Shown piece after piece: positions 1 to 64,000 of a stretch of 64,000 nucleotides of DNA. The stretch is from the IMG/VR virus record IMGVR_UViG_3300032320_001447, positions 32,001-96,000 of that record. One strand, 5' to 3'. Within the stretch, counting starts at the first letter, position 1, and each line of letters starts with the position of its first letter. The notes beneath the pieces are model-generated. The model was not told where the DNA came from, ran no database searches, and saw nothing but the letters and a program-made list of their open reading frames with translations. The position numbers were made by a program, and so were the translations under genes. The stretch comes from a virus (taxonomy: Duplodnaviria > Caudoviricetes).

Positions 1-251
1 GGAATTGTAACATTTCCTTCTTCGTCAGGAGTTCCGTGTTTTTTGATTAACTCGGTTTTAATAGCTTCACAGGCATCTTTCTCTGTGGCTACTTTTTTGG
101 TAAGATCGTTTATCCAATACTTTGTTGTTAACTTGATCTTTTCTGAAAGTAAACCTTTGGAAATCGATTCTCCAGTTTGCTGATTCGTAACTCCGTTAAG
201 TTCTGCTTCTAGGTTATAAAACTCGTAAAGCTTTAACGCTGTTTTTTGCAT
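1..251 (-). CDS. hypothetical protein, partial (runs off window edge)
   Basis: ATG at 251 opens MQKTALKLYEFYNLEAELNGVTNQQTGE..., which stays open to base 1. Read manually; not in the ORF track. Confidence 0.75.
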   Translation of the reverse strand, partial: MQKTALKLYEFYNLEAELNGVTNQQTGESISKGLLSEKIKLTTKYWINDLTKKVATEKDACEAIKTELIKKHGTPDEEGNVTI

Positions 252-254
252 ATA

Positions 255-677
255 CTATTTAGATTTTTTTGTTGCTGACTTCTTAGGCGCCGCTTTAGTC
301 ACAGACTTCTTAGTTGTTACTTGCTTAGAAGCCTTTTTAGCCTCATCCATTTCTTCGGCTTCGTCCATTTCCTCAACCTCGTCAAGTTCTTCAGCGGCTT
401 TTTCTACCACTTCTTTAACCTCTTCTATTGCAGGAGCTACAGCTTCTTCAACTTGATTTACTAATTTAGTTGTTACTTGCTTAGAAGCCTCTTTAGCCTG
501 TTTTATTACTTCATTCGTAGGAGCTACTTCAGCGGCTTTTTCTACCACTTCTTTAACCTCTTCTATTGCAGGAGCTACAGCTTCTTCAACTTGATTTACT
601 AATTTAGTTAATTTTGCTTTGTTTAATAGAATAGCAACTGCTACTGCTACTAATACGATAATGATTCCGAATAACAT
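255..677 (-). CDS. membrane-anchored protein with internal duplication, acidic middle and Lys/Ala-rich tail
   Basis: N-terminal hydrophobic helix (FGIIIVLVAVAVAILL), duplicated TKLVNQVEEAVAPAIEEVKEVVEKAAE, basic C-terminus. Confidence 0.8.
   Translation of the reverse strand: MLFGIIIVLVAVAVAILLNKAKLTKLVNQVEEAVAPAIEEVKEVVEKAAEVAPTNEVIKQAKEASKQVTTKLVNQVEEAVAPAIEEVKEVVEKAAEELDEVEEMDEAEEMDEAKKASKQVTTKKSVTKAAPKKSATKKSK
389..609. repeat. 83-bp exact direct repeat (389-471 and 527-609)
   Basis: Base-by-base comparison. The adjacent 34-bp segments 310-343 and 466-499 differ at one base. Confidence 0.95.
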
Positions 678-703
678 AAGTTTTTAATTTTTGTTTGTTG
701 TAT

Positions 704-711
704 ATAAATAT
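704..711 (-). promoter_or_regulatory. putative late promoter ATATTTAT
   Basis: Recurrent motif, about 27 nt upstream of the start at 677. Confidence 0.6.
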
Positions 712-781
712 ATAAGAATTTATTAAAAAATGTTTTAAGTGTTACAAAATTTAGCGTTGATTAACTATGCATAACTATGTT

Positions 782-2731
782 TTATGGACATGATCCATCA
801 AACATTGAAATTGTTACTGTACCTGCATCGCTTACAACTTGTCCAGAAAATGTTCTACTTGTTGATGTTGCACTTATACAAGTTACATTAGATGCAGTAT
901 CAATAACTTCAACGGAGTCATTACTTATATTTGTGTAAGATACAACAATTGTTCTAGATGCACCAGTTTGCGTAGTTGTAGCAGACGCTCCATCACCAGC
1001 AACTATTGGGAATACCGCGCCATCAACTTGTACTCCATTAACAGTTATGTTTGTTATTGATGTACCGGCTGTATTATTAGCAATATCTACGAATGCATAT
1101 CCTAACGCAGCACTAGGTGTAGGTGTTGGCGTTAAACTAGGAGTTCTAGTCGGTGTTAAACTAGGCGTTGGTGCTGGCGTTGAACTAGGAGTTCTAGAAA
1201 CGCTTGGAGTAACCGTTGGTGTTCTACTTGGTGTAGGCGAAGGCGCTATACAAGATACCACGACGGCCGTTGATACTCCTTTATTACCGGCTGTATCCAT
1301 TATAGCTACGTAATATGTGTCATTTATTAATCCTGTAAAATTATACTCTGTGGCTCCACCTATAAATGTTCTTGTTGCTGAATTATCTAATCTAGATAGC
1401 GCATCTGCTGCAGATATTGCGCTGATTGTTATATAATCAAAGCTGTTTGTACCACCTCCAAATGCATTAGCGTATATTCTGCCATTTCCATTATAAACAG
1501 GTTCATCACAAAATGCAGTTACTGATAATGTTATTGGTATTATTGATGTAGATGGAGTAACTGAAGGAGTTACGCTAGGAGTTCTAGTCGGTGTTACAGA
1601 AGGTGTTCTAGAAACGCTTGGTGTTACACTCGGTGTTAAGCTAGGAGTTCTAGAAACGCTTGGTGTTACACTCGGTGTTAGACTTGGTAATATAGGAGGT
1701 TGACAAGTACATCCTCCTCCTGTTAAATAACCTGTACCGCCATCAAAAGAAACCGGTAAAGTATTAACATTACATACGCAGAGCAAAGTTCCTGTTGGAA
1801 AATATTCGTTTCTATCTATAGCATTACAATCTTTCCAAAAGAATGTACCAGAATTAGATACATAATACTCTCTACTTGTACACACTATACTCGTGCTCGG
1901 AGTTACAGACGGCGTTAAACTAGGAGTTCTAGAAATACTAGGTGTTACACTAGCTGTTATGCTTGGTGTTACAGAAGGCGTTATAGAAACGCTTGCTGTT
2001 ATGCTTGGTGTTACAGAAGGAGTTAAACTAGGAGTTCTAGAAACGCTTGCTGTTATGCTCGGTGTTACAGAAGGAGTTATAGAAACGCTTGGCGTTACAC
2101 TAGCTGTTATGCTTGGTGTTACAGAAGGCGTTATAGAAATACTAGCTGTTATGCTCGGTGTTATGCTAGGAGTTCTAGAAATACTAGGTGTTACACTAGC
2201 TGTTATGCTTGGCGTTACAGAAGGCGTTATAGAAATACTAGCTGTTATGCTTGGTGTTATGCTTGGTGTTACAGAAGGCGTTATAGAAATACTAGGCGTT
2301 ACACTAGCCGTTATGCTTGGTGTTATGCTAGGAGTTATAGATATCGATGGAGTTCTACTAATACTAGGCGTAATAGATATCGATGGAGTAATGCTAATAG
2401 AAGGCGTTACACTTGGTGTTATAGATATCGATGGAGTAATGCTAATAGAAGGCGTTACACTTGGTGTTATAGATATCGATGGAGTTCTACTAATACTAGG
2501 AGTTATAGAAACACTTGGTGTTATACTAGGCGTTGTGCTAGCTGTTACGCTAGGAGTTATAGAAGGCGTTATAGAAACACTTGGCGTAACTGATGGAGTG
2601 CCGCTAACGCTTGGTGTAACTGATGGAGTAACGTTAAAAATTGGTACAAGAATATCGAACCTTCCGTTTCCGCTTAGATTAGAGAATCGCATTCCTCCAG
2701 TCCCGGTTCTATTTTGAAATTCTATTGGCAT
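782..2731 (-). CDS. Thr-Pro-Ser repeat (mucin-like) virion/surface protein
   Basis: About 250 aa of TPS(I/V)/SITPS repeats, plus two further TPS tracts separating three small Cys-containing beta-rich domains. Confidence 0.75.
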   Translation of the reverse strand: MPIEFQNRTGTGGMRFSNLSGNGRFDILVPIFNVTPSVTPSVSGTPSVTPSVSITPSITPSVTASTTPSITPSVSITPSISRTPSISITPSVTPSISITPSISITPSVTPSISITPSISITPSISRTPSISITPSITPSITASVTPSISITPSVTPSITPSITASISITPSVTPSITASVTPSISRTPSITPSITASISITPSVTPSITASVTPSVSITPSVTPSITASVSRTPSLTPSVTPSITASVSITPSVTPSITASVTPSISRTPSLTPSVTPSTSIVCTSREYYVSNSGTFFWKDCNAIDRNEYFPTGTLLCVCNVNTLPVSFDGGTGYLTGGGCTCQPPILPSLTPSVTPSVSRTPSLTPSVTPSVSRTPSVTPTRTPSVTPSVTPSTSIIPITLSVTAFCDEPVYNGNGRIYANAFGGGTNSFDYITISAISAADALSRLDNSATRTFIGGATEYNFTGLINDTYYVAIMDTAGNKGVSTAVVVSCIAPSPTPSRTPTVTPSVSRTPSSTPAPTPSLTPTRTPSLTPTPTPSAALGYAFVDIANNTAGTSITNITVNGVQVDGAVFPIVAGDGASATTTQTGASRTIVVSYTNISNDSVEVIDTASNVTCISATSTSRTFSGQVVSDAGTVTISMFDGSCP

Positions 2732-2757
2732 TTATGTATTTTTAAACCAATCTAAAT

Positions 2758-2765
2758 ATAAATAT
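2758..2765 (-). promoter_or_regulatory. putative late promoter ATATTTAT
   Basis: Motif about 27 nt upstream of the start at 2731. Confidence 0.6.
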
Positions 2766-2848
2766 TATTTTGATTCTAACGTTTTTATTCTTGTGGTGGA
2801 GTCTTATAATTTTACTAATCTAATTAATTTTTTAATCTTACTTTAGTA

Positions 2849-3193
2849 CTACGCATTTAACCAAGGAGAAGTTAGAGTAACCGAAGGCGGATTGATTTGA
2901 TTTGCAATTTGATTTGCCAACCTTGTTTTCATACTGTTTACTTGCTGCTCTCCCATTGCGTTTTCCACCCAGCCTTGAACCGTTTCTAGAGTTAATTCGT
3001 TGAAAGGAATAAAAGTTGACCCAGATTGGTAAGTTAAACCTTTGGTTCCGTATGATTGCGCTGCGTAAGTAGTTTCGTTTACTTGCTCTGTAGCGTGTAA
3101 TTGCCAGTGAGCTGTGAATACTACGTCATTTTCTCCTGAAGCAGTTGGATAGGCTTCTAGTGGGTTGATTGTCCAAAAATAATTTACTGCCAT
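2849..3193 (-). CDS. small tail-fibre-associated protein (probable assembly chaperone)
   Basis: W..I..L...VVFTAHW...FIPFNELTLETVQGWV...INPP...PW pattern, typical of small genes following fibre genes. Confidence 0.6.
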   Translation of the reverse strand: MAVNYFWTINPLEAYPTASGENDVVFTAHWQLHATEQVNETTYAAQSYGTKGLTYQSGSTFIPFNELTLETVQGWVENAMGEQQVNSMKTRLANQIANQINPPSVTLTSPWLNA

Positions 3194-3205
3194 TATTTTG
3201 TTTTT

Positions 3206-5584
3206 TTATTTGTTCTTAAGTTCGTCTAATTCTGCTTTAAGTTCTTGTACTGCTTTTACTAAAGATGCTACTATTGCATTATAATTTAAACCTATAAATG
3301 TATCTTTGCCTTCTCCACTTTGAACATACGCTTGTGGGATATGTTCTTTTACCTCTTGTGCAATAAATCCTAATTCTTTATTATCTTTTGTATCATCTGT
3401 TTTTATTCGGTATAAAGTAGGTTTTAGTTGCAAAATTTCATTTAGTCCAATTGTAGAAGGTTCAAAATCTTTCTTTTTATTAATATCCGATAATGCAGTA
3501 TAAGTACCTGTTGACATATTAATTTGTGCGATATTTCCACCAAAGTAAAAATATGTAAGCCCACCAGTACCATACATTGTATATCTATCACCATTACTTC
3601 TAGAAGCGTAACTATAACCAGCTACACTACCAGTTGAAAGTAATTCTCCATTAATTTGTAATTTATCTCCAGTATTGGTGCCAGTACCTATTAATACATT
3701 ACCCCCACTTGTAATACGCATTCTTTCGGTATTGTTAGTACCAAGTGTTAAAGCATGATTTGAAAAAGTAAATAATGCAGTTAATAAGTCAGCTTCATTA
3801 GACGCAAGGAAAGATTTTACAGTTGTAGTATTACAATGATAAAAACTATACCCCCCGCCTGCATCATTTAATTCAAAATGCCTACCAGCTAAACTATATG
3901 TTGTAGGACTAGTCGTTCCAATTCCAACATTTCCAGCGCCTGTAATACGCATTCTTTCTGTAGGCGCAGTATTAGCAGCATTCGCTGTATGTAATGTTAT
4001 ATAAGAAGTTCCTGTATCTGAGTTCAATAATATAGCTGATCCTGCATAAGAAGTATTGGTTAAACCACTCCACGTAAAAGATCCATTAGACGTATTTTCT
4101 ATATTGTGTGACCATGAAGCGCCGGCAGTTGTACCGGCAGTTTGAACATCACTTAAGAAAACCGGAACCGTAGTACGTTGTATTTTTAAAGATAAAGGAT
4201 TAGTACCATCGTATAAATGTAATCTAGTATCAGGAGCTGTAGTTCCAATTCCAACTCTACCAGCATTTGTAAGAGTCATCACAGTGGTGTTAGTATTGTA
4301 ATTACTAGCAGCACTATTATCTCTTAATGCAATATCTAATCTAGTATAAGATTCATAAGCGCCACCCGCATTTTGATATCTACCTAGTTTTAATGAAGCA
4401 GCTTGTTGGAAAGATACTCCACCACTTAAAGCTCTACCTATTATTAATATATCTTCTGTGCCTGTTGTTCCTATAGCAGAGCTACCTTCAACATGTAATT
4501 TTTGTACAGCGCTAGTCGTTCCAATTCCAACATTGCCAGTAAAAGAAGAAGTTGTATTAGCTCCAGACTGAATGATGGATCCGGTTATTCTTAAACTACC
4601 GGTTACGCTATGGTTATCCGTTAAAAGATTTCCGATAACTACTCCATTGCTAGTTACTTGAAATTCTGTTCCAGTAGTGCTTACGGTCAAACTTCCTGTG
4701 ATGTTAACCGAACCAGTAAAATCATGGGTATTCGTTAACAGGCTACCGAATCTAGTACTACCCGTAACGAAACTAACAGAGCTAGTGATCGTTTGTACCA
4801 CTAGCGTTTGAGCGGTTATAGCGCCCGTAGTTAAAATAGCAGAGGCAGAAATTGGACTAGCAGAGCTCAAAGATCCGGTTAAAGAGAGACCGTTTGTTAT
4901 TCTAACCGATCCAGATACGTCTAGCGTAGTCACCGGAGCTTCTGTTCCTATTCCAACTCTAGATTGAGATACGAATAGAGCTCTCTGTCCGAACTGACCG
5001 ATTCTCACCGTGTTATCTGAGAACGCTTCTATTATTGGAAGACCTGCTGCAGTATTAACCGAGAATAGAGATCCGGACAAAGAATCGTCTACTTCGAATA
5101 GTCTACCTACAGTTCCATCAACAGAGAATACACTAGAGCCGGATCCCAGTATTTGTAAAGCGTAAGATGAGGCCGAAATATTTGTAGAACCAGAAACTCT
5201 AAAGGACCCAGTAATTGAAGCAGAGCCAGTGAAAGGAAATCCAGCTCCTGATCCTCCACCACCTCCCAATAGAAAAGAAGCGGTTAAAGCTTGAGATGCA
5301 GTTCCAAATAAGGAGCCAGTAAAAGACCCTGTGAAAGATCCAGTAACTGATGCTACTGACCCGGATACTTTAATGGCTTCAAATCCGTACCTTCCTATTC
5401 TTATTGTATTGTCGGAAAAAGCTTCCATTACAGGAATACCCGAAATATCGCTCACTGCAAATAAAGAACCAGAAAGTTGATCGGTTACAGAGAACAATTG
5501 GCCTTGTGAGCCTTGTATGTCTAGTATTACGGACCCAGATCCGTTTACTACGAGTCCTTTACGGACTTTAAATTCGTTTGCCAT
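3206..5584 (-). CDS. tail fibre with C-terminal intramolecular chaperone (peptidase S74) domain
   Basis: GNVGIGTT / ERMRIT repeats; C-terminal SDINKKKD...LKP..Y...LGFIAQEV...LVKAVQEL. Confidence 0.85.
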   Translation of the reverse strand: MANEFKVRKGLVVNGSGSVILDIQGSQGQLFSVTDQLSGSLFAVSDISGIPVMEAFSDNTIRIGRYGFEAIKVSGSVASVTGSFTGSFTGSLFGTASQALTASFLLGGGGGSGAGFPFTGSASITGSFRVSGSTNISASSYALQILGSGSSVFSVDGTVGRLFEVDDSLSGSLFSVNTAAGLPIIEAFSDNTVRIGQFGQRALFVSQSRVGIGTEAPVTTLDVSGSVRITNGLSLTGSLSSASPISASAILTTGAITAQTLVVQTITSSVSFVTGSTRFGSLLTNTHDFTGSVNITGSLTVSTTGTEFQVTSNGVVIGNLLTDNHSVTGSLRITGSIIQSGANTTSSFTGNVGIGTTSAVQKLHVEGSSAIGTTGTEDILIIGRALSGGVSFQQAASLKLGRYQNAGGAYESYTRLDIALRDNSAASNYNTNTTVMTLTNAGRVGIGTTAPDTRLHLYDGTNPLSLKIQRTTVPVFLSDVQTAGTTAGASWSHNIENTSNGSFTWSGLTNTSYAGSAILLNSDTGTSYITLHTANAANTAPTERMRITGAGNVGIGTTSPTTYSLAGRHFELNDAGGGYSFYHCNTTTVKSFLASNEADLLTALFTFSNHALTLGTNNTERMRITSGGNVLIGTGTNTGDKLQINGELLSTGSVAGYSYASRSNGDRYTMYGTGGLTYFYFGGNIAQINMSTGTYTALSDINKKKDFEPSTIGLNEILQLKPTLYRIKTDDTKDNKELGFIAQEVKEHIPQAYVQSGEGKDTFIGLNYNAIVASLVKAVQELKAELDELKNK

Positions 5585-5592
5585 TAGTTTAT

Positions 5593-5614
5593 CCTTTTTT
5601 CATTTTCCAAAAGG
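5593..5614 (-). promoter_or_regulatory. leader hairpin CCUUUU-GGAAAAUGAA-AAAAGG (candidate translational operator)
   Basis: 6-bp stem ending 8 nt before the ATG; counterpart at 13336-13360. Confidence 0.5.
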
Positions 5615-5620
5615 TCATTT

Positions 5621-5628
5621 ATAAATAT
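5621..5628 (-). promoter_or_regulatory. putative late promoter ATATTTAT
   Basis: Motif upstream of fibre gene 3206-5584. Confidence 0.6.
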
Positions 5629-5640
5629 CAAAAAGATTGG

Positions 5641-6306
5641 TTATAGTCCAAAACGAGCTTTAGTTGCGTTGTAGTTTTGAGTAACTTCGTCTGCAGATAG
5701 CGCTCTATTGTATACTTGAACTATTGGAATATTACCATTAACATATTCTCCACTATCGTTTGCCCATCTTCCAATATTACATGTTGTATTCCCAACATAG
5801 TAACCAGCTGCGGTTCTACTTGTATTAAAAATACCATTTTGATATATACTTTGAACAAACCCTGTTGTTAATGTAACAGCGAAGCAATTCCATACTCCGG
5901 TAATGCTTGTCACAGTAGCAGATAAATCATCGTTATACATACCAAAAAGAAAACTAGTATTATTTACCATTCTTAAATGAAGTGCCTGCCTAGTTGCGGC
6001 ACCAGTTCCAATGCTAAACACGGTATCACTAGTAGGAGTCACATTAGAGTAAACCCAACATATTATAGTAAAAGCGCTACTTGCTATATTAATAGTATCA
6101 GTTACATATTGATTAGTTCCATTAAATACTAAACCTCCTCCATTACTAGAAGTAAACGTTGGACTATTTACTAGTGTTCCATTATTATTATTTCCACTTA
6201 AATCATTCCACACAGTTCCTGTCCCAGGGTAGCTGTTCAGACTAGCAGCGTCCAACTCTAATACGAGTCCATTTCTTACTATATTTGCGCCTCCTATTGT
6301 TGCCAT
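5641..6306 (-). CDS. LamG / concanavalin A-like lectin domain protein
   Basis: GLVLELDAAS.NSYPGTGTVW.DLSGNNNNGTL...YNRALSA.EV.QNYNATKARFGL. Confidence 0.85.
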   Translation of the reverse strand: MATIGGANIVRNGLVLELDAASLNSYPGTGTVWNDLSGNNNNGTLVNSPTFTSSNGGGLVFNGTNQYVTDTINIASSAFTIICWVYSNVTPTSDTVFSIGTGAATRQALHLRMVNNTSFLFGMYNDDLSATVTSITGVWNCFAVTLTTGFVQSIYQNGIFNTSRTAAGYYVGNTTCNIGRWANDSGEYVNGNIPIVQVYNRALSADEVTQNYNATKARFGL

Positions 6307-6307
6307 G

Positions 6308-6982
6308 TTATAAGTTGAATCTTGATTTTATTGCGTTGTAATTTTGTAGGATTTCTGCTGCGGATAGCGATCTATTGTAAAATTGAATATTTGATATACT
6401 GCCTTGAAAAAAATCTCCTGCATTACGATCAAAACTAGTAGCGATATTTCTAGCGTTCGAAGTAATCCCACCAGAAAAACTCCCAACTGCAGAATTATCA
6501 AAAATGCCATTCATATATATTGCACGTGTAGTGCCGTTTACGACAAAAGTAGCATTATGCCAAGCGTTAGTTGTTAAAGTTAAATTGCTATCTAAAGCAG
6601 TATCTTGAGAAGTAGATCCATTACCTATAATAATTCTTATTTTATTGCTTTCTTGTGCAAAAAGATAATTTCTACCAGAAGCACTCCAATCTGATGTTAA
6701 ATATGAATTGGCTACTCTTGTAGGTAGGAACCACACACCTACGCTATAATTAGTATTGAGTCTTGTTAACGAACTAGGCAGGCTAATATTTTGAGTAGTT
6801 CCATTAAATGTTAAAATACCGGCATTAGCAAAACTAAACGTAGGTGTATTTACTAAAGTTGCATTATTGTTATTCCCGCTCAAATCGTTACAATTAGTTC
6901 CGGTCCCAGGATAACTATTCCTACTAGCAGCATCCAAAGACAATACCAATCCATTTCTTATTATGTTTGCTCCTGTGTACAT
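6308..6982 (-). CDS. LamG / concanavalin A-like lectin domain protein
   Basis: Same conserved N- and C-terminal motifs, with a WHNATFV core. Confidence 0.85.
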   Translation of the reverse strand: MYTGANIIRNGLVLSLDAASRNSYPGTGTNCNDLSGNNNNATLVNTPTFSFANAGILTFNGTTQNISLPSSLTRLNTNYSVGVWFLPTRVANSYLTSDWSASGRNYLFAQESNKIRIIIGNGSTSQDTALDSNLTLTTNAWHNATFVVNGTTRAIYMNGIFDNSAVGSFSGGITSNARNIATSFDRNAGDFFQGSISNIQFYNRSLSAAEILQNYNAIKSRFNL

Positions 6983-7668
6983 TATAGATTGAATCTTGAT
7001 TTTTGAGCGTTATAGTTTTGTTGTATTTCTGCTAATGTTAAAACTCTATTGTATATTTGTGTGTTGGCTATTTTACCATTAAAGTATCGGCTATCTAAAG
7101 TGTTACCTCCAATGGCGATGTTGGGATTTGCTGTTAAAGCCGCAGAAGTGGCGCTCGTACTTCCTTCGGATATACCATTTATATATACTTGTTTAGAGCT
7201 TCCACTACCATTTTTTACTGCGGTTATATAAAACCAAGCACCCGTGTTTAGTATAATGCTTCCGTTTAAAGAAGAGTCTGGATTGCCCGTAAAAAAGGAA
7301 ATCTGATTGTTTAATATGGCCAATACAAAATCGTTAAAAGTACCCGCTACGTCTGACCATATAATTCCGTTGCCTTGCCAAGCTTGAGTACCCGTTAAAC
7401 TTGTTGCGGTTGTGCTTATCCAACACGCTAATGTAAAATTTACACCCGTAGTATTCGATAAAGCTATGTAATCATTCGTTCCATCAAAAACAAAAGTACC
7501 ACCATTATCAGAACTAAATGTTGGCGAGTTAGTTAACGTTCCGTTAGTGTTGTTTCCACTTAAATCTCTCAAAGTAGTTCCAGATCCAGGGTAGCTGTTC
7601 CTACTGCCTGCATCGTAAGCCACTATAAGTCCATTGGTTACTGTTTTTGGGCCTCTATTAAATGCCAT
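6982..7668 (-). CDS. LamG / concanavalin A-like lectin domain protein
   Basis: Same conserved N- and C-terminal motifs; TAATG coupling to the next gene. Confidence 0.85.
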   Translation of the reverse strand: MAFNRGPKTVTNGLIVAYDAGSRNSYPGSGTTLRDLSGNNTNGTLTNSPTFSSDNGGTFVFDGTNDYIALSNTTGVNFTLACWISTTATSLTGTQAWQGNGIIWSDVAGTFNDFVLAILNNQISFFTGNPDSSLNGSIILNTGAWFYITAVKNGSGSSKQVYINGISEGSTSATSAALTANPNIAIGGNTLDSRYFNGKIANTQIYNRVLTLAEIQQNYNAQKSRFNL

Positions 7669-7669
7669 G

Positions 7670-10600
7670 TTATAACAGTCTTATTAGTGAACGAATTGTC
7701 CAAGCTGCAGTAGATGCGCTAGCTTGAAGCTGTATGTTACCGGCAGAAATTCCAGTTTGTAATAGCACTCCTGATGTGCTACCTCCCAAATCTGCTGTGT
7801 AGTTTTCGTAGTATTCGGTAGCAGATCCTGACCATGTTGAGGTTACCGTTCCTGCTCTTACAATAGAGCCTGAGAACATTACGTAGTCGAAGAACGCAGC
7901 TCTGTAAGACGAAGTTGCCTCTGATGCAATTACTTGATAGCCTCCTGCGGAAACCGATAAGTTTTGACCGTAATCGAATGAAGCTGATTGAACAGTAACT
8001 ACTCCGAATACTGTTTGATTACCACTTAAAGTTAAACTGCCTGTAATATTCACGCTACCAGTCATGGTTTGCGTATTAGTCAACGCATTACCAAAGATGT
8101 TAGAACCAGAACTATAAGTAATAGAACTTGTGATGGTTTGTACTACTAGAGTTTGCGCAGTTAGAGTTCCAGTTGTAGTGATGTTTCCAGTAGAATTGAT
8201 AGATCCTGTAACTCCTAAACTGCCTGTGATTTGAGCGGATCCTGTGAAAGGAAATCCCGCTGCTGATCCACCGCCTATTAAGAAAGAAGCAGTTAATGCG
8301 TTTGTAGCGTTTATCGCATAAGAAGCAGACGTAGCGATTAGTGAAGACGACGCTAAAATAGCAGAACTTGCCGTATAAGCGTAACTAGCGGAAACTGCTT
8401 GCGATGCGGTTCCAAAATAAGATCCACTAAAGTTACCTTGATAAGACCCAGAAAAAGATCCACTAAATGTGCCAGTTCCAGAAGAAGCAAAAGATGCAGA
8501 TATGGCTGTATTAGCTGTAGTAGCGCTTATTACTACAGAAGACGAGTAGCCTCCTTTAGAAGCTACCGCGACACCAGTAGTAGGAGTAGAAAAGTAGATT
8601 AATGCAGAAGAAGTGTCAACCGCTTGTATTCTTTGAGGAATTATAACACTATTCGTGTTGTCGTATATTGTGAATACTGGGTACTGAGTCTGTAAGAAGT
8701 GATTAAAGGACCAAGTAAACGCTGCGGATGAGGTTTGAAATAGTATGGAGCTAGCGCTTCCTCCTAATGCAAAAGACGCAGTTAGAGCGTTTTGTGCCCA
8801 AGAAGCGGTACCGAATAAAGAACCTGTAACTGAACCTGATAAAGATCCTGTGATAGATCCAAGTATTGCTAAAGATCCTGTAAGATTATGAGAATCGGTT
8901 ATTAGATTACCTATCTTGGTGCCAGTGTTAGTAACTTGAAATTCTATTCCGCTACCTGTTACAACTGTAAAACTACCAGATATAAGTACTGCTTGGGTTA
9001 AGGTATTAACAGAAGAGGCAGTTTGAGCTAAACTTGAACTTATAGCAGAACTTGCTGTGAATGCGTAGGAAGCTGATGTGACAGACCCAGTTATGAAGTT
9101 AGTTGCCCAACTAGCTGTTCCAAATAAAGAACCTGTAAGATCTGTAGCAGTTACACGACCAATAATAGTAGCTGAACCGGATACATTCAAACTGCCTGTC
9201 ATTGTTTGAGTATTCACAGTAGAATTTCCAAAAATATTACTACCAGAAGAGAATACTATAGAGCTAGTAACTGTTTGTACTACCAAAGTTTGTGCAGTTA
9301 AAGTTCCAGTTGTAGTGATATTTCCAGTAGAATTTATAGAGCCTGTAACTCCCAAAGAACCGGTGATTTGTGCAGATCCTGTGAAAGGAAATCCAACTCC
9401 TGATCCGCCACCTATTAGGAAAGAAGCTGTTAATGCATTTTGTGCCCAAGAAGCAGTACCGAAGAGAGATCCAGTAATTCCGTTACTAACAGATAAACTT
9501 CCTGTAATTGCTCCTGAACCTGTGATAATTAAAGAACCTGTGATAAGTAGTGTATCTGCGTTAGAAGAAAATGCGCTAGATCCCTGGTTTGCAGTAACTG
9601 ATAAACTGCCCGTAATTCCAAGACTTCCGGTTATTTGTGCAGATCCCGTATAAGGAAATGCTGCTCCACCACCACCGGTAACTGTAACTGTTGCTACACC
9701 ACCGCCTACAGTTGCTGTAACTCCTGAACCTACAAAGTTAATAGTGCCTGCTGATCCTTGTGGAGATCCCTCATCTTGAATATTAATAGTACTTGCACCT
9801 GCTAATACGTAAGATGCTGTAGTTGCATAGGATGCACTTATTGCTTGTGATGCTGTACCGAATAGAGAAGCCGTAACAGAACCTGAGAAAGATCCTGTAA
9901 ATGCGCCGCTGCCTCTTAAACTAAAGGAAGCTGTTTGAGCTAAACTTGAACTAATAGTAGAGCTAGCAGTGAAAGCATAAGAAGCCGAGGTAACAGAGCT
10001 GGTTATGAAGTTAGTTGCCCAGCTAGCAGTTCCGAATAGAGAACCAGTAATATCTGTAGCTGTGACTCTACCTATAATAGTAGCTGAACCTGAAACGTTC
10101 AAACTACCCGTCATTGTTTGAGTATTAGCTGTACTATTTCCAAAGATATTGCTACCTGAACTAAACACAACAGAAGAGCTAACTGTTGTTACTACTAAGG
10201 TTTGAGCAGTTAGAGTTCCGTTGATTAGAGCTACTGATGCGGTAATTGCTCCTAAAATATTTTGACTTCCAGTATAGATATTAGAACCCGTAGTAGCGTA
10301 CGTTCTTTCTATTTGCGTTACTCTTGTTGAGAAAGATCCAGATGCTACTTGAAGAGAGGCTGTAGTCGCTTCTATGCTAGATACACGACTAGAGAAAGAA
10401 GAACTATCACTGGTGATTCTTGTGGAGAAAGACGCACTTGCTGCAACCAAATTGGAAGCAGTAGTTTCAGTATTAGTAAGTCTTGTAGAAAATGAACCTG
10501 ATGCGGTTACTAAAAGTGAAGAGGTAGCTTCTTCGTTAGTAAGTCTTGTGGATATCGAACCAGATCCTAGATAATTAACTGCGAATGATGAACTAATTGC

Positions 10601-13327
10601 ACTACTAGCAGTGAATGCAAAAGAAGAAGAAACGGCTTGAGACGCAGTTCCAAATAAAGAACCGGTAATTGAGCCAGACAAAGAACCTGTGATACCAGAT
10701 AAAACAATTAAGCTGCCGGTTATAATTGCGTTACCATTTACGTCGAATGCTGCGCTTGATCCAGTTTTACCGATAGCGATTCTATTTCTTACAAATAAAT
10801 TGCCTTGACCTAATCCTACGGGCGCTAAAGTGGTGGAATCGTATCCAACAAATAACGTATTACTAAATGCATAATCACCCCATCCATTAAATAACAATAC
10901 GCCTCCTTGTGTATTGTCCGATCTTGAGGACGATAATACTGTAGTAACGGTATCGCCTATTATTTGAATACCATTGCGAGGTCTAATTAAGCCATTTACG
11001 TCTAGTAAAGCTTGAGGTATACCATTCAATGGAGTAATTCCTCCAATACCAACGTAAGCGCCACTTGATGAAATGAATATTCTAGAAGTACCGTTAGTTT
11101 CTAATACTAAATTTTGTAAATCGTTAGTTCCTAATACAGCTTGAGCGCCAAATGAATTACCATTTTGAAGAAAAGCGCCAGTTGCGTTTGTTGCAAAAGA
11201 AGAACTTATCGCTGAGCTAGCTGTGAATGCGTATGATGCTGATGTAACTGACCCAGTTACGAAGTTAGTTGCCCAACTAGCTGTGCCAAATAGAGAACCA
11301 GTAATATCTGTAGCTGTGACTCTACCTATAATAGTAGCTGAACCTGAAACGTTCAAACTACCCGTCATTGTTTGAGTGTTGGCAGTAGAATTTCCAAAGA
11401 CATTAGAGCCCGAACTAAACACAACTGAAGAACTAACTGTGCTTACTACCAAGGTTTGCGCAGTTAAAATTCCATTGATTAGCGCAGCTGAAGCAGTTAT
11501 TGCTCCTAAAATGTTTTGACTTCCTGTGAATATGTTTGAGCCAGTAGTAGCGTAGGTTCTTTCAATTTGTGTTACTCTTGTTGAGAAAGATCCAGATGCT
11601 ACTTGAAGTGACGCTGTAGTTGCTTCTATGCTAGATACACGTGAAGAGAAAGAAGAACTATCACTTGTAATTCTTGTTGAGAATGAACTTGATGCAGTTT
11701 CTAAAGAGGTCGTTCTTGTAGAGAAAGAAGCACTCGCTGCAATTAAATTTGAAGCTGTAATCTCTGTGTTGGTTACTCTAGTAGAAAATGAACCTGAAGC
11801 TGTTACTAGGTTAGACGCTGTAATCTCTGTGTTAGTTGTTCTTGTAGAAAATGATGCACTTGCAGCAACTAAATTGGAAGCAGTAGTTTCAGTGTTAGTA
11901 AGTCTTGTGGATATCGAACCAGATCCTAGATAGTTAACTGCGAATGATGAACTAATTGCACTACTAGCAGTGAATGCAAAAGAAGAAGAAACAGCTTGTG
12001 AGGCAGTTCCGAATAGAGAAGCGGTAACTGAACCTGAGAAAGATCCGGTAAAGCTTCCACTAAAAGTAGCGGATACGATTCCAGGAAAACTAGTATTACC
12101 TGAGCCATCTAATAGCGTAGCCGTTCTTACTAACGAACTAAATACACCGGTATATTGTCTAACGTGTATAGGTTCTGTGCCATCATCTGCGGTTGCTATT
12201 TCAGCAAAACCTGCGTTTGTTGCCGTACCACCAACTAAAATTCTAAATTGGTCATTATCGGCCATATTGCCTCTAACAAGTTCTGTTGAGTTTGTGCCCG
12301 TTACAGTAGCAATAACAGTAGATGCAGTTGAAGCAAAAGAAGAGGATACGGCTTGAAATGCATTGGTTGCGCTAGATGCTGTGAATGCGTAAGAAGCCGA
12401 GGTAACAGTTCCTGGAGCCACGGTTAATATATTACCTCCTGAGTCTACTGCTAAGTTTGCTACTACCGTTCCTGGGAAAGCTCCAGCGCTGGTGTAAGAA
12501 GTGAACGCAATTTGATTTGTATTTAAGTTAGCGCTTAATACTTCTCCAATACTTCCTGTATTCGTCCCTCTTAATAGTCTAAATCTATTTTGATAAAGAT
12601 CAAGCATTGAGGCAGATGTATATGTACCTCCTGGTGCATTAAATCCAAGTTGACCTCCTTCATTTGCGGTATCACGAGCTCCTAAAGTTAAAGTATTTTC
12701 GATAGCTCCTATTGATCCTGACCCTACTACTAAACTTCCTGTTATTACTACATTTTGATTTAGTGTATTAACGAAAGATGCAGTTGAAGCAAAAGAAGCG
12801 CTAATAGCTGAAGATGCGGTGAAAGCAAAAGAAGCAGAAGTAACGGACCCAGTTACAAAGTTAGTCGCCCAGCTAGCAGTACCAAATAAAGATCCAGTAA
12901 TTCCAGAGCTAACTGTTAAAGACCCAGTTATAGTTGAACTACCTGAGATGATTTCGTTACCTCTAACTGTTAAACTTCCAGTGATGCCTACGGATCCAGT
13001 AAGTACTTGAGTGTTAGATAGACTATTACCAAAAATATTAGACCCAGAGCTGTATACTACAGAAGAGCTAATCGTGCTGACCACCAAGGTCTGAGCAGTT
13101 AACGTATTAGCAACAGTAAAGTTGTTTGCGAAGCTTGAGGTTTGCGCGAAAGAAGCTGAGAATGCGTTTGAGGCAGAGCTAGCCGTAAAAGCGTAAGACG
13201 CAGAGACTGCTTGACTTGAGGTACCGAACAGGCTACCGGTTATACCGTTGGTTACTATAAGACTTCCGGATACTACGGAGTTATTTTGGGCGATGACGCC
13301 ATTTCTTGCTACGAATTCGTTTGGCAT
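7670..13327 (-). CDS. giant Ser/Thr/Gly/Ala-rich fibre protein (1885 aa)
   Basis: Repeated TGSLFGTAS, TLTAQTLVV..SSGSNIFG, SGSFSTR and FPFTGSAQITGS modules; C-terminal beta domain shared with 21378-26693. Confidence 0.75.
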   Translation of the reverse strand: MPNEFVARNGVIAQNNSVVSGSLIVTNGITGSLFGTSSQAVSASYAFTASSASNAFSASFAQTSSFANNFTVANTLTAQTLVVSTISSSVVYSSGSNIFGNSLSNTQVLTGSVGITGSLTVRGNEIISGSSTITGSLTVSSGITGSLFGTASWATNFVTGSVTSASFAFTASSAISASFASTASFVNTLNQNVVITGSLVVGSGSIGAIENTLTLGARDTANEGGQLGFNAPGGTYTSASMLDLYQNRFRLLRGTNTGSIGEVLSANLNTNQIAFTSYTSAGAFPGTVVANLAVDSGGNILTVAPGTVTSASYAFTASSATNAFQAVSSSFASTASTVIATVTGTNSTELVRGNMADNDQFRILVGGTATNAGFAEIATADDGTEPIHVRQYTGVFSSLVRTATLLDGSGNTSFPGIVSATFSGSFTGSFSGSVTASLFGTASQAVSSSFAFTASSAISSSFAVNYLGSGSISTRLTNTETTASNLVAASASFSTRTTNTEITASNLVTASGSFSTRVTNTEITASNLIAASASFSTRTTSLETASSSFSTRITSDSSSFSSRVSSIEATTASLQVASGSFSTRVTQIERTYATTGSNIFTGSQNILGAITASAALINGILTAQTLVVSTVSSSVVFSSGSNVFGNSTANTQTMTGSLNVSGSATIIGRVTATDITGSLFGTASWATNFVTGSVTSASYAFTASSAISSSFATNATGAFLQNGNSFGAQAVLGTNDLQNLVLETNGTSRIFISSSGAYVGIGGITPLNGIPQALLDVNGLIRPRNGIQIIGDTVTTVLSSSRSDNTQGGVLLFNGWGDYAFSNTLFVGYDSTTLAPVGLGQGNLFVRNRIAIGKTGSSAAFDVNGNAIITGSLIVLSGITGSLSGSITGSLFGTASQAVSSSFAFTASSAISSSFAVNYLGSGSISTRLTNEEATSSLLVTASGSFSTRLTNTETTASNLVAASASFSTRITSDSSSFSSRVSSIEATTASLQVASGSFSTRVTQIERTYATTGSNIYTGSQNILGAITASVALINGTLTAQTLVVTTVSSSVVFSSGSNIFGNSTANTQTMTGSLNVSGSATIIGRVTATDITGSLFGTASWATNFITSSVTSASYAFTASSTISSSLAQTASFSLRGSGAFTGSFSGSVTASLFGTASQAISASYATTASYVLAGASTINIQDEGSPQGSAGTINFVGSGVTATVGGGVATVTVTGGGGAAFPYTGSAQITGSLGITGSLSVTANQGSSAFSSNADTLLITGSLIITGSGAITGSLSVSNGITGSLFGTASWAQNALTASFLIGGGSGVGFPFTGSAQITGSLGVTGSINSTGNITTTGTLTAQTLVVQTVTSSIVFSSGSNIFGNSTVNTQTMTGSLNVSGSATIIGRVTATDLTGSLFGTASWATNFITGSVTSASYAFTASSAISSSLAQTASSVNTLTQAVLISGSFTVVTGSGIEFQVTNTGTKIGNLITDSHNLTGSLAILGSITGSLSGSVTGSLFGTASWAQNALTASFALGGSASSILFQTSSAAFTWSFNHFLQTQYPVFTIYDNTNSVIIPQRIQAVDTSSALIYFSTPTTGVAVASKGGYSSSVVISATTANTAISASFASSGTGTFSGSFSGSYQGNFSGSYFGTASQAVSASYAYTASSAILASSSLIATSASYAINATNALTASFLIGGGSAAGFPFTGSAQITGSLGVTGSINSTGNITTTGTLTAQTLVVQTITSSITYSSGSNIFGNALTNTQTMTGSVNITGSLTLSGNQTVFGVVTVQSASFDYGQNLSVSAGGYQVIASEATSSYRAAFFDYVMFSGSIVRAGTVTSTWSGSATEYYENYTADLGGSTSGVLLQTGISAGNIQLQASASTAAWTIRSLIRLL
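10035..11377. repeat. 89-bp exact direct repeat (10035-10123 and 11289-11377) within a larger internal duplication
   Basis: Direct comparison; neighbouring blocks near 10.3-10.6 kb and 11.6-12.0 kb are also near-identical. Confidence 0.9.
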
Positions 13328-13335
13328 GTTCTAGT

Positions 13336-13360
13336 ACCCCAGTTCCCATTTCCCTGAGGT
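13336..13360 (-). promoter_or_regulatory. leader hairpin ACCUCAG-GGAAAUGGGAA-CUGGGGU (candidate translational operator)
   Basis: 7-bp stem (one G-U) ending 8 nt before the ATG; GC-rich island in an AT-rich intergenic region. Confidence 0.55.
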
Positions 13361-13371
13361 GCAGGTTTTAT

Positions 13372-13379
13372 ATAAATAT
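13372..13379 (-). promoter_or_regulatory. putative late promoter ATATTTAT
   Basis: Motif upstream of the 1885-aa fibre gene. Confidence 0.6.
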
Positions 13380-13393
13380 TGTAGAGAAAACTA

Positions 13394-14104
13394 TTAAGCG
13401 ATTTTAAAACGACGCTTAAGTGCATTAAAATTCTGTGTCACCTCTGCTGCTGATAGTGCACGATTGTATACTTGAACTAACCCAATGTAGCCTTGAAAAT
13501 ATTCGGTCGATGTTGGATCGCCGCCTACGTAAAAAGGCATGTTACCCGAGAAAAATGTAGGGTTATCTCCAGTTCTAAGATATGGAGGAGACGTCTCAGT
13601 TGTTAATGTTGGTGTACTTAGCGTATTATAATATAACTTCATGTTGTTTGTATTAGTACCAAAAGTAGCTCCGTCCCAAACAGCACACATATTGTTCCAT
13701 TTAGATATAGGTTGTGGTAGATATACTTGACCAGGATTCATTTCAAACTTTTGAGTTGTTATCTTATAAAAGGTAGAACCCGGTCCTCTATATCCCGCAA
13801 CTACATTATCGTCTTGAAACTCTGGAACATACCATGCATTTATTGAAAAGGATGAGGATATGCTTTGCTGTGGAAGAGTAAAATTAGTGGAAACGTAACG
13901 CTGTTGAGTTGTATTAAAACCGAATGCCGCGGCTCCATTAAAAGAATCATAACTAACTCCATTAACTAAACTTCCGCTATAATTATTTCCACTCAAATCT
14001 CTCCAAATAGTGCCCGAACCAGGATAGCTGTTTCTATCACCGGCGTCTAAAGCCAATACAAGTCCGTTTGTTACTAATTTTCCATTTGCGTATTTCGTTG
14101 CCAT
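13394..14104 (-). CDS. LamG / concanavalin A-like lectin domain protein
   Basis: GLVLALDAGDRNSYPGSG...YNRALSAAEVTQNFNALKRRF. Confidence 0.85.
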   Translation of the reverse strand: MATKYANGKLVTNGLVLALDAGDRNSYPGSGTIWRDLSGNNYSGSLVNGVSYDSFNGAAAFGFNTTQQRYVSTNFTLPQQSISSSFSINAWYVPEFQDDNVVAGYRGPGSTFYKITTQKFEMNPGQVYLPQPISKWNNMCAVWDGATFGTNTNNMKLYYNTLSTPTLTTETSPPYLRTGDNPTFFSGNMPFYVGGDPTSTEYFQGYIGLVQVYNRALSAAEVTQNFNALKRRFKIA

Positions 14105-14108
14105 AACT

Positions 14109-14369
14109 TTATATTATACGTGAATATATTATACGTGAATTCCATTCTTCCGTAGAAAGAATTTCAATTATTTCATCATGCGTATATGGTCCTTCACTTC
14201 CAACTAAAGTAGATACAAATGAAGGCTGTTCATCTGTCCATTTTACAAATGTTTTTGAATTATCGACTGATTTTCTTACGGTTTCTTCCGAAGTTTCTAA
14301 TACTTGTGTAAAATCTACTTTAGAAAGTTCTGTTGTTGGTAAAATGATATATTTTCTTGTGTCGTACAT
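14109..14369 (-). CDS. small protein embedded in LamG cluster (possible adaptor/chaperone)
   Basis: Clean 86-aa ORF between LamG genes; the C-terminus is extended by a 15-bp tandem duplication. Confidence 0.7.
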   Translation of the reverse strand: MYDTRKYIILPTTELSKVDFTQVLETSEETVRKSVDNSKTFVKWTDEQPSFVSTLVGSEGPYTHDEIIEILSTEEWNSRIIYSRII

Positions 14370-14372
14370 GTG

Positions 14373-14441
14373 TTATAAATTAAATTTTGATTTTTTTGCG
14401 TTGTAGTTTTTTTGAATTTCTCAAACTGAAAGAACTCTATT
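14373..14441 (-). pseudogene. C-terminal remnant of a deleted LamG gene
   Basis: Translates NRVLSV*EIQKNYNAKKSKFNL*, compared with intact NRVLTLAEIQQNYNAQKSRFNL* in 6982-7668. Confidence 0.85.
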
Positions 14442-15111
14442 TTAAGCCGAATCGTGATTTTAAGGCGTTGTAGTTTTGACGAATTTCTGTTGTTGTAAGT
14501 GCTCTGTTATATATGGAGACTTCTGAGATATTACCATTCATAAATTGACTACCATCATCAGTTCTTCCTCCTAAAGATATAGTATCACTAGCACTCCAAG
14601 TTACAGTGTTTGCACTTCCATATGAAACAGAATTTACATAAGTTTTATAACCATTTGTAATACTATTTCCCTCACGAACAAACACCACATTATACCAAGT
14701 ATTTACTGCTATGGTTGGAGTGCTTAAAGATTGCCCAGATAATCCATCACTTGTCCAGAAACCCAAATTAGGAGTGGAGATATCCATTAATAGAAGTATA
14801 TAATTAGGAGTTGGAATACTAATTATATTTCTATAACCGCTAGAAACTACATTTGTTTTAAACCAAACAGACCAAGTAAACGCATTGGAAGAAATATAAG
14901 ATGTATTAACTATATCATTAGTGCCATCAAATACAATACTACCACCATTAGCACTATTAAATGTAGGTCCATTAACTAATGACCCACTATTATTATTTCC
15001 ACTAACATCATTCCATGTAGTTCCAGTCCCAGGATAACTATTTCTATCAGCAGCATCTAGCGCTAATACTAATCCATCTTGAATCGCATTTGGTCCACCT
15101 GATACTCCCAT
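14437..15111 (-). CDS. LamG / concanavalin A-like lectin domain protein
   Basis: Conserved family termini; WYNVVFV core. Confidence 0.85.
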   Translation of the reverse strand: MGVSGGPNAIQDGLVLALDAADRNSYPGTGTTWNDVSGNNNSGSLVNGPTFNSANGGSIVFDGTNDIVNTSYISSNAFTWSVWFKTNVVSSGYRNIISIPTPNYILLLMDISTPNLGFWTSDGLSGQSLSTPTIAVNTWYNVVFVREGNSITNGYKTYVNSVSYGSANTVTWSASDTISLGGRTDDGSQFMNGNISEVSIYNRALTTTEIRQNYNALKSRFGLK

Positions 15112-15112
15112 A

Positions 15113-15829
15113 TTATGTTAGATTAAAGCGTGATTTTGTTGCGTTGTAGTTTTGAAGAACTTCTGTTGTATTTAATATAGTATTATATATTTTTACACTA
15201 TATATATTTCCAGCAAAATATTCACCTACAGGGCTTGCTCCATATCCTGCTCCTATTATTAAAGGAGGAGTTGAATATGATATAGCTCCTGCTGTGAAAG
15301 TTGTTGATGATAATACAGAACCATTTAAATAAACTACAGCGGCTCCTGTAGAACTATTAAGTGTAAAAGTTACATTATATATAGTGTTAGCTACAAAAGT
15401 ATAATTTGGTTGTAAAGCTCTATATGTGCCTCCAGTGTTTGTACTACATTCTAATACAGTTCCAGTATTATTTATTCTTATCATATAAGATAAATAAGGA
15501 GGAGTCCAAACAGGACCGTTAAAAGGTTTTGATATTATATTTGAAAATGAATTAAAAGAAGTAGGTCTAAACCAAGTATCAATACTAAATGAAGCAGGTC
15601 TAAGAGTACTGTTATCAGATGCAGTAGCATAATCATTAGTGCCATCAAATACAATACTACCACCATTACCACTATTAAATGTAGGACCATTTGTTAATGT
15701 TCCAGTATTGTTATTTCCACTTAAATCAGTCCAAGTAGTACCTGAATCAGGATAACTGTTTCTATCGGCAGCGTCTAAAGCAAGCACCAATCCGTTTGTT
15801 ACTATTTTTGGGCCATTATCGAATGACAT
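15113..15829 (-). CDS. LamG / concanavalin A-like lectin domain protein
   Basis: Conserved family termini. Confidence 0.85.
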   Translation of the reverse strand: MSFDNGPKIVTNGLVLALDAADRNSYPDSGTTWTDLSGNNNTGTLTNGPTFNSGNGGSIVFDGTNDYATASDNSTLRPASFSIDTWFRPTSFNSFSNIISKPFNGPVWTPPYLSYMIRINNTGTVLECSTNTGGTYRALQPNYTFVANTIYNVTFTLNSSTGAAVVYLNGSVLSSTTFTAGAISYSTPPLIIGAGYGASPVGEYFAGNIYSVKIYNTILNTTEVLQNYNATKSRFNLT

Positions 15830-15830
15830 A

Positions 15831-16079
15831 CTACGCTGGTGTTTCTTCTGTTGGAGTTTCTACAGGAGTTTCTACAGGAGTTTCTTCTGTCGCGACTACC
15901 GCTTCTAATTGACTTGCTCTGTACAATCTACCGGTTGGGTCCGCAGCTTGAAGTTCGTCAGCTTTCGCTTGAGTCTCTTCTAAGTTGTCGTATTGATAAA
16001 TTGGATCTTCTGGAGTTAGTCTTGCTACCCAGATTTGATCTAAGCCAGGAATAAATTCCATTTGTACTTCGTATAACAT
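15831..16079 (-). CDS. hypothetical acidic protein
   Basis: 82-aa ORF tightly packed in the operon; ETPV repeats at the C-terminus. Confidence 0.7.
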   Translation of the reverse strand: MLYEVQMEFIPGLDQIWVARLTPEDPIYQYDNLEETQAKADELQAADPTGRLYRASQLEAVVATEETPVETPVETPTEETPA

Positions 16080-16098
16080 ATAATATAATTTTAAAAGT

Positions 16099-19095
16099 TT
16101 AAGCTTGAGCTTCAGTCCATGAGATACGCGATAACAAGTTGATACCTGCTGATGTTAAATTAGTTGCAGTAATAGTAAGTACATCAGGTCCATCAGGATA
16201 AATTTGAGTGTTGGCAGTTGTACCTCCTCCTCCTAAAATTGAGTTACCTAAATCACGTACTTTAGATAAATCGATGGTTGTAGTTGCTTGATTCAAGAAG
16301 AATCCAGCGGTTACTTCACCTCCGCTCAATGTAACTGCACCTCCACCGTAATCGGCAATTTGAGCAAGACTTGAGTTAACTTGACCTGCGATGTTACCTA
16401 CAGCATTTGTCCAAACGGTTGCTGCACTTGGAGTTCCATTAAGGAACGCTCTTACAAGAATAGATCCTGTAGAACTTTGGTTAACCGCCATACTATCCAA
16501 TACTAATTGCATTCTGTTTGTTAATTCTCTAGCTCCAAATGCAGATGGAAGACCGTTATCAACAGATGGTGCTACACGAATCGACATCAATGCTCTAGTA
16601 GATCCAGAAGGAAGCGCTACCGGAGATTGTTGACCGTAAGTAAATACTAATGACTTATCATCATCATATCTACCGTCCATGATAACCGAAGTTCCCCAGT
16701 GAGAAATAGTTGGTCCATAAGTTGGGTAAGCCAATTCAACCGATACAGGAGCGGATGCTGAGAACGGAAAAGTTTGTGGAGTCATTTGTCCCATTGCAAA
16801 AGCACTTACTGTAGGATTTGCTTGAGTTGCCGCTTGACTTAGCGTCATTGTAGTTCCCGATAAGTTACTAATAAAGGTTCCTTCAGGGAAAGCACTCGCG
16901 CTTATCACTCTCATTCCAACTTGTAAGCTAGAAGTAAAACCTCCAGCAAAAGTTGCAGTATTAGATCCCACTGCTATAGTTAATGGTAAAGCGTCGCTTC
17001 CAGATCTTGCTCTGATAAGATTTGTAAATGCCGTTGAACTTGTACCTTCGTAGTTTACATATTCAAAAATAGATGCACTTCTAATCATTAGAGTTCCAGA
17101 AACAGGAAATCCGTCTGTACTTGTAACGGCCATAGAAGTAGCAACGTTAGTTAGAGTAGAAGTTAATGTTGTATATGGCGCAACTGTATTACTTTCGTAT
17201 CTACCAGGCAAGTTACCAGATCTCATGTAAGCTTCTCTGTTAACGTTGTTGTTCATCATTTTATGAACGTATATAATATTACCATTAGAAGCTCTTACAC
17301 CCCAACGAATAGATCCCGCTCCATACCAACTATAGTCAATATAGAACATTTGCATTCTAGCTAAGTCTATATTATATCCAGAAGGTCCAGTGCCATCGCA
17401 TCTATCCAAATTCCACGCTGATTGAGACACTTTTGTATCTACCGTTTTAGAAACTATAACGAATGGAGAAGTAAGACCTCTGTAAGAAGGACTAATCGAC
17501 ATACTCACATCGCTTGATATGTCTAAAACCTTATATGAAGCGCCTCTAATAACAACGTAATCTCCTGGGATTAACTGCTTTGAGAATATAGTAGGAAAAG
17601 CCGTGTTTGTTTGGCTTACAAAATTAGATCCGCTAGTAACAGTAACCTCTCCAGATAATTGGAAAGTAGAATTTCTTCTTCCTATGTAAAGCTTTTGACC
17701 ATCGTAATCAAAGTAAACTCCATTTTGTTGATCGAACAGTCCTAATTTATTAGAAGCTCCAAACCAGTTAACTACTCCTACGTAAAATAATCCAGAAGCA
17801 GTTAAAGAGCTAGGCACACTTAAAGCAATATAAGTGAATGTGTTGTATCCGGTAACAGTACTAACCGTAAAAGTACCATTGTATGCAGTCTCGTTAGCCC
17901 CTGATACAGCTATAGTAGTTCCAGGTTGTATATTGTGTTGATCTTTCGTTTGAATTGTGATTGTAGTACCATTAGCGGTCATTGAATCAATCTGTAACTC
18001 CGGTCTTAGTAACGTACCTGAACTAATTTGTATGCCTTTACCTGATTGGTATCTAAAGTATCTTCTTGTTTGTCTTACGGCTTGCTCGTTATTTGCTTGA
18101 GCGTTACTAGAAAAAGATACACCTCCATCGAATGGTCTGTGTAAGAAAGATGCTTGCGGTCTCATATAAATTCTAGCTGTTGCGCCAGATACAACGCCCG
18201 TAGGAATAGCATACGCATGATAACTAAACGCAGTTGGACTAGAAATTCCAGAAACGTTGTACGATCCGTTAGGTGCGTTTGTTGTAGCTGTAGATCCTGA
18301 TATTGCTATATCATTTCCTAAAGAAAGACCGTGAGGAACGCTACATGTAACATTAATTTGAGTTCCTACGAAAGTCATTGTAGGAGCCAAACCGATATTA
18401 GCTCCAGTATATAAAGTGCCTTGGAAAACGTTTGTTTTATTTGCATCTAGTATAGAAGTAATACTAGTTGTGTTAATCGCTCTAGCCGAATACGTAAATG
18501 TGCCTGTTAATCCACCAGTTTCAATAATGTACACACCATTTGCGATACTTAGATAAGTGTCTTGAACACTGATAGGAGTTCCGTTTGCTGGTGCTACTCC
18601 TGTAGATAGCGTGATTGTAACTACTCTTGAGTTGGTAGGTATTGTAATACCACTAATATTTGAGATTTGAGTAGGCACTGCGAATGCGAATGGAACGTTA
18701 TTTGTCATTCCCAAATTTTCCCACTTGGTGATTTGAGTACCATATTCAAAGTCGGTATCAATTAAGGCTTGAGGTGTTGAAACTCTTAGCTTATCAACAG
18801 GGTCCATCAAAATTGGCTCTCCTCTAAACTCGTTTACTATTTCATCTACATAGATTTGTAAGTTGTCAGCGTTAGCTTGACCGCCTGTGTTGAATACTAA
18901 AGTAAATGTAGTTTTATCAGTTGCGCTATTATAAGATGCAGTTGCTCCTAAAGAAGCGTTTGCAAAGTTGTATATAATAACGTTTCTAGTCACATTGGTA
19001 ATCAATAATAGACTACTTAAATTGTAGTTACCATCGATAGTGATTGTTCTAGATGCTGCGACAAAGGTGTAATTTCTAACGAGTTTTTTAGCCAT
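16099..19095 (-). CDS. large beta-rich virion fibre/structural protein
   Basis: Start reassigned to MAKKLVRNY (ATG 19095). LLLITNVTRNVIIYNF N-terminus, DTDFEYG..TKWE motif, repeated HGL..G..I.ISG...NG.Y.V modules, YIDYSWYGAG motif. Confidence 0.7.
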   Translation of the reverse strand: MAKKLVRNYTFVAASRTITIDGNYNLSSLLLITNVTRNVIIYNFANASLGATASYNSATDKTTFTLVFNTGGQANADNLQIYVDEIVNEFRGEPILMDPVDKLRVSTPQALIDTDFEYGTQITKWENLGMTNNVPFAFAVPTQISNISGITIPTNSRVVTITLSTGVAPANGTPISVQDTYLSIANGVYIIETGGLTGTFTYSARAINTTSITSILDANKTNVFQGTLYTGANIGLAPTMTFVGTQINVTCSVPHGLSLGNDIAISGSTATTNAPNGSYNVSGISSPTAFSYHAYAIPTGVVSGATARIYMRPQASFLHRPFDGGVSFSSNAQANNEQAVRQTRRYFRYQSGKGIQISSGTLLRPELQIDSMTANGTTITIQTKDQHNIQPGTTIAVSGANETAYNGTFTVSTVTGYNTFTYIALSVPSSLTASGLFYVGVVNWFGASNKLGLFDQQNGVYFDYDGQKLYIGRRNSTFQLSGEVTVTSGSNFVSQTNTAFPTIFSKQLIPGDYVVIRGASYKVLDISSDVSMSISPSYRGLTSPFVIVSKTVDTKVSQSAWNLDRCDGTGPSGYNIDLARMQMFYIDYSWYGAGSIRWGVRASNGNIIYVHKMMNNNVNREAYMRSGNLPGRYESNTVAPYTTLTSTLTNVATSMAVTSTDGFPVSGTLMIRSASIFEYVNYEGTSSTAFTNLIRARSGSDALPLTIAVGSNTATFAGGFTSSLQVGMRVISASAFPEGTFISNLSGTTMTLSQAATQANPTVSAFAMGQMTPQTFPFSASAPVSVELAYPTYGPTISHWGTSVIMDGRYDDDKSLVFTYGQQSPVALPSGSTRALMSIRVAPSVDNGLPSAFGARELTNRMQLVLDSMAVNQSSTGSILVRAFLNGTPSAATVWTNAVGNIAGQVNSSLAQIADYGGGAVTLSGGEVTAGFFLNQATTTIDLSKVRDLGNSILGGGGTTANTQIYPDGPDVLTITATNLTSAGINLLSRISWTEAQA

Positions 19096-19108
19096 TTTGT
19101 TTTTTGTT

Positions 19109-19267
19109 TTATCCTCCGAATACGATTGAATAAGAAATAGCGTCAGATTGACTAGCAAGAGTTCCTCCAGAGGTAGCAGAGCTTCCGCTCATTGAAAGAG
19201 ATCCTGATATGATCACGCTCCCTGATATTAACATGGAACCGGAAACGATTGGACTGTCTATTATCAT
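19109..19267 (-). CDS. 52-aa SGS-rich small virion protein
   Basis: Manual translation MIIDSPIVSGSMLISGSVIISGSLSMSGSSATSGGTLASQSDAISYSIVFGG; lies directly after a promoter motif. Confidence 0.7.
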   Translation of the reverse strand: MIIDSPIVSGSMLISGSVIISGSLSMSGSSATSGGTLASQSDAISYSIVFGG

Positions 19268-19281
19268 CTTTTCTTTTGTTT

Positions 19282-19289
19282 ATAAATAT
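19282..19289 (-). promoter_or_regulatory. putative late promoter ATATTTAT
   Basis: Motif upstream of the start at 19267. Confidence 0.6.
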
Positions 19290-19302
19290 CTTAAGTTATT
19301 TT

Positions 19303-19974
19303 TTATATTCCGAAGCGTCCTCGTGTTGCATTAAAGTTTTGTAGTAATTCATCATTAGATAATCGTCTATTGTAAATATATACAGCATATATTCTTCCTT
19401 TATATAATCTTCCATTAAAAGTCTGAGATAAAGTGGATACAGACATCCCTCCACTTAAAGCACCAAGATAAAAGTCTTGCGTTAGTGTTCTTCCTTCAGG
19501 TACTATAAAATACCCTGAGGCATTAGTTGATAAGTTAGATTGACCATTTATCATAAAAGAAGATACATAATTTAGTTGAAAGTCATTAGAATTAGGAGCA
19601 TTAGGTGCTGCGGCTCTAAAAGTTCCACCTTCTGTTCTTAGAGAACTATCTCCAGTAACTGAGTTACAAACTAAACCTGCTAAGCCTACAATGGTAGGAT
19701 CAAACCTACCCCAAAAGCATATAGTTTGTGCTGTTACAGAGGAAAATGTAGCATAATCATTAGTACCATCAAATACAATACTCCCTCCATTATCAGAATT
19801 AAATGTAGGTCCATTTATCAATGTTCCATTATTATTATTCCCACTCATATCCTTCCACACCCCGGCATCCACTAAATCATTATATGAATTCTTAGCTGAT
19901 GCATCTAAGTACAATACTAAACTACTGTCCTTTATTATATTTGGTCCTCGCCATGTTCCACTTACTGTACTCAT
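19303..19974 (-). CDS. LamG / concanavalin A-like lectin domain protein (divergent core)
   Basis: LVLYLDAS...W.DMSGNNNNGTLINGPTFNS.NGGSIVFDGTND...YNRRLS..ELLQNFNATRGRFGI. Confidence 0.8.
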   Translation of the reverse strand: MSTVSGTWRGPNIIKDSSLVLYLDASAKNSYNDLVDAGVWKDMSGNNNNGTLINGPTFNSDNGGSIVFDGTNDYATFSSVTAQTICFWGRFDPTIVGLAGLVCNSVTGDSSLRTEGGTFRAAAPNAPNSNDFQLNYVSSFMINGQSNLSTNASGYFIVPEGRTLTQDFYLGALSGGMSVSTLSQTFNGRLYKGRIYAVYIYNRRLSNDELLQNFNATRGRFGI

Positions 19975-20657
19975 AGTCCAAATCTTGATTTTAGGGCGTT
20001 ATAGTTTTGGAGAACTTCGGTTGCGGTGAGGGCGCGGTTGTATATTTGGGTAGTTGCAATATTTCCTGGGAAATAAAATCCTAGACTTGATCCAAATGTT
20101 CCTATCATTAAGTTTCCTCCAGCTTGTGTAACAGTTGCTGGTATAGAAGTTGTAGAATTTTGTAAAATACCATTTAAATATATTAATGTAGAATTTAAGG
20201 ACTTATTATAAACACATATTCCTTGCCTCCAGATCCCATCATTAACTGTAATTGGAGTAGCAATATCAATTTTAGAAGGTGATCCAAAAGAAAAATTAAG
20301 TCTATTAGAGGAATCTAAACCAATCCACCAGTCAGCACCAGACCCATTATACATCCCCATCATTACTTTAACAATTCCTGTAGAAGTGGTATTAAAAAAA
20401 TAGCTTATTGTAAAAGAATCTGTAAAAGTTAATGGATTTCCACAATTAGTATACTGATTTGTTCCATTAAATGTAATACTACCGCCATTAGTTGTACTAA
20501 ATGTAGGACTATTAATTAAAGAACCACTATTATTATTCCCACTAATATCATTCCATACAGTTCCACTACCAGCATAAGAATCTTTCTTAGCCGCGTCCAA
20601 ATTTAGTACTAATCCGTCTTTGACTATACCTCCGTAATATGATATTCTTCCTGCCAT
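19971..20657 (-). CDS. LamG / concanavalin A-like lectin domain protein
   Basis: Conserved family termini. Confidence 0.85.
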   Translation of the reverse strand: MAGRISYYGGIVKDGLVLNLDAAKKDSYAGSGTVWNDISGNNNSGSLINSPTFSTTNGGSITFNGTNQYTNCGNPLTFTDSFTISYFFNTTSTGIVKVMMGMYNGSGADWWIGLDSSNRLNFSFGSPSKIDIATPITVNDGIWRQGICVYNKSLNSTLIYLNGILQNSTTSIPATVTQAGGNLMIGTFGSSLGFYFPGNIATTQIYNRALTATEVLQNYNALKSRFGL

Positions 20658-21373
20658 TATATTAAGCCGAAGCGTGTTTTTGTTGCGTTATAATTTTGTA
20701 GGATTTCTGTTGCCGTAAGTGCTCTGTTGTATATTTGAACATTAGAAATATTGGAATTGATGGAGGTAGATGGTTTGCTAAATGGTCTACATCCAACTAC
20801 TAAACTATTCATACCTATAGTACTAGTGGTATTATTTAATCTATTTGTACCTAATTGAGGATTTCCATTTAAATAAAATTGAATATACGTTGATGATATG
20901 CTAAAACATATATTAGCCCATGTTCCAAAAGGTACATTTGAAGTCATAAAATTAAATCCCCCTGAAATTGTTAATATTCCTCCTTCAAAACTACATTTTG
21001 AAAAATTTAAAGTTGCATCTGCCTGCATATCGATATTAAAGCCAGAATTATAATCATTTCCGCTTGCTCCTACTGCTCCTATAAATGCTTTGTAACCTCC
21101 TGAATTTGATAAAACTTTAACAGTCATTTGAACTGTCATATCATTTAAAGTGGTTAAATTTCCAAATTGACAAAAGTCATTAGTTCCATCAAATACAATA
21201 CTCCCACCATTAGCAGAATTAAATGTAGGTCCGTTAGTTAAAGTTCCATTATTTCCTCCTCTACTTAAATCATTCCACGCAGTTCCACTACCAGGATACG
21301 ACCTAGAATTAGCCGCATCCAAGTACAGTACTAAACCGTCTGTTACTATTTTAGGTGAATAGTTAAATCCCAT
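20657..21373 (-). CDS. LamG / concanavalin A-like lectin domain protein
   Basis: Conserved family termini. Confidence 0.85.
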   Translation of the reverse strand: MGFNYSPKIVTDGLVLYLDAANSRSYPGSGTAWNDLSRGGNNGTLTNGPTFNSANGGSIVFDGTNDFCQFGNLTTLNDMTVQMTVKVLSNSGGYKAFIGAVGASGNDYNSGFNIDMQADATLNFSKCSFEGGILTISGGFNFMTSNVPFGTWANICFSISSTYIQFYLNGNPQLGTNRLNNTTSTIGMNSLVVGCRPFSKPSTSINSNISNVQIYNRALTATEILQNYNATKTRFGLI

Positions 21374-21377
21374 AACG

Positions 21378-24300
21378 TTATATTGATCTTATGATTGCTT
21401 TTACTGTCCATCCACTACCTGTAGTTACAGATCCTGTTACTACCATATTACCGCCTGATATTGATGCGGCCAAAGTTAATAATGAAGTATTTCCAAAGTC
21501 TGTTGTTGAGTTGTCCATATAGTTCACGCTCGATCCTGACCAAATAGCTGCAAATACACCTGCTCTAGCGCTCGAGCCTGATTTTGCTGTGTAGTCTACA
21601 AACACGCCATCGTAAGATGCTGTTGGTACTGCGTATATTACAAAGCTACCGCTATTAGTAGTTGTAATTTTGTTTGTTGTATTTAATGCTGGTGCTAAGT
21701 AATTGCCTACTAGTGTTGTATTGTCTGAGAATACTTCTAGTATTGGTAAACCTGATAAATCGTTTACGCTGAATAGAGATCCTGATAAACTATCTGTTAC
21801 TGAGAACAACTCACCTTGTGAACCTTGAACTGTAAATATTGGTTGCGCTGAACCTGAACCTACAACAACTAATCTTTGCGTTCCTGAGCCTGAGATTAAA
21901 ATTGCAGAGCCTGTGATAGTGCCTGTTGCGTTTAGAGAACCAGTTATTATTGCGTTTCCTCTTAAAGTTAAACTACCGGTGATGTTAACAGAGCCGGTCA
22001 TCGTTTGTCTGTCTGTTAATTGACTTCCGAAGATGTTAGAACCAGAACTATAAATAATAGAGCTTGTAATGGTTTGTACTACTAGAGTTTGCGCAGTTAG
22101 AGTTCCAGTTGTGGTGATATTCCCAGTAGAAGTAATACTGCCGGTTACTCCTAAGCTACCCGTAATTTGAGCTGATCCTGTAAAAGGAAATCCAATTCCA
22201 GATGCTCCTCCTAATAAGAAAGAGGCAGTTAATGCATACGAAGAACTTATAGCAGAAGATGCTGTGAATGCATAAGAACTAGAAACAGCATTTAATACGT
22301 AGCTTGCAGAAACGGCTTGTGATGCAGTTCCTATTAAAGATCCACTTAATACGCCTTGATAAGAACCTGAGAAAGATCCACTAAATGTGCCCGTTCCTGA
22401 TAATGCGAATGATGCAGTTATAGCAGTGTTTGCGATAACAGCACTAGTAACTACTGAGGAAGAGTAACCTCCTTTAGAAGCAACCGCAATACCAGTAGTT
22501 GGACTAGAGAAGTAAATTAACGCAGAAGCCGTATCAACCGCTTGTATTCTTTGAGGAACAATAACGCTATTCGTATTATCGTAGATCGTAAATACTGGAT
22601 ATTGTGTTTGTAAGAAGTGATTAAAAGACCAAGTAAATGCAGCCGAGGCCGTTTGATATAGTATAGCGCTTGCATCTCCGCCTAAAGCATAAGAAGCCGT
22701 TAAAGCTTGAGATGCCGTTCCGAATAGAGAGCCTGTAAGATTAGTAGCAGTTACGCGTCCAATAATAGTTGCGGAACCAGAAACGTTCAAGCTACCGGTC
22801 ATCGTTTGTGTGTTCGCTGTGCTATTACCGAATATGTTACTACCCGAACTGTATACTACAGATGAGCTAATTGTGCTTACTATTAAAGTTTGGGCAGTTA
22901 AAGTACCGGTGGTAGTAATGTTTCCTGTAGAATTGATACTGCCAGTTACTCCTAATGATCCTGTAATTTGAGTAGAACCTGATACTGTTAAATTTCCTGA
23001 TCCGTTTGTTTGAACTCTTCCGTTATCAAATGAAACTCTTCCTCTTGTTGCGATAGCATTACCCGCTCCTCCCATTTTTAAATCGTAAGCAACACCTCCA
23101 AAAGGATCTACGTAAGATCCATTCGCAATATTCACTTCACCATTAACTGCTAATGCTGCGCCGAATGCAGATCCTGTCGTAATATCAACGGTATAAGTAG
23201 TAGCTGTAAAACCGCTGCCTCCATTAATTAATAAGGCTTTGGTAGAATCATTAATGTTTAATCTTCCAAACATCGTTGTTGAACCAGTTATACTCGTAGA
23301 ACCAGTTACTCCAAGACTTCCAGTAATTTGAGCTGAACCCGTAAAAGGAAATGGAGAAACATATCCAAGTAAAAAAGAAGCCGTTAATGCGTAAGACGAA
23401 CTTATAGCAGAACTAGCTGTAAATGCATAAGACGCTGATGTAGCTATTAAAGAAGCGGACGCTCTAACAGCACTAGACGCTGTAAAAGCAAAACTAGCGC
23501 TAACAGCTTGGAATGCATTAGTTGCGCTAGATGCGGTGTAAGCGTAAGATGCAGAAGTAACCGATCCAGTTATGAAGTTAGTTGCCCAACTAGCAGTGCC
23601 AAATAAAGAGCCAGTTAAATCGTTGATAGTGCCTCTACCGACTAATGATAAACTTCCAGAAATATTTACAGATCCAGTAAATGTTTGAGTGTTCGCTGTG
23701 CTATTACCAAAAATATTCGACCCTGAACTAAACACAACCGAAGAACTAATGGTAGTTACTACTAACGTTTGAGCAGTTAAAGTACCGTTAATTAATGCAG
23801 CTGATGCTGTTATTGCGCCTAAAATATTTTGACTTCCAGTGAATATATTAGAACCGGTAGTTGCGTAAGTGCGTTCAATTTGAGTAACACGAGTTGAGAA
23901 AGATCCTGATGCTGCTACTAAATTTGACGAAGTAATCTCAGTATTAGTTGTTCTAGTAGAGAAAGATCCTGAAGCAGTCTCTAAGTTAGTAAGTCTAGTT
24001 GAAATAGAACCAGATCCTAAATAATTAACTGCAAATGATGCGCTTATAGCTGAGCTAGCAGTAAATGCGTAAGAAGCAGATGTGGCTTGAGATGCGCTAG
24101 TTGCAGTTTGCGCATTACCAATTAAATTAGCGGTTAGTGTAGATTGATTCTCCCATTTAGCGGATGTGCTATTGTAAACTAAAGGTTGACCGTTTGTTGG
24201 ACCTGATATGTTTACGTCTGATAGACCTGCTAATGTTTGAGTTACTACCGATCCTCCGCCTCCTGATCCTCCTACTTGTCTAAATAGTCCTCCAGGCTGT

Positions 24301-26693
24301 ATTTTGTATGAATCTGGGTTTGTAAAATTTGCATTGTTTCTTACTACTATAGCGCCAAGATAAATTGCATTGGCCGCTGTATTTGGTGCCTCAACAAATG
24401 ATTCAAAAGCGATATTTGCAATAGCTTCTACTTCCGTAGCGTAAGTTGCATTACCATAATAAACAACTATAGCTTTTGCTACGGAATTTGGGAAATAAAA
24501 TACACGTTGAATAGAAAATTGTCTATTTGATCCTCCTCCTGGTACTGCTGTTAGTACGCCGTTGTTTGAATATTGTGTTGGGTCAATTGCTGTATAACCA
24601 GCACCTGCGTTTGTATCATATACCCAAGTAGAACCTGACTGTCTGTATCTGAATATTTTAGATACGTTAGTTCCACTATCAGTTGTGTAGGACGGATTAT
24701 TTGGATCTACTGAATAGTTAGAGCCAGGTGAGTAAGCAGTACCGCTTGCTACTACTAAACTACCGGTTGAAGATCCGCTTGGCGCTAAAGTATAGCCTGA
24801 TAATTTTAAAGGTCCAAATGCTCTATTAAATACGTTTTGTTGCTGTTCAAAACCGTATGCTACAGAAGGCTGTGTTTTGACGCCATTAATTGTAGATTGA
24901 TTTTGAAATAAGACTACACCTATATTAATTTCTGTATCATACTGACCTGCCGCATAAGGTGTGCCTTGTTGGTAAATATTACCAGTAGAATCAATGGATA
25001 CAAACGCTTGTTGATAAGACGCAGTTAATGGCGCAATACTTTGTGATAAGTTACCCCAATTTAAGTATTGTATAGTTGGGTACGGATTGTCATTTAAACT
25101 TGCATTTAAATCAACAATAATACCGCTACCGCTTGACACTTGGTAAACTGTAGAAGATTGGGAAGTAATTACGCCCCCATTTAATAGTCCAGTGTATAAG
25201 TTTCCTTCAAGCCATCTTAAACGAGTTACGTTATTATAGCCTTTACTGTTTTGACTAAAGTATAAATCTTGAGTAGATCCTGATACGAAAATGTAAGACG
25301 CAGATATACTAGTGTCTATATTAGTAGTAACTGGAAGATATCTGGTATAGCCTGTTTGATTAACGTCTCCAAATATATTAATTGTAGGAGAGACGCCTTG
25401 AGATCCTGATATTGTTAAACTTCCAGATAAACTAGTATTACCAAATAAATTATTTGTACCTACTTGAGTAGTAGATCCAGATACATTTAAGCTACCGGTT
25501 AAAGTAAGAGTTTGTCTTAATGGATTTACAAAAGATGCTGTCTGCGCGACTGATGCTGATGTAGCACTAGATGCAGTAAATGCATAAGATGCAGAAGTGG
25601 CTTGTGAAGAGGTTCCGAATAGAGAACCTGTAACTGAGCCTGATAAAGATCCAGTGATACTTCCAAGTACAGCTAAAGATCCTGTTATATTGTGAGAATC
25701 TGTTATTAAGTTACCTAGTTTCGTTCCTGTATTAGTGACTTGGAATTCTATTCCACTGCCTGTTACAATAGTGAAGCTACCAGATATAAGTACAGGTTGG
25801 ACTAAAGTATTAACAGATGAGGCAGTGGAAGCAAAAGAAGAGCTAATAGCAGAACTTGCTGTGAATGCGTAACTAGCAGAAGTAACCGATCCAGTTATGA
25901 AGTTAGTTGCCCAACTAGCAGTGCCAAATAAAGATCCGGTAAGATCGTTGATAGTGCCTCTACCATTTAATGTTAAACTTCCAGAAATATTTACAGATCC
26001 AGTAAAAGTTTGAGTATTTGCGGTGCTATTACCGAACACATTACTGCCAGAACTAAACACAACTGAAGAGCTAACCGTAGTTACTACTAACGTTTGAGCA
26101 GTTAAAGTACCATTAATCAATGCAGCTGACGCTGTTATTGCTCCTAAAATATTTTGACTTCCAGTGAATATATTCGAACCGGTAGTTGCATAAGTTCTTT
26201 CAATCTGTGTAACTCTTGTTGAGAAAGACCCTGATGCTGCAACTAGGTTAGAAGCAGTCGTTTCTGTGTTAGTTACTCTAGCTGATAACGAAGAGCTATC
26301 ACTTGTAATTCTTGTTGAGAAAGATGCGCTATCGTTGGTAATTCCAGTAGAAAAAGAAGCGCTAGCGGCAACTAAATTAGAAGAAGTAGCTTCTGTATTG
26401 GTTACACGAGTAGAGAACGAGCCAGACGCAGCTACTAAAAGTGAAGACGTGGCTTCTTCGTTAGTAAGTCTTGTAGATATAGAGCCTGAGCCTAGGTAAT
26501 TAACGGCGAATGATGCACTAATAGCTGAAGATGCAGTAAATGCGTAAGAAGAAGAAACTGCCTGACTCGCTGTGCCGAATAAAGAACCCGTAAAAGAGCC
26601 TTTAAAGCTACTAGCGCTGACGAACGTATCTATTGTTGCGGAGCTAAAACTGGCGTCAGATCCAGAAGCTACCACTTTTTTCCATGATGGCAT
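21378..26693 (-). CDS. giant Ser/Thr/Gly/Ala-rich fibre protein (1771 aa)
   Basis: Shares modules with 7670-13327 and 3206-5584; LAGLSDVNISGPTNGQPLVYN...KWEN fibre motif. Confidence 0.75.
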   Translation of the reverse strand: MPSWKKVVASGSDASFSSATIDTFVSASSFKGSFTGSLFGTASQAVSSSYAFTASSAISASFAVNYLGSGSISTRLTNEEATSSLLVAASGSFSTRVTNTEATSSNLVAASASFSTGITNDSASFSTRITSDSSSLSARVTNTETTASNLVAASGSFSTRVTQIERTYATTGSNIFTGSQNILGAITASAALINGTLTAQTLVVTTVSSSVVFSSGSNVFGNSTANTQTFTGSVNISGSLTLNGRGTINDLTGSLFGTASWATNFITGSVTSASYAFTASSAISSSFASTASSVNTLVQPVLISGSFTIVTGSGIEFQVTNTGTKLGNLITDSHNITGSLAVLGSITGSLSGSVTGSLFGTSSQATSASYAFTASSATSASVAQTASFVNPLRQTLTLTGSLNVSGSTTQVGTNNLFGNTSLSGSLTISGSQGVSPTINIFGDVNQTGYTRYLPVTTNIDTSISASYIFVSGSTQDLYFSQNSKGYNNVTRLRWLEGNLYTGLLNGGVITSQSSTVYQVSSGSGIIVDLNASLNDNPYPTIQYLNWGNLSQSIAPLTASYQQAFVSIDSTGNIYQQGTPYAAGQYDTEINIGVVLFQNQSTINGVKTQPSVAYGFEQQQNVFNRAFGPLKLSGYTLAPSGSSTGSLVVASGTAYSPGSNYSVDPNNPSYTTDSGTNVSKIFRYRQSGSTWVYDTNAGAGYTAIDPTQYSNNGVLTAVPGGGSNRQFSIQRVFYFPNSVAKAIVVYYGNATYATEVEAIANIAFESFVEAPNTAANAIYLGAIVVRNNANFTNPDSYKIQPGGLFRQVGGSGGGGSVVTQTLAGLSDVNISGPTNGQPLVYNSTSAKWENQSTLTANLIGNAQTATSASQATSASYAFTASSAISASFAVNYLGSGSISTRLTNLETASGSFSTRTTNTEITSSNLVAASGSFSTRVTQIERTYATTGSNIFTGSQNILGAITASAALINGTLTAQTLVVTTISSSVVFSSGSNIFGNSTANTQTFTGSVNISGSLSLVGRGTINDLTGSLFGTASWATNFITGSVTSASYAYTASSATNAFQAVSASFAFTASSAVRASASLIATSASYAFTASSAISSSYALTASFLLGYVSPFPFTGSAQITGSLGVTGSTSITGSTTMFGRLNINDSTKALLINGGSGFTATTYTVDITTGSAFGAALAVNGEVNIANGSYVDPFGGVAYDLKMGGAGNAIATRGRVSFDNGRVQTNGSGNLTVSGSTQITGSLGVTGSINSTGNITTTGTLTAQTLIVSTISSSVVYSSGSNIFGNSTANTQTMTGSLNVSGSATIIGRVTATNLTGSLFGTASQALTASYALGGDASAILYQTASAAFTWSFNHFLQTQYPVFTIYDNTNSVIVPQRIQAVDTASALIYFSSPTTGIAVASKGGYSSSVVTSAVIANTAITASFALSGTGTFSGSFSGSYQGVLSGSLIGTASQAVSASYVLNAVSSSYAFTASSAISSSYALTASFLLGGASGIGFPFTGSAQITGSLGVTGSITSTGNITTTGTLTAQTLVVQTITSSIIYSSGSNIFGSQLTDRQTMTGSVNITGSLTLRGNAIITGSLNATGTITGSAILISGSGTQRLVVVGSGSAQPIFTVQGSQGELFSVTDSLSGSLFSVNDLSGLPILEVFSDNTTLVGNYLAPALNTTNKITTTNSGSFVIYAVPTASYDGVFVDYTAKSGSSARAGVFAAIWSGSSVNYMDNSTTDFGNTSLLTLAASISGGNMVVTGSVTTGSGWTVKAIIRSI

Positions 26694-26708
26694 ATTTTCT
26701 TCTAATTA

Positions 26709-26755
26709 CGGTTGGTTACAGTTAATACTGCCCACTTCCACTTTCGTGGCCAATA
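26709..26755 (-). promoter_or_regulatory. candidate structured RNA leader (three-way junction with GAAA tetraloop)
   Basis: Sense sequence UUGG-CCAC-GAAA-GUGG-AAGUGGG-CAG-UAUUAA-CUG-UAA-CCAA in an about 100-nt leader. Confidence 0.5.
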
Positions 26756-26798
26756 AGTAGATTCTATTACTAGAAACTAATTAATAAGTTTGCTATAA

Positions 26799-26806
26799 AT
26801 AAATAT
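26799..26806 (-). promoter_or_regulatory. putative late promoter ATATTTAT
   Basis: Motif about 105 nt upstream of the start at 26693. Confidence 0.55.
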
Positions 26807-26810
26807 AGAC

Positions 26811-27032
26811 TTAATCTGATAATGTGGAATAGTACTCTTGAAGTTTGAGTACTAGGTTGTAAACGTACTCTACTTGATCGCCCTTAAAAGTTGAAACTTG
26901 AATCATACTAAGCATGGCCTCTATTTCAGGCCTGCTTAATTGTAATCCTAGGCTTTGATTAATATTCGCAATTTGTTGCACTGCGTTAGTACTTGTAGAT
27001 TTCCCGTTTTTAGTAGAGAATGAGAATCCCAT
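26811..27032 (-). CDS. hypothetical protein
   Basis: ORF; the ATG at 27032 avoids overlap with the upstream gene. Confidence 0.65.
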   Translation of the reverse strand: MGFSFSTKNGKSTSTNAVQQIANINQSLGLQLSRPEIEAMLSMIQVSTFKGDQVEYVYNLVLKLQEYYSTLSD

Positions 27033-27049
27033 AACTTTTAAAAATTTTA

Positions 27050-28024
27050 TTATGCCCAAATGAAAATGTCAGATGTAGTTGAGTTCACCCACATGTTACC
27101 CAATCCGTTTGTTGTACCACCCCAAGTTGGAGGAGTTGCGTTAGACGGGTTACCAGCGTTTATTTTTGTTGATACCATGTATTCGTCTGCCGCAACCGCA
27201 GAAGAGCTAGCGTGAACGTTGTAGGCTACCGCAAAACGACCGTAAACTCCTGCTGATGCTGCTTCAATGAAGAAAGCAGATCCTGATGCTCCACCTGCCG
27301 CTGTTGAACTTGCGACAATGAAACCACCGTCTGTCAATGAATTCGATCCAGAAGCCAATATAAGGAATTTATCGGCTATTAATACGTTTTCAGTATTTTG
27401 GAAGCTAGCTGTACCTGCAACTGTTAAGTCTCCAGTTACAACTAAGTTTTGATTGAATGTTGAGTTACCAGTTACATTAATACCTCCTGCTTGAACTGTT
27501 AAACCAGAAGTAGCTCCTGATCCAACGGTTACCAATGTACCGTTATCCGTAATGTTTGAGTTAGAAAAACCAGCGCCTGTCCACTTAGTAAGCAAATTCG
27601 TACTTAAAGCTGCGGCTCCTGAAACTGCTACCGTTGCTGAAGTACTACCTGAATATGTGAAAGGAACGATACCTGCGCCTTGACTTAAAGGAGACATACC
27701 TCCTATTATAGATCCAGAGAAAGATCCAGTAAAGCTACCGTTTAAATTAGCCGAGCCTGAAAAACTGCCTGTAAATTGACCTGATAAGTTTGCAGTTCCA
27801 AAGTGCGATCCTGAAAAACTTCCTGTAAAATCTCCGTAATGAGATCCAGAAAAACTACCAGTTAAAAAGGTTCCAGCTCTAGAGGAAGATATTTGTTGAG
27901 TTATGACTCCTGCTGCAGTGCTTACAGCAATAGAACCACTTACTCTTAAGGCGTTATCTATGTTAACATTCGCTAGTTCGGCTGAGGAACCACTAACAAT
28001 GACTTTTCTCCAACTTGCTGGCAT
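27050..28024 (-). CDS. SGS-rich virion fibre/structural protein
   Basis: N-terminus (SWRKVIVSGS.A) shared with the 1771-aa fibre; FTGSFSGS repeats; VTGDLTVAGT...IADKFLILASG fibre motif. Confidence 0.7.
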   Translation of the reverse strand: MPASWRKVIVSGSSAELANVNIDNALRVSGSIAVSTAAGVITQQISSSRAGTFLTGSFSGSHYGDFTGSFSGSHFGTANLSGQFTGSFSGSANLNGSFTGSFSGSIIGGMSPLSQGAGIVPFTYSGSTSATVAVSGAAALSTNLLTKWTGAGFSNSNITDNGTLVTVGSGATSGLTVQAGGINVTGNSTFNQNLVVTGDLTVAGTASFQNTENVLIADKFLILASGSNSLTDGGFIVASSTAAGGASGSAFFIEAASAGVYGRFAVAYNVHASSSAVAADEYMVSTKINAGNPSNATPPTWGGTTNGLGNMWVNSTTSDIFIWA

Positions 28025-28048
28025 ATGTTTATGTTTTTATATGTACTT

Positions 28049-28056
28049 ATAAATAT
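28049..28056 (-). promoter_or_regulatory. putative late promoter ATATTTAT
   Basis: Motif upstream of the start at 28024. Confidence 0.6.
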
Positions 28057-28063
28057 CGTAATG

Positions 28064-28543
28064 TTAACTAAAAGTAGTCTGATCCAATCCAATATACATA
28101 GATTGACTGGTAAAATACATACCGCCGTACTCCGCAATTGGAACGTAACCGCTTTCGAACACTTTATTTTCTACAACACCTTCATTGTTTATTTTGAAAA
28201 CATTTTTACTACCGCTTGTTATTAAGAAAAAGTGAGGAACAGATCCAGTGGCATTTATTGTAGCGCTTCCACTGTTACTTAAACTAAAAAGTGTGCTACT
28301 AGCCGAGATTATTATGAATGCTATAGAACCCACGTTGACGCTGGCAGATATACTTCCTGTGGCTATTCTCGAAAGGTTTAAATCAACGATATGGCTCGCA
28401 GAAATGTTAGTTAATCCGCTACCGTCTCCAAAAAAAGATCCGCTAAAAGAACCTGATCCTACACCAATAAAAGAACCACTAAGAGATCCAGTAAAGGAAC
28501 CCGATAAAGGAAATTTTAGCTGTTTATTATTAAATTGCGCCAT
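28064..28543 (-). CDS. SGS-rich virion structural protein
   Basis: SGSFTGSLSGSF...GDGSGLTNI motif; follows the neck genes. Confidence 0.65.
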   Translation of the reverse strand: MAQFNNKQLKFPLSGSFTGSLSGSFIGVGSGSFSGSFFGDGSGLTNISASHIVDLNLSRIATGSISASVNVGSIAFIIISASSTLFSLSNSGSATINATGSVPHFFLITSGSKNVFKINNEGVVENKVFESGYVPIAEYGGMYFTSQSMYIGLDQTTFS

Positions 28544-28545
28544 TA

Positions 28546-29799
28546 TTAATTAAATTTACCTACTCCAACTATAATATCTGTTGCTTCTATACTATAACCT
28601 AATTGGGCCACATTCAAAGTTAAAGTTGAATAAGATCCATTGTTTACAAAACTTGTAATCGCCGCTGGCTCTACAAATTGACCATTTATAAAGAAAGTAA
28701 AATTCTCTGAAGTAAGACTTGGAGCTCCGGATGGAGGTATAGCCCAACCCAATCCAAAAATAACCGTATTCGAAGAGGTAAACGTTCCTGTAACCTCTTT
28801 TTGAGAGCTTAAGTAAGACAATATTGCCGGATCCAAGCCTCCGTTATTTATTTGTATAACTGTATTATTTCCATCAGATGCAAGAACATTGGCGAGTTTC
28901 TTAGCTGCCGGTTTCTTCGTATTAGCAGAGAATTGCTCTGCGCTATCCGATGTTTCAAGACCAAATAGTATCTGAGATGCCCCATAATATCTATTTGCGT
29001 TTGCCAGTTTTTTGTTGACACTGTCTGGTATTAAATATCCACTCAAAGTTAAGGTAAAAGAAGTCTTTATTGCTCTATCCTCTCCAATGTCGTAAGTTAT
29101 GCTGTCACTAAAAGTCTCTATTTGACTGTAAAATTGAAACTTATTAGGATCTCCCCAATAAGATCTTGAAGAAAAGTTTAAAGATTCAATCAATTTATCC
29201 ATCTGTTCAACTGAGTAAGTCCAAAGTAAGCATTCGAATTCTACAGTTACATAATCAGGAGTAACTGAAACTACATATTCTTTTTCAAGACTTCTATTGG
29301 TTAGTACGGCGAAGTTACCATAGTTGTTTCTTTGATTATATCTCTTCTCAAAAAGTTGAACGTTTCTTGAAACATTTCCGTCTATTTTGTTACCTAAATT
29401 TCTATTTGGAGTTGTCGTAGTTCTTTTGTACATTATTAATGGAGCTTGAAGCTTTCCATTTTTATCTCTGTAATATCCATCTCTTTGAATGCCTTTCCAA
29501 TTCTCAGGAGTTCCATAAATTACTGGAATTGTGATCTTATTATTGTTTTGTATTACGTAAAGTCTAAGAATATCGTTAAAGTAATAAGACACCGCGTCAG
29601 TTAAATCCTGCATGCCAATGTAAAAGTCTTTGTCTGTATCGCCTTTTACACTTATCTGTCTTGCTCTATTATTTTCTGGCTGACCTAGTTTAGCTGGATC
29701 TGAAAAAACACTGTTTGGATTACCCACTTGTTGATCGTAGGGAACTATCAACTTATTCATGAACTCTCTTCTATTTTCGGGTCTTACTACTTGATTCAT
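28546..29799 (-). CDS. putative tail terminator / tail completion protein (T4 gp15-like) with C-terminal extension
   Basis: IPVIYG.PE.W and P.YV.V.F....W...EQ motifs; position after gp13/gp14-like genes. Confidence 0.55.
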   Translation of the reverse strand: MNQVVRPENRREFMNKLIVPYDQQVGNPNSVFSDPAKLGQPENNRARQISVKGDTDKDFYIGMQDLTDAVSYYFNDILRLYVIQNNNKITIPVIYGTPENWKGIQRDGYYRDKNGKLQAPLIMYKRTTTTPNRNLGNKIDGNVSRNVQLFEKRYNQRNNYGNFAVLTNRSLEKEYVVSVTPDYVTVEFECLLWTYSVEQMDKLIESLNFSSRSYWGDPNKFQFYSQIETFSDSITYDIGEDRAIKTSFTLTLSGYLIPDSVNKKLANANRYYGASQILFGLETSDSAEQFSANTKKPAAKKLANVLASDGNNTVIQINNGGLDPAILSYLSSQKEVTGTFTSSNTVIFGLGWAIPPSGAPSLTSENFTFFINGQFVEPAAITSFVNNGSYSTLTLNVAQLGYSIEATDIIVGVGKFN

Positions 29800-30290
29800 T
29801 ATAAGCGTTGTTTTTCAATACCAAGCTTATCAGCGCTTGTATAGTGAGTTGTTAATATTATAGAAAACGAACTACCAAAATTTTCTAATCCACTAGAGTA
29901 GGCATAACTATTATCTTTACCTAAAACTAATTGATTCTCATTAACGTTATCAACTTCGTAATATAGTTCGTTGTACATAATTACGTCTCCAATTTCTGGT
30001 ACTACATTAGCATCAACTAAGTGATCTCTTAAAAATCTGTAAGTAACTGGTCTTTGTACGTCTAGACTTTGCTCTAATGTAGAAGTGCTAAAATCGCCCC
30101 TTTCTATTAAACAGTTAATTAACACAGGTCCTATATAATACCTGCTTGCGCCTTCTCCATAAGCGTTTATCGTTGTATCGTTTAACATATACTTGTAATA
30201 ACCCACTTGTTGAGAAATTACATTTTCCAACAACTCTCTTGCGATACCTTTGAAGGTGCTCACATCTCTAGAAGATCCAAATAGTGCCAT
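29799..30290 (-). CDS. putative neck / head-closure protein (T4 gp14-like)
   Basis: N.YGE...Y and PEIGDVIMY...YYEV motifs; synteny. Confidence 0.55.
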   Translation of the reverse strand: MALFGSSRDVSTFKGIARELLENVISQQVGYYKYMLNDTTINAYGEGASRYYIGPVLINCLIERGDFSTSTLEQSLDVQRPVTYRFLRDHLVDANVVPEIGDVIMYNELYYEVDNVNENQLVLGKDNSYAYSSGLENFGSSFSIILTTHYTSADKLGIEKQRL

Positions 30291-30291
30291 A

Positions 30292-31458
30292 TTATCCTAA
30301 GTAAACCATCATAGGTACTTCACTTAAAGTACTCGAGATGGATTGGTTTTCTGATTGTTTTCTTTCTAATTGTGCTCTGCGACTCATGTCTTCAAAATCT
30401 TGACGAAGTCTTTCACGTAAAGAGGCTTGTTGTGCTTGACCTTTAGAAATTAAGTCAGCGCCATTCAATGTTACCTCAGAACCTGGTGCAGGAACTTGAG
30501 TGTATTTACCTCTAATTAAACCTAAAAGCTCAGAAGCTAAAGCCAAAGTGTATTCAAATATCCACTGTTTACCAGGCTGATTTATTTGAACGTACGTAAT
30601 TGTGCCGTAAGGAACATTTGAAGGATTTGTAACCAAGCTTTTATTGTTTCCATAAGGGCTATTCTTTGTAGGATCAGAAAAGTCCGACTTCTTGGAATAC
30701 TTGATCCAAAGAACCATATCATCAGTCTCAGGTCTTGGTAATACAGTAAGTTTATTATTAGTTACTTCAAAAGAGAAAAAAGATCTTCTAACCTGATTCG
30801 ACATTTCTATCTCTTGAATTCTTTGAATGTCCCAATAAACCGGGAATAGAGTAAAATTTAAACCTGGGGAATAGCTCGCCCATCCAAAGTTTTCTGTTGC
30901 GCCTTGATAGTTAATAGATCCTCCAATGTATGGATCGTAAAACTGGTTTACTGCTGGATTTCCTTTATAAGAAACCTCCTGAATAACAATTCTGTCGCTT
31001 CCGCTAATGTGGCCATTGTCTACAGCCCATTTTTGCATATCGTAAACTTGAGTGCCCGATATTAAAGATATAGATCCAGAGTAATATTCTATTGTACCAC
31101 CAATTCCAACTTGCGCTCCGTAGTTATCAGCAATGGTAACTATAGAGTTCAAAGAAGGTACAACTACAGTATTATTTAATTGAGAACCTGTTGGAGCTCC
31201 TTCTAAACCTAGATAGTTGTCCTTTATTTTAGATTGGTAAAGCTCTTCAGAGTATACGGACACGGCCTCTTCGAAACAAGCGTATATGTTTAGGTCTTGC
31301 AATTCTACGTCCATAACTGGATATCCCAGCTTTCTAGCGCAGTAATTAGCTACTTTTGGTCCGTCAGTCTGAAATTGAGGATCTGAATCGTAATAACCAA
31401 ACGGTGTATTTCCTGATATTGCAATAGGTGTGCCGTCGTATATTGATGGATTTGCCAT
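30292..31458 (-). CDS. gp13: neck protein / head-tail adaptor (T4 gp13-like)
   Basis: RKLGYPVMDVEL...EEAV and WIFEYTLALA...LG.IRGKY...VTLNG..L motifs. Confidence 0.75.
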   Translation of the reverse strand: MANPSIYDGTPIAISGNTPFGYYDSDPQFQTDGPKVANYCARKLGYPVMDVELQDLNIYACFEEAVSVYSEELYQSKIKDNYLGLEGAPTGSQLNNTVVVPSLNSIVTIADNYGAQVGIGGTIEYYSGSISLISGTQVYDMQKWAVDNGHISGSDRIVIQEVSYKGNPAVNQFYDPYIGGSINYQGATENFGWASYSPGLNFTLFPVYWDIQRIQEIEMSNQVRRSFFSFEVTNNKLTVLPRPETDDMVLWIKYSKKSDFSDPTKNSPYGNNKSLVTNPSNVPYGTITYVQINQPGKQWIFEYTLALASELLGLIRGKYTQVPAPGSEVTLNGADLISKGQAQQASLRERLRQDFEDMSRRAQLERKQSENQSISSTLSEVPMMVYLG

Positions 31459-31471
31459 TAAATGCTTTCAA

Positions 31472-31479
31472 ATAAATAT
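31472..31479 (-). promoter_or_regulatory. putative late promoter ATATTTAT
   Basis: Motif upstream of the neck operon. Confidence 0.6.
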
Positions 31480-31512
31480 TTACGTAATGGGTAAAACCCC
31501 AATAAGCAAAAA

Positions 31513-32184
31513 CTATTCGTGAGCCTTGTATATTTCCAAGATATTTTCTACTATTGGGTCCCTATGATTGGTCTTTAAAGCAACCACTTCGAATCCTGGC
31601 ACTTCTTTGAAATTTGTACATATAAAATGGAAACCGCTCATTTTTCTGTCTTTAAGATCAATTTGAGCTGCGTCTCCACAAACAATCATTTTAGTTCCAA
31701 CGCATATTCTACCCAATAAAAGCTCCATCTGTCTGTTGGTTATGTTTTGAGCTTCGTCTACTACAACTAAACAGTTGCTTAAATTACGCCCTCTCATAAA
31801 CGCCAATGGAATTACTTCTATGCGACCATCTATTAATTCCTTGTCTATTTTTTCTTTGTTGTAAAGCCTATACATGTTGTCGTATATGGCCGCGGTGTAA
31901 GGTGCTAGTTTGTCTTCTTTGGTGCCAGGTAAAAAACCTATGTCCTCTCCAGAAGTTACAGCTGGTCTGGTTAAAATAATTCTGTCTATCTCTTTCCTAA
32001 ACAAAAGATCTAGAGCGATCTGTGCTGCTAACATGGATTTACCGGATCCGGCTTGTCCTTTTAAAACAGTTATTTTGTTATCGAGAATTATTGACTTGGC
32101 TTGCTTTTGCTCCTCGTTTAATGGAATTAAAAACTTAATTGGATTTTTAGGAGACTTTTTTGCGATCGAGTTCGTATCAGTCAT
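31513..32184 (-). CDS. phoH: PhoH-like ATPase
   Basis: GQAGSGKS Walker A; TRPAV, GFLPG, FMRGR, DEAQN, GD..Q.D and HR motifs. Confidence 0.93.
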   Translation of the reverse strand: MTDTNSIAKKSPKNPIKFLIPLNEEQKQAKSIILDNKITVLKGQAGSGKSMLAAQIALDLLFRKEIDRIILTRPAVTSGEDIGFLPGTKEDKLAPYTAAIYDNMYRLYNKEKIDKELIDGRIEVIPLAFMRGRNLSNCLVVVDEAQNITNRQMELLLGRICVGTKMIVCGDAAQIDLKDRKMSGFHFICTNFKEVPGFEVVALKTNHRDPIVENILEIYKAHE

Positions 32185-32200
32185 TCAAATACCTTTCTAG

Positions 32201-32208
32201 ATAAATAT
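32201..32208 (-). promoter_or_regulatory. putative late promoter ATATTTAT
   Basis: Motif between the capsid terminator and phoH. Confidence 0.6.
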
Positions 32209-32212
32209 GCAT

Positions 32213-32243
32213 AAAAAAAGACCCAACTTACGTTGGGCCTTTC
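32213..32243 (-). terminator. intrinsic terminator downstream of major capsid gene
   Basis: Minus strand: GGCCCAAC-GTAA-GTTGGGTC followed by T7. Confidence 0.85.
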
Positions 32244-32264
32244 TTATATAGATCTTAAAATAGA

Positions 32265-33986
32265 TTAAACTACTTGTAAGTCTGCTACTACTACTAAACC
32301 ATAGAATTCTGGACGGATCATAGTCATCGCGTAACGAGTCATGATACCTTTTCTTGGAGTGAAGGTATTTGGATCGTACACTAATGGAGTCATGATCAAT
32401 GGAACATATGGAGAATATACAGCACCAGCTTCTAAGAACTGAGTACCACGGAAACCTAACAAGATAACGTTTTCAGTCATGTAAGGATTCTTGTACACTT
32501 TGTAGCGGCTGTTTAAAGCACCTACTTTCTGAACACCGAATGCATATTTCATTGTATCTGCTGCACCGTCAGTATCAGCCGCAAATCCTGGGATTGATTC
32601 CAAGATTGTAGCTACTGCTGGAGAAACTACCATGAAGTTAGCGCCGCCACGTAAAGTACGTTGGTGAATGATGTTAGAAACTTTTTGTAACTTGATACCA
32701 ATAGTTTGGAACCAAGTCATTTGGTTGTAATACAAACCACTTGTATTAGAAGTAAACGCATTTTTAGAAGCGTTGATTTGATCACCAACTCTAGCTGACC
32801 AATACTCTACTGTTGGAGCGTTAGTAATTAACATATCTAAGATTTCTAAGTCGATCTCTAAAGAGATGTACTCAGATAATAAACCTGTTAATTCAGCTTC
32901 AGCATCTAAAGAATGGTAAGCGTTCAAATCTTGTGCAAATTCTGGAGTCCATTGTGCCTTTAACTTTTTAGTCTTAGCGCTGATAGTTTGAGACTTCATT
33001 TGTACGTTGATCTCAGGGATAACGATTGAAGTAGCAGAAGCAGCGTTAGGAACAGAGAAGCCTTGAGTAGCAGTTCTGTCTTCAAAATCACCTCTTGTAG
33101 CAAAATCAGTTGCTTTATTGTAATCAATCTCATAAGATCCTGTAGCTATTGTACGAATAGCTGTAGAAGAGCTTACATAAAAAGAAATTTGTCCTTGGTT
33201 AGCTGAGTTATAATTGGTGAATTGAGATAATACATTGCTTGAATTGATACTTGCAGCAGAGCTACTTATTTGGAAAGCTCTAATTGAATCTAAGTCAAAA
33301 TTAGGAAGAATCGCAGAAGCACTAAAGAAAGTGATTTTAGCGATTTGACCAGCAAGAAGAGATGCTGAGTAATCTGAATTAAACTCAAGTTCAGCGAAAT
33401 CTGACATTAATAATACTGAAGCTGTACCTGAGCTGATAGTTGGATAACCACCAGATGTAGATCCAGTCGCAGAAATTCTAGATGCAGAGAATTGGTTAGT
33501 TGAATAACCAAAACGGCCAGAACCATATAAAGCACCAGCAGCAGCGTTACCGAAGTTAGCTGTGTTTGTACCGTATAAAGAATCACCAGCAGTGAAAGGA
33601 GACTTATTGTTTCCGTATTGGAAATCTAAGAAGAATACTAAACCAGCAGGTAAGTTCATTGGTTGAACAGAAACGAATTCTTTTGCAGCGATTTGACCGA
33701 AGATCTTACGAACTAAAGGTAAAGCTACACCAGCCCATTGTTCTCCAGTGCCTGGAGTGAAAGTAGCGCCGTTTGAAACACCGCCACCTGTGTTAGAAGA
33801 CTCAACTACTAATTGCTTAGCTTGGTTTTCTAAGATCATAGCCATATTAGCTTGGTCGTTTCCTTCCAAACCTTCTAAAAGGCCAGATTTTGCCCACTTC
33901 TTAGAAAGCTTTTGAGCTACAGTAAACTGAGCTTGTTGAGCGTTCTGAGCAGACTCATTTAATAATGATTGTACTAAGTTTGCCAT
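32265..33986 (-). CDS. gp23: major capsid protein (T4 gp23-like)
   Basis: LENQ, VSVQPMNLPAGLVF, KLKAQWTPEFAQDLNAYH.LDAEAEL, YSPYVPL and P.KGIMTRYA motifs. Confidence 0.96.
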   Translation of the reverse strand: MANLVQSLLNESAQNAQQAQFTVAQKLSKKWAKSGLLEGLEGNDQANMAMILENQAKQLVVESSNTGGGVSNGATFTPGTGEQWAGVALPLVRKIFGQIAAKEFVSVQPMNLPAGLVFFLDFQYGNNKSPFTAGDSLYGTNTANFGNAAAGALYGSGRFGYSTNQFSASRISATGSTSGGYPTISSGTASVLLMSDFAELEFNSDYSASLLAGQIAKITFFSASAILPNFDLDSIRAFQISSSAASINSSNVLSQFTNYNSANQGQISFYVSSSTAIRTIATGSYEIDYNKATDFATRGDFEDRTATQGFSVPNAASATSIVIPEINVQMKSQTISAKTKKLKAQWTPEFAQDLNAYHSLDAEAELTGLLSEYISLEIDLEILDMLITNAPTVEYWSARVGDQINASKNAFTSNTSGLYYNQMTWFQTIGIKLQKVSNIIHQRTLRGGANFMVVSPAVATILESIPGFAADTDGAADTMKYAFGVQKVGALNSRYKVYKNPYMTENVILLGFRGTQFLEAGAVYSPYVPLIMTPLVYDPNTFTPRKGIMTRYAMTMIRPEFYGLVVVADLQVV

Positions 33987-34011
33987 TTGTTATGGAATTA
34001 AAATTTTTAAA

Positions 34012-35142
34012 TTATTTGATACCAGCTAATTTTTGCATTCTAGAGATAAAAGGATCTGATTCGATCGTTTGTGTCTGCTTAGGTGCAAGTCCAGCTGCTT
34101 GTGATGCAAAACCTTCGTTAATTGATTTCTTTTTAGAAACAGCGAAAGATTCATTTAAAGTAGCAAATGTGTTCTTAACTTCTTTAACTGTAGTAGCTCT
34201 ATCGAAAGCGTTGATAGCTTTGATCTTTTGAGATTCAGTTAATGATTTAGCTTTAAACAATTTGTTCATGAATAAGTACTTAGCGTTTAATAAGTTAACT
34301 TCTTTCAATTGAGTTTGTAAATAAGAGATTGTTTGATTTGCTTCTTTCAATTGTTTTTCAGTTCCAGGAACTACTAATTGCTCTTGCTCGTCCATCTCAT
34401 CTTTACCTTCTTCCATTTCTTCTTTCTTCTCTTCAACTTTTTCTTTTGAAGCTTCTTCTAATTCAGCAAAAATTTCGTCTAAATTGATGTCGTCAGTAGC
34501 TTCGTCGCCTTCTGCACCTTCTTCATCAGCTTGATAAGGAGCTAAAATGTCTTTTAATTGACCCAAAGTGATAGTGATTACTTTTTCTTCTTCTTCACCA
34601 TCCATTTCTTCTTCGTCATCCATTTCAACTTCTTCTTCACCGTCTTCTTCAGACTTTGCTTCGTAGTTCATGTCGTCTTCGCCTTCTTCCATTTCTTCTT
34701 CTGTGCCCTCTTCCATTTCGCCTTCGTGGTCTGCGCCTTCGTTAGCTAATGCTTCAAGTTCACCTAAGATTTCTTCAAGAGACGTTTCGTCCATTTCGTC
34801 AGCTTCATCCATCTCTTCAGTCTCGTCCATTTCCTCAGCTTCATCCATTTCTTCAGCCTCATCCATCTCTTCGGCTTCGTCCATTTCTTCTGCTTCGTCC
34901 ATTTCCTCAACTTCGTCAAGTTCTTCAGCATCTTTTTTGTGCTTCTTTTCCTCGACTTTGTGTTTCGCTTCGTCCATTTCTTCAGCTTCGTCCATTTCGT
35001 CAGCAGCTTCTTCAACGGTCTTGCGGAACATTTCTTTCAGTTTAGGTTCAAATGCTTCTTCTAATGCAGCTTTAGCGTTAGCCATGGCGCTAGCTCTTAG
35101 TGCTTTTGCGTCAGCAATTGCCTCTTTGTACAAATTTTCCAT
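34012..35142 (-). CDS. prohead scaffold/core protein (gp22-like position)
   Basis: Highly acidic coiled coil between the protease and capsid genes; EEMDEA hexapeptide repeats; C-terminal RMQKLAGI. Confidence 0.8.
   Translation of the reverse strand: MENLYKEAIADAKALRASAMANAKAALEEAFEPKLKEMFRKTVEEAADEMDEAEEMDEAKHKVEEKKHKKDAEELDEVEEMDEAEEMDEAEEMDEAEEMDEAEEMDETEEMDEADEMDETSLEEILGELEALANEGADHEGEMEEGTEEEMEEGEDDMNYEAKSEEDGEEEVEMDDEEEMDGEEEEKVITITLGQLKDILAPYQADEEGAEGDEATDDINLDEIFAELEEASKEKVEEKKEEMEEGKDEMDEQEQLVVPGTEKQLKEANQTISYLQTQLKEVNLLNAKYLFMNKLFKAKSLTESQKIKAINAFDRATTVKEVKNTFATLNESFAVSKKKSINEGFASQAAGLAPKQTQTIESDPFISRMQKLAGIK
34786..35010 (-). repeat. 18-bp (EEMDEA) tandem repeat array in scaffold gene
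   Basis: About ten imperfect GAAGAAATGGACGAAGCT-like units. Confidence 0.85.
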
Positions 35143-35166
35143 TTGTTATAAAATAATGTGTGTTCT

Positions 35167-35233
35167 GATTGCTTATTGTAATGTGAAGCAATATGTAGAT
35201 AAAATTCGTGTAGCTACCGCATTAGAAAGCGGT
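35167..35233 (-). promoter_or_regulatory. two-hairpin leader of scaffold/capsid mRNA
   Basis: ACCGC-UUUCUAAU-GCGGU and AUUGCUU-CACAUUACAAU-AAGCAAU in an about 100-nt leader. Confidence 0.45.
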
Positions 35234-35243
35234 GCATGTACCA

Positions 35244-35251
35244 ATAAATAC
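35244..35251 (-). promoter_or_regulatory. putative late promoter (GTATTTAT variant)
   Basis: One-mismatch copy upstream of the scaffold and capsid genes. Confidence 0.5.
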
Positions 35252-35286
35252 GGCACTTTTTTCGAAAAATATGTATATACTAAAAA

Positions 35287-35934
35287 TTATTTGGTCAAAC
35301 AACAAACTCCGCTCTGAGAACAGATTAGGTCTGAAATGAGACGGCTTGCTCTTTCGTACTTATTTGTCATAGCCATTTGTAAATCGATTGATTCTCTAAG
35401 ACCTGGTGCGCTTGGGTTGGCAACAGGCTTCATGTAAGCTCCGTAAGTTGATGGAGTGGAAACAAAGTCCCAACAAATAAGATCCAAGTCGTCTTCTACT
35501 TGAACCAAACCTTCGCCAATTGGAATAACAGATCCCAAAGCTCTAGAAGAGATGCCTACGGTGATGTTATTTGCGAAAAGTTGAGTAAGTATGTTTCCTG
35601 ATGGTGTAGGTAGGATTTCTATTTGACCGTAAAGATCTTTGTCTTGCCACCAAAGTTTAACGATGTTATGGCTAACGTTCTTTAAGTTAATAACCGTAGA
35701 CTCTGGGTGATCTAATTCTCCCAAAGCTCTATTTTCTCTGATTGGCCCGTTCATGTACTTTTCTACTTGCGTAAATAGTACTTCGTAAGGATATATTCTT
35801 TTGTTGGCATTTGGCTTATCGCATGCTTGCACTTGTCCGCTAACGATTAGGTTACCGTTTGTGTGTCTTCTACTCTCGTTCAATGAAACTGTAGGAGTAA
35901 AGTAAGCAGTCTCTATAAGTAATTGTTTTGCCAT
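35287..35934 (-). CDS. gp21: prohead protease (T4 gp21-like)
   Basis: N.NKRIYP, ALGELDHP, NVSH, TPSG.IL, GISSRALGS and DFVSTPS motifs. Confidence 0.93.
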   Translation of the reverse strand: MAKQLLIETAYFTPTVSLNESRRHTNGNLIVSGQVQACDKPNANKRIYPYEVLFTQVEKYMNGPIRENRALGELDHPESTVINLKNVSHNIVKLWWQDKDLYGQIEILPTPSGNILTQLFANNITVGISSRALGSVIPIGEGLVQVEDDLDLICWDFVSTPSTYGAYMKPVANPSAPGLRESIDLQMAMTNKYERASRLISDLICSQSGVCCLTK

Positions 35935-37313
35935 TATGCTACAGTTGTTGAGGTCGCAGATTTAATGCCCTTTTGTTTGTAATTTTGAGCTGTCTTCGTG
36001 CCTTTTCCAGTTGGAACTACGTCTAAAGTAACTTCTTGACCTTGAGGATTTTTACCTTTTACAATATCCATAGCTTCATCTACGTCTTTTTTCTTTTTAT
36101 CTAAACCCAAAGCCTTTCTTAGTTTTTCAACAATTCCCATAGTTTTCTTTTGGCGATCTGCGTCTATCTTAGAAGGGAAATCTGCAATTCCACCGAATGT
36201 TTTTTCTCCTTTTTTGTCCCAATCAGACCACATATTATCTCTTGCTTCTTTATCGTCAGCTTGAGATTTCATCGCGGCTAACTCTTTAGCTTTATCGATT
36301 ACGTTGCTTTGTCTGTTAATAATCATTGGCTCTTCGCCTTCTCTATGTATTTCTAATTCTAAAGTACCACCAATTATATTTTTTATAATACCGGTTTGAC
36401 TTTTGAATTCTTTAACGTCCTCTTCTGGTAAATCAACCTCTTGGCCCATGCCGTAAATAGGATGCATGTCCTCAGTTAACTCAACTTTTTTTTTAAGAAG
36501 GTCTTTTAAGATATCCAATTGAGCAGACTCTTTCATCATTTTAACACCTTTTGGATTACCTCTCTTATTCTCTTTCTTAGAAGCTTTTGTATTTGCTTTA
36601 GCATCGTTGAAGCCTTTAATCTTCTTCATGCCATTGTACTTATCAACAAAATTTCCGTCTTTAACTGGAGTCATGCCCAATCTAGCATCGGCTTTTTCAA
36701 TCTTTGCTGAGTTAGAAACTTGTAATTCGTCGTATGCAGTAGGATCTTTTGCTAATTTCTTAGTAGCTGTTGCAGTAGCTTTTGCGTAAGCCAAATTGTT
36801 AATTTGACCTCCTTTTAATAATTCTGCTTCAATGCCTTTCTTTAACAAGTAAGGATGGATGTTATCTGCAGCAGACGCTTCACTTAGAGATATTTTTTTT
36901 GCTGCTAAAGTTGGATCTTTTTTTGATGCGTTGTCCATGTAAGACTTATCTCCCCACCAAGCAATTACTGAATTGGTATCTGCGGTAGAATTGAATCTAG
37001 GCCCAGCTTTAAAAATATCTACGTGTTGTAGTTTGTTATTTGCGCGTATTAAGTTTTTTGCAAAACTCATAGCTTTTTGTACATCAGAAAACTTTTTAGC
37101 TTGTCTAATTCCATCAGAGTAATGAACTTCGTAATTCTCACTCATTTCTGATTCTTTAATAACGCCTTTGTTTTTAAGAATCTTAATAGAATCTTCGTAA
37201 GAAGTCATATTGGTGATAAAAGGTAACTGTTGGTCCCTTCTAACTTCGTATAAGAATTTTTCACGGCTGATTTCTCCGGCTCTGTGTTTCTTGAATAAGA
37301 TTGATACTGTCAT
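35934..37313 (-). CDS. hypothetical head-associated protein
   Basis: 459-aa charged ORF in the head operon, TAATG-coupled to the protease gene. Confidence 0.65.
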   Translation of the reverse strand: MTVSILFKKHRAGEISREKFLYEVRRDQQLPFITNMTSYEDSIKILKNKGVIKESEMSENYEVHYSDGIRQAKKFSDVQKAMSFAKNLIRANNKLQHVDIFKAGPRFNSTADTNSVIAWWGDKSYMDNASKKDPTLAAKKISLSEASAADNIHPYLLKKGIEAELLKGGQINNLAYAKATATATKKLAKDPTAYDELQVSNSAKIEKADARLGMTPVKDGNFVDKYNGMKKIKGFNDAKANTKASKKENKRGNPKGVKMMKESAQLDILKDLLKKKVELTEDMHPIYGMGQEVDLPEEDVKEFKSQTGIIKNIIGGTLELEIHREGEEPMIINRQSNVIDKAKELAAMKSQADDKEARDNMWSDWDKKGEKTFGGIADFPSKIDADRQKKTMGIVEKLRKALGLDKKKKDVDEAMDIVKGKNPQGQEVTLDVVPTGKGTKTAQNYKQKGIKSATSTTVA

Positions 37314-37317
37314 ATTG

Positions 37318-37325
37318 ATAAATAT
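37318..37325 (-). promoter_or_regulatory. putative late promoter ATATTTAT
   Basis: Motif immediately upstream of the start at 37313. Confidence 0.5.
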
Positions 37326-37459
37326 TATCTTCCTTGACCTTGATAGGTTTTTGGTCTTGGACTGTGCTTATTAAAACTCTTTTTACCTCCAGGTTGCCCT
37401 GATTTTCTTTTTCCGAAAACTAATTTTTCACTGCTTCCGGCTGACTTTATTTTTGCCAT
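37325..37459 (-). CDS. 44-aa basic protein ending K.YQGQGR
   Basis: Manual translation MAKIKSAGSSEKLVFGKRKSGQPGGKKSFNKHSPRPKTYQGQGR; fills the gap in the head operon exactly. Confidence 0.75.
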   Translation of the reverse strand: MAKIKSAGSSEKLVFGKRKSGQPGGKKSFNKHSPRPKTYQGQGR

Positions 37460-37460
37460 G

Positions 37461-38399
37461 TTACTTTAAACTTTTAACCTTTTTGTAAATTTCTGCTAGC
37501 TGTCTTTCTAGCTTATTCACAACCTTACCAGTTCTTGGACTATAGTCCTCTTCCAATTCCATTTTCATGTTGGTAGAGTATTCCATTAACCTGTTTATTT
37601 CGTGTAACTTTTTGTTTATTGATTTCAATGCCTCGTGTAAAGCATCTTTGTTAGGTCTTGTTGCAGCCTCTCTTTTGAATTTATTGTAAGTCAAAGCTTC
37701 ATTTAAATCTTCGCTGCCGTATAAATGACTATCGCTAAAATTGTCGCCTATTACTTCTATATCTTGAGTTCCAAAGTCCATCATCATATCGTAGGCTAAA
37801 TCTTCATCGTCTGTATAGTATGTGTCTGATCCGTTTAACTCTACGCCCATGTAACTTGGATTGTCTCTAAGTACATCTAAAGCTCTTTTTGCATCTCTAA
37901 CTGAAACTTTAACGTAGTACTTTTTCTCTTCGTCTTCTGTTTGCATTTCTTGATCAGGTTCTGCTTGCTTTTTGATATATCTTTTAGAAACATCGTCGAA
38001 TGACCAATCGTCTTGATTAAATTCTTGGTAGTTTCTAGCTTGCTGATATTCCATTGGAGATAAAGAGTCTTTGTCCAAGTTTACTGGCTGTAAAACTCCC
38101 TCTTCCATTTCTTCGAACATCTGCTTGTATTGAAATCCTCCTTTAGATGGTCTGTTTGGAATAGATGGTGCAGATTTCCAACCCCATTTTTTTTGAGGAT
38201 ATATTTCTGCTTTACCTGCAGCTAATTTTGGTTCTACGTCTTTTACCTCGTTTTTCTTCTTTTTGAAAGCTTTCGTAGTTGAGTATTGTTCTCCAGTGCC
38301 AGGCGTAAATGTAGCTCCGTTAGAAACTCCACCACCAGTCGCACTTTCCTCTGATAGTAATCTTTGTGTTGCGAATTGATTATCGAAAGGTTTCTTCAT
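37461..38399 (-). CDS. head protein carrying a copy of the capsid N-arm peptide
   Basis: Residues 21-38 TGGGVSNGATFTPGTGEQ are identical to capsid residues 66-83; C-terminal coiled coil. Confidence 0.75.
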   Translation of the reverse strand: MKKPFDNQFATQRLLSEESATGGGVSNGATFTPGTGEQYSTTKAFKKKKNEVKDVEPKLAAGKAEIYPQKKWGWKSAPSIPNRPSKGGFQYKQMFEEMEEGVLQPVNLDKDSLSPMEYQQARNYQEFNQDDWSFDDVSKRYIKKQAEPDQEMQTEDEEKKYYVKVSVRDAKRALDVLRDNPSYMGVELNGSDTYYTDDEDLAYDMMMDFGTQDIEVIGDNFSDSHLYGSEDLNEALTYNKFKREAATRPNKDALHEALKSINKKLHEINRLMEYSTNMKMELEEDYSPRTGKVVNKLERQLAEIYKKVKSLK

Positions 38400-39253
38400 T
38401 ATTTAGATACTCTTTTTAGCTCGTCAATTAATTCACAATATTGTAAAATTCCAGTAATGGTTTCGTCTTTAATAGCGATGCCCTCTTTTAATGGCTTTAT
38501 GAATTTAATTACTTCTTCTGCTTTTATTTTAGTAACTTTATCTTCTACTTTTTCAGTTTGCTCGATAAGTTCTTGCTTGATCTCTTTTAACTTAGTGTTT
38601 AAAAATTTTCTTAAATTAGCAGAATCAGATATGCTAGAAACGTATTCTTTTAAAATGCCCTTTTGTCTTTCAGAAAGGCCTTGGTATTTCTTATTGAATT
38701 TCTCAACCAATAATTTGTAGGTCAAAAGTCTGATCTCTTTGTCTTCATTCATTAACTCTTGAACCATTGATTGAGGCGCTTGCATGTCCTTAATAGAGTC
38801 TTGAGTAATGTGCTCCAAAAGATTGATCTTGTTTAGAACGATCTGCTTGGTATCTGAATTAGGGCTGTTTTGAGATTCAAATATTGTATAAACAGAAGCG
38901 TAAGGCTTGTAATTCTCTATCTTGGCTTTAAAAAAATCTTCTAGGTTGTAGTTCTTTTTAATTTCTTTGATTAGATTATACTTGGCTTGGCTGAGTGTGT
39001 CGTGGCTTAATTTCTTATATTGTTCTAAAATGGTTGAAATAAGAATCTCGGCCCTAGCTTCTGAAAGTTTTGGACTGGTTACGAAAGCGCTGTACAAGCT
39101 GTACTCTTTTCCCAATTCTGTGTTGGTAAAGTGCTTTTTAAGTATTTTAACAGCTTTAGAGTCCTGATTGTTCAAAAGGTCTGAAGTTGTCTGTCTTACT
39201 AAAAGTTCAAATAAAATACCGGTGTTACGATATTTAGAATGTTTAATTCCCAT
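38399..39253 (-). CDS. hypothetical protein downstream of portal (possible prohead core component)
   Basis: IKHSKYRNTGILFELLVRQ N-terminus; helical; head-operon position. Confidence 0.65.
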   Translation of the reverse strand: MGIKHSKYRNTGILFELLVRQTTSDLLNNQDSKAVKILKKHFTNTELGKEYSLYSAFVTSPKLSEARAEILISTILEQYKKLSHDTLSQAKYNLIKEIKKNYNLEDFFKAKIENYKPYASVYTIFESQNSPNSDTKQIVLNKINLLEHITQDSIKDMQAPQSMVQELMNEDKEIRLLTYKLLVEKFNKKYQGLSERQKGILKEYVSSISDSANLRKFLNTKLKEIKQELIEQTEKVEDKVTKIKAEEVIKFIKPLKEGIAIKDETITGILQYCELIDELKRVSK

Positions 39254-39276
39254 AGCTATTTTGGATAGGCTTGCTA

Positions 39277-39284
39277 ATAAATAT
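39277..39284 (-). promoter_or_regulatory. putative late promoter ATATTTAT
   Basis: Motif upstream of the start at 39253. Confidence 0.6.
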
Positions 39285-39293
39285 CTAAATATT

Positions 39294-41216
39294 CTAATCT
39301 AGATTGTCAATGATGTTGTCTTCGCTTAATAGGCTTGATTGTTCAAAAAGTTGAGTCTTTCTAGCATTCTGCTTCTCGAACATTTTCTCAATTGAGTTTT
39401 TGTTCTGTAAATAGATAGCCATAGTGTTCTCCATATTCAAAGCTCCACCTTTAAAAGTAACGCCAACCTTATCTTCCCTAGTCTCGGCATTTTGAGTATT
39501 CATATCGTAAACTCCAGCTCTTCCAAATGGAGATTCGTCGGTTCCGTATATAGATTTGTATTTTTGTGGTCTTCCAGGAATCTTCATTGGCTCTTTTGGA
39601 TTTGTCTCATCGTAGCCTCTAGGCACATCTAGCGTACCATCACCTTTTCCACCGTATAAGCTTGCGATCTGATGAGGTGTACCAAATGCTTGGCCTGTTT
39701 CTGCTGGATCGTTTCCTTCCTCTGCGATTTGTTTGTATCTAAACTTGCGCTTTTGATCTTCTACAATAAGGTCATCTAACTCATCAAATTCGTCCTCAGA
39801 GATATTAAATACGTTCTTCCAAATATAATCTCTTGGTAAAGAAGAGTTTTCAACCGCTTGATTAGCAAGGTCAATCTTCTCTTTCATCATAGCAATTCTC
39901 TCTTGCTCGTATATAATAGAAGGATTAGTTAACTGAATATCGAAGTTAGTAATTGATTCGTTAGTGTAACCGTGAGCGTACAAGTGAACCAATGCCACTT
40001 TCTTCAATTCAGATACAATGATTCTTTGGATTCTCTCAATTGTTCTTGCAAAACGAATATCTTCAGCTGCTAAAGTTGCTTTACCTGTTAAGTCCTTTTC
40101 GTATCCCATGAATGCTTTAGGAACCTTTAACGCTGCAAATAGTTTCTCTCTAAAGTATTGAACGTCTTCGATAGCGTTGTACTCAAGACCTTTTGCGGTA
40201 TCAATTCTAGTAGATTGATCGTTACCTCTAACTGGAATAAAGAAGTCTTCCAATAAGTTTTGTTGGTTGAACTTCATATTGTATTGACCAGTTTGAGCAT
40301 CGATAAGTGGAGTTTTCTTCATCTTACCGATCATACGTTGAATGTAGTTCTCAACCTCGTTTGGTGGGATGGCTCCCACGTTAACGTAGAATGTTCTTCT
40401 TTCTGGGGCACGCGTAATTCTATGAATCAACATCGCATCTTCGATTAAAGTATATTGCTTGAATAGCTTTCTTGCTGGTTCCAAATAAGATCTACCGTAA
40501 GGTAAATAGTTTACGTCTCCTAAAAATCTAAAGTGAGCCATTTCGTACAAGTCAAACCAAATTCCTGGATCTTGATTGTTATAGGCCGAAGTGTATCCTG
40601 TTGTAGAACTTATAGCTGCGTTAGGATCGAACTTAAATCTTACTTCGTTTGGATTTTTTGGATTAAAACCTTCTTGTCTAACGATGTTGTAAGCAGAGAA
40701 TGGAATTACGTTGTAAACTCCAAACTTTTCTGCAATTTCTAATTTTAAATAGAAATCACCGTATTTACACATGTTTCTAATCCATGACCATAAGTTAAAT
40801 TCTATATTTAAAACTGAATAGAATAGGTTTTCTAGTAAATTTTGAATGTTTTCATCTGCAGAAGTAATGTGTAGTACTTGACCTTGATCGTTTTTTAGAG
40901 TACACTCATCTGCAATAATATCTAACGCAGAAGCAATGATAGCATCTGTATCCATTGCATCATAATCTGCATATATTTGTACACGAGCTGATTGATAGTT
41001 CTGAGCTAGATTTAGGTTAACTCCATAAGCTGTAGACGTAGTGTATACTTTGTGGAATCTATCAATTAAGGAGTTAGTTTGAATCACACCAGAAGTCTGA
41101 ATGTGTTCAGTATCTATCACTTGTAAATTCTTGCCGCCAGAATCTCTAATAATGACATCGGTCGAGAAGAGTCTTCTTAGCGCCGAAAATAGGTTGTCTT
41201 GTTTGTTTTCTGCCAT
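39294..41216 (-). CDS. gp20: portal protein (T4 gp20-like)
   Basis: SYLEPARK...EDAMLIHRITRAPERR.FYVNVG.IP, EDFFIPVRG and LFAALKVP motifs. Confidence 0.95.
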   Translation of the reverse strand: MAENKQDNLFSALRRLFSTDVIIRDSGGKNLQVIDTEHIQTSGVIQTNSLIDRFHKVYTTSTAYGVNLNLAQNYQSARVQIYADYDAMDTDAIIASALDIIADECTLKNDQGQVLHITSADENIQNLLENLFYSVLNIEFNLWSWIRNMCKYGDFYLKLEIAEKFGVYNVIPFSAYNIVRQEGFNPKNPNEVRFKFDPNAAISSTTGYTSAYNNQDPGIWFDLYEMAHFRFLGDVNYLPYGRSYLEPARKLFKQYTLIEDAMLIHRITRAPERRTFYVNVGAIPPNEVENYIQRMIGKMKKTPLIDAQTGQYNMKFNQQNLLEDFFIPVRGNDQSTRIDTAKGLEYNAIEDVQYFREKLFAALKVPKAFMGYEKDLTGKATLAAEDIRFARTIERIQRIIVSELKKVALVHLYAHGYTNESITNFDIQLTNPSIIYEQERIAMMKEKIDLANQAVENSSLPRDYIWKNVFNISEDEFDELDDLIVEDQKRKFRYKQIAEEGNDPAETGQAFGTPHQIASLYGGKGDGTLDVPRGYDETNPKEPMKIPGRPQKYKSIYGTDESPFGRAGVYDMNTQNAETREDKVGVTFKGGALNMENTMAIYLQNKNSIEKMFEKQNARKTQLFEQSSLLSEDNIIDNLD

Positions 41217-41225
41217 ATCTTTATA

Positions 41226-42827
41226 TTATAAAAGCCAAGTTAAATCTTGTTGTTCTTTTCCCATTGGAGTTGCGATCTCTTGTTGCCATGGGTTATTACC
41301 ATAATTAGTGTAAGACTGATACATAGGACTATCTTCTCCAGCTTTTGAGAAAGCATTTAGACTAGCGTGAGTTAGACTTTCTGCTGTTCTTCTGAATCTT
41401 AAAGAAGTTTCTCTCAAATACATAGCAATCGAAAAAGCCATCACTAAGTCATCGTTGTACCCCGACATAGCTTGTTGCTTACCGTTCTTCCATATAAATA
41501 CGCGAAGCTCCTCTAATAATCTAACTGATCTTATAGTAACCGTTTTGTTTTCTATAAAGTCTCTCATCTTTTCTAATACAGAAGGTCTAACTTTAGGACT
41601 CATGGTAAATCCAGGTACCAAAGTTGCATTTCCGTAGTGCACTTGTAAATAGCTGTTTAAGTCAGCGTTGCTGTCAGATCTATGACTAAAGTGAATATTT
41701 GAGTATCCGCTCTCTACCACGCCTTGAACTACGTCCCAACCAATATTTGCGTTTTCAATTACCAATAAAGCTTGGTTGTATCTAGTTGCTATCGCTATAA
41801 GCTCGTTGGCAAATATCCTGGTGTCTGTTTGGGCTTTAAATTCAGCTACTTGTGTCAATGTCTCTGTATCTATAACATGATAAGCAGAGTAGTCCATTGA
41901 GTCTCCCCTCGCTACGTCAGCTACTACCATATAGTATGTGGTGGGTTTAGGATATTCCCAAATCCAAAGTGCTTTTTCCTGACCTTCTCTATTGATTGGC
42001 TCGGATATCATATTGGCTTCGTACCAAGTTAAAATTTCTGGAGGAATTACTGTATTACCTGAAGTAGCAAAGTCACAATCACACTCTTGAGCTGCGTTTC
42101 TAACTCCGAGATCTATGTCTTGCATATTTCTCCAATCTTGATTTCTTTCAGGGTGAACCGTCCAAGGTAACGAGATTGGTAAGAAGTTATTCTTTTGTAA
42201 TTGAGCTTCTGTGTAAGACTTGTGGAACCAGTTACCAACACCGTTAGGAGTAGATAACGCGATACATCCACCACCCGTAGCCAAGGTCATCTTAGCCGCA
42301 GTGTAGATAGTTTCAATGTTATCGATAAACGCGGCCTCATCTATTACCAAGAGCGACACGGCTTCCGAACGACCTGCGTCACCGGCTGCTGATACTGCTT
42401 TGATTTGAGAACCGTTTGTTAGTCTTAAACTTAATGCGTTGTTAGAAGTTGCTGCAGCTCCGATCTTCATCCAGTTAGGTAAGTTATCGTAAGCGAATCT
42501 AACCTTTGTAACCATGTTCTTTGCAGTGTCCTGCTTAGTCGCGATTACAAGAATATTCTTATCTTTTGAAAATACCATCATCCATAAAGAGTACGCAGAC
42601 ACTAAGGTAGAGATACCCAACTGTCTTGACTTATTTATGATTGAATCCGGATGTTTTTGAAATAGTTTTAGAACCTTTTCTTGGAACGGATAAAGGTCGA
42701 ACAGCATTCGACCTCTTTGTGGGTGTTGGATCATATAATATTTCTTCATGAAATATACAGGATCTTGAGCGCACCTTACAAACTCTTCCTTAATTCTTTG
42801 TTTTATATCGATTTGACTCTCTGACAT
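41226..42827 (-). CDS. gp17: terminase large subunit (T4 gp17-like)
   Basis: C.QDPVYF, LYPFQ, KSRQLGIST, LVIDEAAFI and STPNG motifs; nuclease DVARG and DDLVMA motifs. Confidence 0.95.
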   Translation of the reverse strand: MSESQIDIKQRIKEEFVRCAQDPVYFMKKYYMIQHPQRGRMLFDLYPFQEKVLKLFQKHPDSIINKSRQLGISTLVSAYSLWMMVFSKDKNILVIATKQDTAKNMVTKVRFAYDNLPNWMKIGAAATSNNALSLRLTNGSQIKAVSAAGDAGRSEAVSLLVIDEAAFIDNIETIYTAAKMTLATGGGCIALSTPNGVGNWFHKSYTEAQLQKNNFLPISLPWTVHPERNQDWRNMQDIDLGVRNAAQECDCDFATSGNTVIPPEILTWYEANMISEPINREGQEKALWIWEYPKPTTYYMVVADVARGDSMDYSAYHVIDTETLTQVAEFKAQTDTRIFANELIAIATRYNQALLVIENANIGWDVVQGVVESGYSNIHFSHRSDSNADLNSYLQVHYGNATLVPGFTMSPKVRPSVLEKMRDFIENKTVTIRSVRLLEELRVFIWKNGKQQAMSGYNDDLVMAFSIAMYLRETSLRFRRTAESLTHASLNAFSKAGEDSPMYQSYTNYGNNPWQQEIATPMGKEQQDLTWLL

Positions 42828-43519
42828 TATTTATGCGTTGCTGCAAGGCCTAGTATTAAAAATCCCATTCCAAATTTAGTCAGCTTATTGATCTTATTTT
42901 TTCTATCCAATTTTTTAATATCGCCTTTCAAACCTTCAACCATTACTTTGTAGTTATTTTGTTGTTCTACTTGCTTTTGTATGATTGATTCGTAGTTACC
43001 CTCTTTAGTTCTTAGAGTTACAATTACTTTGTCTTTACCATTTACAGTCGATTCTAAATTAGTAATCAAGCTATCTTGGTTTAACACAATATTTCTAGTT
43101 CTGTCTAAATCTACTAAGTCAACTACTACTGCTTTAGAAACTGGAACTGGTAATATAGTTGTATCTGTAGTAGGAACTTTATATTGAGCTTCGTATCTCT
43201 TTACAAAGAAACTGTCGATCTCATGAGGTCTCATTTTTGCTGCCGCCTCTAATTCTGATCTATCTTCTTTTAGTTCTTTTACTTTACCGGATAATGTCTT
43301 AGTTTTTTGCTCTAGAACCAAGTTTTCTTGTTCTACCACTTGAATTGTAGACTCTAAACTATCGTTTTGACCGTGTAAAGAATCGATTTGAACGGCTAAC
43401 TCTTCTATCTTATTTTCATAAGATTCGGTATTAAATCTAACTTCACCGAATTCTTTATATAAGAACCAAATACATGCTAGTAAAAATACGGCAATGCCCG
43501 CTTTAATTGCTATTTTCAT
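42827..43519 (-). CDS. membrane coiled-coil protein, possible spanin
   Basis: N-terminal hydrophobic segment containing LLAC, long coiled coils, C-terminal hydrophobic FGMGFLILGLAA. Confidence 0.5.
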   Translation of the reverse strand: MKIAIKAGIAVFLLACIWFLYKEFGEVRFNTESYENKIEELAVQIDSLHGQNDSLESTIQVVEQENLVLEQKTKTLSGKVKELKEDRSELEAAAKMRPHEIDSFFVKRYEAQYKVPTTDTTILPVPVSKAVVVDLVDLDRTRNIVLNQDSLITNLESTVNGKDKVIVTLRTKEGNYESIIQKQVEQQNNYKVMVEGLKGDIKKLDRKNKINKLTKFGMGFLILGLAATHK

Positions 43520-43536
43520 AGTTTTTTAGTTTTCTA

Positions 43537-43544
43537 ATAAATAT
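43537..43544 (-). promoter_or_regulatory. putative late promoter ATATTTAT
   Basis: Motif heading the spanin-like/terminase/portal unit. Confidence 0.6.
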
Positions 43545-43548
43545 GTCA

Positions 43549-43773
43549 CTAAGCTTCTTCTTCCACGGAGTTATAAATACGCTTTTTGCTAATCAACGTA
43601 AATTGCGAAGCATTCATTTTAAGGCCATTTATGTAATACTCCTCTCTACCGTCAGCATAAATCATAGCTGGACCGTTTAAATTGTGAGGTTTTCTGTTCT
43701 GACCTGGATCTTGTACGTAATGGATTGTGATGCCATCAATAGTTTTCATGACACCGTAAGTAGTCTTTTTCAT
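43549..43773 (-). CDS. hypothetical protein with a single H..NGPA....G..EYYING motif
   Basis: One unit of a beta-hairpin repeat common in large DNA viruses. Confidence 0.65.
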   Translation of the reverse strand: MKKTTYGVMKTIDGITIHYVQDPGQNRKPHNLNGPAMIYADGREEYYINGLKMNASQFTLISKKRIYNSVEEEA

Positions 43774-43843
43774 ATAACCAATTTAATAAATTTTCTTGAT
43801 ACTTTTTAACTAAAGTCTATGGTATGTGTACATTACTCACAAA

Positions 43844-45856
43844 CTAAAGCATTCTAAAGGCTAATTTCTTATTTTTTGGATTGTATATTGATAATGAGGA
43901 TTCGAATTCAAATTCAGCTGAAGAGAAACTTTTTAGATTAAATCTAGCGATATTCTGTTTAACATTCATCGTTAAGTACAGCTGTTTAACTTCTGATTTG
44001 CTCATTATATCGGTTAGCGCTTTTTTATAATTTTTGTTAGAATTTAAAAAAGCAACTATATAATTAATTAATGGAGAGGTAATTATTCCATAATAACCTT
44101 TAGGAGATATATCTCTCCATCTTATAGGAAAAGCTGGTTGTTTTTTAATAGATGCAAAGAAAGGGCCAAATTTCTTTTTTATAATCGCATCTTTTTGTTC
44201 GTCAGTAGTTGCAGATTTAAGTAATTTATTAAGGTAATCGTTTATAGTTTGAGCGTCAATTTTTTCAACAGGCACTTTTATAATCTGAGACAGTTTTTCC
44301 ATACCGTCTAATTTTAAAGCTTTTCCAATAGTTATAGGACCTTGAACTACGTCTTGTTGTAAAATTATTCTAAGTAATTTATATAAAGATTTTTGGCCTG
44401 GTGTGGTTAATTGTTCAGGCTTTATATTTTTTACTGTGTCTGTTATAGTTGCTGCTCCGCCTTTGTTGTATTTTGCGGATACATTAAATCCGTCTAATTC
44501 AAAATCTGCTAATGGATTGGCTTCAGCTGCTGGAAATGTGAGTCCTGATCCTGGGTCTACTACACTTTTTAATAGCGCAATTGCTCCTAAACATTCTCCA
44601 AAATCTGATCCAATCATTCCAACATCTTGTGGACTAACTTTTGTAAGAGCTTTTCTAGTTCTTTCGCTTAACGGTATTTCTTGATCGAATTTAGTAATTT
44701 CAGCTGTGTCTGCAAATTTACCTTTAGCGGCTCCTTTTAATACATCATCCACTAAACTATCTAATAATTCTTGAAGTGATTTATCATTAGTAACATTTGG
44801 TACATTTGTTTTAATTCTGCTAGCTAATGAGGTAGCAGTTTTAAATTTGCCTGTAGTAAGTCCTAGTTTATTCGGGGTTAAAGCCTTTCCTTTTGTTGAA
44901 GCGCCTTCTTTTACGGTGCTTACTATAAAAACTGATTCTCCTTTTTTATAACCATCTACGGCTTTAGTTAGTTGTACTTTATAAGTAGGATATGTACCCG
45001 ATTTGGATTCGCCTTGGTTTTTTTGAAATTCTTGTACTTTAAAAGAGTCTTTAGGTAGTAATTTACCTAGCGCTTTTTCAATTAAACCTTGAACATTTTT
45101 TGAGGTTTCAAAATTAGTTCTTAATACAGGCCCTCTATTGCCTTTGTTTTCTGGGGCCACGTTATATTTGGCGTCTGAAAGTGTTTTTTGAATCGCCTTA
45201 AATAAAGTTGAAGCTGGTAAATTTGCTTCTTTAATCAAAGCCTTTAGTATGATTGATTCTGTTAGTGGCTCGTTTTCTTCTTCCTCTGGCGTATTTTCAA
45301 CTCCAGTTTGATCTCCACCTCCGTTATTATTTCCACCACTTATGCTTCCATCGTCTTCTCCATCTGCTCTTGTTCCTTGTTCTGCTCCTTCCGGTCCTTT
45401 TGTTTTCAATGGACTGCCTTGTTGTAGCAATCGACTGATGCCCTTCATCGCTCTTTCTTTTTCTCCGATACTTGATAGATAATGTCTTTTACCTGCTATT
45501 ATGGCTTGATAGATACCATCTCCCATGTAACTTAAATAGAAGTATTGGCTATTATGTAAAACGATTTTAAAACTAGTAGGCTTAGGCGCTTGAATGAATA
45601 TTGCAGTAACGTATTCCTGAAAAGCAGGAGTCATTAACTCTTCTAATAATGTATTCAAAGTATGATACTTCTTTAGAATAAAACCCATTGGGTCTTTATC
45701 GAAAGGAGAATCAGGCTTATCGTCTTTTTCGCTAGCTCTGTTATCGACTTTCTCTTCTGCGTTGTCTTTCTTTACTTCTTTTTCTTTGTCTTTAACGTTA
45801 TCTTCTTCGTCAGCTTCTAAAAGAATGGCCTTTAATATGTGTAAATCTTTATTCAT
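43844..45856 (-). CDS. hypothetical protein; acidic N-terminal part plus possible nuclease-fold C-terminal domain
   Basis: ILKAILLE / ILKALIKE motifs; DFGE.LG...FP...NPLADF......SAK pattern resembling PD-(D/E)xK nucleases. Confidence 0.55.
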   Translation of the reverse strand: MNKDLHILKAILLEADEEDNVKDKEKEVKKDNAEEKVDNRASEKDDKPDSPFDKDPMGFILKKYHTLNTLLEELMTPAFQEYVTAIFIQAPKPTSFKIVLHNSQYFYLSYMGDGIYQAIIAGKRHYLSSIGEKERAMKGISRLLQQGSPLKTKGPEGAEQGTRADGEDDGSISGGNNNGGGDQTGVENTPEEEENEPLTESIILKALIKEANLPASTLFKAIQKTLSDAKYNVAPENKGNRGPVLRTNFETSKNVQGLIEKALGKLLPKDSFKVQEFQKNQGESKSGTYPTYKVQLTKAVDGYKKGESVFIVSTVKEGASTKGKALTPNKLGLTTGKFKTATSLASRIKTNVPNVTNDKSLQELLDSLVDDVLKGAAKGKFADTAEITKFDQEIPLSERTRKALTKVSPQDVGMIGSDFGECLGAIALLKSVVDPGSGLTFPAAEANPLADFELDGFNVSAKYNKGGAATITDTVKNIKPEQLTTPGQKSLYKLLRIILQQDVVQGPITIGKALKLDGMEKLSQIIKVPVEKIDAQTINDYLNKLLKSATTDEQKDAIIKKKFGPFFASIKKQPAFPIRWRDISPKGYYGIITSPLINYIVAFLNSNKNYKKALTDIMSKSEVKQLYLTMNVKQNIARFNLKSFSSAEFEFESSLSIYNPKNKKLAFRML

Positions 45857-46455
45857 TATACTAATAGGGTGTGATACTCTTTAAAATGTTTAATTCTGTC
45901 TGGTAACCCGATAGTTCCTCCATTTACTCTCTTTGTAATCTTAGTTACTACGTCGTCTGTAGCTCCTAAATCAGCTAACTTATGCAAACCGTTCTTGTTA
46001 AAAAACCAAGCTGCAGATAACAAAGCGTATTTGTCTGCAACCACTGTTGGGTTAGCCGCTATGTCTTCGTTGATTGATTTTCCGAATGCAGTGTAGTTGT
46101 CTTTACCAGTTAATTGTATATAACCACGACCGCAATATTTAGCGCCATCTCCAGTTGACTCGGCACCGTTACCCATTCTATTGCCGTAAACCTTATTAGC
46201 AATTTTTTCAGGTTTTCTTTCATAAGCTTTAGCTGATTGTAAAGTCGGAAAGTACTTCTTAAAAATACCATTCAAACCTTTAGCAGAATAGTTTAAGTTT
46301 TCTTTTGTCAATCTAAATCCACCACTTTCGTGGCCGCATTGAGCCAAGAAATGAGCCAAACGTAGTGGAGTATTGATTTGGAATTTCTCCATTACTCCAG
46401 GAATTTGTTCAATTACTTTGTCTGGTATATGTCCTTTTAATTTATCTAGATTCAT
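45856..46455 (-). CDS. glycoside hydrolase family 19 (chitinase-like) endolysin
   Basis: HFLAQCGHESGGF, ENLNYS, GDG.KY.GRGYIQLTGK.NY and TKRVNGG..GL.DR motifs. Confidence 0.92.
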   Translation of the reverse strand: MNLDKLKGHIPDKVIEQIPGVMEKFQINTPLRLAHFLAQCGHESGGFRLTKENLNYSAKGLNGIFKKYFPTLQSAKAYERKPEKIANKVYGNRMGNGAESTGDGAKYCGRGYIQLTGKDNYTAFGKSINEDIAANPTVVADKYALLSAAWFFNKNGLHKLADLGATDDVVTKITKRVNGGTIGLPDRIKHFKEYHTLLV

Positions 46456-46463
46456 GATTATAA

Positions 46464-47132
46464 TTATTTATGTTTACGTTTTACTTCCATTAAATCTTCT
46501 AAAGCAAGACCATCATTGTGTTCTGGTTGAGAATACTCGTGATAATTTTCACTTGCTTGTCTAATATAATTAGCTGCATTAGTAATATGATCTTGAATCC
46601 AAGCTGGGATATCTTTTTCGTCTTCTCCCATTTTATTCATCAATTCTCCTGCTGCAATTACAATAGATTTTAAACTATTTTGAGCCATTGAAACTTCGTG
46701 ATCCATTGCTTCAGAATATCCGTCTTCGTCATTTTTAACTGGTCCGTCAATAAGTGATGAAGGCAAAGAAGTAGCATCGCCATCTTCTTCCATATATCCG
46801 CACTCCATACACATCTTGTCTTCGTACATCATTGGAGCTCCACACTCTTTACATATATTATTTCTAGAATCCATTGCAGTCATCTCTGATCTTGATAAAG
46901 ATGGCATGGTTTCCATTGGTCTTTCTTCGTTACCAAATCTAATGCCTTCTTTCTTAGGAGCTTGCGTTTTGAATTCAGTTTTCATGCTTTTTTCAATAGC
47001 GGCGCCTCTTTTCTTTTCATAAGAAGAGATTTGTTTATCTTTGTCTAAGTCAGCTAAGTTTGGCTTCTTTAATCCTGATTTTTTGTAAGAAATTTCTGCT
47101 ACTGTTTCTTTAAGAAGGTCTTTAAGTTTCAT
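46464..47132 (-). CDS. putative head-internal protein
   Basis: MKLKDLLKE start; CxECG...CxECG; DHEVSMA...PAWIQ.HIT.A..Y module. Confidence 0.65.
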   Translation of the reverse strand: MKLKDLLKETVAEISYKKSGLKKPNLADLDKDKQISSYEKKRGAAIEKSMKTEFKTQAPKKEGIRFGNEERPMETMPSLSRSEMTAMDSRNNICKECGAPMMYEDKMCMECGYMEEDGDATSLPSSLIDGPVKNDEDGYSEAMDHEVSMAQNSLKSIVIAAGELMNKMGEDEKDIPAWIQDHITNAANYIRQASENYHEYSQPEHNDGLALEDLMEVKRKHK

Positions 47133-47135
47133 TTA

Positions 47136-47819
47136 TTATTTCTTTTTAGATTTGCTTGCTTTTTTCCATAAACCTTTGTCTGCTTTTCTAGCTCCGCCTT
47201 TTCCAGTTACAAAAGAATTAACTCTTGCCATTGCCCACTGATGCTGTCCAACTCCAGGTCTGTGCCCAGTTTTCCAAGCAGCTAAGCCTTTATCATATAC
47301 TCCTCTTAAAACTGTTTTTGATATGCCAGTTGCTTTTGCTTTATTTGCTAATGCTTTGTCTGCGTCTCCTTCGTTGATGCTTTCGTTCTTTCCGAATCTT
47401 TTTTCGTAAGCTGAAGTGGCTGCAGATTTTTTAGTTGTGTATGGTTTCTTTTTTTCTTTGTCTGCGTAATCTGCATCCCATTTTGTGTACGCTGAAGGAT
47501 CATCATTGCTTAATTTTGCAACCCTATCGATCTCTCCTTTCATTGCAGACTTATTCTTTGTAAGATATGCCTTGTTTACCTTTCTTCCAGCTTTAGTTCT
47601 TTCTACCTCTTCTATTTCAACTCCTAATTCGTCTCTAAATTCGTTGAATTCATTATAATCCAAGCCTCTTAATTCGTTTTCTACTTCTTCTTTAGACCTT
47701 GTCTTTTGACCAGGAAATAAAGCTTTAGAAACTCTATCTGGACTCTGATCGTATAAATCTAAAATAGGTTTGATTGTCATCGAACCCATTTCTAATAGTA
47801 TGTCTTTTAATTTTATCAT
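47136..47819 (-). CDS. putative head-internal basic protein
   Basis: MIKLKDILLE start; C-terminal GLAAWKTGHRPG...QWAMARVNSF domain. Confidence 0.65.
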   Translation of the reverse strand: MIKLKDILLEMGSMTIKPILDLYDQSPDRVSKALFPGQKTRSKEEVENELRGLDYNEFNEFRDELGVEIEEVERTKAGRKVNKAYLTKNKSAMKGEIDRVAKLSNDDPSAYTKWDADYADKEKKKPYTTKKSAATSAYEKRFGKNESINEGDADKALANKAKATGISKTVLRGVYDKGLAAWKTGHRPGVGQHQWAMARVNSFVTGKGGARKADKGLWKKASKSKKK

Positions 47820-47820
47820 A

Positions 47821-48207
47821 TTACCATGCTTTACAAGACCAATAGTTTGCTTTCCATTTTGGTCCAGGGTTACTACAGCCGTGTCTTGCTCTGTAAGATT
47901 TTCTATGTTTAGGGAGATGCTTTTTGATTGCGACTCCTTTTTGACCGAAATTTACTTTAACAATATTTCCTTTATCGTTCTTAACATATACTGATCTCTT
48001 TTTAGGTCCATCAGGAGTTAAAAATGGTTTATTTAAAGTAACTTTTCTACCTTGATATTCGGCTTCTTCTAATTCCTCTTGCTCTTCCAAAGGAACGCAG
48101 TTAGGAACCATCCTATCACCTTTTTTCTTAGTACCCCTAGCGATATATCCTTTCCAACAAGATTTCTCTTGAAGTATTTCGTTTAATAATAGGCTTAATT
48201 TAATCAC
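47821..48207 (-). CDS. putative head-internal basic protein
   Basis: GTG start overlapping the upstream TAG; MIKLSLLLNE; CWKGY...VPNCVP and RARH.C...YWSC..W modules. Confidence 0.7.
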   Translation of the reverse strand: MIKLSLLLNEILQEKSCWKGYIARGTKKKGDRMVPNCVPLEEQEELEEAEYQGRKVTLNKPFLTPDGPKKRSVYVKNDKGNIVKVNFGQKGVAIKKHLPKHRKSYRARHGCSNPGPKWKANYWSCKAW

Positions 48208-48578
48208 TATCTTAAGTTTTCTAATTTATACTTAGTTGTTTCTATTAAAGCGACTATTTCGTCTACTTGATTTTGTATGTAAGAGTCTTGAGGTAATCTT
48301 TGTCTTACGGTTTCTACGTATTTAACCAAAGCTTGGAAGTATCTTAGAGGAGAATTGTCTTCTTTAACTGTAAAAGCTAAATCGTATCCTCTTATAATGC
48401 CGTTTCTTCCTTGAATTGACTCAACTAAAGCATCTACTAAATCAATTATGCCATCGTAATAAGCTGCAAGTGTTAAGTGAGCTGCATTAGAGCCTTCACC
48501 TGCTGCTTGCCAATGGTATACTTGAGATTGTTGGCGACTGTTTAGTAAAGTCGATACAAATTTTGCTACTTCTTCCAT
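48207..48578 (-). CDS. ferritin-like / Dps-like four-helix protein
   Basis: YHWQ...AH.TL..YYD.I..LVD.LVE..QG and TKYKL motifs. Confidence 0.7.
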   Translation of the reverse strand: MEEVAKFVSTLLNSRQQSQVYHWQAAGEGSNAAHLTLAAYYDGIIDLVDALVESIQGRNGIIRGYDLAFTVKEDNSPLRYFQALVKYVETVRQRLPQDSYIQNQVDEIVALIETTKYKLENLR

Positions 48579-49201
48579 TATTTTTTATCTTTTTTTGTTT
48601 CTTTTTCTTTCATTTTCTTTGATCTTTCAACTTTCTCAAGCTTAGTCATCAAATCATCGATCTTTGTAGCTATCATAGCGATCTTATCTTTGTGCTGTGA
48701 CGCATTCTTAGGATCTGCTTTAGCAAGATCAACGTGTTCTTTTCTTTTCTTCTCTAAAGCGTCTATAGCAGAAGAAATCTTGCCTGTTACGGCGCCTTTC
48801 TTCTCTTCCAAAGCTTCCATCTTAGTGCAATACTCTTCGTAAAGCGTTTCAGCGATAGCCATTGCTTGATCTTGGTCTGGAAATATTGCATGAACGTGAT
48901 CTACTTGATCTTGAGCGCCTTGTAAAGGGTCTAATGGAGCTACTAAAGAGCTTGCATTACAGCCATCGAAAGGCTTTTTAACCATATATAGAGTGTCTAT
49001 TGCTCCGTCTACGTTTTCTTTCTTAACTTTGGTAGGAAGTCCTTTGTGTTTTGTTGATGCGAAGTCTGTTGCCGCTTTTGGTTTCATGTCTTTTGCTACG
49101 TTTTGTGCTTTTTTTGACACATCTGATGGTTTAACCGTTCCTTTTTGTAATCCATGAACGATTCCCATGAATTTTTGTTGTTTTTTAGATACCGCTGGCA
49201 T
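48578..49201 (-). CDS. hypothetical protein
   Basis: MPAVSKKQQKFMG...DFASTKHKGLP N-terminal domain; coiled-coil tail. Confidence 0.7.
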   Translation of the reverse strand: MPAVSKKQQKFMGIVHGLQKGTVKPSDVSKKAQNVAKDMKPKAATDFASTKHKGLPTKVKKENVDGAIDTLYMVKKPFDGCNASSLVAPLDPLQGAQDQVDHVHAIFPDQDQAMAIAETLYEEYCTKMEALEEKKGAVTGKISSAIDALEKKRKEHVDLAKADPKNASQHKDKIAMIATKIDDLMTKLEKVERSKKMKEKETKKDKK

Positions 49202-49215
49202 TATAGAAAATTTTA

Positions 49216-49788
49216 TTAATAAATATCGGTGTTTTTCATCTCTTGTAATCTAGTCTTGATCTCTTCGTACATCTTTGTCTTGTCCCCGCCTCCCCAATTT
49301 TCTATTTCTCCAGATTCTGATACAAATGTGTCTTTTTCTTTATACCAAGATTCTACGGCCTTTTCAAAGTCAAGCAAACTAGCCAATGCATTCGCTTTAA
49401 CAATGCCTTTTTCGTATTGGTCCCATTTACCTTCCAATTTGATCTTGGCTTCCATATTAACTACGCACTCTAAACACATTTTGTGAATTGAGTACATCTT
49501 TTTGTTGGTTTCGGTGATCTTCATGTGTTTACCACAGTTAGGACAGGAGATTGGCATCACCACTAACTTTTTTATGCCATCTAATTTAGTAAGATTCTGT
49601 TTAATGCCATTCTTTATAGTCCAAGTGCGTCCCTCTTCTTCCCAAACGTCGCCTTCTGTATGATCTATATGTTTCTTTTCCCACCCCGCAAGAGTCTGCG
49701 TAGCAGCTCCTGTGTTGCCAGAGATAATGTTCCTCATTCTTTGAACATCCTTCTTGCCAAACTCTTTCTTCAAAACCGATTTTTCCAT
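49216..49788 (-). CDS. hypothetical protein with Zn-ribbon
   Basis: EGDVWEE.G.TWTIKNG; CPNCG...CLEC. Confidence 0.7.
   Translation of the reverse strand: MEKSVLKKEFGKKDVQRMRNIISGNTGAATQTLAGWEKKHIDHTEGDVWEEEGRTWTIKNGIKQNLTKLDGIKKLVVMPISCPNCGKHMKITETNKKMYSIHKMCLECVVNMEAKIKLEGKWDQYEKGIVKANALASLLDFEKAVESWYKEKDTFVSESGEIENWGGGDKTKMYEEIKTRLQEMKNTDIY
49219..49226 (-). promoter_or_regulatory. putative late promoter ATATTTAT embedded in the last codons (DIY*) of the upstream gene
   Basis: Motif 18 nt upstream of the start at 49201. Confidence 0.55.
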
Positions 49789-49789
49789 C

Positions 49790-50200
49790 TTATTTTCTTT
49801 TTATTTCTTTTAGTATGTTTCCTAGTTTTAGGCTTTCTGATTCGTATATCTCCTCTCGCTCTTTACCGAAGTCTCTCATTAAGATTCCAGCTTTTGCGTT
49901 TGCCTCGTTTTCTATATCTGATCCAGCTTTACCACTTTCAGGCTTTAATTTGCCCAATTCGTTTTGTTTGTGGTGTACTAGTTCGTGTGCTAAAGTTCTA
50001 AGTATGTCTGCCATGTTTCTGTTTCTCATGTACACAGTCACGTCTCTTTCTCCATTTCTATATCTACCAAAACTGTGCAAGTTGGTAGCCCATCTTCTAT
50101 CAAAAACAAACTTTATCTTTGGTAAGTTCTTTATATCTAAAGCATTTTCGCAATATTCTACGAAATCTTTTAATAACGCTATTTTTTCTTTAGGTGTCAT
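49790..50200 (-). CDS. zincin-like (HExxH) protein
   Basis: RTLAHELVHHKQ...ENEANA; ATG at 50200 preferred. Confidence 0.7.
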   Translation of the reverse strand: MTPKEKIALLKDFVEYCENALDIKNLPKIKFVFDRRWATNLHSFGRYRNGERDVTVYMRNRNMADILRTLAHELVHHKQNELGKLKPESGKAGSDIENEANAKAGILMRDFGKEREEIYESESLKLGNILKEIKRK

Positions 50201-50201
50201 C

Positions 50202-51899
50202 TTATTTTCCAAAAGCTGTTTGAAGACCTCTTAATATAAAAGATCCAGTTATTTTATATGGCTTATCGTATACTGCCTTATCTCTAACCACAATACCTTC
50301 TTGATCTTTAACGTCACCCAAAGGAGAGGTCAAAGAGTCAAGTATTACGTCGCCTAAATACATTGTAGCATTATATATTACGAATGAATCTATTGCTATT
50401 TGAGCATCTTTCATATCTGATACCAATTGATCCACTGGTTTTCCATCCATGATCCAGATAAATACTTGCTTGCTTAGTGCGTCAACAGTTTTTCCGTCTT
50501 TTAATTTTAGCTTAAGACCTTTAGTATTCTTAGCTTTATTCAACCAATCGTTTAAAGATTTAGTTTCTTTCTTTCCTTTTGTTAAAACTACAGTATAATT
50601 CTTAGAAAGGGCTGAGGAGAAATTAGGTTTCGTTTTTAATTTAGCAGGAATTTCTCCCATTACTTCGAAATCGTATTTTTTAGCGATTGGATTTACCTTC
50701 TTAATAAGTTCTGCCAATGCTTTTCTATCGTAGTCTGTTTCTTTGGTGACTCTTTTAGTAGGACTTACTCTTTCAAGTTCTAATATATTGTGTATAGCTA
50801 AGAAATTGCTCTCGTATTCTTGAACGTTTGATTTTCCTTCTACATATTCTATATTAAACATCTTATTAGGATCGTTTAACATTCCTAATTTTTGTAATTC
50901 TCCCTTGATAGAAGGTAAAGCCTTATTGAATATCTCTAGTACTTTACCACCGACTCTAATCATACCGTGCCCTTCACCGAATCTATCAGTAAGATCTTTT
51001 GAAGTGATGCCTTTAACGTCTAACGGCTTATTAGAACCTCTGTCCATTACGAATTGAGGCTTACCGTTTATTTTGGCCAATCTAATAGAAGCATTCACAC
51101 CGTCTATTTTTACTGGAACGGGATTCTTTGTTAGAAAATCTCCAGTTTGTTGGAATACTTTCAATAAATCTTTACCCGTCTTCACAGAAGGAATATCGAA
51201 TGGATGCGCCATGTGTCCAGCAGCTCCACCTTCTGTTAGTAAATTGTAAACTAGATATTCTAATATAAGAGATTTTTCAAAACCAATAGATTCTTTTAAC
51301 GAATTAGCCGATGAAAACTTTTTTTTCAACATGTCTGCAATTTTTGGATCGTACCATCCGAATATATCGGTAAATAATTTTTTGTATTGTTCTGGTGTGG
51401 ATTTAGAAGATAAAGCTTGTCTAATAGTAGTTCCGCTCATCTCACCAAATCCAGTAATTTTAAAAGAAGTGTGTGGAGCAACGATTAAATAGCCATGTTT
51501 CATGTAGCCTTCCATCTTCATGCCTGGTTTGTACTCCTGAAAATAAGAATCGCTTCCGTCTTTTTTCTTTCCCATCTTAAATCGAGGATCTTCTTGCATG
51601 TCCTTCTTTCCAACCATAAAAACCGCAGCTGTAGTTTCAGGGTCGAACTTTTGAGTAATCTCTTGAGCTTGATAAGGATTTTTTACTTGAACTAGACTAT
51701 TGCCCAATCCGTATTTGTCTATGATTTGCTTCTTTTCTTTGAAATTAAGAGGGCTTTTAGGTAAATTTACTACGTCTGTGGTAGCAATGAAAGTTTTTCC
51801 TTTGCCAAATTTAGATTCTAACCACTTAAATGATTCAGCGTGGTGCCTACCAAATGGTTGGAACCTTCCTGGATATATGGCGATGACAGTTTTGATCAT
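50202..51899 (-). CDS. HIGH-type nucleotidyltransferase (cytidyltransferase-like) fused to a second domain
   Basis: IYPGRFQPFGRHH and MSGTTIR motifs; the second domain begins EGGAAGHMAHPFD and contains KIDG and EGIVV. Confidence 0.75.
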   Translation of the reverse strand: MIKTVIAIYPGRFQPFGRHHAESFKWLESKFGKGKTFIATTDVVNLPKSPLNFKEKKQIIDKYGLGNSLVQVKNPYQAQEITQKFDPETTAAVFMVGKKDMQEDPRFKMGKKKDGSDSYFQEYKPGMKMEGYMKHGYLIVAPHTSFKITGFGEMSGTTIRQALSSKSTPEQYKKLFTDIFGWYDPKIADMLKKKFSSANSLKESIGFEKSLILEYLVYNLLTEGGAAGHMAHPFDIPSVKTGKDLLKVFQQTGDFLTKNPVPVKIDGVNASIRLAKINGKPQFVMDRGSNKPLDVKGITSKDLTDRFGEGHGMIRVGGKVLEIFNKALPSIKGELQKLGMLNDPNKMFNIEYVEGKSNVQEYESNFLAIHNILELERVSPTKRVTKETDYDRKALAELIKKVNPIAKKYDFEVMGEIPAKLKTKPNFSSALSKNYTVVLTKGKKETKSLNDWLNKAKNTKGLKLKLKDGKTVDALSKQVFIWIMDGKPVDQLVSDMKDAQIAIDSFVIYNATMYLGDVILDSLTSPLGDVKDQEGIVVRDKAVYDKPYKITGSFILRGLQTAFGK

Positions 51900-51903
51900 G
51901 ATA

Positions 51904-51911
51904 ATAAATAT
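51904..51911 (-). promoter_or_regulatory. putative late promoter ATATTTAT
   Basis: Motif at the boundary between replication and late genes. Confidence 0.55.
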
Positions 51912-54900
51912 CTACGCTGCTTGTTCTATCTTGGATCTACCATTCACTTTGTTTATCTCAATATGATGGTCTACCACGTCTCTCATAGAGTCAATATGGG
52001 ATATGATCATGATAAACTTAAATTGTGTCTTAAGATAATCAAATAGCATCACCATAGAGCTCAGATTAGTTTGATCAAGCGCTCCAAAGCCTTCGTCTAT
52101 TGCCATAAAGTTGGGCCTAGGAAGAGTGGATACGTTGATAAGAGAGGTTCGGATAGCCAAACTTGCAACGAACTTCTCCATGCCTGAAGTAAGTTCAAGA
52201 GGCCAAAAGTTATTTTCGTCATAAGCAATGTATGCGTTTATATTTTTATCGTCAGCGTGTAATACTACTTGGAAATCTACCAATTGAGCCAAGATATTGT
52301 TGATCTCTTCTTCTACTTGAGGAATAATGTTAGCAATCAGCTTGTGAGGAAGGCCATCTCTGTGTACTGCTTGTAAATAGTATTGATAGTCTTTGAATTT
52401 GGTCTCTAAGCCTTTTAATTTGCCTATGCCTTGCTCGTACTTTGTTTTATTATTCTCTTCAAGTTTCTTGTTAGCCGTGATGTCTGATATCTCATCGTTA
52501 ACTTGTTCTAATTCTCTATTAATAGCTTTTGACTCTTCTTTTAATTTAGCTATTTTAGCGTTAACAGTCTGATTGTGAGTAATTGCCTCTTCTTGTTGAT
52601 AATAAGAAGCTATTTTTGTCTCTATGTTACTCAATAAAGTTTGTGCGTCTTGAAGTTTTTTTGTTAACTTATTGTCTTCTGCTTCTTTTTTATTCTTTTT
52701 CGCTTCTAAATCTTGTAAATCTTTCTCATACTTGTCTTTTGCTTCTTTAATTTCTACAGCCGCTGAGCAATCTTTGATTCTTTTCTTCAAAGTTTCTACT
52801 TGCGCTTCTAATTCTTTAACCGCTTGCTCTTCTGCTTGTATGGAGTTCTTAGTTTCTATGGCGTCTTTAACAAATACGTTGTCCATACAGAATTTACAGT
52901 TAGGATCGTACTTAAGTTCCTTTAATTTCTCCATTTTCTTTAAGCTATTCTTCAAATTGGCGTTTGCGTTGCTCAATTCTAGTTGCTTATCTTGTAAAGC
53001 TTCAGTATCCAGCTTATGACTTCTTAGTTTGTGACTATAATCGTCTAAATTAATGTCTTTGATTAGCTCGTTTCCTACTTTTTTAGTGTTAAGCTCAGCT
53101 ATCTTTGATTCTATAAGAGTTATTTGATCGTTATTTTCGCTTACAGAACAAGTAACTTTAGTAATACCCGCTTCTATAGCAGATTTTTGGCCTTCTAACT
53201 CTTCAATGTCAACACTATCTTCGTCAACTTTAATCAATTCTTTAGTAGAGGTTAATATCTCTTCGCTTTTAGTATCTCTTTTGCCTTCTACTTGTGATCT
53301 TTTATCTTTAGTCTCTTCAAGTTTGATCTCAAATGTGTCTACATCGAACTCGGCCTTCTTTAATAGCTCATGATAGTCTTGTTTTTGATACTCTTTCAAA
53401 AGAACAGAGACCTCCTTCATCTCGTTATTAGCAAGATTGTACAAATCTTCGAACACATTAATGTCCAAGAATTGAGAAAGGAGGTCCTTGCGGTCCTTTT
53501 GATTCATATCGATGAAACCTGTATTGTTATTTTGCATAGATAACGCAGTAAGAACAAAGTCTTCGTACGTACCCATAACATTTTGAATGCTTTTGTTAGT
53601 GTCGTTTCTCTCTTTACCGTTCAAAGAAACTTTACTTCCGTCTTGGTCTGTATAATAGAAGTCCACATTGACTTTTACGTTGCCTAATTTTTGTTTTGAT
53701 CCCTTTCTTTCGATAGTGTACTCTAATCCATTTAATTCAAAGACTAATTTACATTTAAAAGAGTCTGAAATGCTGTTCATTACTTGCGCAGACTTCGTGG
53801 TTCTAGAACATTTGTCGAATATGCAATAAGCAATTGAATCAAGTAGCGTAGATTTACCGCTTGCATTAGGCGCAAATATACCGTAGGTTCCTGACATATT
53901 AGAAAAGTCAATAAAGTTGTCTTTACCGTAGCTAAACATGTTAGAGAATTCAAAAGTTTTAGGAATCCAAATTGAATTTCTTGGAACTTCAGACTTTGGT
54001 AATCCATCGTTAACTATTTTGTTGATCTCACAAATGTCTTTCACAGATTGGTCATCTAAATCGTACTTTTCTTTTAAGAAATCTACTAATAAAGTGTTTT
54101 GGTAATCAATATCTCTTACGTTATGTACGTTAAGCTTCTTATTTTCATTAGAAGAATTAGTAAAGTCTCGTATTTTCATCAAAGAAGTCTCTAATACATT
54201 GTGTTCTTGCTTGATTTCTGCTACTATTCTCTTAATTTCAGACTGATCAGTGTTCCTATATTTGACTCTAAGGTATAAGTTCTTAGGTAATTGTGGTAAT
54301 GGTTGATAAATTCCAGCGTCTACTTCGATTGTATAGAAAGCTGTGTCATTTTCTATCTCAACGAACTCTGCAGACTTAGTTGATAGATCCCAAACGTATA
54401 TGCCGTGTACCAAAGACTCAGCGTGGTTCTGTTGTACCAATGATCCTGGATAACCTATGGTCTTGGCTTCGTTTAAGAATTGAGTTTTGTGTATATCGCC
54501 TAATAAAACTAAGTCAAAGCCTTCAAAATCTTCTACTTTTACATCGTTGTCGAAAAGACCGAAGCCGCTTTCTGTTACAGTGCCGCTAACAGGACCGTGA
54601 TACAAACAGATATTAAAGTCTTCTCCTTCGTTAATACATTTCGGATACTCGGTGTGACTGTCAAAAACCGACCAGTGATAAAAAGTAACGTTGTTGTTAT
54701 AAATGTCTAATACTTCGGTCTTCTTAAGATAGGTTAGATTATGATGGTTCAAAGCATTAACGATAGGCGTCAACGCATCCATTCTATGGCCGTTGTTTAA
54801 GTTCGCATCGTGATTGCCAGGAATCAATAATACTCTTCCAATGTCTGCTAGACTTTTTAGGAAAGTTTGTACCTCTTCCACTAATTCAGGCGTAACGTCC

Positions 54901-55061
54901 GTCTTAGCGTGTACAATATCTCCAGTCAAACAGATTAGATCTTCTTGTGTAAAATTTTCTCTAATGTAGTCGTAAAGTTTCTCAAATACTCTTCTGTACT
55001 CGTCGTGTCTCTTAAAGTTCCTAATGTGGATATCACTTACTTGGAATATTTTTCTTATCAT
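51912..55061 (-). CDS. fused Mre11/SbcD nuclease - Rad50/SbcC ATPase (gp47-gp46 equivalent)
   Basis: SDIH, GDIVH, GNHD and GDIH motifs; Walker A NASGKST, CKFC hook, TSGME signature, IDEGFGALD, ISH. Confidence 0.92.
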   Translation of the reverse strand: MIRKIFQVSDIHIRNFKRHDEYRRVFEKLYDYIRENFTQEDLICLTGDIVHAKTDVTPELVEEVQTFLKSLADIGRVLLIPGNHDANLNNGHRMDALTPIVNALNHHNLTYLKKTEVLDIYNNNVTFYHWSVFDSHTEYPKCINEGEDFNICLYHGPVSGTVTESGFGLFDNDVKVEDFEGFDLVLLGDIHKTQFLNEAKTIGYPGSLVQQNHAESLVHGIYVWDLSTKSAEFVEIENDTAFYTIEVDAGIYQPLPQLPKNLYLRVKYRNTDQSEIKRIVAEIKQEHNVLETSLMKIRDFTNSSNENKKLNVHNVRDIDYQNTLLVDFLKEKYDLDDQSVKDICEINKIVNDGLPKSEVPRNSIWIPKTFEFSNMFSYGKDNFIDFSNMSGTYGIFAPNASGKSTLLDSIAYCIFDKCSRTTKSAQVMNSISDSFKCKLVFELNGLEYTIERKGSKQKLGNVKVNVDFYYTDQDGSKVSLNGKERNDTNKSIQNVMGTYEDFVLTALSMQNNNTGFIDMNQKDRKDLLSQFLDINVFEDLYNLANNEMKEVSVLLKEYQKQDYHELLKKAEFDVDTFEIKLEETKDKRSQVEGKRDTKSEEILTSTKELIKVDEDSVDIEELEGQKSAIEAGITKVTCSVSENNDQITLIESKIAELNTKKVGNELIKDINLDDYSHKLRSHKLDTEALQDKQLELSNANANLKNSLKKMEKLKELKYDPNCKFCMDNVFVKDAIETKNSIQAEEQAVKELEAQVETLKKRIKDCSAAVEIKEAKDKYEKDLQDLEAKKNKKEAEDNKLTKKLQDAQTLLSNIETKIASYYQQEEAITHNQTVNAKIAKLKEESKAINRELEQVNDEISDITANKKLEENNKTKYEQGIGKLKGLETKFKDYQYYLQAVHRDGLPHKLIANIIPQVEEEINNILAQLVDFQVVLHADDKNINAYIAYDENNFWPLELTSGMEKFVASLAIRTSLINVSTLPRPNFMAIDEGFGALDQTNLSSMVMLFDYLKTQFKFIMIISHIDSMRDVVDHHIEINKVNGRSKIEQAA

Positions 55062-55064
55062 GGT

Positions 55065-55991
55065 TTAACCCATCATTTTTTTGAGAATGATCTCACCGAA
55101 TGTTAACGGCTTTGCTTGTTGTAATAATTTTGTCATATTTTCGAAACCTAAATCAGATGGATCTTTGCCATCTAATTCTATTAAATAGACTTCCTTACCC
55201 AAATTTATTAGCTGTTCTGAGTAAGTCAATGCTTCCTTAAGAGCATCCTTGTCTAAAGCCAAATATACTGTTTTTACTTGACATTCTACAAGTTTCAACA
55301 TCAGTGCCTTTGGAATACTTTTTCCAAATAGAGGAACTGCATTTCTTTTTATTGCTATTGCATCGAATATTCCTTCGCATAGTATTACTGGAACTGACCA
55401 ATTTATAAAGTACTCCATACCCACAATCTCTGTCTTCTGAATAGATGGAGCGTCGTACTTTTGATATGGATCCTTTTCGAAAGATCTAGCGATGAAGTAA
55501 TTTACTTGACCGTTTCTATCGTAAGAAGGAATAATAACACGGTTTCTGTATCGACCAGTTTTACAATATCCAATGTTGTATTTTCTTACATCGGATTCGT
55601 TGATGCCTCTATTTTTTAAGTAAACAGCAGCGTGACGATACTCCAAAGATTTATCGTTTTCGGTCATTGAAATAAATTCATTAGGCAAAAATACGCGAGT
55701 AGTTTCAGTGTCGTCGATCTTTGTGCGATCGCTTTTAAAGTATCCCTTCATCTCTACCATCCGCGCTTTATCAACACCAAGTTTCTTAAATAGGGATACG
55801 GGAGTTTTGCCTTTTGTAGGTGGATGGCAGGTCCAACAGTTGTATTGACCGCTAGAAACGTTTACTACTAGCTTTGGCTTCTTGTGATTGCATATTGGGC
55901 AATGGAACACATGATCTTTCTTGTTCTTGTCGGGTTTTCCCTTTCCAAGTACCGATTCTAAAAGTCCTAATACTAACTGTTCGTTCTCCAT
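55065..55991 (-). CDS. DNA primase (Zn finger + TOPRIM)
   Basis: CPIC.H...CWTC; YLK.RGI; RVIIP; CEGIFDA; LDKD; KDPS motifs. ATG at 55991 preferred. Confidence 0.9.
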   Translation of the reverse strand: MENEQLVLGLLESVLGKGKPDKNKKDHVFHCPICNHKKPKLVVNVSSGQYNCWTCHPPTKGKTPVSLFKKLGVDKARMVEMKGYFKSDRTKIDDTETTRVFLPNEFISMTENDKSLEYRHAAVYLKNRGINESDVRKYNIGYCKTGRYRNRVIIPSYDRNGQVNYFIARSFEKDPYQKYDAPSIQKTEIVGMEYFINWSVPVILCEGIFDAIAIKRNAVPLFGKSIPKALMLKLVECQVKTVYLALDKDALKEALTYSEQLINLGKEVYLIELDGKDPSDLGFENMTKLLQQAKPLTFGEIILKKMMG

Positions 55992-56131
55992 AAATCTAAT
56001 ATACAAAAAATATGTTTAATAAAAAAATTTAATCTTTGTTGAGCGCACTTAGAACTTAAGTTTTTTATTGTCCTATAGAATAATTATTTTTAGGACCTTC
56101 TACTACAGGGGGAAAACAACAGCAGACAAAC

Positions 56132-56317
56132 ATGGACTTATCAATTATACTAAACAAAGGGGAAGATAATAGAGAATCAATAACAGAGGAGGAGATACAA
56201 GCATTGTATGTATATCTAAGTATGCAATTTGAGAATATGAATGATCAACAAAAACTTTTGTGGATAGAAACAATGAAATCATTAGACCCTGAATTTGAAG
56301 ATTATGAAAAAGATTAA
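56132..56317 (+). CDS. hypothetical acidic protein
   Basis: First ORF of the divergent plus-strand block. Confidence 0.55.
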   Translation: MDLSIILNKGEDNRESITEEEIQALYVYLSMQFENMNDQQKLLWIETMKSLDPEFEDYEKD

Positions 56318-56612
56318 ACTAGAAGTGTACCTTTTAGAAGGTTGCGATAAATGTAAAAAATTAAAGACAACTTTAGATCGTTTAAAAATCGAGTATGATG
56401 CTGTTCCTTGCGAAGACTATCCAAATATGTGTGATAATATAGAAAACGTTACTGGAGTTGATATGTACCCAATGGTTAACATGAACGGCCGACTATTATA
56501 TATAGCTGAGAACTACTCTGATATAGGTAAAATAAAAATAATATCTGAGAATGTATCCACGATGGGTATGTACTCGATAGATAATATTATAGATGCGATA
56601 CAAAAAGATTAA
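56304..56612 (+). CDS. glutaredoxin/thioredoxin-like protein
   Basis: CDKC active-site motif and cis-Pro motif YPMV. Confidence 0.8.
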   Translation: MKKIKLEVYLLEGCDKCKKLKTTLDRLKIEYDAVPCEDYPNMCDNIENVTGVDMYPMVNMNGRLLYIAENYSDIGKIKIISENVSTMGMYSIDNIIDAIQKD

Positions 56613-56621
56613 ATTAAAAAT

Positions 56622-56798
56622 ATGAGATACAAAGAATTAGTTACTAAAAAATTAAGTGAGTTGGTAAACATGATAATGTACCAAAATTCACAAATTTCCC
56701 AATTGCGTCCTCCACAAGAGTTAAAAGACACTTTAGAAAGAATGCAAGAAAAGATAAATGAGATCCAACACTTAATCAACACTGAGCACGAAGCTTAA
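56622..56798 (+). CDS. 58-aa hypothetical helical protein
   Basis: Manual translation MRYKELVTKKLSELVNM...LINTEHEA; fills the gap. Confidence 0.7.
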   Translation: MRYKELVTKKLSELVNMIMYQNSQISQLRPPQELKDTLERMQEKINEIQHLINTEHEA

Positions 56799-56814
56799 TT
56801 AAAAAATAAAAGTT

Positions 56815-57447
56815 ATGAAAAAATTAACAGAAGAGCAAATCCTTGAGAACTTACAGAAGTTTTACGGATACATTGACAAGTATGTAACGTCTGATAGAAA
56901 AGACTCTTTACTGGAATTTTATAAGAGTAGAGAAGTTACCCTAGCTATTAGTCCAGCCTCTACTAAATTAGCACATCACAACTGTTTTCCAGGTGGATAC
57001 GTTGAACATATTAATAGAGTAGTTGAAGCCGCTTTAGTAATGGATAAAGTATGGGAGCGCTTTGGTCAGAAGAAAGATTATACCATTGAAGAATTAGTAT
57101 TCTCTGCAATTAATCATGACCTAGGTAAATTGGGCACTAACGAACAGCCTTTCTATATTCCTAACGACTCTTCTTGGCATGTAGAGAAACAAGGCGCTCA
57201 TTTTAAATACAATAGCAACATCACTCACATGAGAATCGCGGATAGAAGTTTATTCTATTTACAAGAAGCTGGTATTTCTGTTAGCGAAAATGAATTCTTA
57301 GCAATCAAATTACACGATGGATTGTACGAAGAATCAAACAAAGCGTATTACATTACGTACAGTTCTGACTCTGAATTAAAATCTAATTTACCTTACATAC
57401 TTCATCAAGCCGATTTAATGGCTTCGAGAGTAGAAACACAAATTTAA
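56815..57447 (+). CDS. HD-domain phosphohydrolase
   Basis: HH..FPGGYVEH, HDLGK, HDG and LHQAD motifs. Confidence 0.85.
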   Translation: MKKLTEEQILENLQKFYGYIDKYVTSDRKDSLLEFYKSREVTLAISPASTKLAHHNCFPGGYVEHINRVVEAALVMDKVWERFGQKKDYTIEELVFSAINHDLGKLGTNEQPFYIPNDSSWHVEKQGAHFKYNSNITHMRIADRSLFYLQEAGISVSENEFLAIKLHDGLYEESNKAYYITYSSDSELKSNLPYILHQADLMASRVETQI

Positions 57448-57453
57448 AATAAA

Positions 57454-57726
57454 ATGACTGGAACAATTGCACTAGTATTATGGTTCGCCACTATTTTTGG
57501 AGCTATAGTATATAATTTATACAGAAAGAACAAACGTTTAGAAGAGATTGTACTTAATCAAAGTGGTTTTGTAAACGATACAATGTCTTTATTAGACGAG
57601 TTTAACGGCTTAGTAAATAAAATAGACATGACAATGTGGGTTCAATCAGATCCAGAGTTGTTATCTTTATTCGAAACAATTAAAGCAATTCAATTACGCG
57701 TTCAACAATTTACAGGGAGAAAATAA
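57454..57726 (+). CDS. small membrane protein
   Basis: N-terminal TM helix followed by a coiled coil. Confidence 0.65.
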   Translation: MTGTIALVLWFATIFGAIVYNLYRKNKRLEEIVLNQSGFVNDTMSLLDEFNGLVNKIDMTMWVQSDPELLSLFETIKAIQLRVQQFTGRK

Positions 57727-57729
57727 ACC

Positions 57730-58488
57730 ATGGCAGAAGACTTAATAGTTGAAGCAGAACCTGATATGGGTCTTACCATTAAAGGTACTCCTAGAATAAG
57801 AAAACCAAAAACAAAGAATGTTTACTTTACCTCTGAAACTGAAGAGGCAATCTTAAGATATCGTGCTGCTCCAAATCAAGCGTTAGCAAATCAAATTTAT
57901 AACAAAGATATTCACTACGCATTTTATAAATTAGCCGAGAATATTATCCACACTTTTAAGTTTTATTATACAGAAGTAGATAATATTGAAGATCTTAAGT
58001 TTGAGGTTATCTCTTTTCTTTTACAAAAATTGCACCTTTACGATCAATCAAAAGGAAAAGCCTATTCTTATTTCGGTACCATTGCTAAAAGATATTTAAT
58101 TATCTACAATCAAAAGAACTATAAAAAAATGGTTTCTAAGATACAAGTAGAAGAGATTGATAACGCTAATAGTACTCATGAAACCTTAATCCTAGAACCA
58201 GAATCCTCTGATATTAATAGAGTTTCTGTAATAGATCAATTCATAAAATATGTTGACGCCAATTTAACTGAACTATTCGATAAAGAAGTAGAAATTAAAG
58301 TGGCAGATTCTATAATAGAGGTCTTTAAAAGAAGAGAAAACATAGACATTTTTAATAAAAAAGCTCTATTCATATACATAAAAGAGATGACCGATTGTCA
58401 ATCCAATACTATTACAAAGGTTATTAAGAAGCTTAAAACCGTATACAAGGAAGTATTGGACCACCACATTGAAAACGTAGACCAGTAA
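57730..58488 (+). CDS. putative late sigma factor (T4 gp55-like)
   Basis: YF....E.AI..Y, KLAENII and YDQSKGKAYSYFGTIAKRYL resemble sigma region 2 of gp55-like factors. Confidence 0.65.
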   Translation: MAEDLIVEAEPDMGLTIKGTPRIRKPKTKNVYFTSETEEAILRYRAAPNQALANQIYNKDIHYAFYKLAENIIHTFKFYYTEVDNIEDLKFEVISFLLQKLHLYDQSKGKAYSYFGTIAKRYLIIYNQKNYKKMVSKIQVEEIDNANSTHETLILEPESSDINRVSVIDQFIKYVDANLTELFDKEVEIKVADSIIEVFKRRENIDIFNKKALFIYIKEMTDCQSNTITKVIKKLKTVYKEVLDHHIENVDQ

Positions 58489-58495
58489 TATTTAT
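58488..58495 (+). promoter_or_regulatory. putative late promoter ATATTTAT
   Basis: Motif flips orientation with the genes; upstream of 58508. Confidence 0.6.
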
Positions 58496-58507
58496 TTTAA
58501 AAATCCT

Positions 58508-58861
58508 ATGGAACTAGAAAAGGAAATCTTCCCTGGCAAGACTTTGGCGGAATTGGTGGAAGAGGTTTACAACAAACACAAGTCCCAAGATTCTACGATA
58601 AAATCTGAAATACTACGTCTAGCTGATATGATTGATGGTCCTGGCGATGCTATAGTTCTTATGCCCATGATCAAAGGCTTATTAGACTCTAGTCTTAAGA
58701 ACGATGAGGTACTAATGAAAATACTTGGTGCTTTTCAAAAATCCGCTGACGCAAAAGACAAATCTGTAGAAGATGGCGGTCTTTTATCAGAAAAAGATAT
58801 CGAGCAATTAATGAGCGAAGTTACTTCAATGGCTCCTAAAAAACAACTACCTAACGCATAA
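58508..58861 (+). CDS. hypothetical protein
   Basis: 117-aa helical ORF, TAATG-coupled to the next gene. Confidence 0.7.
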   Translation: MELEKEIFPGKTLAELVEEVYNKHKSQDSTIKSEILRLADMIDGPGDAIVLMPMIKGLLDSSLKNDEVLMKILGAFQKSADAKDKSVEDGGLLSEKDIEQLMSEVTSMAPKKQLPNA

Positions 58862-59778
58862 TGGGACTAGATTATTTATTTGGTGATGAGTACTCAGCAT
58901 TCGAAAATACTTCAGGATTTTTCTACATTATAGGTAGAGTAAAAAGTATTGTGATGTCAGATGTATTAGAGGGTACTAGCACGCCAGATCCTAATTTTAC
59001 AAACTTTGGAGATATAGGTAAGATAAAATTTGAAGTATTATACTGTAGTCTTACCACCCTAAATACTGATCAAGCTAACAAACCAGCTTATCCAATATTT
59101 AGTTTTATGAATCAATATCCTCTAATAAACGAGATAGTGATCATATTTCCTGGACCTTCAGAGGCTTTAAATGATTCTTTTGAAACAAAAACATTATTCT
59201 ATTTACCGCCTTTTAATTTATGGAGATCTAGTCCTAATCACAGCGCAATGCCTAATTTAATTGAGTGGAGTAAGCAGTTATCAGATATAGGCAACCATCC
59301 TAATTACATTCAAGAAAATAATCAGCAAATTCAACTATTTCTTGGAAAATATTTTAAAGAAAAAAATGTAAGAAGATTAAAACCTTTTGAAGGTGATACA
59401 ATATTAGAATCTAGAAACGGTCAATCTTTAAGATTTGGAAGCACAACAGAAACCATTAGATCTTCTAATAACTGGTCTAGAAAAGGATCTCAGGGAAGTC
59501 CTATAACCATGATGATTAATGGTCAAGGAACTCCAAACAATAGAGCTAATTCTTTTGCTCCTACAATAGAAAATATTAATAAAGATGCTTCGTCTCTTTA
59601 TTTGACATACGATCAAGAGATTGTATTAGAGGATTTGAATAATTTTGTTTTTAGATCTTTCGGTAGAATAAATGCTCAATATCAAGAAAAAACCGACAAC
59701 ATTAGAATGACTTCTAAACCTATTATTTCAAATGAAATAGTAGATGCTAATACGCAAGACAAAAATTCAATAGGTTAA
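58861..59778 (+). CDS. putative baseplate hub/spike protein, N-terminal part (gp5/VgrG-like)
   Basis: OB-fold-like GRV...G.I.F...A.P...YP..NE.V; EGDTILESR.GQSLRFG; upstream of gp25. Confidence 0.45.
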   Translation: MGLDYLFGDEYSAFENTSGFFYIIGRVKSIVMSDVLEGTSTPDPNFTNFGDIGKIKFEVLYCSLTTLNTDQANKPAYPIFSFMNQYPLINEIVIIFPGPSEALNDSFETKTLFYLPPFNLWRSSPNHSAMPNLIEWSKQLSDIGNHPNYIQENNQQIQLFLGKYFKEKNVRRLKPFEGDTILESRNGQSLRFGSTTETIRSSNNWSRKGSQGSPITMMINGQGTPNNRANSFAPTIENINKDASSLYLTYDQEIVLEDLNNFVFRSFGRINAQYQEKTDNIRMTSKPIISNEIVDANTQDKNSIG

Positions 59779-59780
59779 AA

Positions 59781-60215
59781 ATGTTAGATAAATTAATATT
59801 TCCATATAATAAAGCGCAAATTATACTATCTTCTGATAGAGTATTACTACACTCTAAAAAAGATGCTATAATTTTAGCGGGTAAAAGAGCGGTTTCCATT
59901 TGTTCTACTGAAACTATAAACCTAGATGCTAAAGAAAAGATCCTATTAGATTGCGATATAATAGAACTAGGACACAAAGCCCAAGCTTTGGGAGAGAATG
60001 TAATATTAGGAAGAACTCTAGTTAATCAATTAAAGAATTTCTGCATCGTATTACAATCTGTTGGTCAACAAATGTCAAGGGTTGCTGAAAGTAAGGACAA
60101 AATAGCCGCTTCTATTACAGTTATTATGAATCAAGGATTCGAAATAGAATCAGCAGCATCTACTCTATTGGATTCCCTAGACTCTACGCTTTCTCAAAAT
60201 ACTTACACTAGATAA
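59781..60215 (+). CDS. putative baseplate spike-associated protein
   Basis: Short beta-strand periodicity QIILSSDRVLLHSKKDAIILAG...IELG...VILG. Confidence 0.45.
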   Translation: MLDKLIFPYNKAQIILSSDRVLLHSKKDAIILAGKRAVSICSTETINLDAKEKILLDCDIIELGHKAQALGENVILGRTLVNQLKNFCIVLQSVGQQMSRVAESKDKIAASITVIMNQGFEIESAASTLLDSLDSTLSQNTYTR

Positions 60216-60217
60216 CT

Positions 60218-62086
60218 ATGAGCGATCAATACTATGATGTAGATATAGACACCTTACAGATACTATCTAAGTTACCCGTAGATTTGAATAGCTATGATAC
60301 ATTGGGAGAGGGATTCGAAAAAGTAATAAATAAAATTGCTTTTAGTTGCTCTAAAATAAAAAAAAATATATCTAAAGTATTTTATGGAAAAACTAATTTA
60401 GCTCAAACAAATAGAACTACTGGCGCTAGAAGAACATTTCAAAATCCTTTACAGTTAGGACTAATTAGAGTTCTTACTTCTATAGCTTCTATAGACTTCT
60501 GCGCTATATTTAGTTTTGCTGCAAATCAAATACCTGATAATCTACAAAAATTTGATCCAACAAAACAACCCGAAGATCAAAGTCCTTTAGGTAGGAGAAA
60601 GTGGCAAATTCAAAAAAATGCATACGATGTACAAGTTATTATAGATAAATTTATGTCTGTTTATGCAGGATCCAATACAGCATTAAGTCTCGTGCCTAAG
60701 AATTCTCAAACACAAAGAGCCCTAAAATCTTTAATATCAGAGGTTACTTCAATATTAGAAGATTTAAACGATGTAAATTCTAGCGCTTCTTTAGTAAATC
60801 CTGAATTTTCAGAAACCTATCCTCAATCTACTGTACTAAGTAACTTTATAACTAACGCCATAGGTTCATTAAATAGAAAAATAGATCTAAGACAATTTAC
60901 AAACGATGATTTTAATTCTGTATTAGACACTATTAATAAAGTAAGACAAATTTGTATTACTATTCAAGCCATAAACGATCCTAAAAGCGTCTTACAACAA
61001 TTAGATACTTTTACAAAGGGCACAATATCTCGACAAATAAGACAATTAGATAATATCATAGACCCTTCTAAAGCAGTGCCTCTTTTAAAGTCAATAATAC
61101 AAGGAGTAAAAACGATTATAAACATAGCTAGACAAATAGCTTCTTTTATTTCTTTATTTCAAGTTATTATTAGAATATCTCTTTTATTGATTAAAATATT
61201 CTATAAGCTTAGAAAATTTTTCTTTGGCATACCTATTCCTCAAGTAGTTAACACAGTTGGAGTTCAAACTGCAATTTCCGCAACTTTTGAAGACGTCATT
61301 GTTAATAAAGGCATTACATTTTTCTTAAGAAGACTATTACAAATAAATGAACTTCTAAGCATTATAAAAAGTTTATGTTTGTATATTATTAATCAAATAG
61401 TAGTAATAATTCCTAAATTAGAATTAATATCAAGAAACCTATCTAGTTGCGATCAGTGTCCAGAGGAATTAAAACAAGATTATATTGACTCAATTCAACA
61501 ACTTAAAGATGCCCAAAAAGTATTACAGGATTTTATAGATATATCTAATAATGCTAGAATTGTCAAGGACAGATCTTATGGAGATTACATAATTCAAATA
61601 ATTACAGAAGAAACAACTGACACCGTTCTTTCTATAAAAAGAAGATTCGGAGTAGCTTTGGATAGAAATAAAATAAAAGTGGTACAATCTACACCCACCT
61701 TTGCTTCAGACGATAATATAATAGTGAACGAAGTTAAATTGCTTTTAAGCGCAGGAGGATTTGTTAATAAATCATTAACTGGACTGGATTCTTCTGATCT
61801 AACTATTATAATAGATTCATTAAATAATTTAGGAAATAACGATATTACCATAGACGATATAGATATAAGCTCTATTAGTATTAGCGATTTAGATCCTCCA
61901 GATAACGAAAATGAAAATGTAGGATTGGGACTAAATGCCTTTGTTAATAAGCTTCCTGGAGGTAAGGCCCTTAGAAAAAGAATGCGTAAAGCTATGGCAA
62001 ATCAAGCTCAAAATTTATCTGCTGATCTAAAATCAACGGATCCAAATGGAAAATATACATCTAACATAACTCCTACGCAAAATTAA
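60218..62086 (+). CDS. hypothetical protein (helical, hydrophobic central region) in baseplate cluster
   Basis: 622-aa ORF; synteny only. Confidence 0.6.
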   Translation: MSDQYYDVDIDTLQILSKLPVDLNSYDTLGEGFEKVINKIAFSCSKIKKNISKVFYGKTNLAQTNRTTGARRTFQNPLQLGLIRVLTSIASIDFCAIFSFAANQIPDNLQKFDPTKQPEDQSPLGRRKWQIQKNAYDVQVIIDKFMSVYAGSNTALSLVPKNSQTQRALKSLISEVTSILEDLNDVNSSASLVNPEFSETYPQSTVLSNFITNAIGSLNRKIDLRQFTNDDFNSVLDTINKVRQICITIQAINDPKSVLQQLDTFTKGTISRQIRQLDNIIDPSKAVPLLKSIIQGVKTIINIARQIASFISLFQVIIRISLLLIKIFYKLRKFFFGIPIPQVVNTVGVQTAISATFEDVIVNKGITFFLRRLLQINELLSIIKSLCLYIINQIVVIIPKLELISRNLSSCDQCPEELKQDYIDSIQQLKDAQKVLQDFIDISNNARIVKDRSYGDYIIQIITEETTDTVLSIKRRFGVALDRNKIKVVQSTPTFASDDNIIVNEVKLLLSAGGFVNKSLTGLDSSDLTIIIDSLNNLGNNDITIDDIDISSISISDLDPPDNENENVGLGLNAFVNKLPGGKALRKRMRKAMANQAQNLSADLKSTDPNGKYTSNITPTQN

Positions 62087-62092
62087 AAATCA

Positions 62093-62100
62093 ATATTTAT
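62093..62100 (+). promoter_or_regulatory. putative late promoter ATATTTAT
   Basis: Motif upstream of 62106. Confidence 0.6.
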
Positions 62101-62105
62101 AGGAT

Positions 62106-62579
62106 ATGGCAAAAACAAATCAAGTAGACTTACTTAGAAAATTGATCAGGGAAGAGGTTGCTAAAGCGATCCGCCAAGAAATGCCTACCATTTTAAAAGA
62201 GATTCAATCCTCAAGCTCTCCTAAAGAGGTTATAAAAGAATCAAAGAGACCTAAAATGGCTGTACCAGGCACACTAAACACACAACCAATGCGTCCTATG
62301 CCTAATTTCATGGGCAACCCTTTGGCAAACATGCTAAATGAAACAGCAATGGCAATGGGCGATACGGACGAAATATCTTTCAACACCTCAGACATTGGTC
62401 CTAATTCAATAGGAGTAGACCCAACTAGTTTCTTTCAACCAAAACAAGTTGCAGTAGGAGACGTTAATGGTATGTTGGCAACAGCAAGACCTAGTTCTGA
62501 TCCAAGTATGGTACAAATAAACGAGGTACCTGATTTCACAGATTTAATGAACAAAATGAGATCTAAAGGCGTAATATAA
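62106..62579 (+). CDS. hypothetical protein
   Basis: LLRKLIREEV...LNETA motifs; TAATG-coupled to gp25. Confidence 0.65.
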   Translation: MAKTNQVDLLRKLIREEVAKAIRQEMPTILKEIQSSSSPKEVIKESKRPKMAVPGTLNTQPMRPMPNFMGNPLANMLNETAMAMGDTDEISFNTSDIGPNSIGVDPTSFFQPKQVAVGDVNGMLATARPSSDPSMVQINEVPDFTDLMNKMRSKGVI

Positions 62580-62992
62580 TGGCATACAATTTAAGAAAGA
62601 TAAATGTCGTCGATTTAAGACCTTCTATTGGAGTTGGAGTAAAGCTTCCATTTTCTGCTGCGACGGCTTTTACTTCTGTGTATAGCACTAAAGAGCAGAC
62701 TAAGTTCAATCTAATAAACTTTCTACTCACGGATAAAGGAGAAAGACCATTCAATCCTACTTTCGGAGTTGGATTAAGATCTAAACTTTTTGAACAAATA
62801 TCTCAAGTAAGCTTAGAAGAAATCGAAACTTCTATAAAATCTCAAGTAGAAAATAATTTTCCAAACGTTTTGATCAGAGATTTATCAGTTTTAGGAGATC
62901 TTGATAATAATTCCATTAAAATAAACTTCAGTTATGTACTAACAAATTCTAAAGAAACCGATACTGTTATACTAGAAATACAAAACGCTTAG
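62579..62992 (+). CDS. gp25: baseplate wedge subunit / sheath initiator (T4 gp25-like)
   Basis: NLINFLLT.KGERPFNPTFG.GL...LFE motif. Confidence 0.9.
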   Translation: MAYNLRKINVVDLRPSIGVGVKLPFSAATAFTSVYSTKEQTKFNLINFLLTDKGERPFNPTFGVGLRSKLFEQISQVSLEEIETSIKSQVENNFPNVLIRDLSVLGDLDNNSIKINFSYVLTNSKETDTVILEIQNA

Positions 62993-62994
62993 AC

Positions 62995-64000
62995 ATGTCC
63001 ACAAATAATAATATAGACATAAAATACCTTAATAAGAATTATTCTTCTTTTAAAGCAGATTTAATAGAGTACGCAAAATCTTATTACCCTACTACTTATA
63101 CAGATTTTAATCAAGCTAGTCCTGGTAGCATGTTTATCGAGATGGCTTCTTATGTAGGAGACGTTTTATCTTTCTATTTAGACAATCAATTACAAGAAAC
63201 TTTCTTACAATACGCTAAACAAAAGAATAATCTTTACACCATGGCTTATATGTTAGGCTATAGACCTAAAGTTACAAGCGCAGCTATTGTAGATTTGAGT
63301 GTATATCAACAAGTCCCCTCTATATTTACAGCTGGCGTGTATATTCCAGATTTTACTTACGCTTTTTCTGTAGAACAAGGAATGCAAGTTAAGTCTAATG
63401 TTGATAGCTCTGTATTATTCTATTGTCCTCAAAAAGTAGATTTTAGAGTGTCTTCTTCTTTAGACCCTACAGAAGTAAGTGTATATACAGTTGATGCGTC
63501 AAACAATCCAACTAGTTTTCTACTTAAAAAGAATACTGACGCAATATCTGGTCAAGTTAAAACACAAACATTCTCTTTTGGTAATGCTGAAAGATTTCCA
63601 ACCATAACTTTACAAGATAGCAATATTATCACTATATTAGAAGCTGTAGACTCTAATGGAAATGCATGGTATGAAGTTCCTTATTTGGCTCAAGACTATA
63701 TATTAAACCCAGTTACTAATACTTCTACTCAAGAAAAGAATCAAGTTCCTTACATGATCCAAAAGGTAAGAACAAATAGAAGATTTGTTACTAGATTCAA
63801 ATCAAACGAAACTTTGGAAATAGAGTTCGGTCCAGGAGTTAATTCTGTTGCTGATTCTGCAATTGTTCCTAATCCCAATTCTGTTTCTGTTGGAAATGCA
63901 AATGGCGGTCTTAGCACTTTATCAAGTTCTTTTGATCCCACTAACTTTGTAACTACTCAAACTTATGGTTTGGCTCCTAAAAATACGACTATTACTTTTA
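62995..64000 (+). CDS. gp6: baseplate wedge protein (T4 gp6-like), partial
   Basis: Manual translation YLNKNYSSFKADLIEYAKSYYP...DFN..SPG.MFIEMASYVGDVLSFYLD...MLGYRPK; open to the window end. Confidence 0.85.
   Translation, partial: MSTNNNIDIKYLNKNYSSFKADLIEYAKSYYPTTYTDFNQASPGSMFIEMASYVGDVLSFYLDNQLQETFLQYAKQKNNLYTMAYMLGYRPKVTSAAIVDLSVYQQVPSIFTAGVYIPDFTYAFSVEQGMQVKSNVDSSVLFYCPQKVDFRVSSSLDPTEVSVYTVDASNNPTSFLLKKNTDAISGQVKTQTFSFGNAERFPTITLQDSNIITILEAVDSNGNAWYEVPYLAQDYILNPVTNTSTQEKNQVPYMIQKVRTNRRFVTRFKSNETLEIEFGPGVNSVADSAIVPNPNSVSVGNANGGLSTLSSSFDPTNFVTTQTYGLAPKNTTITF

Follow-up and report, generated by a model that had tools for sequence, protein, structure and literature searches.

Archaeal L7Ae is an autogenous repressor, acting on translation of its own mRNA by way of a 5′-UTR k-turn whose C helix is minimal; in Sulfolobus acidocaldarius this k-turn is a short hairpin near the start codon, with tandem G·A/A·G pairs after a 3-nt bulge, a short Watson-Crick stem and hardly any C helix (PMC5539422). 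A k-turn is defined by a 3-nt bulge followed by G·A, A·G, a further non-Watson-Crick pair and then regular pairing (PMC4316175), and in a k-loop a loop takes the place of stem I (PMC8413462). In the box C′/D′ K-loops of archaeal guide RNAs, the 5′ strand ends in GA and the 3′ strand contains RUGA, with tandem sheared G·A pairs beside a Watson-Crick stem (PMC8413462). In phages T4 and RB69, the operator bound by gp43 is a leader hairpin with a UAAC-type loop, conserved across phages, on a stem that differs; this operator also overlaps a Shine-Dalgarno site, and through it gp43 controls translation of the downstream gene, an early replication gene, in an autogenous manner (PMC3014915). The T4 genes 38 and 25, for a tail-fibre and a baseplate component, also have structured leaders that tune translation initiation; these hairpins are conserved inside a phage subgroup, sit between the Shine-Dalgarno sequence and the start codon and work in cis alone, and their loops are not the conserved part (PMC3014915). 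Finally, the Hag-FliW-CsrA system of B. subtilis ties translation of a filament subunit to its assembly via a leader-binding protein and a partner that senses free subunit (PMC6529632).

The hairpin described here is most likely a phage-specific structured 5′-leader RNA of late tail-fibre mRNAs that sets the amount of fibre. It shares with the L7Ae k-turn its size, its position and, by prediction, its G·A/A·G tandem. However, a single base stands in for the C helix, searches of the phage and of the likely host family gave no L7Ae-family protein, the regulated gene is a virion fibre and not, as far as is known, the binding protein, and binding and repression are putative. The likeness to the box C′/D′ K-loops extends to the strand ends and, by prediction, to the sheared tandem and a terminal loop standing in for stem I, but the third pair would be A·G and not U·U, the loop is shorter, and the setting is the mRNA leader of a bacterial virus rather than a guide RNA, with no L7Ae/Nop5/fibrillarin system. 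As with the gp43 operator, conserved loop bases sit on a differing stem in a phage leader; the present element differs in its GGA-NARU-GAA loop, in lacking a Shine-Dalgarno sequence and in preceding a late structural gene. The absence of a Shine-Dalgarno sequence and the invariant loop also set it apart from the T4 gene 38 and 25 hairpins. The Hag-FliW-CsrA system is a model for the kind of coupling that an earlier, sequence-only reading of this locus proposed, but neither CsrA nor a partner switch was found here and the site architecture differs.

Results

Two leader hairpins and their genes

The sequence-only reading had placed two hairpins downstream of a ATATTTAT motif and 8 nt before the ATGs of two M(A/P)NEF genes, and these positions were confirmed in the window (the whole 64-kb stretch of DNA that was analysed). 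The features are as follows.

5628–5621, minus strand: ATATTTAT late-promoter-like box of the 792-aa fibre gene
5593–5614, minus strand: hairpin 1, CCUUUU / loop GGAAAAUGAA / AAAAGG, a canonical family member
5614–5609, minus strand: 5′ arm of hairpin 1, CCUUUU
5608–5599, minus strand: loop of hairpin 1, GGAAAAUGAA
5598–5593, minus strand: 3′ arm of hairpin 1, AAAAGG
5592–5585, minus strand: spacer from hairpin 1 to the ATG, 8 nt, A-rich, AUAAACUA
3206–5584, minus strand: 792-aa tail-fibre gene, ATG at 5584, start MANEFKVRKG
13379–13372, minus strand: ATATTTAT box of the 1885-aa fibre gene
13336–13360, minus strand: hairpin 2, ACCUCAG / loop GGAAAUGGGAA / CUGGGGU
13360–13354, minus strand: 5′ arm of hairpin 2, ACCUCAG
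13353–13343, minus strand: loop of hairpin 2, GGAAAUGGGAA, 11 nt
13342–13336, minus strand: 3′ arm of hairpin 2, CUGGGGU, with one U·G pair
13335–13328, minus strand: spacer from hairpin 2 to the ATG, 8 nt
7670–13327, minus strand: giant fibre gene, 1885 aa, ATG at 13327, start MPNEFVARNG
2758–2765, minus strand: ATATTTAT box of the 649-aa MPIEF gene
782–2765, minus strand: 649-aa gene used for comparison, start MPIEFQNRTG, with a box and no hairpin

The 792-aa protein matches PHROG tail-fibre families and has a C-terminal Peptidase_S74 chaperone domain (Pfam PF13884, 9e-11), and fibre repeats are common to the 792-aa and 1885-aa proteins. Hairpin 2 is a divergent copy, with an 11-nt loop in which G replaces the usual U before GAA; the same change is seen in one other leader (L057), while in a close homologue of the 1885-aa gene (L140, MPNEFIARNGVIAQNNS) the loop is the canonical GGACAGUGAA. 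Folded alone, hairpin 1 reaches −4.2 kcal/mol (z −2.25; 8/200 shuffles as good) and hairpin 2 −10.1 kcal/mol (z −1.55; 17/200). Because each single fold is weak, the pair within this genome cannot by itself exclude chance. A covariance model made from homologous leaders (R1) scores hairpin 1 at 37.5 bits (E 6e-8) and hairpin 2 at only 15.6 bits, and its scan of the whole 174-kb genome finds these two copies only, in keeping with the earlier remark that the element was missing from other leaders. A weak R1 match at 59335–59365 on the plus strand lies in a coding region and has no GAA, and was taken as chance. The leader of the MPIEF gene gave neither a fold (z +0.43) nor an R1 match.

The box ATATTTAT is a late-type promoter motif of this phage. 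All 16 of its copies in the window have the sense orientation of the genes around them (8.5 expected). The whole genome has 42, nearly all in sense orientation, and about 34 of these are intergenic and 4–45 nt from a same-strand ATG. In Flavobacterium phage immuto, it stands ahead of the tail sheath, tail tube and baseplate hub genes. Some late genes of the phage under study have only 4–5 nt between box and ATG, and transcription would therefore have to start about 5 nt past the box.

A conserved loop on a freely varying stem

The hairpin is a real and conserved RNA-level element, found in this uncultured phage of Flavobacterium type and in dozens of related phage contigs. Our comparison set comprised 42 distinct homologous leaders from IMG/VR, and in these both the covariation and the loop conservation on which the earlier proposal depended are evident. 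The 10-nt loop has the consensus GGA-N-A-R-U-GAA, in which the seven positions G1, G2, A3, A5, G8, A9 and A10 are invariant (42/42) and U7 is nearly so (40/42). The stem is 4–10 bp long and free in sequence, every pair varying on both sides, yet it is 88.9% paired with a covariation of 0.843 against 0.192 in shuffles, none of 500 reaching that value; with the partner slid, covariation does not exceed 0.24. An earlier set of 23 sequences gave the same outcome. Stem sequences are thus unrelated while pairing is kept, a pattern that requires selection on structure and does not follow from shared descent of sequence. On the sense strand the stem pairs include 12 G·U against 3 A·C, an excess indicating that the hairpin acts at the RNA level. 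Paralogues within one genome have unlike stems and a common loop type, suggesting that the loop is the part being read.

The stems are weak (median −3.1 kcal/mol, some just 4 bp) and end 5–11 nt from the ATG (mode 7–8; 29/43 at 7–9), with a spacer that is 60% A and 4% G across the family. Box and stem are separated by 3–21 nt, most often by 5–7 nt (20/42), and the distance of the hairpin from the ATG is better conserved than that from its promoter. A conserved loop on a free stem next to the ribosome binding region is the arrangement of operator hairpins of the gp43 or MS2-coat type.

Within the loop, G1 G2 A3 and G8 A9 A10 are placed compatibly with three stacked G·A/A·G pairs; all positions of the predicted pairs G2/A9, A3/G8 and G1/A10 are invariant (42/42). 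A5-R6-U7 comes just before G8 and the stem begins directly after A10, so that a tandem of G·A and A·G 3′ of a 3-nt bulge, as in k-turns and K-loops, is found at the level of the sequence. There is no C helix, N4 being the sole base that joins A3 to the bulge, and a k-loop is therefore the only possible form. The leader loop may adopt such a K-loop fold, and its four-base cap may be too short for the kink. A canonical k-turn with a C helix and the sarcin-ricin or loop E motif were rejected, the helix being missing or the strand order wrong.

Association with M.xEF fibre genes

The hairpin is specific to fibre genes with an M.xEF N-terminus. A protein-blind DNA scan of IMG/VR, with the box plus loop as query, gave 18 matches flanked by a stem of 4 bp or more, 14 of which are followed by an M.xEF gene (L093 counted), whereas only 2 of the 62 matches lacking such a stem have an M.xEF gene next (Fisher p 2.5e-9 for stemmed loop against M.xEF gene, before counting L093). 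Conversely, all 35 M.xEF genes found via their protein have the hairpin. The protein part common to these fibres amounts to only ~14 N-terminal residues, and the genes range from 339–525 aa up to 2062 aa. In codons 2–12 synonymous sites vary freely; the N-terminus is therefore conserved as protein and the hairpin is independent of it. For the same reason, pairing of the loop with the coding region was rejected. There are three exceptions. In L093 the hairpin is close to the box (8 nt) and far (~80 nt) upstream of the M.xEF ATG, in L137 the hairpin stands ahead of a different gene, and the MPIEF gene of the window has a similar N-terminus and no hairpin.

Searches for earlier descriptions and for a binding partner

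We found no earlier description of the hairpin. Rfam gave no match in the 64-kb window at gathering thresholds and no relevant match in four homologous loci at E ≤ 1, which leaves standing the novelty claimed for the element in the sequence-only reading. No copy was found in GenBank phages by megablast, blastn or tblastn, and immuto, the nearest cultured relative, has the promoter box and neither the hairpin nor an M.xEF gene. R1 found no counterpart in 151 Flavobacteriaceae genomes, where its matches were weak, heterogeneous and mostly within ORFs. No relative of the fibre N-terminus was found in bacterial genomes, nor anything in a PDB sequence search.

Among known RNA-binding families, L7Ae (PF01248) was found in 0/5 phage genomes and 0/201 Flavobacteriaceae genomes, while seven control genomes matched. 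CsrA (PF02599) was not found in the phage genome (G000), in two Bacteroidota genomes or in 201 Flavobacteriaceae genomes, whereas the E. coli, B. subtilis and Thermotoga controls matched. RegA (PF01818) was not found in G000 in a search that had no positive control, no control genome having matched, and bS21 was not found in the phage genome. Seven genes of G000 are shared with three hairpin-bearing complete relatives (the four genomes being G000–G003) and absent in immuto, the single negative genome; they include RNR-like, DUF5522 and weak Zn-ribbon proteins and several unknowns, none clearly RNA-binding.

Discussion

We favour, with a probability of about 0.5, a reading in which a loop-specific factor binds the weak hairpin and controls fibre translation. 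Transcription would start a few bases past the ATATTTAT late box, giving a short UTR made up almost entirely of one hairpin and a 7–8-nt A-rich spacer before the AUG. The weak stem, free in sequence, would display the invariant purine-rich loop, which is predicted to fold into a G·A/A·G helix of kink-turn type with an RUGA core like box C and a four-base cap. A trans-acting reader of the loop, most probably a phage protein, would lock this otherwise meltable hairpin beside the start codon, and locking would set how much M.xEF fibre is translated and might also affect the stability of the mRNA 5′ end. A hairpin of this kind, close to the ATG, weak in its stem and invariant in its loop, is compatible with such a protein-locked operator in the ribosome landing zone. 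The regulation might be an autogenous or assembly-coupled loop, and it is plausible, as first proposed from the two hairpins, that the element is an operator linking translation of the fibre to its assembly. A more specific version is speculative and, taken whole, quite doubtful: the loop would be a true K-loop in a host lineage without L7Ae, its new reader would be the 14-residue tag region of the fibre or a baseplate or adaptor protein that docks this tag, and free fibre or adaptor would stop fibre translation.

The alternative that survives best, although we consider it unlikely, is a 5′-terminal stabiliser that shields the long fibre mRNA from 5′-end-dependent decay and has neither a factor nor a translational role. 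With a start ~5 nt past the box, the commonest box-to-stem gap of 5–7 nt would have the stem begin at about +1 to +3, and in L093 the hairpin stays beside the box though the ATG is far off. However, a simple protective hairpin would require no invariant 10-nt loop and no fixed spacing from the ATG, the stems are very weak, the gap to the box spans 3–21 nt, and the hairpin is missing from the leaders of other long late genes.

Somewhat harder to sustain is a device acting in cis only, in which the hairpin damps or positions ribosome loading, or the RUG of the loop serves as a decoy start or mini-uORF. AUG or GUG is present in 41/42 loops and opens frames of 2–26 codons, usually ending within ~20 nt of the main ATG; late leaders in this phage are very short, so a 5′-proximal start codon could capture ribosomes, and the hairpins of T4 genes 38 and 25 offer a precedent for tuning initiation (PMC3014915). 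Yet the uORFs conserve neither peptide nor frame nor stop position (20 end ahead of the ATG and 19 run across it), and a conserved uORF in the loop was rejected on this ground. L057 has no RUG, the invariant GGA, A5 and GAA are left unexplained by a uORF, and there is no Shine-Dalgarno sequence upstream of the stem to be brought nearer. An interrupted Shine-Dalgarno interaction, with GGA..GUGA set against the 16S 3′ end, was considered separately and rejected: G never occurs at loop positions 4 and 5, AUGA is present in half of the loops, and the loop lies 11–17 nt from the ATG.

An action on transcription appears improbable. The nascent hairpin would here act on RNA polymerase just past the late promoter, as a pause or processive-antitermination signal that lets very long fibre genes be read to their end; lambda boxB/N and HK022 put provide parallels. 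The hairpin is indeed promoter-proximal, genes of up to 2062 aa follow it, and a second long-fibre class has a different structured leader, but M.xEF genes of just 339–525 aa have it too and the ATG distance is kept better than the promoter distance. We know of no N- or Q-like factor here.

It is very improbable that the hairpins have no function and reflect chance, passive hitch-hiking of sequence beside the conserved N-terminal coding block, or a DNA-level recombination or operator site. Neither is significant alone, and joint inheritance is expected of a leader that adjoins the N-terminal codons; against this, stems have been swapped for unrelated sequences with pairing retained, a palindromic DNA operator would show the reverse of variable arms around an invariant centre, and G·U exceeds A·C on the sense strand. 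The CsrA/RsmA site suggested by the sequence-only reading can be practically dismissed, as it has nothing more in its favour than a GGA triplet, the family was not found in the phage, two Bacteroidota or 201 Flavobacteriaceae genomes, and each leader has one site with GGA at the 5′ edge of the loop and a spacer without Shine-Dalgarno sequence, whereas CsrA sites have GGA centred in a short loop, usually at least two per leader and one overlapping the Shine-Dalgarno sequence.

To our knowledge, little has been learned beyond T4 about how virion structural genes are controlled after transcription, and essentially nothing for Bacteroidota phages, whose hosts largely do without Shine-Dalgarno pairing. 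The hairpin is a compact (~25 nt) and strongly supported RNA motif with an invariant loop, linked to one class of receptor-binding fibre genes, and a testable handle on how fibre dosage is set in such phages. With its putative loop-specific factor it is a candidate for a new pair of RNA and recognising protein, which could serve as a compact orthogonal switch of translation. Should the reading of the G·A pairs be true, this would be a K-loop-like motif operating without an L7Ae-family protein; should the K-loop with a tag reader be true, it would be an assembly-coupled virion feedback, like that of ribosomal proteins and flagellin but with new components.

The second class of long fibre gene in these phages has a different structured leader. 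Together with the hairpin, this second fibre-leader motif suggests that each fibre class has a structured leader of its own.

A leader hairpin upstream of two fibre genes

The source genome of the window, which spans its bases 32001–96000, is a phage genome of 174,359 bp, present as a single contig with 35.5% G+C. The major capsid protein shares 53% identity with its counterpart in the cultured Flavobacterium phage vB_FspM_immuto (immuto), with T4-type capsid proteins more distant, and on this kinship the phage is a T4-like myovirus whose host is probably of the Flavobacterium type. The region of interest is a long minus-strand block in which fibre genes are interleaved with LamG-type paralogues. 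These have conserved ends, with an N-terminal ..NGLVL.LDA.. and a C-terminal ..YNRALSA.E..QNYNA.K.RF.

Window 5641–7668, 13394–15829 and 19303–21373, minus strand: about nine LamG-type (Laminin_G_3) paralogues of 221–238 aa, among the fibre genes

The sequence-only reading had described a hairpin 8 nt before each of two fibre genes that start M(A/P)NEF, and both were found on the minus strand exactly as described. Folded singly they are unimpressive, with z-scores of −2.25 (Site 1) and −1.55 (Site 2) against dinucleotide shuffles.

Window 5614–5593, minus strand: Site 1 hairpin, 5′ arm CCUUUU, loop GGAAAAUGAA, 3′ arm AAAAGG; spacer to ATG 8 nt; protein start MANEFKVRKG (792 aa)
Window 13360–13336, minus strand: Site 2 hairpin, 5′ arm ACCUCAG, loop GGAAAUGGGAA, 3′ arm CUGGGGU; spacer to ATG 8 nt; protein start MPNEFVARNG (1885 aa)

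The stem co-varies and the loop is invariant

A query of the 200 N-terminal residues of the 792-aa fibre returned 80 loci in IMG/VR. In all 35 loci with an M.xEF start (that is, an M(A/P)NEF-like N-terminus), a GGA-N4-GAA loop between two matching stem arms lies upstream of the ATG. A DNA pattern scan and covariance-model searches added more, for a total of 42 distinct hairpins in the final alignment. Loop positions G1, G2, A3, A5, G8, A9 and A10 are identical in all 42 and U7 in 40, with A, C or U at position 4 and A or G at position 6. The stems are unrelated in sequence (CCUUUU/AAAAGG, CUGUU/AACAG, GUCUCAG/CUGAGGC, GUUUUAG/CUAAAAC, AUUAGUU/AACUAAU, ACCU/AGGU, AUAUAUUUU/AAAAUAUAU and CUCUGU/ACAGAG). 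By pair counting in this essentially ungapped alignment 88.9% of the cells in the stem are paired, and in every stem pair both partners vary. Covariation scores 0.843 against a column-shuffle mean of 0.192, the observed value being reached in none of 500 shuffles, and at most 0.243 when the 3′ partner is slid by 1–3 columns; a first alignment, of 23 sequences, agreed with this. The leaders that had been proposed to hold an RNA operator thus combine a co-varying stem with a conserved loop, and the hairpin is almost certainly a real, selected and structured RNA element. It matches no Rfam family. The hairpin was not found in GenBank phages, 151 Flavobacteriaceae genomes contained no recurrent host counterpart, and no description was found in the searchable literature. 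One further hit of the hairpin model, weak at 19.5 bits (window 59335–59365, plus strand), lies within the coding region 58861–59778 and is without the loop's GAA half; it was taken as a chance match.

In leaders of the M[AP]NEF[VI]ARNG class (for example window 13361–13371, and the homologous loci L026, L031, L140, L159 and L171) the stems are of 7 bp with a G-C closing pair, and a C-rich tract (AAACCC..) is conserved between promoter box and stem. This tract may be start-site context, or an alternative pairing partner of the loop-edge GGG.

A late-type promoter box and short leaders

Read from sequence, the ATATTTAT box that precedes the hairpin is this phage group's late-type promoter motif. 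The window has 16 copies, all on the sense strand of local genes, for example:

Window 711, 2765, 19289, 28056, 31479, 37325 and 51911, minus strand: ATATTTAT box
Window 58488 and 62093, plus strand: ATATTTAT box

There are 42 copies genome-wide, about 34 of them intergenic although the genome is 96% coding, and the intergenic copies lie 4–45 nt upstream of a same-strand ATG. Three complete related phage genomes (G001–G003) hold 52–76 copies each, and in immuto the box is found upstream of tail sheath, tail tube, baseplate hub and fibre-like genes; no description of the motif was found in the literature. The distance from box to ATG is usually 4–26 nt, and late mRNA leaders are therefore very short. 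It is only 4–5 nt at three genes (starts at 37313, 51899 and 62106; boxes at 37325, 51911 and 62093), implying leaderless or nearly leaderless late mRNAs, and some late mRNAs may have no leader at all. At the two M.xEF genes it is 36 and 44 nt, the added length being the hairpin. Beside one box, a GC-rich hairpin followed by a T-run looks like a terminator–promoter junction where the capsid gene gives way to the next late unit.

Window 32209–32250, minus strand: GC-rich hairpin, then T-run (ggcccaacgtaagttgggtcttttttt), immediately before a ATATTTAT box

The hairpin is linked to an N-terminal tag

A scan of IMG/VR blind to protein, with the DNA pattern ATATTTAT-N(4-30)-GGAMARTGAA, gave many chance matches in AT-rich viruses, which were sorted by whether a stem flanks the loop.

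Pattern matches by flanking stem and next gene
Flanking stem of at least 4 bp (n = 18): M.xEF gene next, 14; otherwise, 4
No such stem (n = 62): M.xEF gene next, 2; otherwise, 60

Stem and M.xEF gene are strongly associated (Fisher test, p = 2.5e-9, computed before L093 was added to what are now 14 stemmed M.xEF cases). In L093, a 287-kb IMG/VR contig (hairpin region 6600–6720), the hairpin lies 8 nt from the promoter box, and about 75 nt with two more stem-loops lie between it and the MASEFVARKG start codon, some 80 nt downstream. The three complete relatives have one hairpin and one M.xEF gene apiece, and the immuto genome has neither. Exceptions occur: in the homologous locus L137 the gene that follows the hairpin has another N-terminus, and a 649-aa MPIEFQNRTG gene (window 782–2765, minus strand) has a promoter box but no leader hairpin. 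The latter keeps tag residues E4, F5, R8 and G10 and is the sole case of a tag without a hairpin.

Protein alignment shows that the only part common to all hairpin-linked proteins is roughly the first 14 residues, a tag of the form M-[AP]-N-E-F-x-x-[RK]-x-G followed by three hydrophobic residues, in which M1, E4, F5 and G10 are invariant. Beyond it the classes part, with unrelated fibre bodies that range from 339 to 2062 aa. Synonymous sites vary freely in codons 2–12, which indicates conservation of the tag at the protein level, not at the RNA level.

Possible modes of action

We read the hairpin as a putative protein-read translational operator, at about even odds (probability roughly 0.5), because an invariant loop sits on a weak stem of free sequence, because it has a fixed place shortly before the AUG, where a 30S subunit has to sit, and because paralogues in one genome carry hairpins with different stems. 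The T4/RB69 gp43 operator (PMC3014915) and the archaeal L7Ae 5′-UTR k-turn (PMC5539422) are known protein-read translational operators of like signature.

Other readings draw on position or on the loop itself. Genes with a 4-nt box–ATG spacing suggest that transcription starts about 5 nt past the box, which would put the hairpin at, or a few bases from, the mRNA 5′ end; that it serves there as a factor-independent 5′ stabiliser is unlikely. Every loop except that of locus L057 contains AUG or GUG. A cis-only or decoy-start device seems to us unlikely; the short frames opened in the loop share no peptide, frame or stop position, which argues against a coding uORF. The last paired base lies 5–11 nt from the ATG (7–9 nt in 29 of 43) and the box-to-stem gap is looser (3–21 nt, mode 5–7); a promoter-proximal transcription element is, in our judgement, improbable. 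Stems are of 4–10 bp and weak (median −3.1 kcal/mol), and the spacers (60% A, 4% G) contain no Shine-Dalgarno sequence, which fits a Bacteroidota host. On the sense strand there are 12 G.U against 3 A.C pairs, which points to RNA on the mRNA strand, and it is hard to credit that the hairpin has no function or is a DNA-level signal. The resemblance to a CsrA/RsmA site drawn by the sequence-only reading can be set aside with near certainty, as neither the phage nor any of 201 Flavobacteriaceae genomes yielded a CsrA match.

The invariant bases of the loop are those that three consecutive purine pairs (G1.A10, G2.A9 and A3.G8) would require, with N4-A5-R6-U7 as the presumptive cap. In a fit at the sequence level only, the loop matches the published definition of the kink-turn's non-canonical side, and its 3′ strand, RUGAA, is similar to the box C core RUGA. 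The G-G-A/G-A-A arrangement is that of H. marismortui Kt-7. The hairpin has no C helix, and in this it corresponds to the k-loop variant, where a loop stands in place of stem I (PMC8413462). With four bases, the cap may not be long enough for a real kink. A search that matched seven control genomes found no L7Ae-family protein in five phage genomes or 201 Flavobacteriaceae genomes, so the reader of the loop, if it is K-loop-like, would be something else.

The suggestion of a partner tied to fibre assembly, made from the sequence, has an analogue in Hag-FliW-CsrA (PMC6529632). The strict link between hairpin and tag would be compatible with such a partner; co-inheritance of adjacent sequence accounts for it equally well. 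Gene-content profiling gave no candidate binding partner. Only seven genes of this phage also occur in all three complete relatives that bear the hairpin and are missing from immuto, which lacks it; one of them encodes what is, very tentatively, a candidate RNA-binding factor. bS21 was not detectable in the phage, nor was RegA in a search without a positive control.

Window 46464–47132, minus strand: 222-aa protein with weak zinc-ribbon matches, below Pfam cut-offs

A second leader motif

A second, larger conserved leader RNA lies upstream of fibre genes starting MP[SN]WKKV, with no Rfam match within the window.

Window 26694–26806, minus strand: MP[SN]WKKV leader motif, in the leader of the 1771-aa fibre gene 21378–26693
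L205:3972–4048 (immuto gp052) and L243–L255: the same motif in homologous loci

The layout is UUGGCC, a variable hairpin, GGAAGUGGGC, a second variable hairpin and GUAACCAACC; compensatory changes are seen at 9 of the 14 predicted pairs (12 sequences). Downstream of some copies lies an AGGAGA Shine-Dalgarno sequence, which indicates that this motif also occurs in phages of other host types.

Follow-up and report, generated by a model that had tools for sequence, protein, structure and literature searches.

A head-module protein of T4-like phages carries an in-register copy of the putative maturation junction of the major capsid protein

We describe a phage head-module protein which, in a genome that also encodes an S77-family prohead protease, carries an in-register copy of the junction at which the major capsid protein (MCP) is putatively cleaved during maturation; this copy is conserved among relatives and co-varies with the MCP within genomes. 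The protein has 312 residues and is the product of an open reading frame (hereafter the ORF) at 37461-38399 on the minus strand of the window, by which we mean the whole 64,000-nt stretch of DNA that we analysed (positions 32,001-96,000 of the IMG/VR virus record IMGVR_UViG_3300032320_001447; the whole virus genome comprises 174,359 bases). We think it probable that the ORF encodes a head-assembly protein that is loaded into the prohead and trimmed by the protease, and that uses the MCP maturation junction as a mimic; its loading, its cleavage and its binding partner are steps that we infer. Because related phages keep matching copies of their own, the protein is probably a component of T4-type head assembly that has gone unstudied.

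Residues 21-38 of the ORF (38286-38339, minus strand) are the same 18 residues as residues 66-83 of the MCP (33738-33791, minus strand), with 9 of the 54 bases differing between the two copies. These differences fall in nine codons, all of them at third positions and all silent, an outcome with a probability of ~1.2e-5 under random change. Translation of both sites thus reproduced the 18-residue identity and the nine silent codon differences reported in a preliminary description of this DNA, and a simple calculation puts the number of exact 18-residue pairs expected by chance among the ORFs of the genome at ~1.7e-13. A glutamate lies three residues ahead of each copy and in register (LLSE17 in the ORF and LVVE62 in the MCP), just as that description had it. 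No further copy of the peptide was found, either in the six frames of the window or in the whole 174,359-base genome, where it occurs just in the ORF and in the MCP.

The likeness between the two proteins is confined to their N-termini. Specifically, the sole BLASTP match joins residues 1-40 of the ORF to residues 48-85 of the MCP (24/40 identical, E 5e-11), which agrees with the earlier view that the proteins are otherwise unrelated. Profile-profile comparison (hhalign) of the N-terminal module of the ORF with the MCP N-terminus gave a probability of 96% (E 2e-9); when the leader and the peptide were removed, nothing was left of this similarity (E 0.77), meaning that the mimicry spans the Glu site and some 20-25 residues. 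The full hhalign alignment had suggested homology past the peptide (i.e., into the N-arm and the first strand), and this candidate was rejected as it vanishes without the leader and peptide. Pfam gives the ORF no match to Gp23 (PF07068) or to the HK97-type capsid fold, and searches of Pfam and PHROG as a whole yielded no family assignment.

On the minus strand the genes run in the order portal, a 284-aa gene, the ORF, a 44-aa basic ORF, a 459-aa gene, S77 protease, acidic scaffold and MCP, which is backed by Pfam matches for the portal (PF07230), the protease (PF03420) and the MCP (PF07068). The portal protein (Portal_T4; 39294-41216) is directly followed by the conserved 284-aa gene (38399-39253), whose stop overlaps the start of the ORF by one base (TAATG); the same N-terminal motif as in the 284-aa product is found in Flavobacterium phage immuto (L040:4594-5448) and Microcystis phage Mel-JY01 (L041:3254-4084). 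The very basic 44-aa ORF lies at 37325-37459, between the ORF and the 459-aa gene, and at its place a gene of 42-46 aa is called in the relatives L043, L044, L046 and L051-L053. The prohead protease (Peptidase_S77, T4 gp21 type; 35287-35934) matches its family with an E-value of 1.2e-22. The protein at 34012-35142 is very acidic, with long tandem repeats of an E-E-M-D-E-A type unit, and is called scaffold-like by its T4 gp22 position only, with no family match. The MCP itself (573 aa, Pfam Gp23; 32265-33986) is the product of the sole Gp23-family gene, and neither a second such gene nor a vertex paralogue was found in the genome. Members of the ORF family are usually encoded between the genes for the portal and the S77 protease, both in the window and in those relatives for which genes were called.

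In the MCP, the copied peptide lies at the position of the T4 N-fist, i.e., the first 25 residues of gp23* after the cut at Glu65, which contact four subunits in two capsomers (PMC9958956). LVVE62 (33801-33812, minus strand), which we compared by position with T4 Glu65, is a putative maturation cleavage site and is near-invariant in relatives; 21 residues separate this putative cut from the start of the conserved N-arm in the window MCP, versus 24 in T4. The window peptide is Gly/Thr-rich and cannot be aligned with the T4 N-fist sequence, the equivalence being one of position only. On this positional reading the segment, which the preliminary description called the N-arm, corresponds to the N-fist and not to the N-arm proper (PMC9958956). 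Across relatives the tip of the MCP forms a variable island between near-invariant flanks. Further upstream, MCP residues 1-11 (33954-33986, minus strand) end in LLNE and resemble the 10-residue propeptide of the T4 vertex protein gp24, which ends in LLRE; judged by this resemblance, the segment may be a second cut site.

What is known of this region in T4 frames the reading of the copy. In the unexpanded T4 head the N-terminus of gp23* is disordered and lies inside, probably touching the scaffold core (PMC9546572), and on expansion it moves to the outside, forming the N-arm and N-fist (PMC9546572; PMC9958956). Internal proteins are loaded into the T4 core by a 10-residue capsid targeting sequence (CTS), and gp21 cleaves behind L/I-x-E and depends on few other determinants (PMC9026906), so that the cutting after Glu invoked earlier for gp21 is documented for T4. 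Given that the known specificity of the T4 protease calls for no residues beyond the cut, the copy is not explained by a requirement for processing alone. A further idea, that of a gp23 'N-whisker' binding the portal, was dropped, as the whisker belongs to the portal protein gp20.

The ORF consists of a conserved N-module (residues 1-100; 38100-38399), which includes the copy, a swappable middle cassette and a conserved C-terminal helical module (residues 231-312; 37461-37709), the last defined by alignment and by an AlphaFold2 (AF2) model. The N-module opens with a leader of 17 residues that ends in LLSE17 (38349-38399), delimited by alignments and predicted by AF2 to form a short helix at residues 7-17; a putative protease site follows Glu17. 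Downstream of the copy lies a Lys-rich patch (residues 43-50; 38250-38273) that is conserved in the family and parallels the basic tail of T4 gp61.1 (see below). In the AF2 model, which is of low confidence (pLDDT 54), residues 11-103, and with them the peptide copy, are predicted to be disordered (below pLDDT 50). The middle cassette (residues 101-230; 37710-38099) is replaced by unrelated inserts in relatives with near-identical N- and C-modules; among the inserts of the family is a small beta-rich 'GDRVKV...' module, which in some members is placed elsewhere.

A profile of the N-module (alignment A2), searched against 1.8 billion representatives, recovered 111 clusters at 50% identity. The hallmarks of this family are a short leader and an invariant Glu, followed by x-S-x-T-G, a Gly-rich spacer and a motif of the F-T-P-G-T-G-E-Q-aromatic type, and then by the Lys-rich patch and two more conserved motifs. 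Glu17 is invariant in 31 diverse members, most of which have a hydrophobic residue at P3 or P4, and homologues at 36-48% identity still keep, together with their own MCPs, the 11-residue core GATFTPGTGEQ. Many members carry an extra domain after the leader, in which case a second Glu site directly abuts the MCP-like peptide; in P0120, P0126, P0128, P0129, P0131, P0135 and others, the domain between the leader and the second Glu site is 80-150 aa long. The layout of such members looks like that of a small polyprotein. Searching a phage collection with the ORF and a marine family member revealed no close homologue in cultured phages, and the homologues in immuto, encoded by a 73-aa gene at L040:5445-5666, and in Mel-JY01, encoded by a 178-aa gene at L041:4419-4955, bear only a loose likeness to their own MCP tips. 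No second copy of the short MCP tips of HTVC008M and RM378 was found at E-values up to 10, in a search that is insensitive for tips of 10-12 residues.

Among close relatives, the ORF was present at 65-99% identity in 31 IMG/VR contigs, whose N-termini fall into three alleles: allele A is an exact or near-exact match to the MCP, allele B is longer and diverged (~8/18 matches), and allele C is short. Across 98 full-length cluster representatives allele B was the most frequent, followed by A and then by C, and even allele A is imperfect with respect to its own MCP in some genomes (one difference in L001, two to three in L051). As the commonest allele is diverged and allele A itself has mismatches, exact identity is not what is conserved: the 18/18 identity seen here is one allele of a polymorphic site and not a requirement. 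The preliminary description had proposed an exact mimic maintained by selection; its exactness is not supported by these alleles. Together with the short variants that are unlike the MCP in some lineages, the prevalence of allele B further implies that close mimicry is dispensable. Allele B is derived by an outgroup argument, clade 2 having retained the core motif, and in a tree of the flanking modules, itself unresolved, alleles A, B and C are interspersed, as expected for a recombining population.

To look beyond these close relatives, we used two sub-family alignments (A4 and A5) that fetched 135 more loci, 48 of which contain both genes. At these 48 loci, traits peculiar to the MCP tip of a lineage turn up again in the ORF from the same genome: in a marine group Tyr replaces Trp at the end of both peptides, in L091 an unusual start and G-A-Q are common to both, and L104 and L105 have G-G-Q-Y in both, the exceptions being L083, L084, L086 and L090, which have short ORF variants. 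For 42 distinct pairs, local alignment of the ORF peptide scored on average 57.3 against the MCP of its own genome and 47.2 against those of other genomes (permutation p 5e-5); the excess held across 10 coarse lineages (p 1e-4) and when the window's clade was left out (56.6 vs 48.8, p 5e-5). The check on relatives that had been suggested at the outset therefore came out in favour of a within-genome match to the capsid tip, seen among the 48 further loci and with a p of ~5e-5 for the compared pairs.

A comparable arrangement exists in T4 itself. Searching the T4 genome with gp23 residues 60-95 gave one further match, gene 61.1 (E 2.7e-5; NC_000866 18966-19130, minus strand; L191:1467-1631), which encodes a 54-aa 'conserved hypothetical' protein (NP_049649). 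Its product and gp23 form an ungapped 37-residue alignment that spans the Glu65 site, and the product ends in a basic tail. The gp61.1 leader fits a degenerate CTS pattern that was designed to take in the CTS of ipII/ipIII as well as the start of gp61.1 and that occurs in T4 only at ipII, ipIII and 61.1. A genome comparison listed 61.1 as conserved and without function (PMC1524935), and gp61.1 is a protein of unknown function in PHROG 1823 (its long forms in PHROG 2086), while some annotators label the small 61.1-like gene 'major capsid domain-containing protein'. With gp61.1 as a query, similar matches turned up in 1432 phage records, in a few instances at the MCP itself. In 44RR, Ac42, V07, Cronuts and PSTCR6 a small protein copies the MCP tip of the same phage with the Glu in register, and in the long forms (~150 aa) of Ac42, V07, Cronuts and PSTCR6 the copy stands at the C-terminal end. 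For six Straboviridae the excess of own over other MCPs was not significant (p 0.19). Scans of the 120 nt ahead of T4 61.1 and of the window's minus strand from 32000 to 41500 gave no exact match to the late-promoter sequence TATAAATA.

Taken with what is known of T4, the arrangement suggests a sequence of events in which the leader would load the ORF protein into the prohead, like a T4 protein with a CTS, the S77 protease would cut it behind Glu17, a position in register with that of the putative MCP cut behind Glu62, and the copied peptide would engage the same partner as the N-terminal region of the MCP. As for this partner, we tentatively favour one inside the uncleaved prohead, namely the acidic scaffold core or the protease, with the copy serving in the loading and processing of the protein. 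An acidic partner would suit the Lys-rich patch, and the T4 product is too small for cargo.

The main alternative, possible if doubtful and already raised in the preliminary description, is that the peptide acts after cleavage as a surrogate for the MCP tip: once exposed, it would dock in those N-fist sites that lack a capsomer at the portal vertex, either stabilising the vertex or tethering the C-terminal modules. Such a role would call for a free N-terminus, and the copy indeed always stands directly after a Glu site, even past an extra domain; the gene lies by that of the portal, the T4 N-fist makes contacts with four subunits in two capsomers (PMC9958956), and the genome has a single Gp23-family gene with no separate vertex paralogue found. 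Co-variation with the MCP tip would likewise be expected if both peptides fit the same evolving docking surface. However, the T4 N-fist ends up on the outer surface, whereas a cut protein that bore a leader would start inside, and the ORF copies the tip alone and not the N-arm. Diverged and short alleles are, moreover, common, and extra density is not mentioned in the T4 head papers examined. An extension of this alternative, which we consider unlikely, is that T4-type phages generally produce a copy of the N-fist, either free or tethered to a domain, released by the head protease and co-evolving with the MCP, that would dock in N-fist sites which no capsid subunit can fill (at the portal vertex, or at vertices built from a fist-less paralogue) or would rivet internal proteins to the shell. 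If this were true, T4 gene 61.1 would offer a testable model for it.

The likeness could also be functionless, the product of neutral concerted evolution in which ectopic gene conversion from the nearby, highly constrained MCP gene has time and again replaced the sequence of a tolerant Gly-rich linker. Only 4.4 kb separate the two genes, which share a strand in a type of phage with active recombination, alleles A, B and C occur in shuffled combinations with the flanking modules, and the exact-type allele has the clade-specific TGGGVSNG in common with the MCP of its clade. Codon usage, by contrast, argues against this. At shared residues, codon identity was 0.435 within the same genome, 0.43 between genomes of the same group and 0.455 between groups, meaning that pooled identity is no higher within than between genomes; being at background, it gives no sign of recent gene conversion and indicates that the likeness is maintained in the amino-acid sequence. 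By eye we counted ~9 silent variable sites within the exact-type allele against few replacements, and the core motif is kept at 36-48% overall identity, where an unconstrained linker would decay between conversions. We thus regard neutral conversion as improbable. On these sequence comparisons the ORF peptide is constrained in spite of its predicted disorder, whether the likeness stems from old conversions and purifying selection or from parallel change, and the background codon identity together with the own-genome excess (p ~5e-5) sustains the earlier suggestion of co-evolution as opposed to a recent copy.

One detail of the window MCP bears on conversion at a smaller scale. Within its codons 78-83 (33738-33755, minus strand) it reads GGC ACT GGA, as does the ORF copy, where 14 relatives have GGT ACT GGT, and it is alone in this ORF-like reading; the identical run between MCP and ORF is 16 bases long. 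The window's codons may mark a short conversion tract, but the MCP of L036 reads GGT ACT GGA, i.e., it has one of the two 'converted' codons, and two point changes are thus a fair alternative.

Less probable still is a decoy for whatever reads the MCP N-terminus (a competitive substrate that times MCP cleavage, or a lure for a capsid-sensing host defence): the mimicry does cover the whole cleavage junction and T4 gp61.1 is little beyond mimic and charged tail, with a gene beside that of primase and outside the head cluster, but the window gene is embedded in the head operon and overlaps with it, the ORF has large conserved extra modules, and the decoy reading is pure inference.

T4 head assembly is among the best-studied of assembly pathways, and we came across no publication that assigns a function to a protein copying the MCP junction. 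Such a copy is nonetheless the signature of a large protein family from uncultured T4-like phages of freshwater and marine habitats, where it tracks the capsid tip of its own phage. This raises the question of what reads the N-terminal tip of the MCP in assembly, and why a second protein presents the same tip. With an analogue in T4 (61.1), what might have been a curiosity becomes a question that can be addressed by T4 genetics and cryo-EM.

In comparison with known systems, the ORF protein is akin to the head proteins of T4 that carry a CTS and are processed by gp21. The internal proteins IPI-III and Alt have a short N-terminal propeptide that ends in hydrophobic-x-Glu and is removed by the gp21-type protease, with variable cargo behind a conserved leader (PMC9026906). 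The leader of the window protein likewise ends in the (L/I)-x-Glu form of CTS-bearing proteins (L-S-E17), and the phage encodes an S77 protease of the gp21 type; at 17 residues, however, the leader looks by eye unlike the T4 CTS, and the T4 internal proteins are not described as copying the new N-terminus of the MCP. A second comparison is with gp67 and gp68, components of the T4 prohead core that influence the shape of the head and are substrates of gp21 (PMC9958956, PMC9026906). Their genes occupy the same genomic position as that of the ORF, between the portal and protease genes, but these proteins (80 and 141 aa) show no homology to the ORF family profile (hhalign E 0.81 and 0.70) and, by eye, no MCP-like peptide.

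The closest parallel in principle is gp61.1, itself uncharacterised. In both proteins a short leader closes with a Glu, which is in register with that of the MCP, and is followed by an N-fist copied from the phage's own MCP and by a basic stretch (in gp61.1, the tail), and in the long forms of gp61.1 a domain precedes the copy, as it does in some members of the window family. The two nevertheless lack detectable homology (hhalign E 0.045, probability 1%; no PHROG match): gp61.1 is without the further N-module motifs and the C-terminal module of the window family, and its gene adjoins the primase gene in the replication block, whereas the window ORF belongs to the head module. The ORF family and gp61.1 each resemble the MCP of their own phage group, and judged from these sequences the window ORF would work like gp61.1 without being a member of the gp61.1 family.
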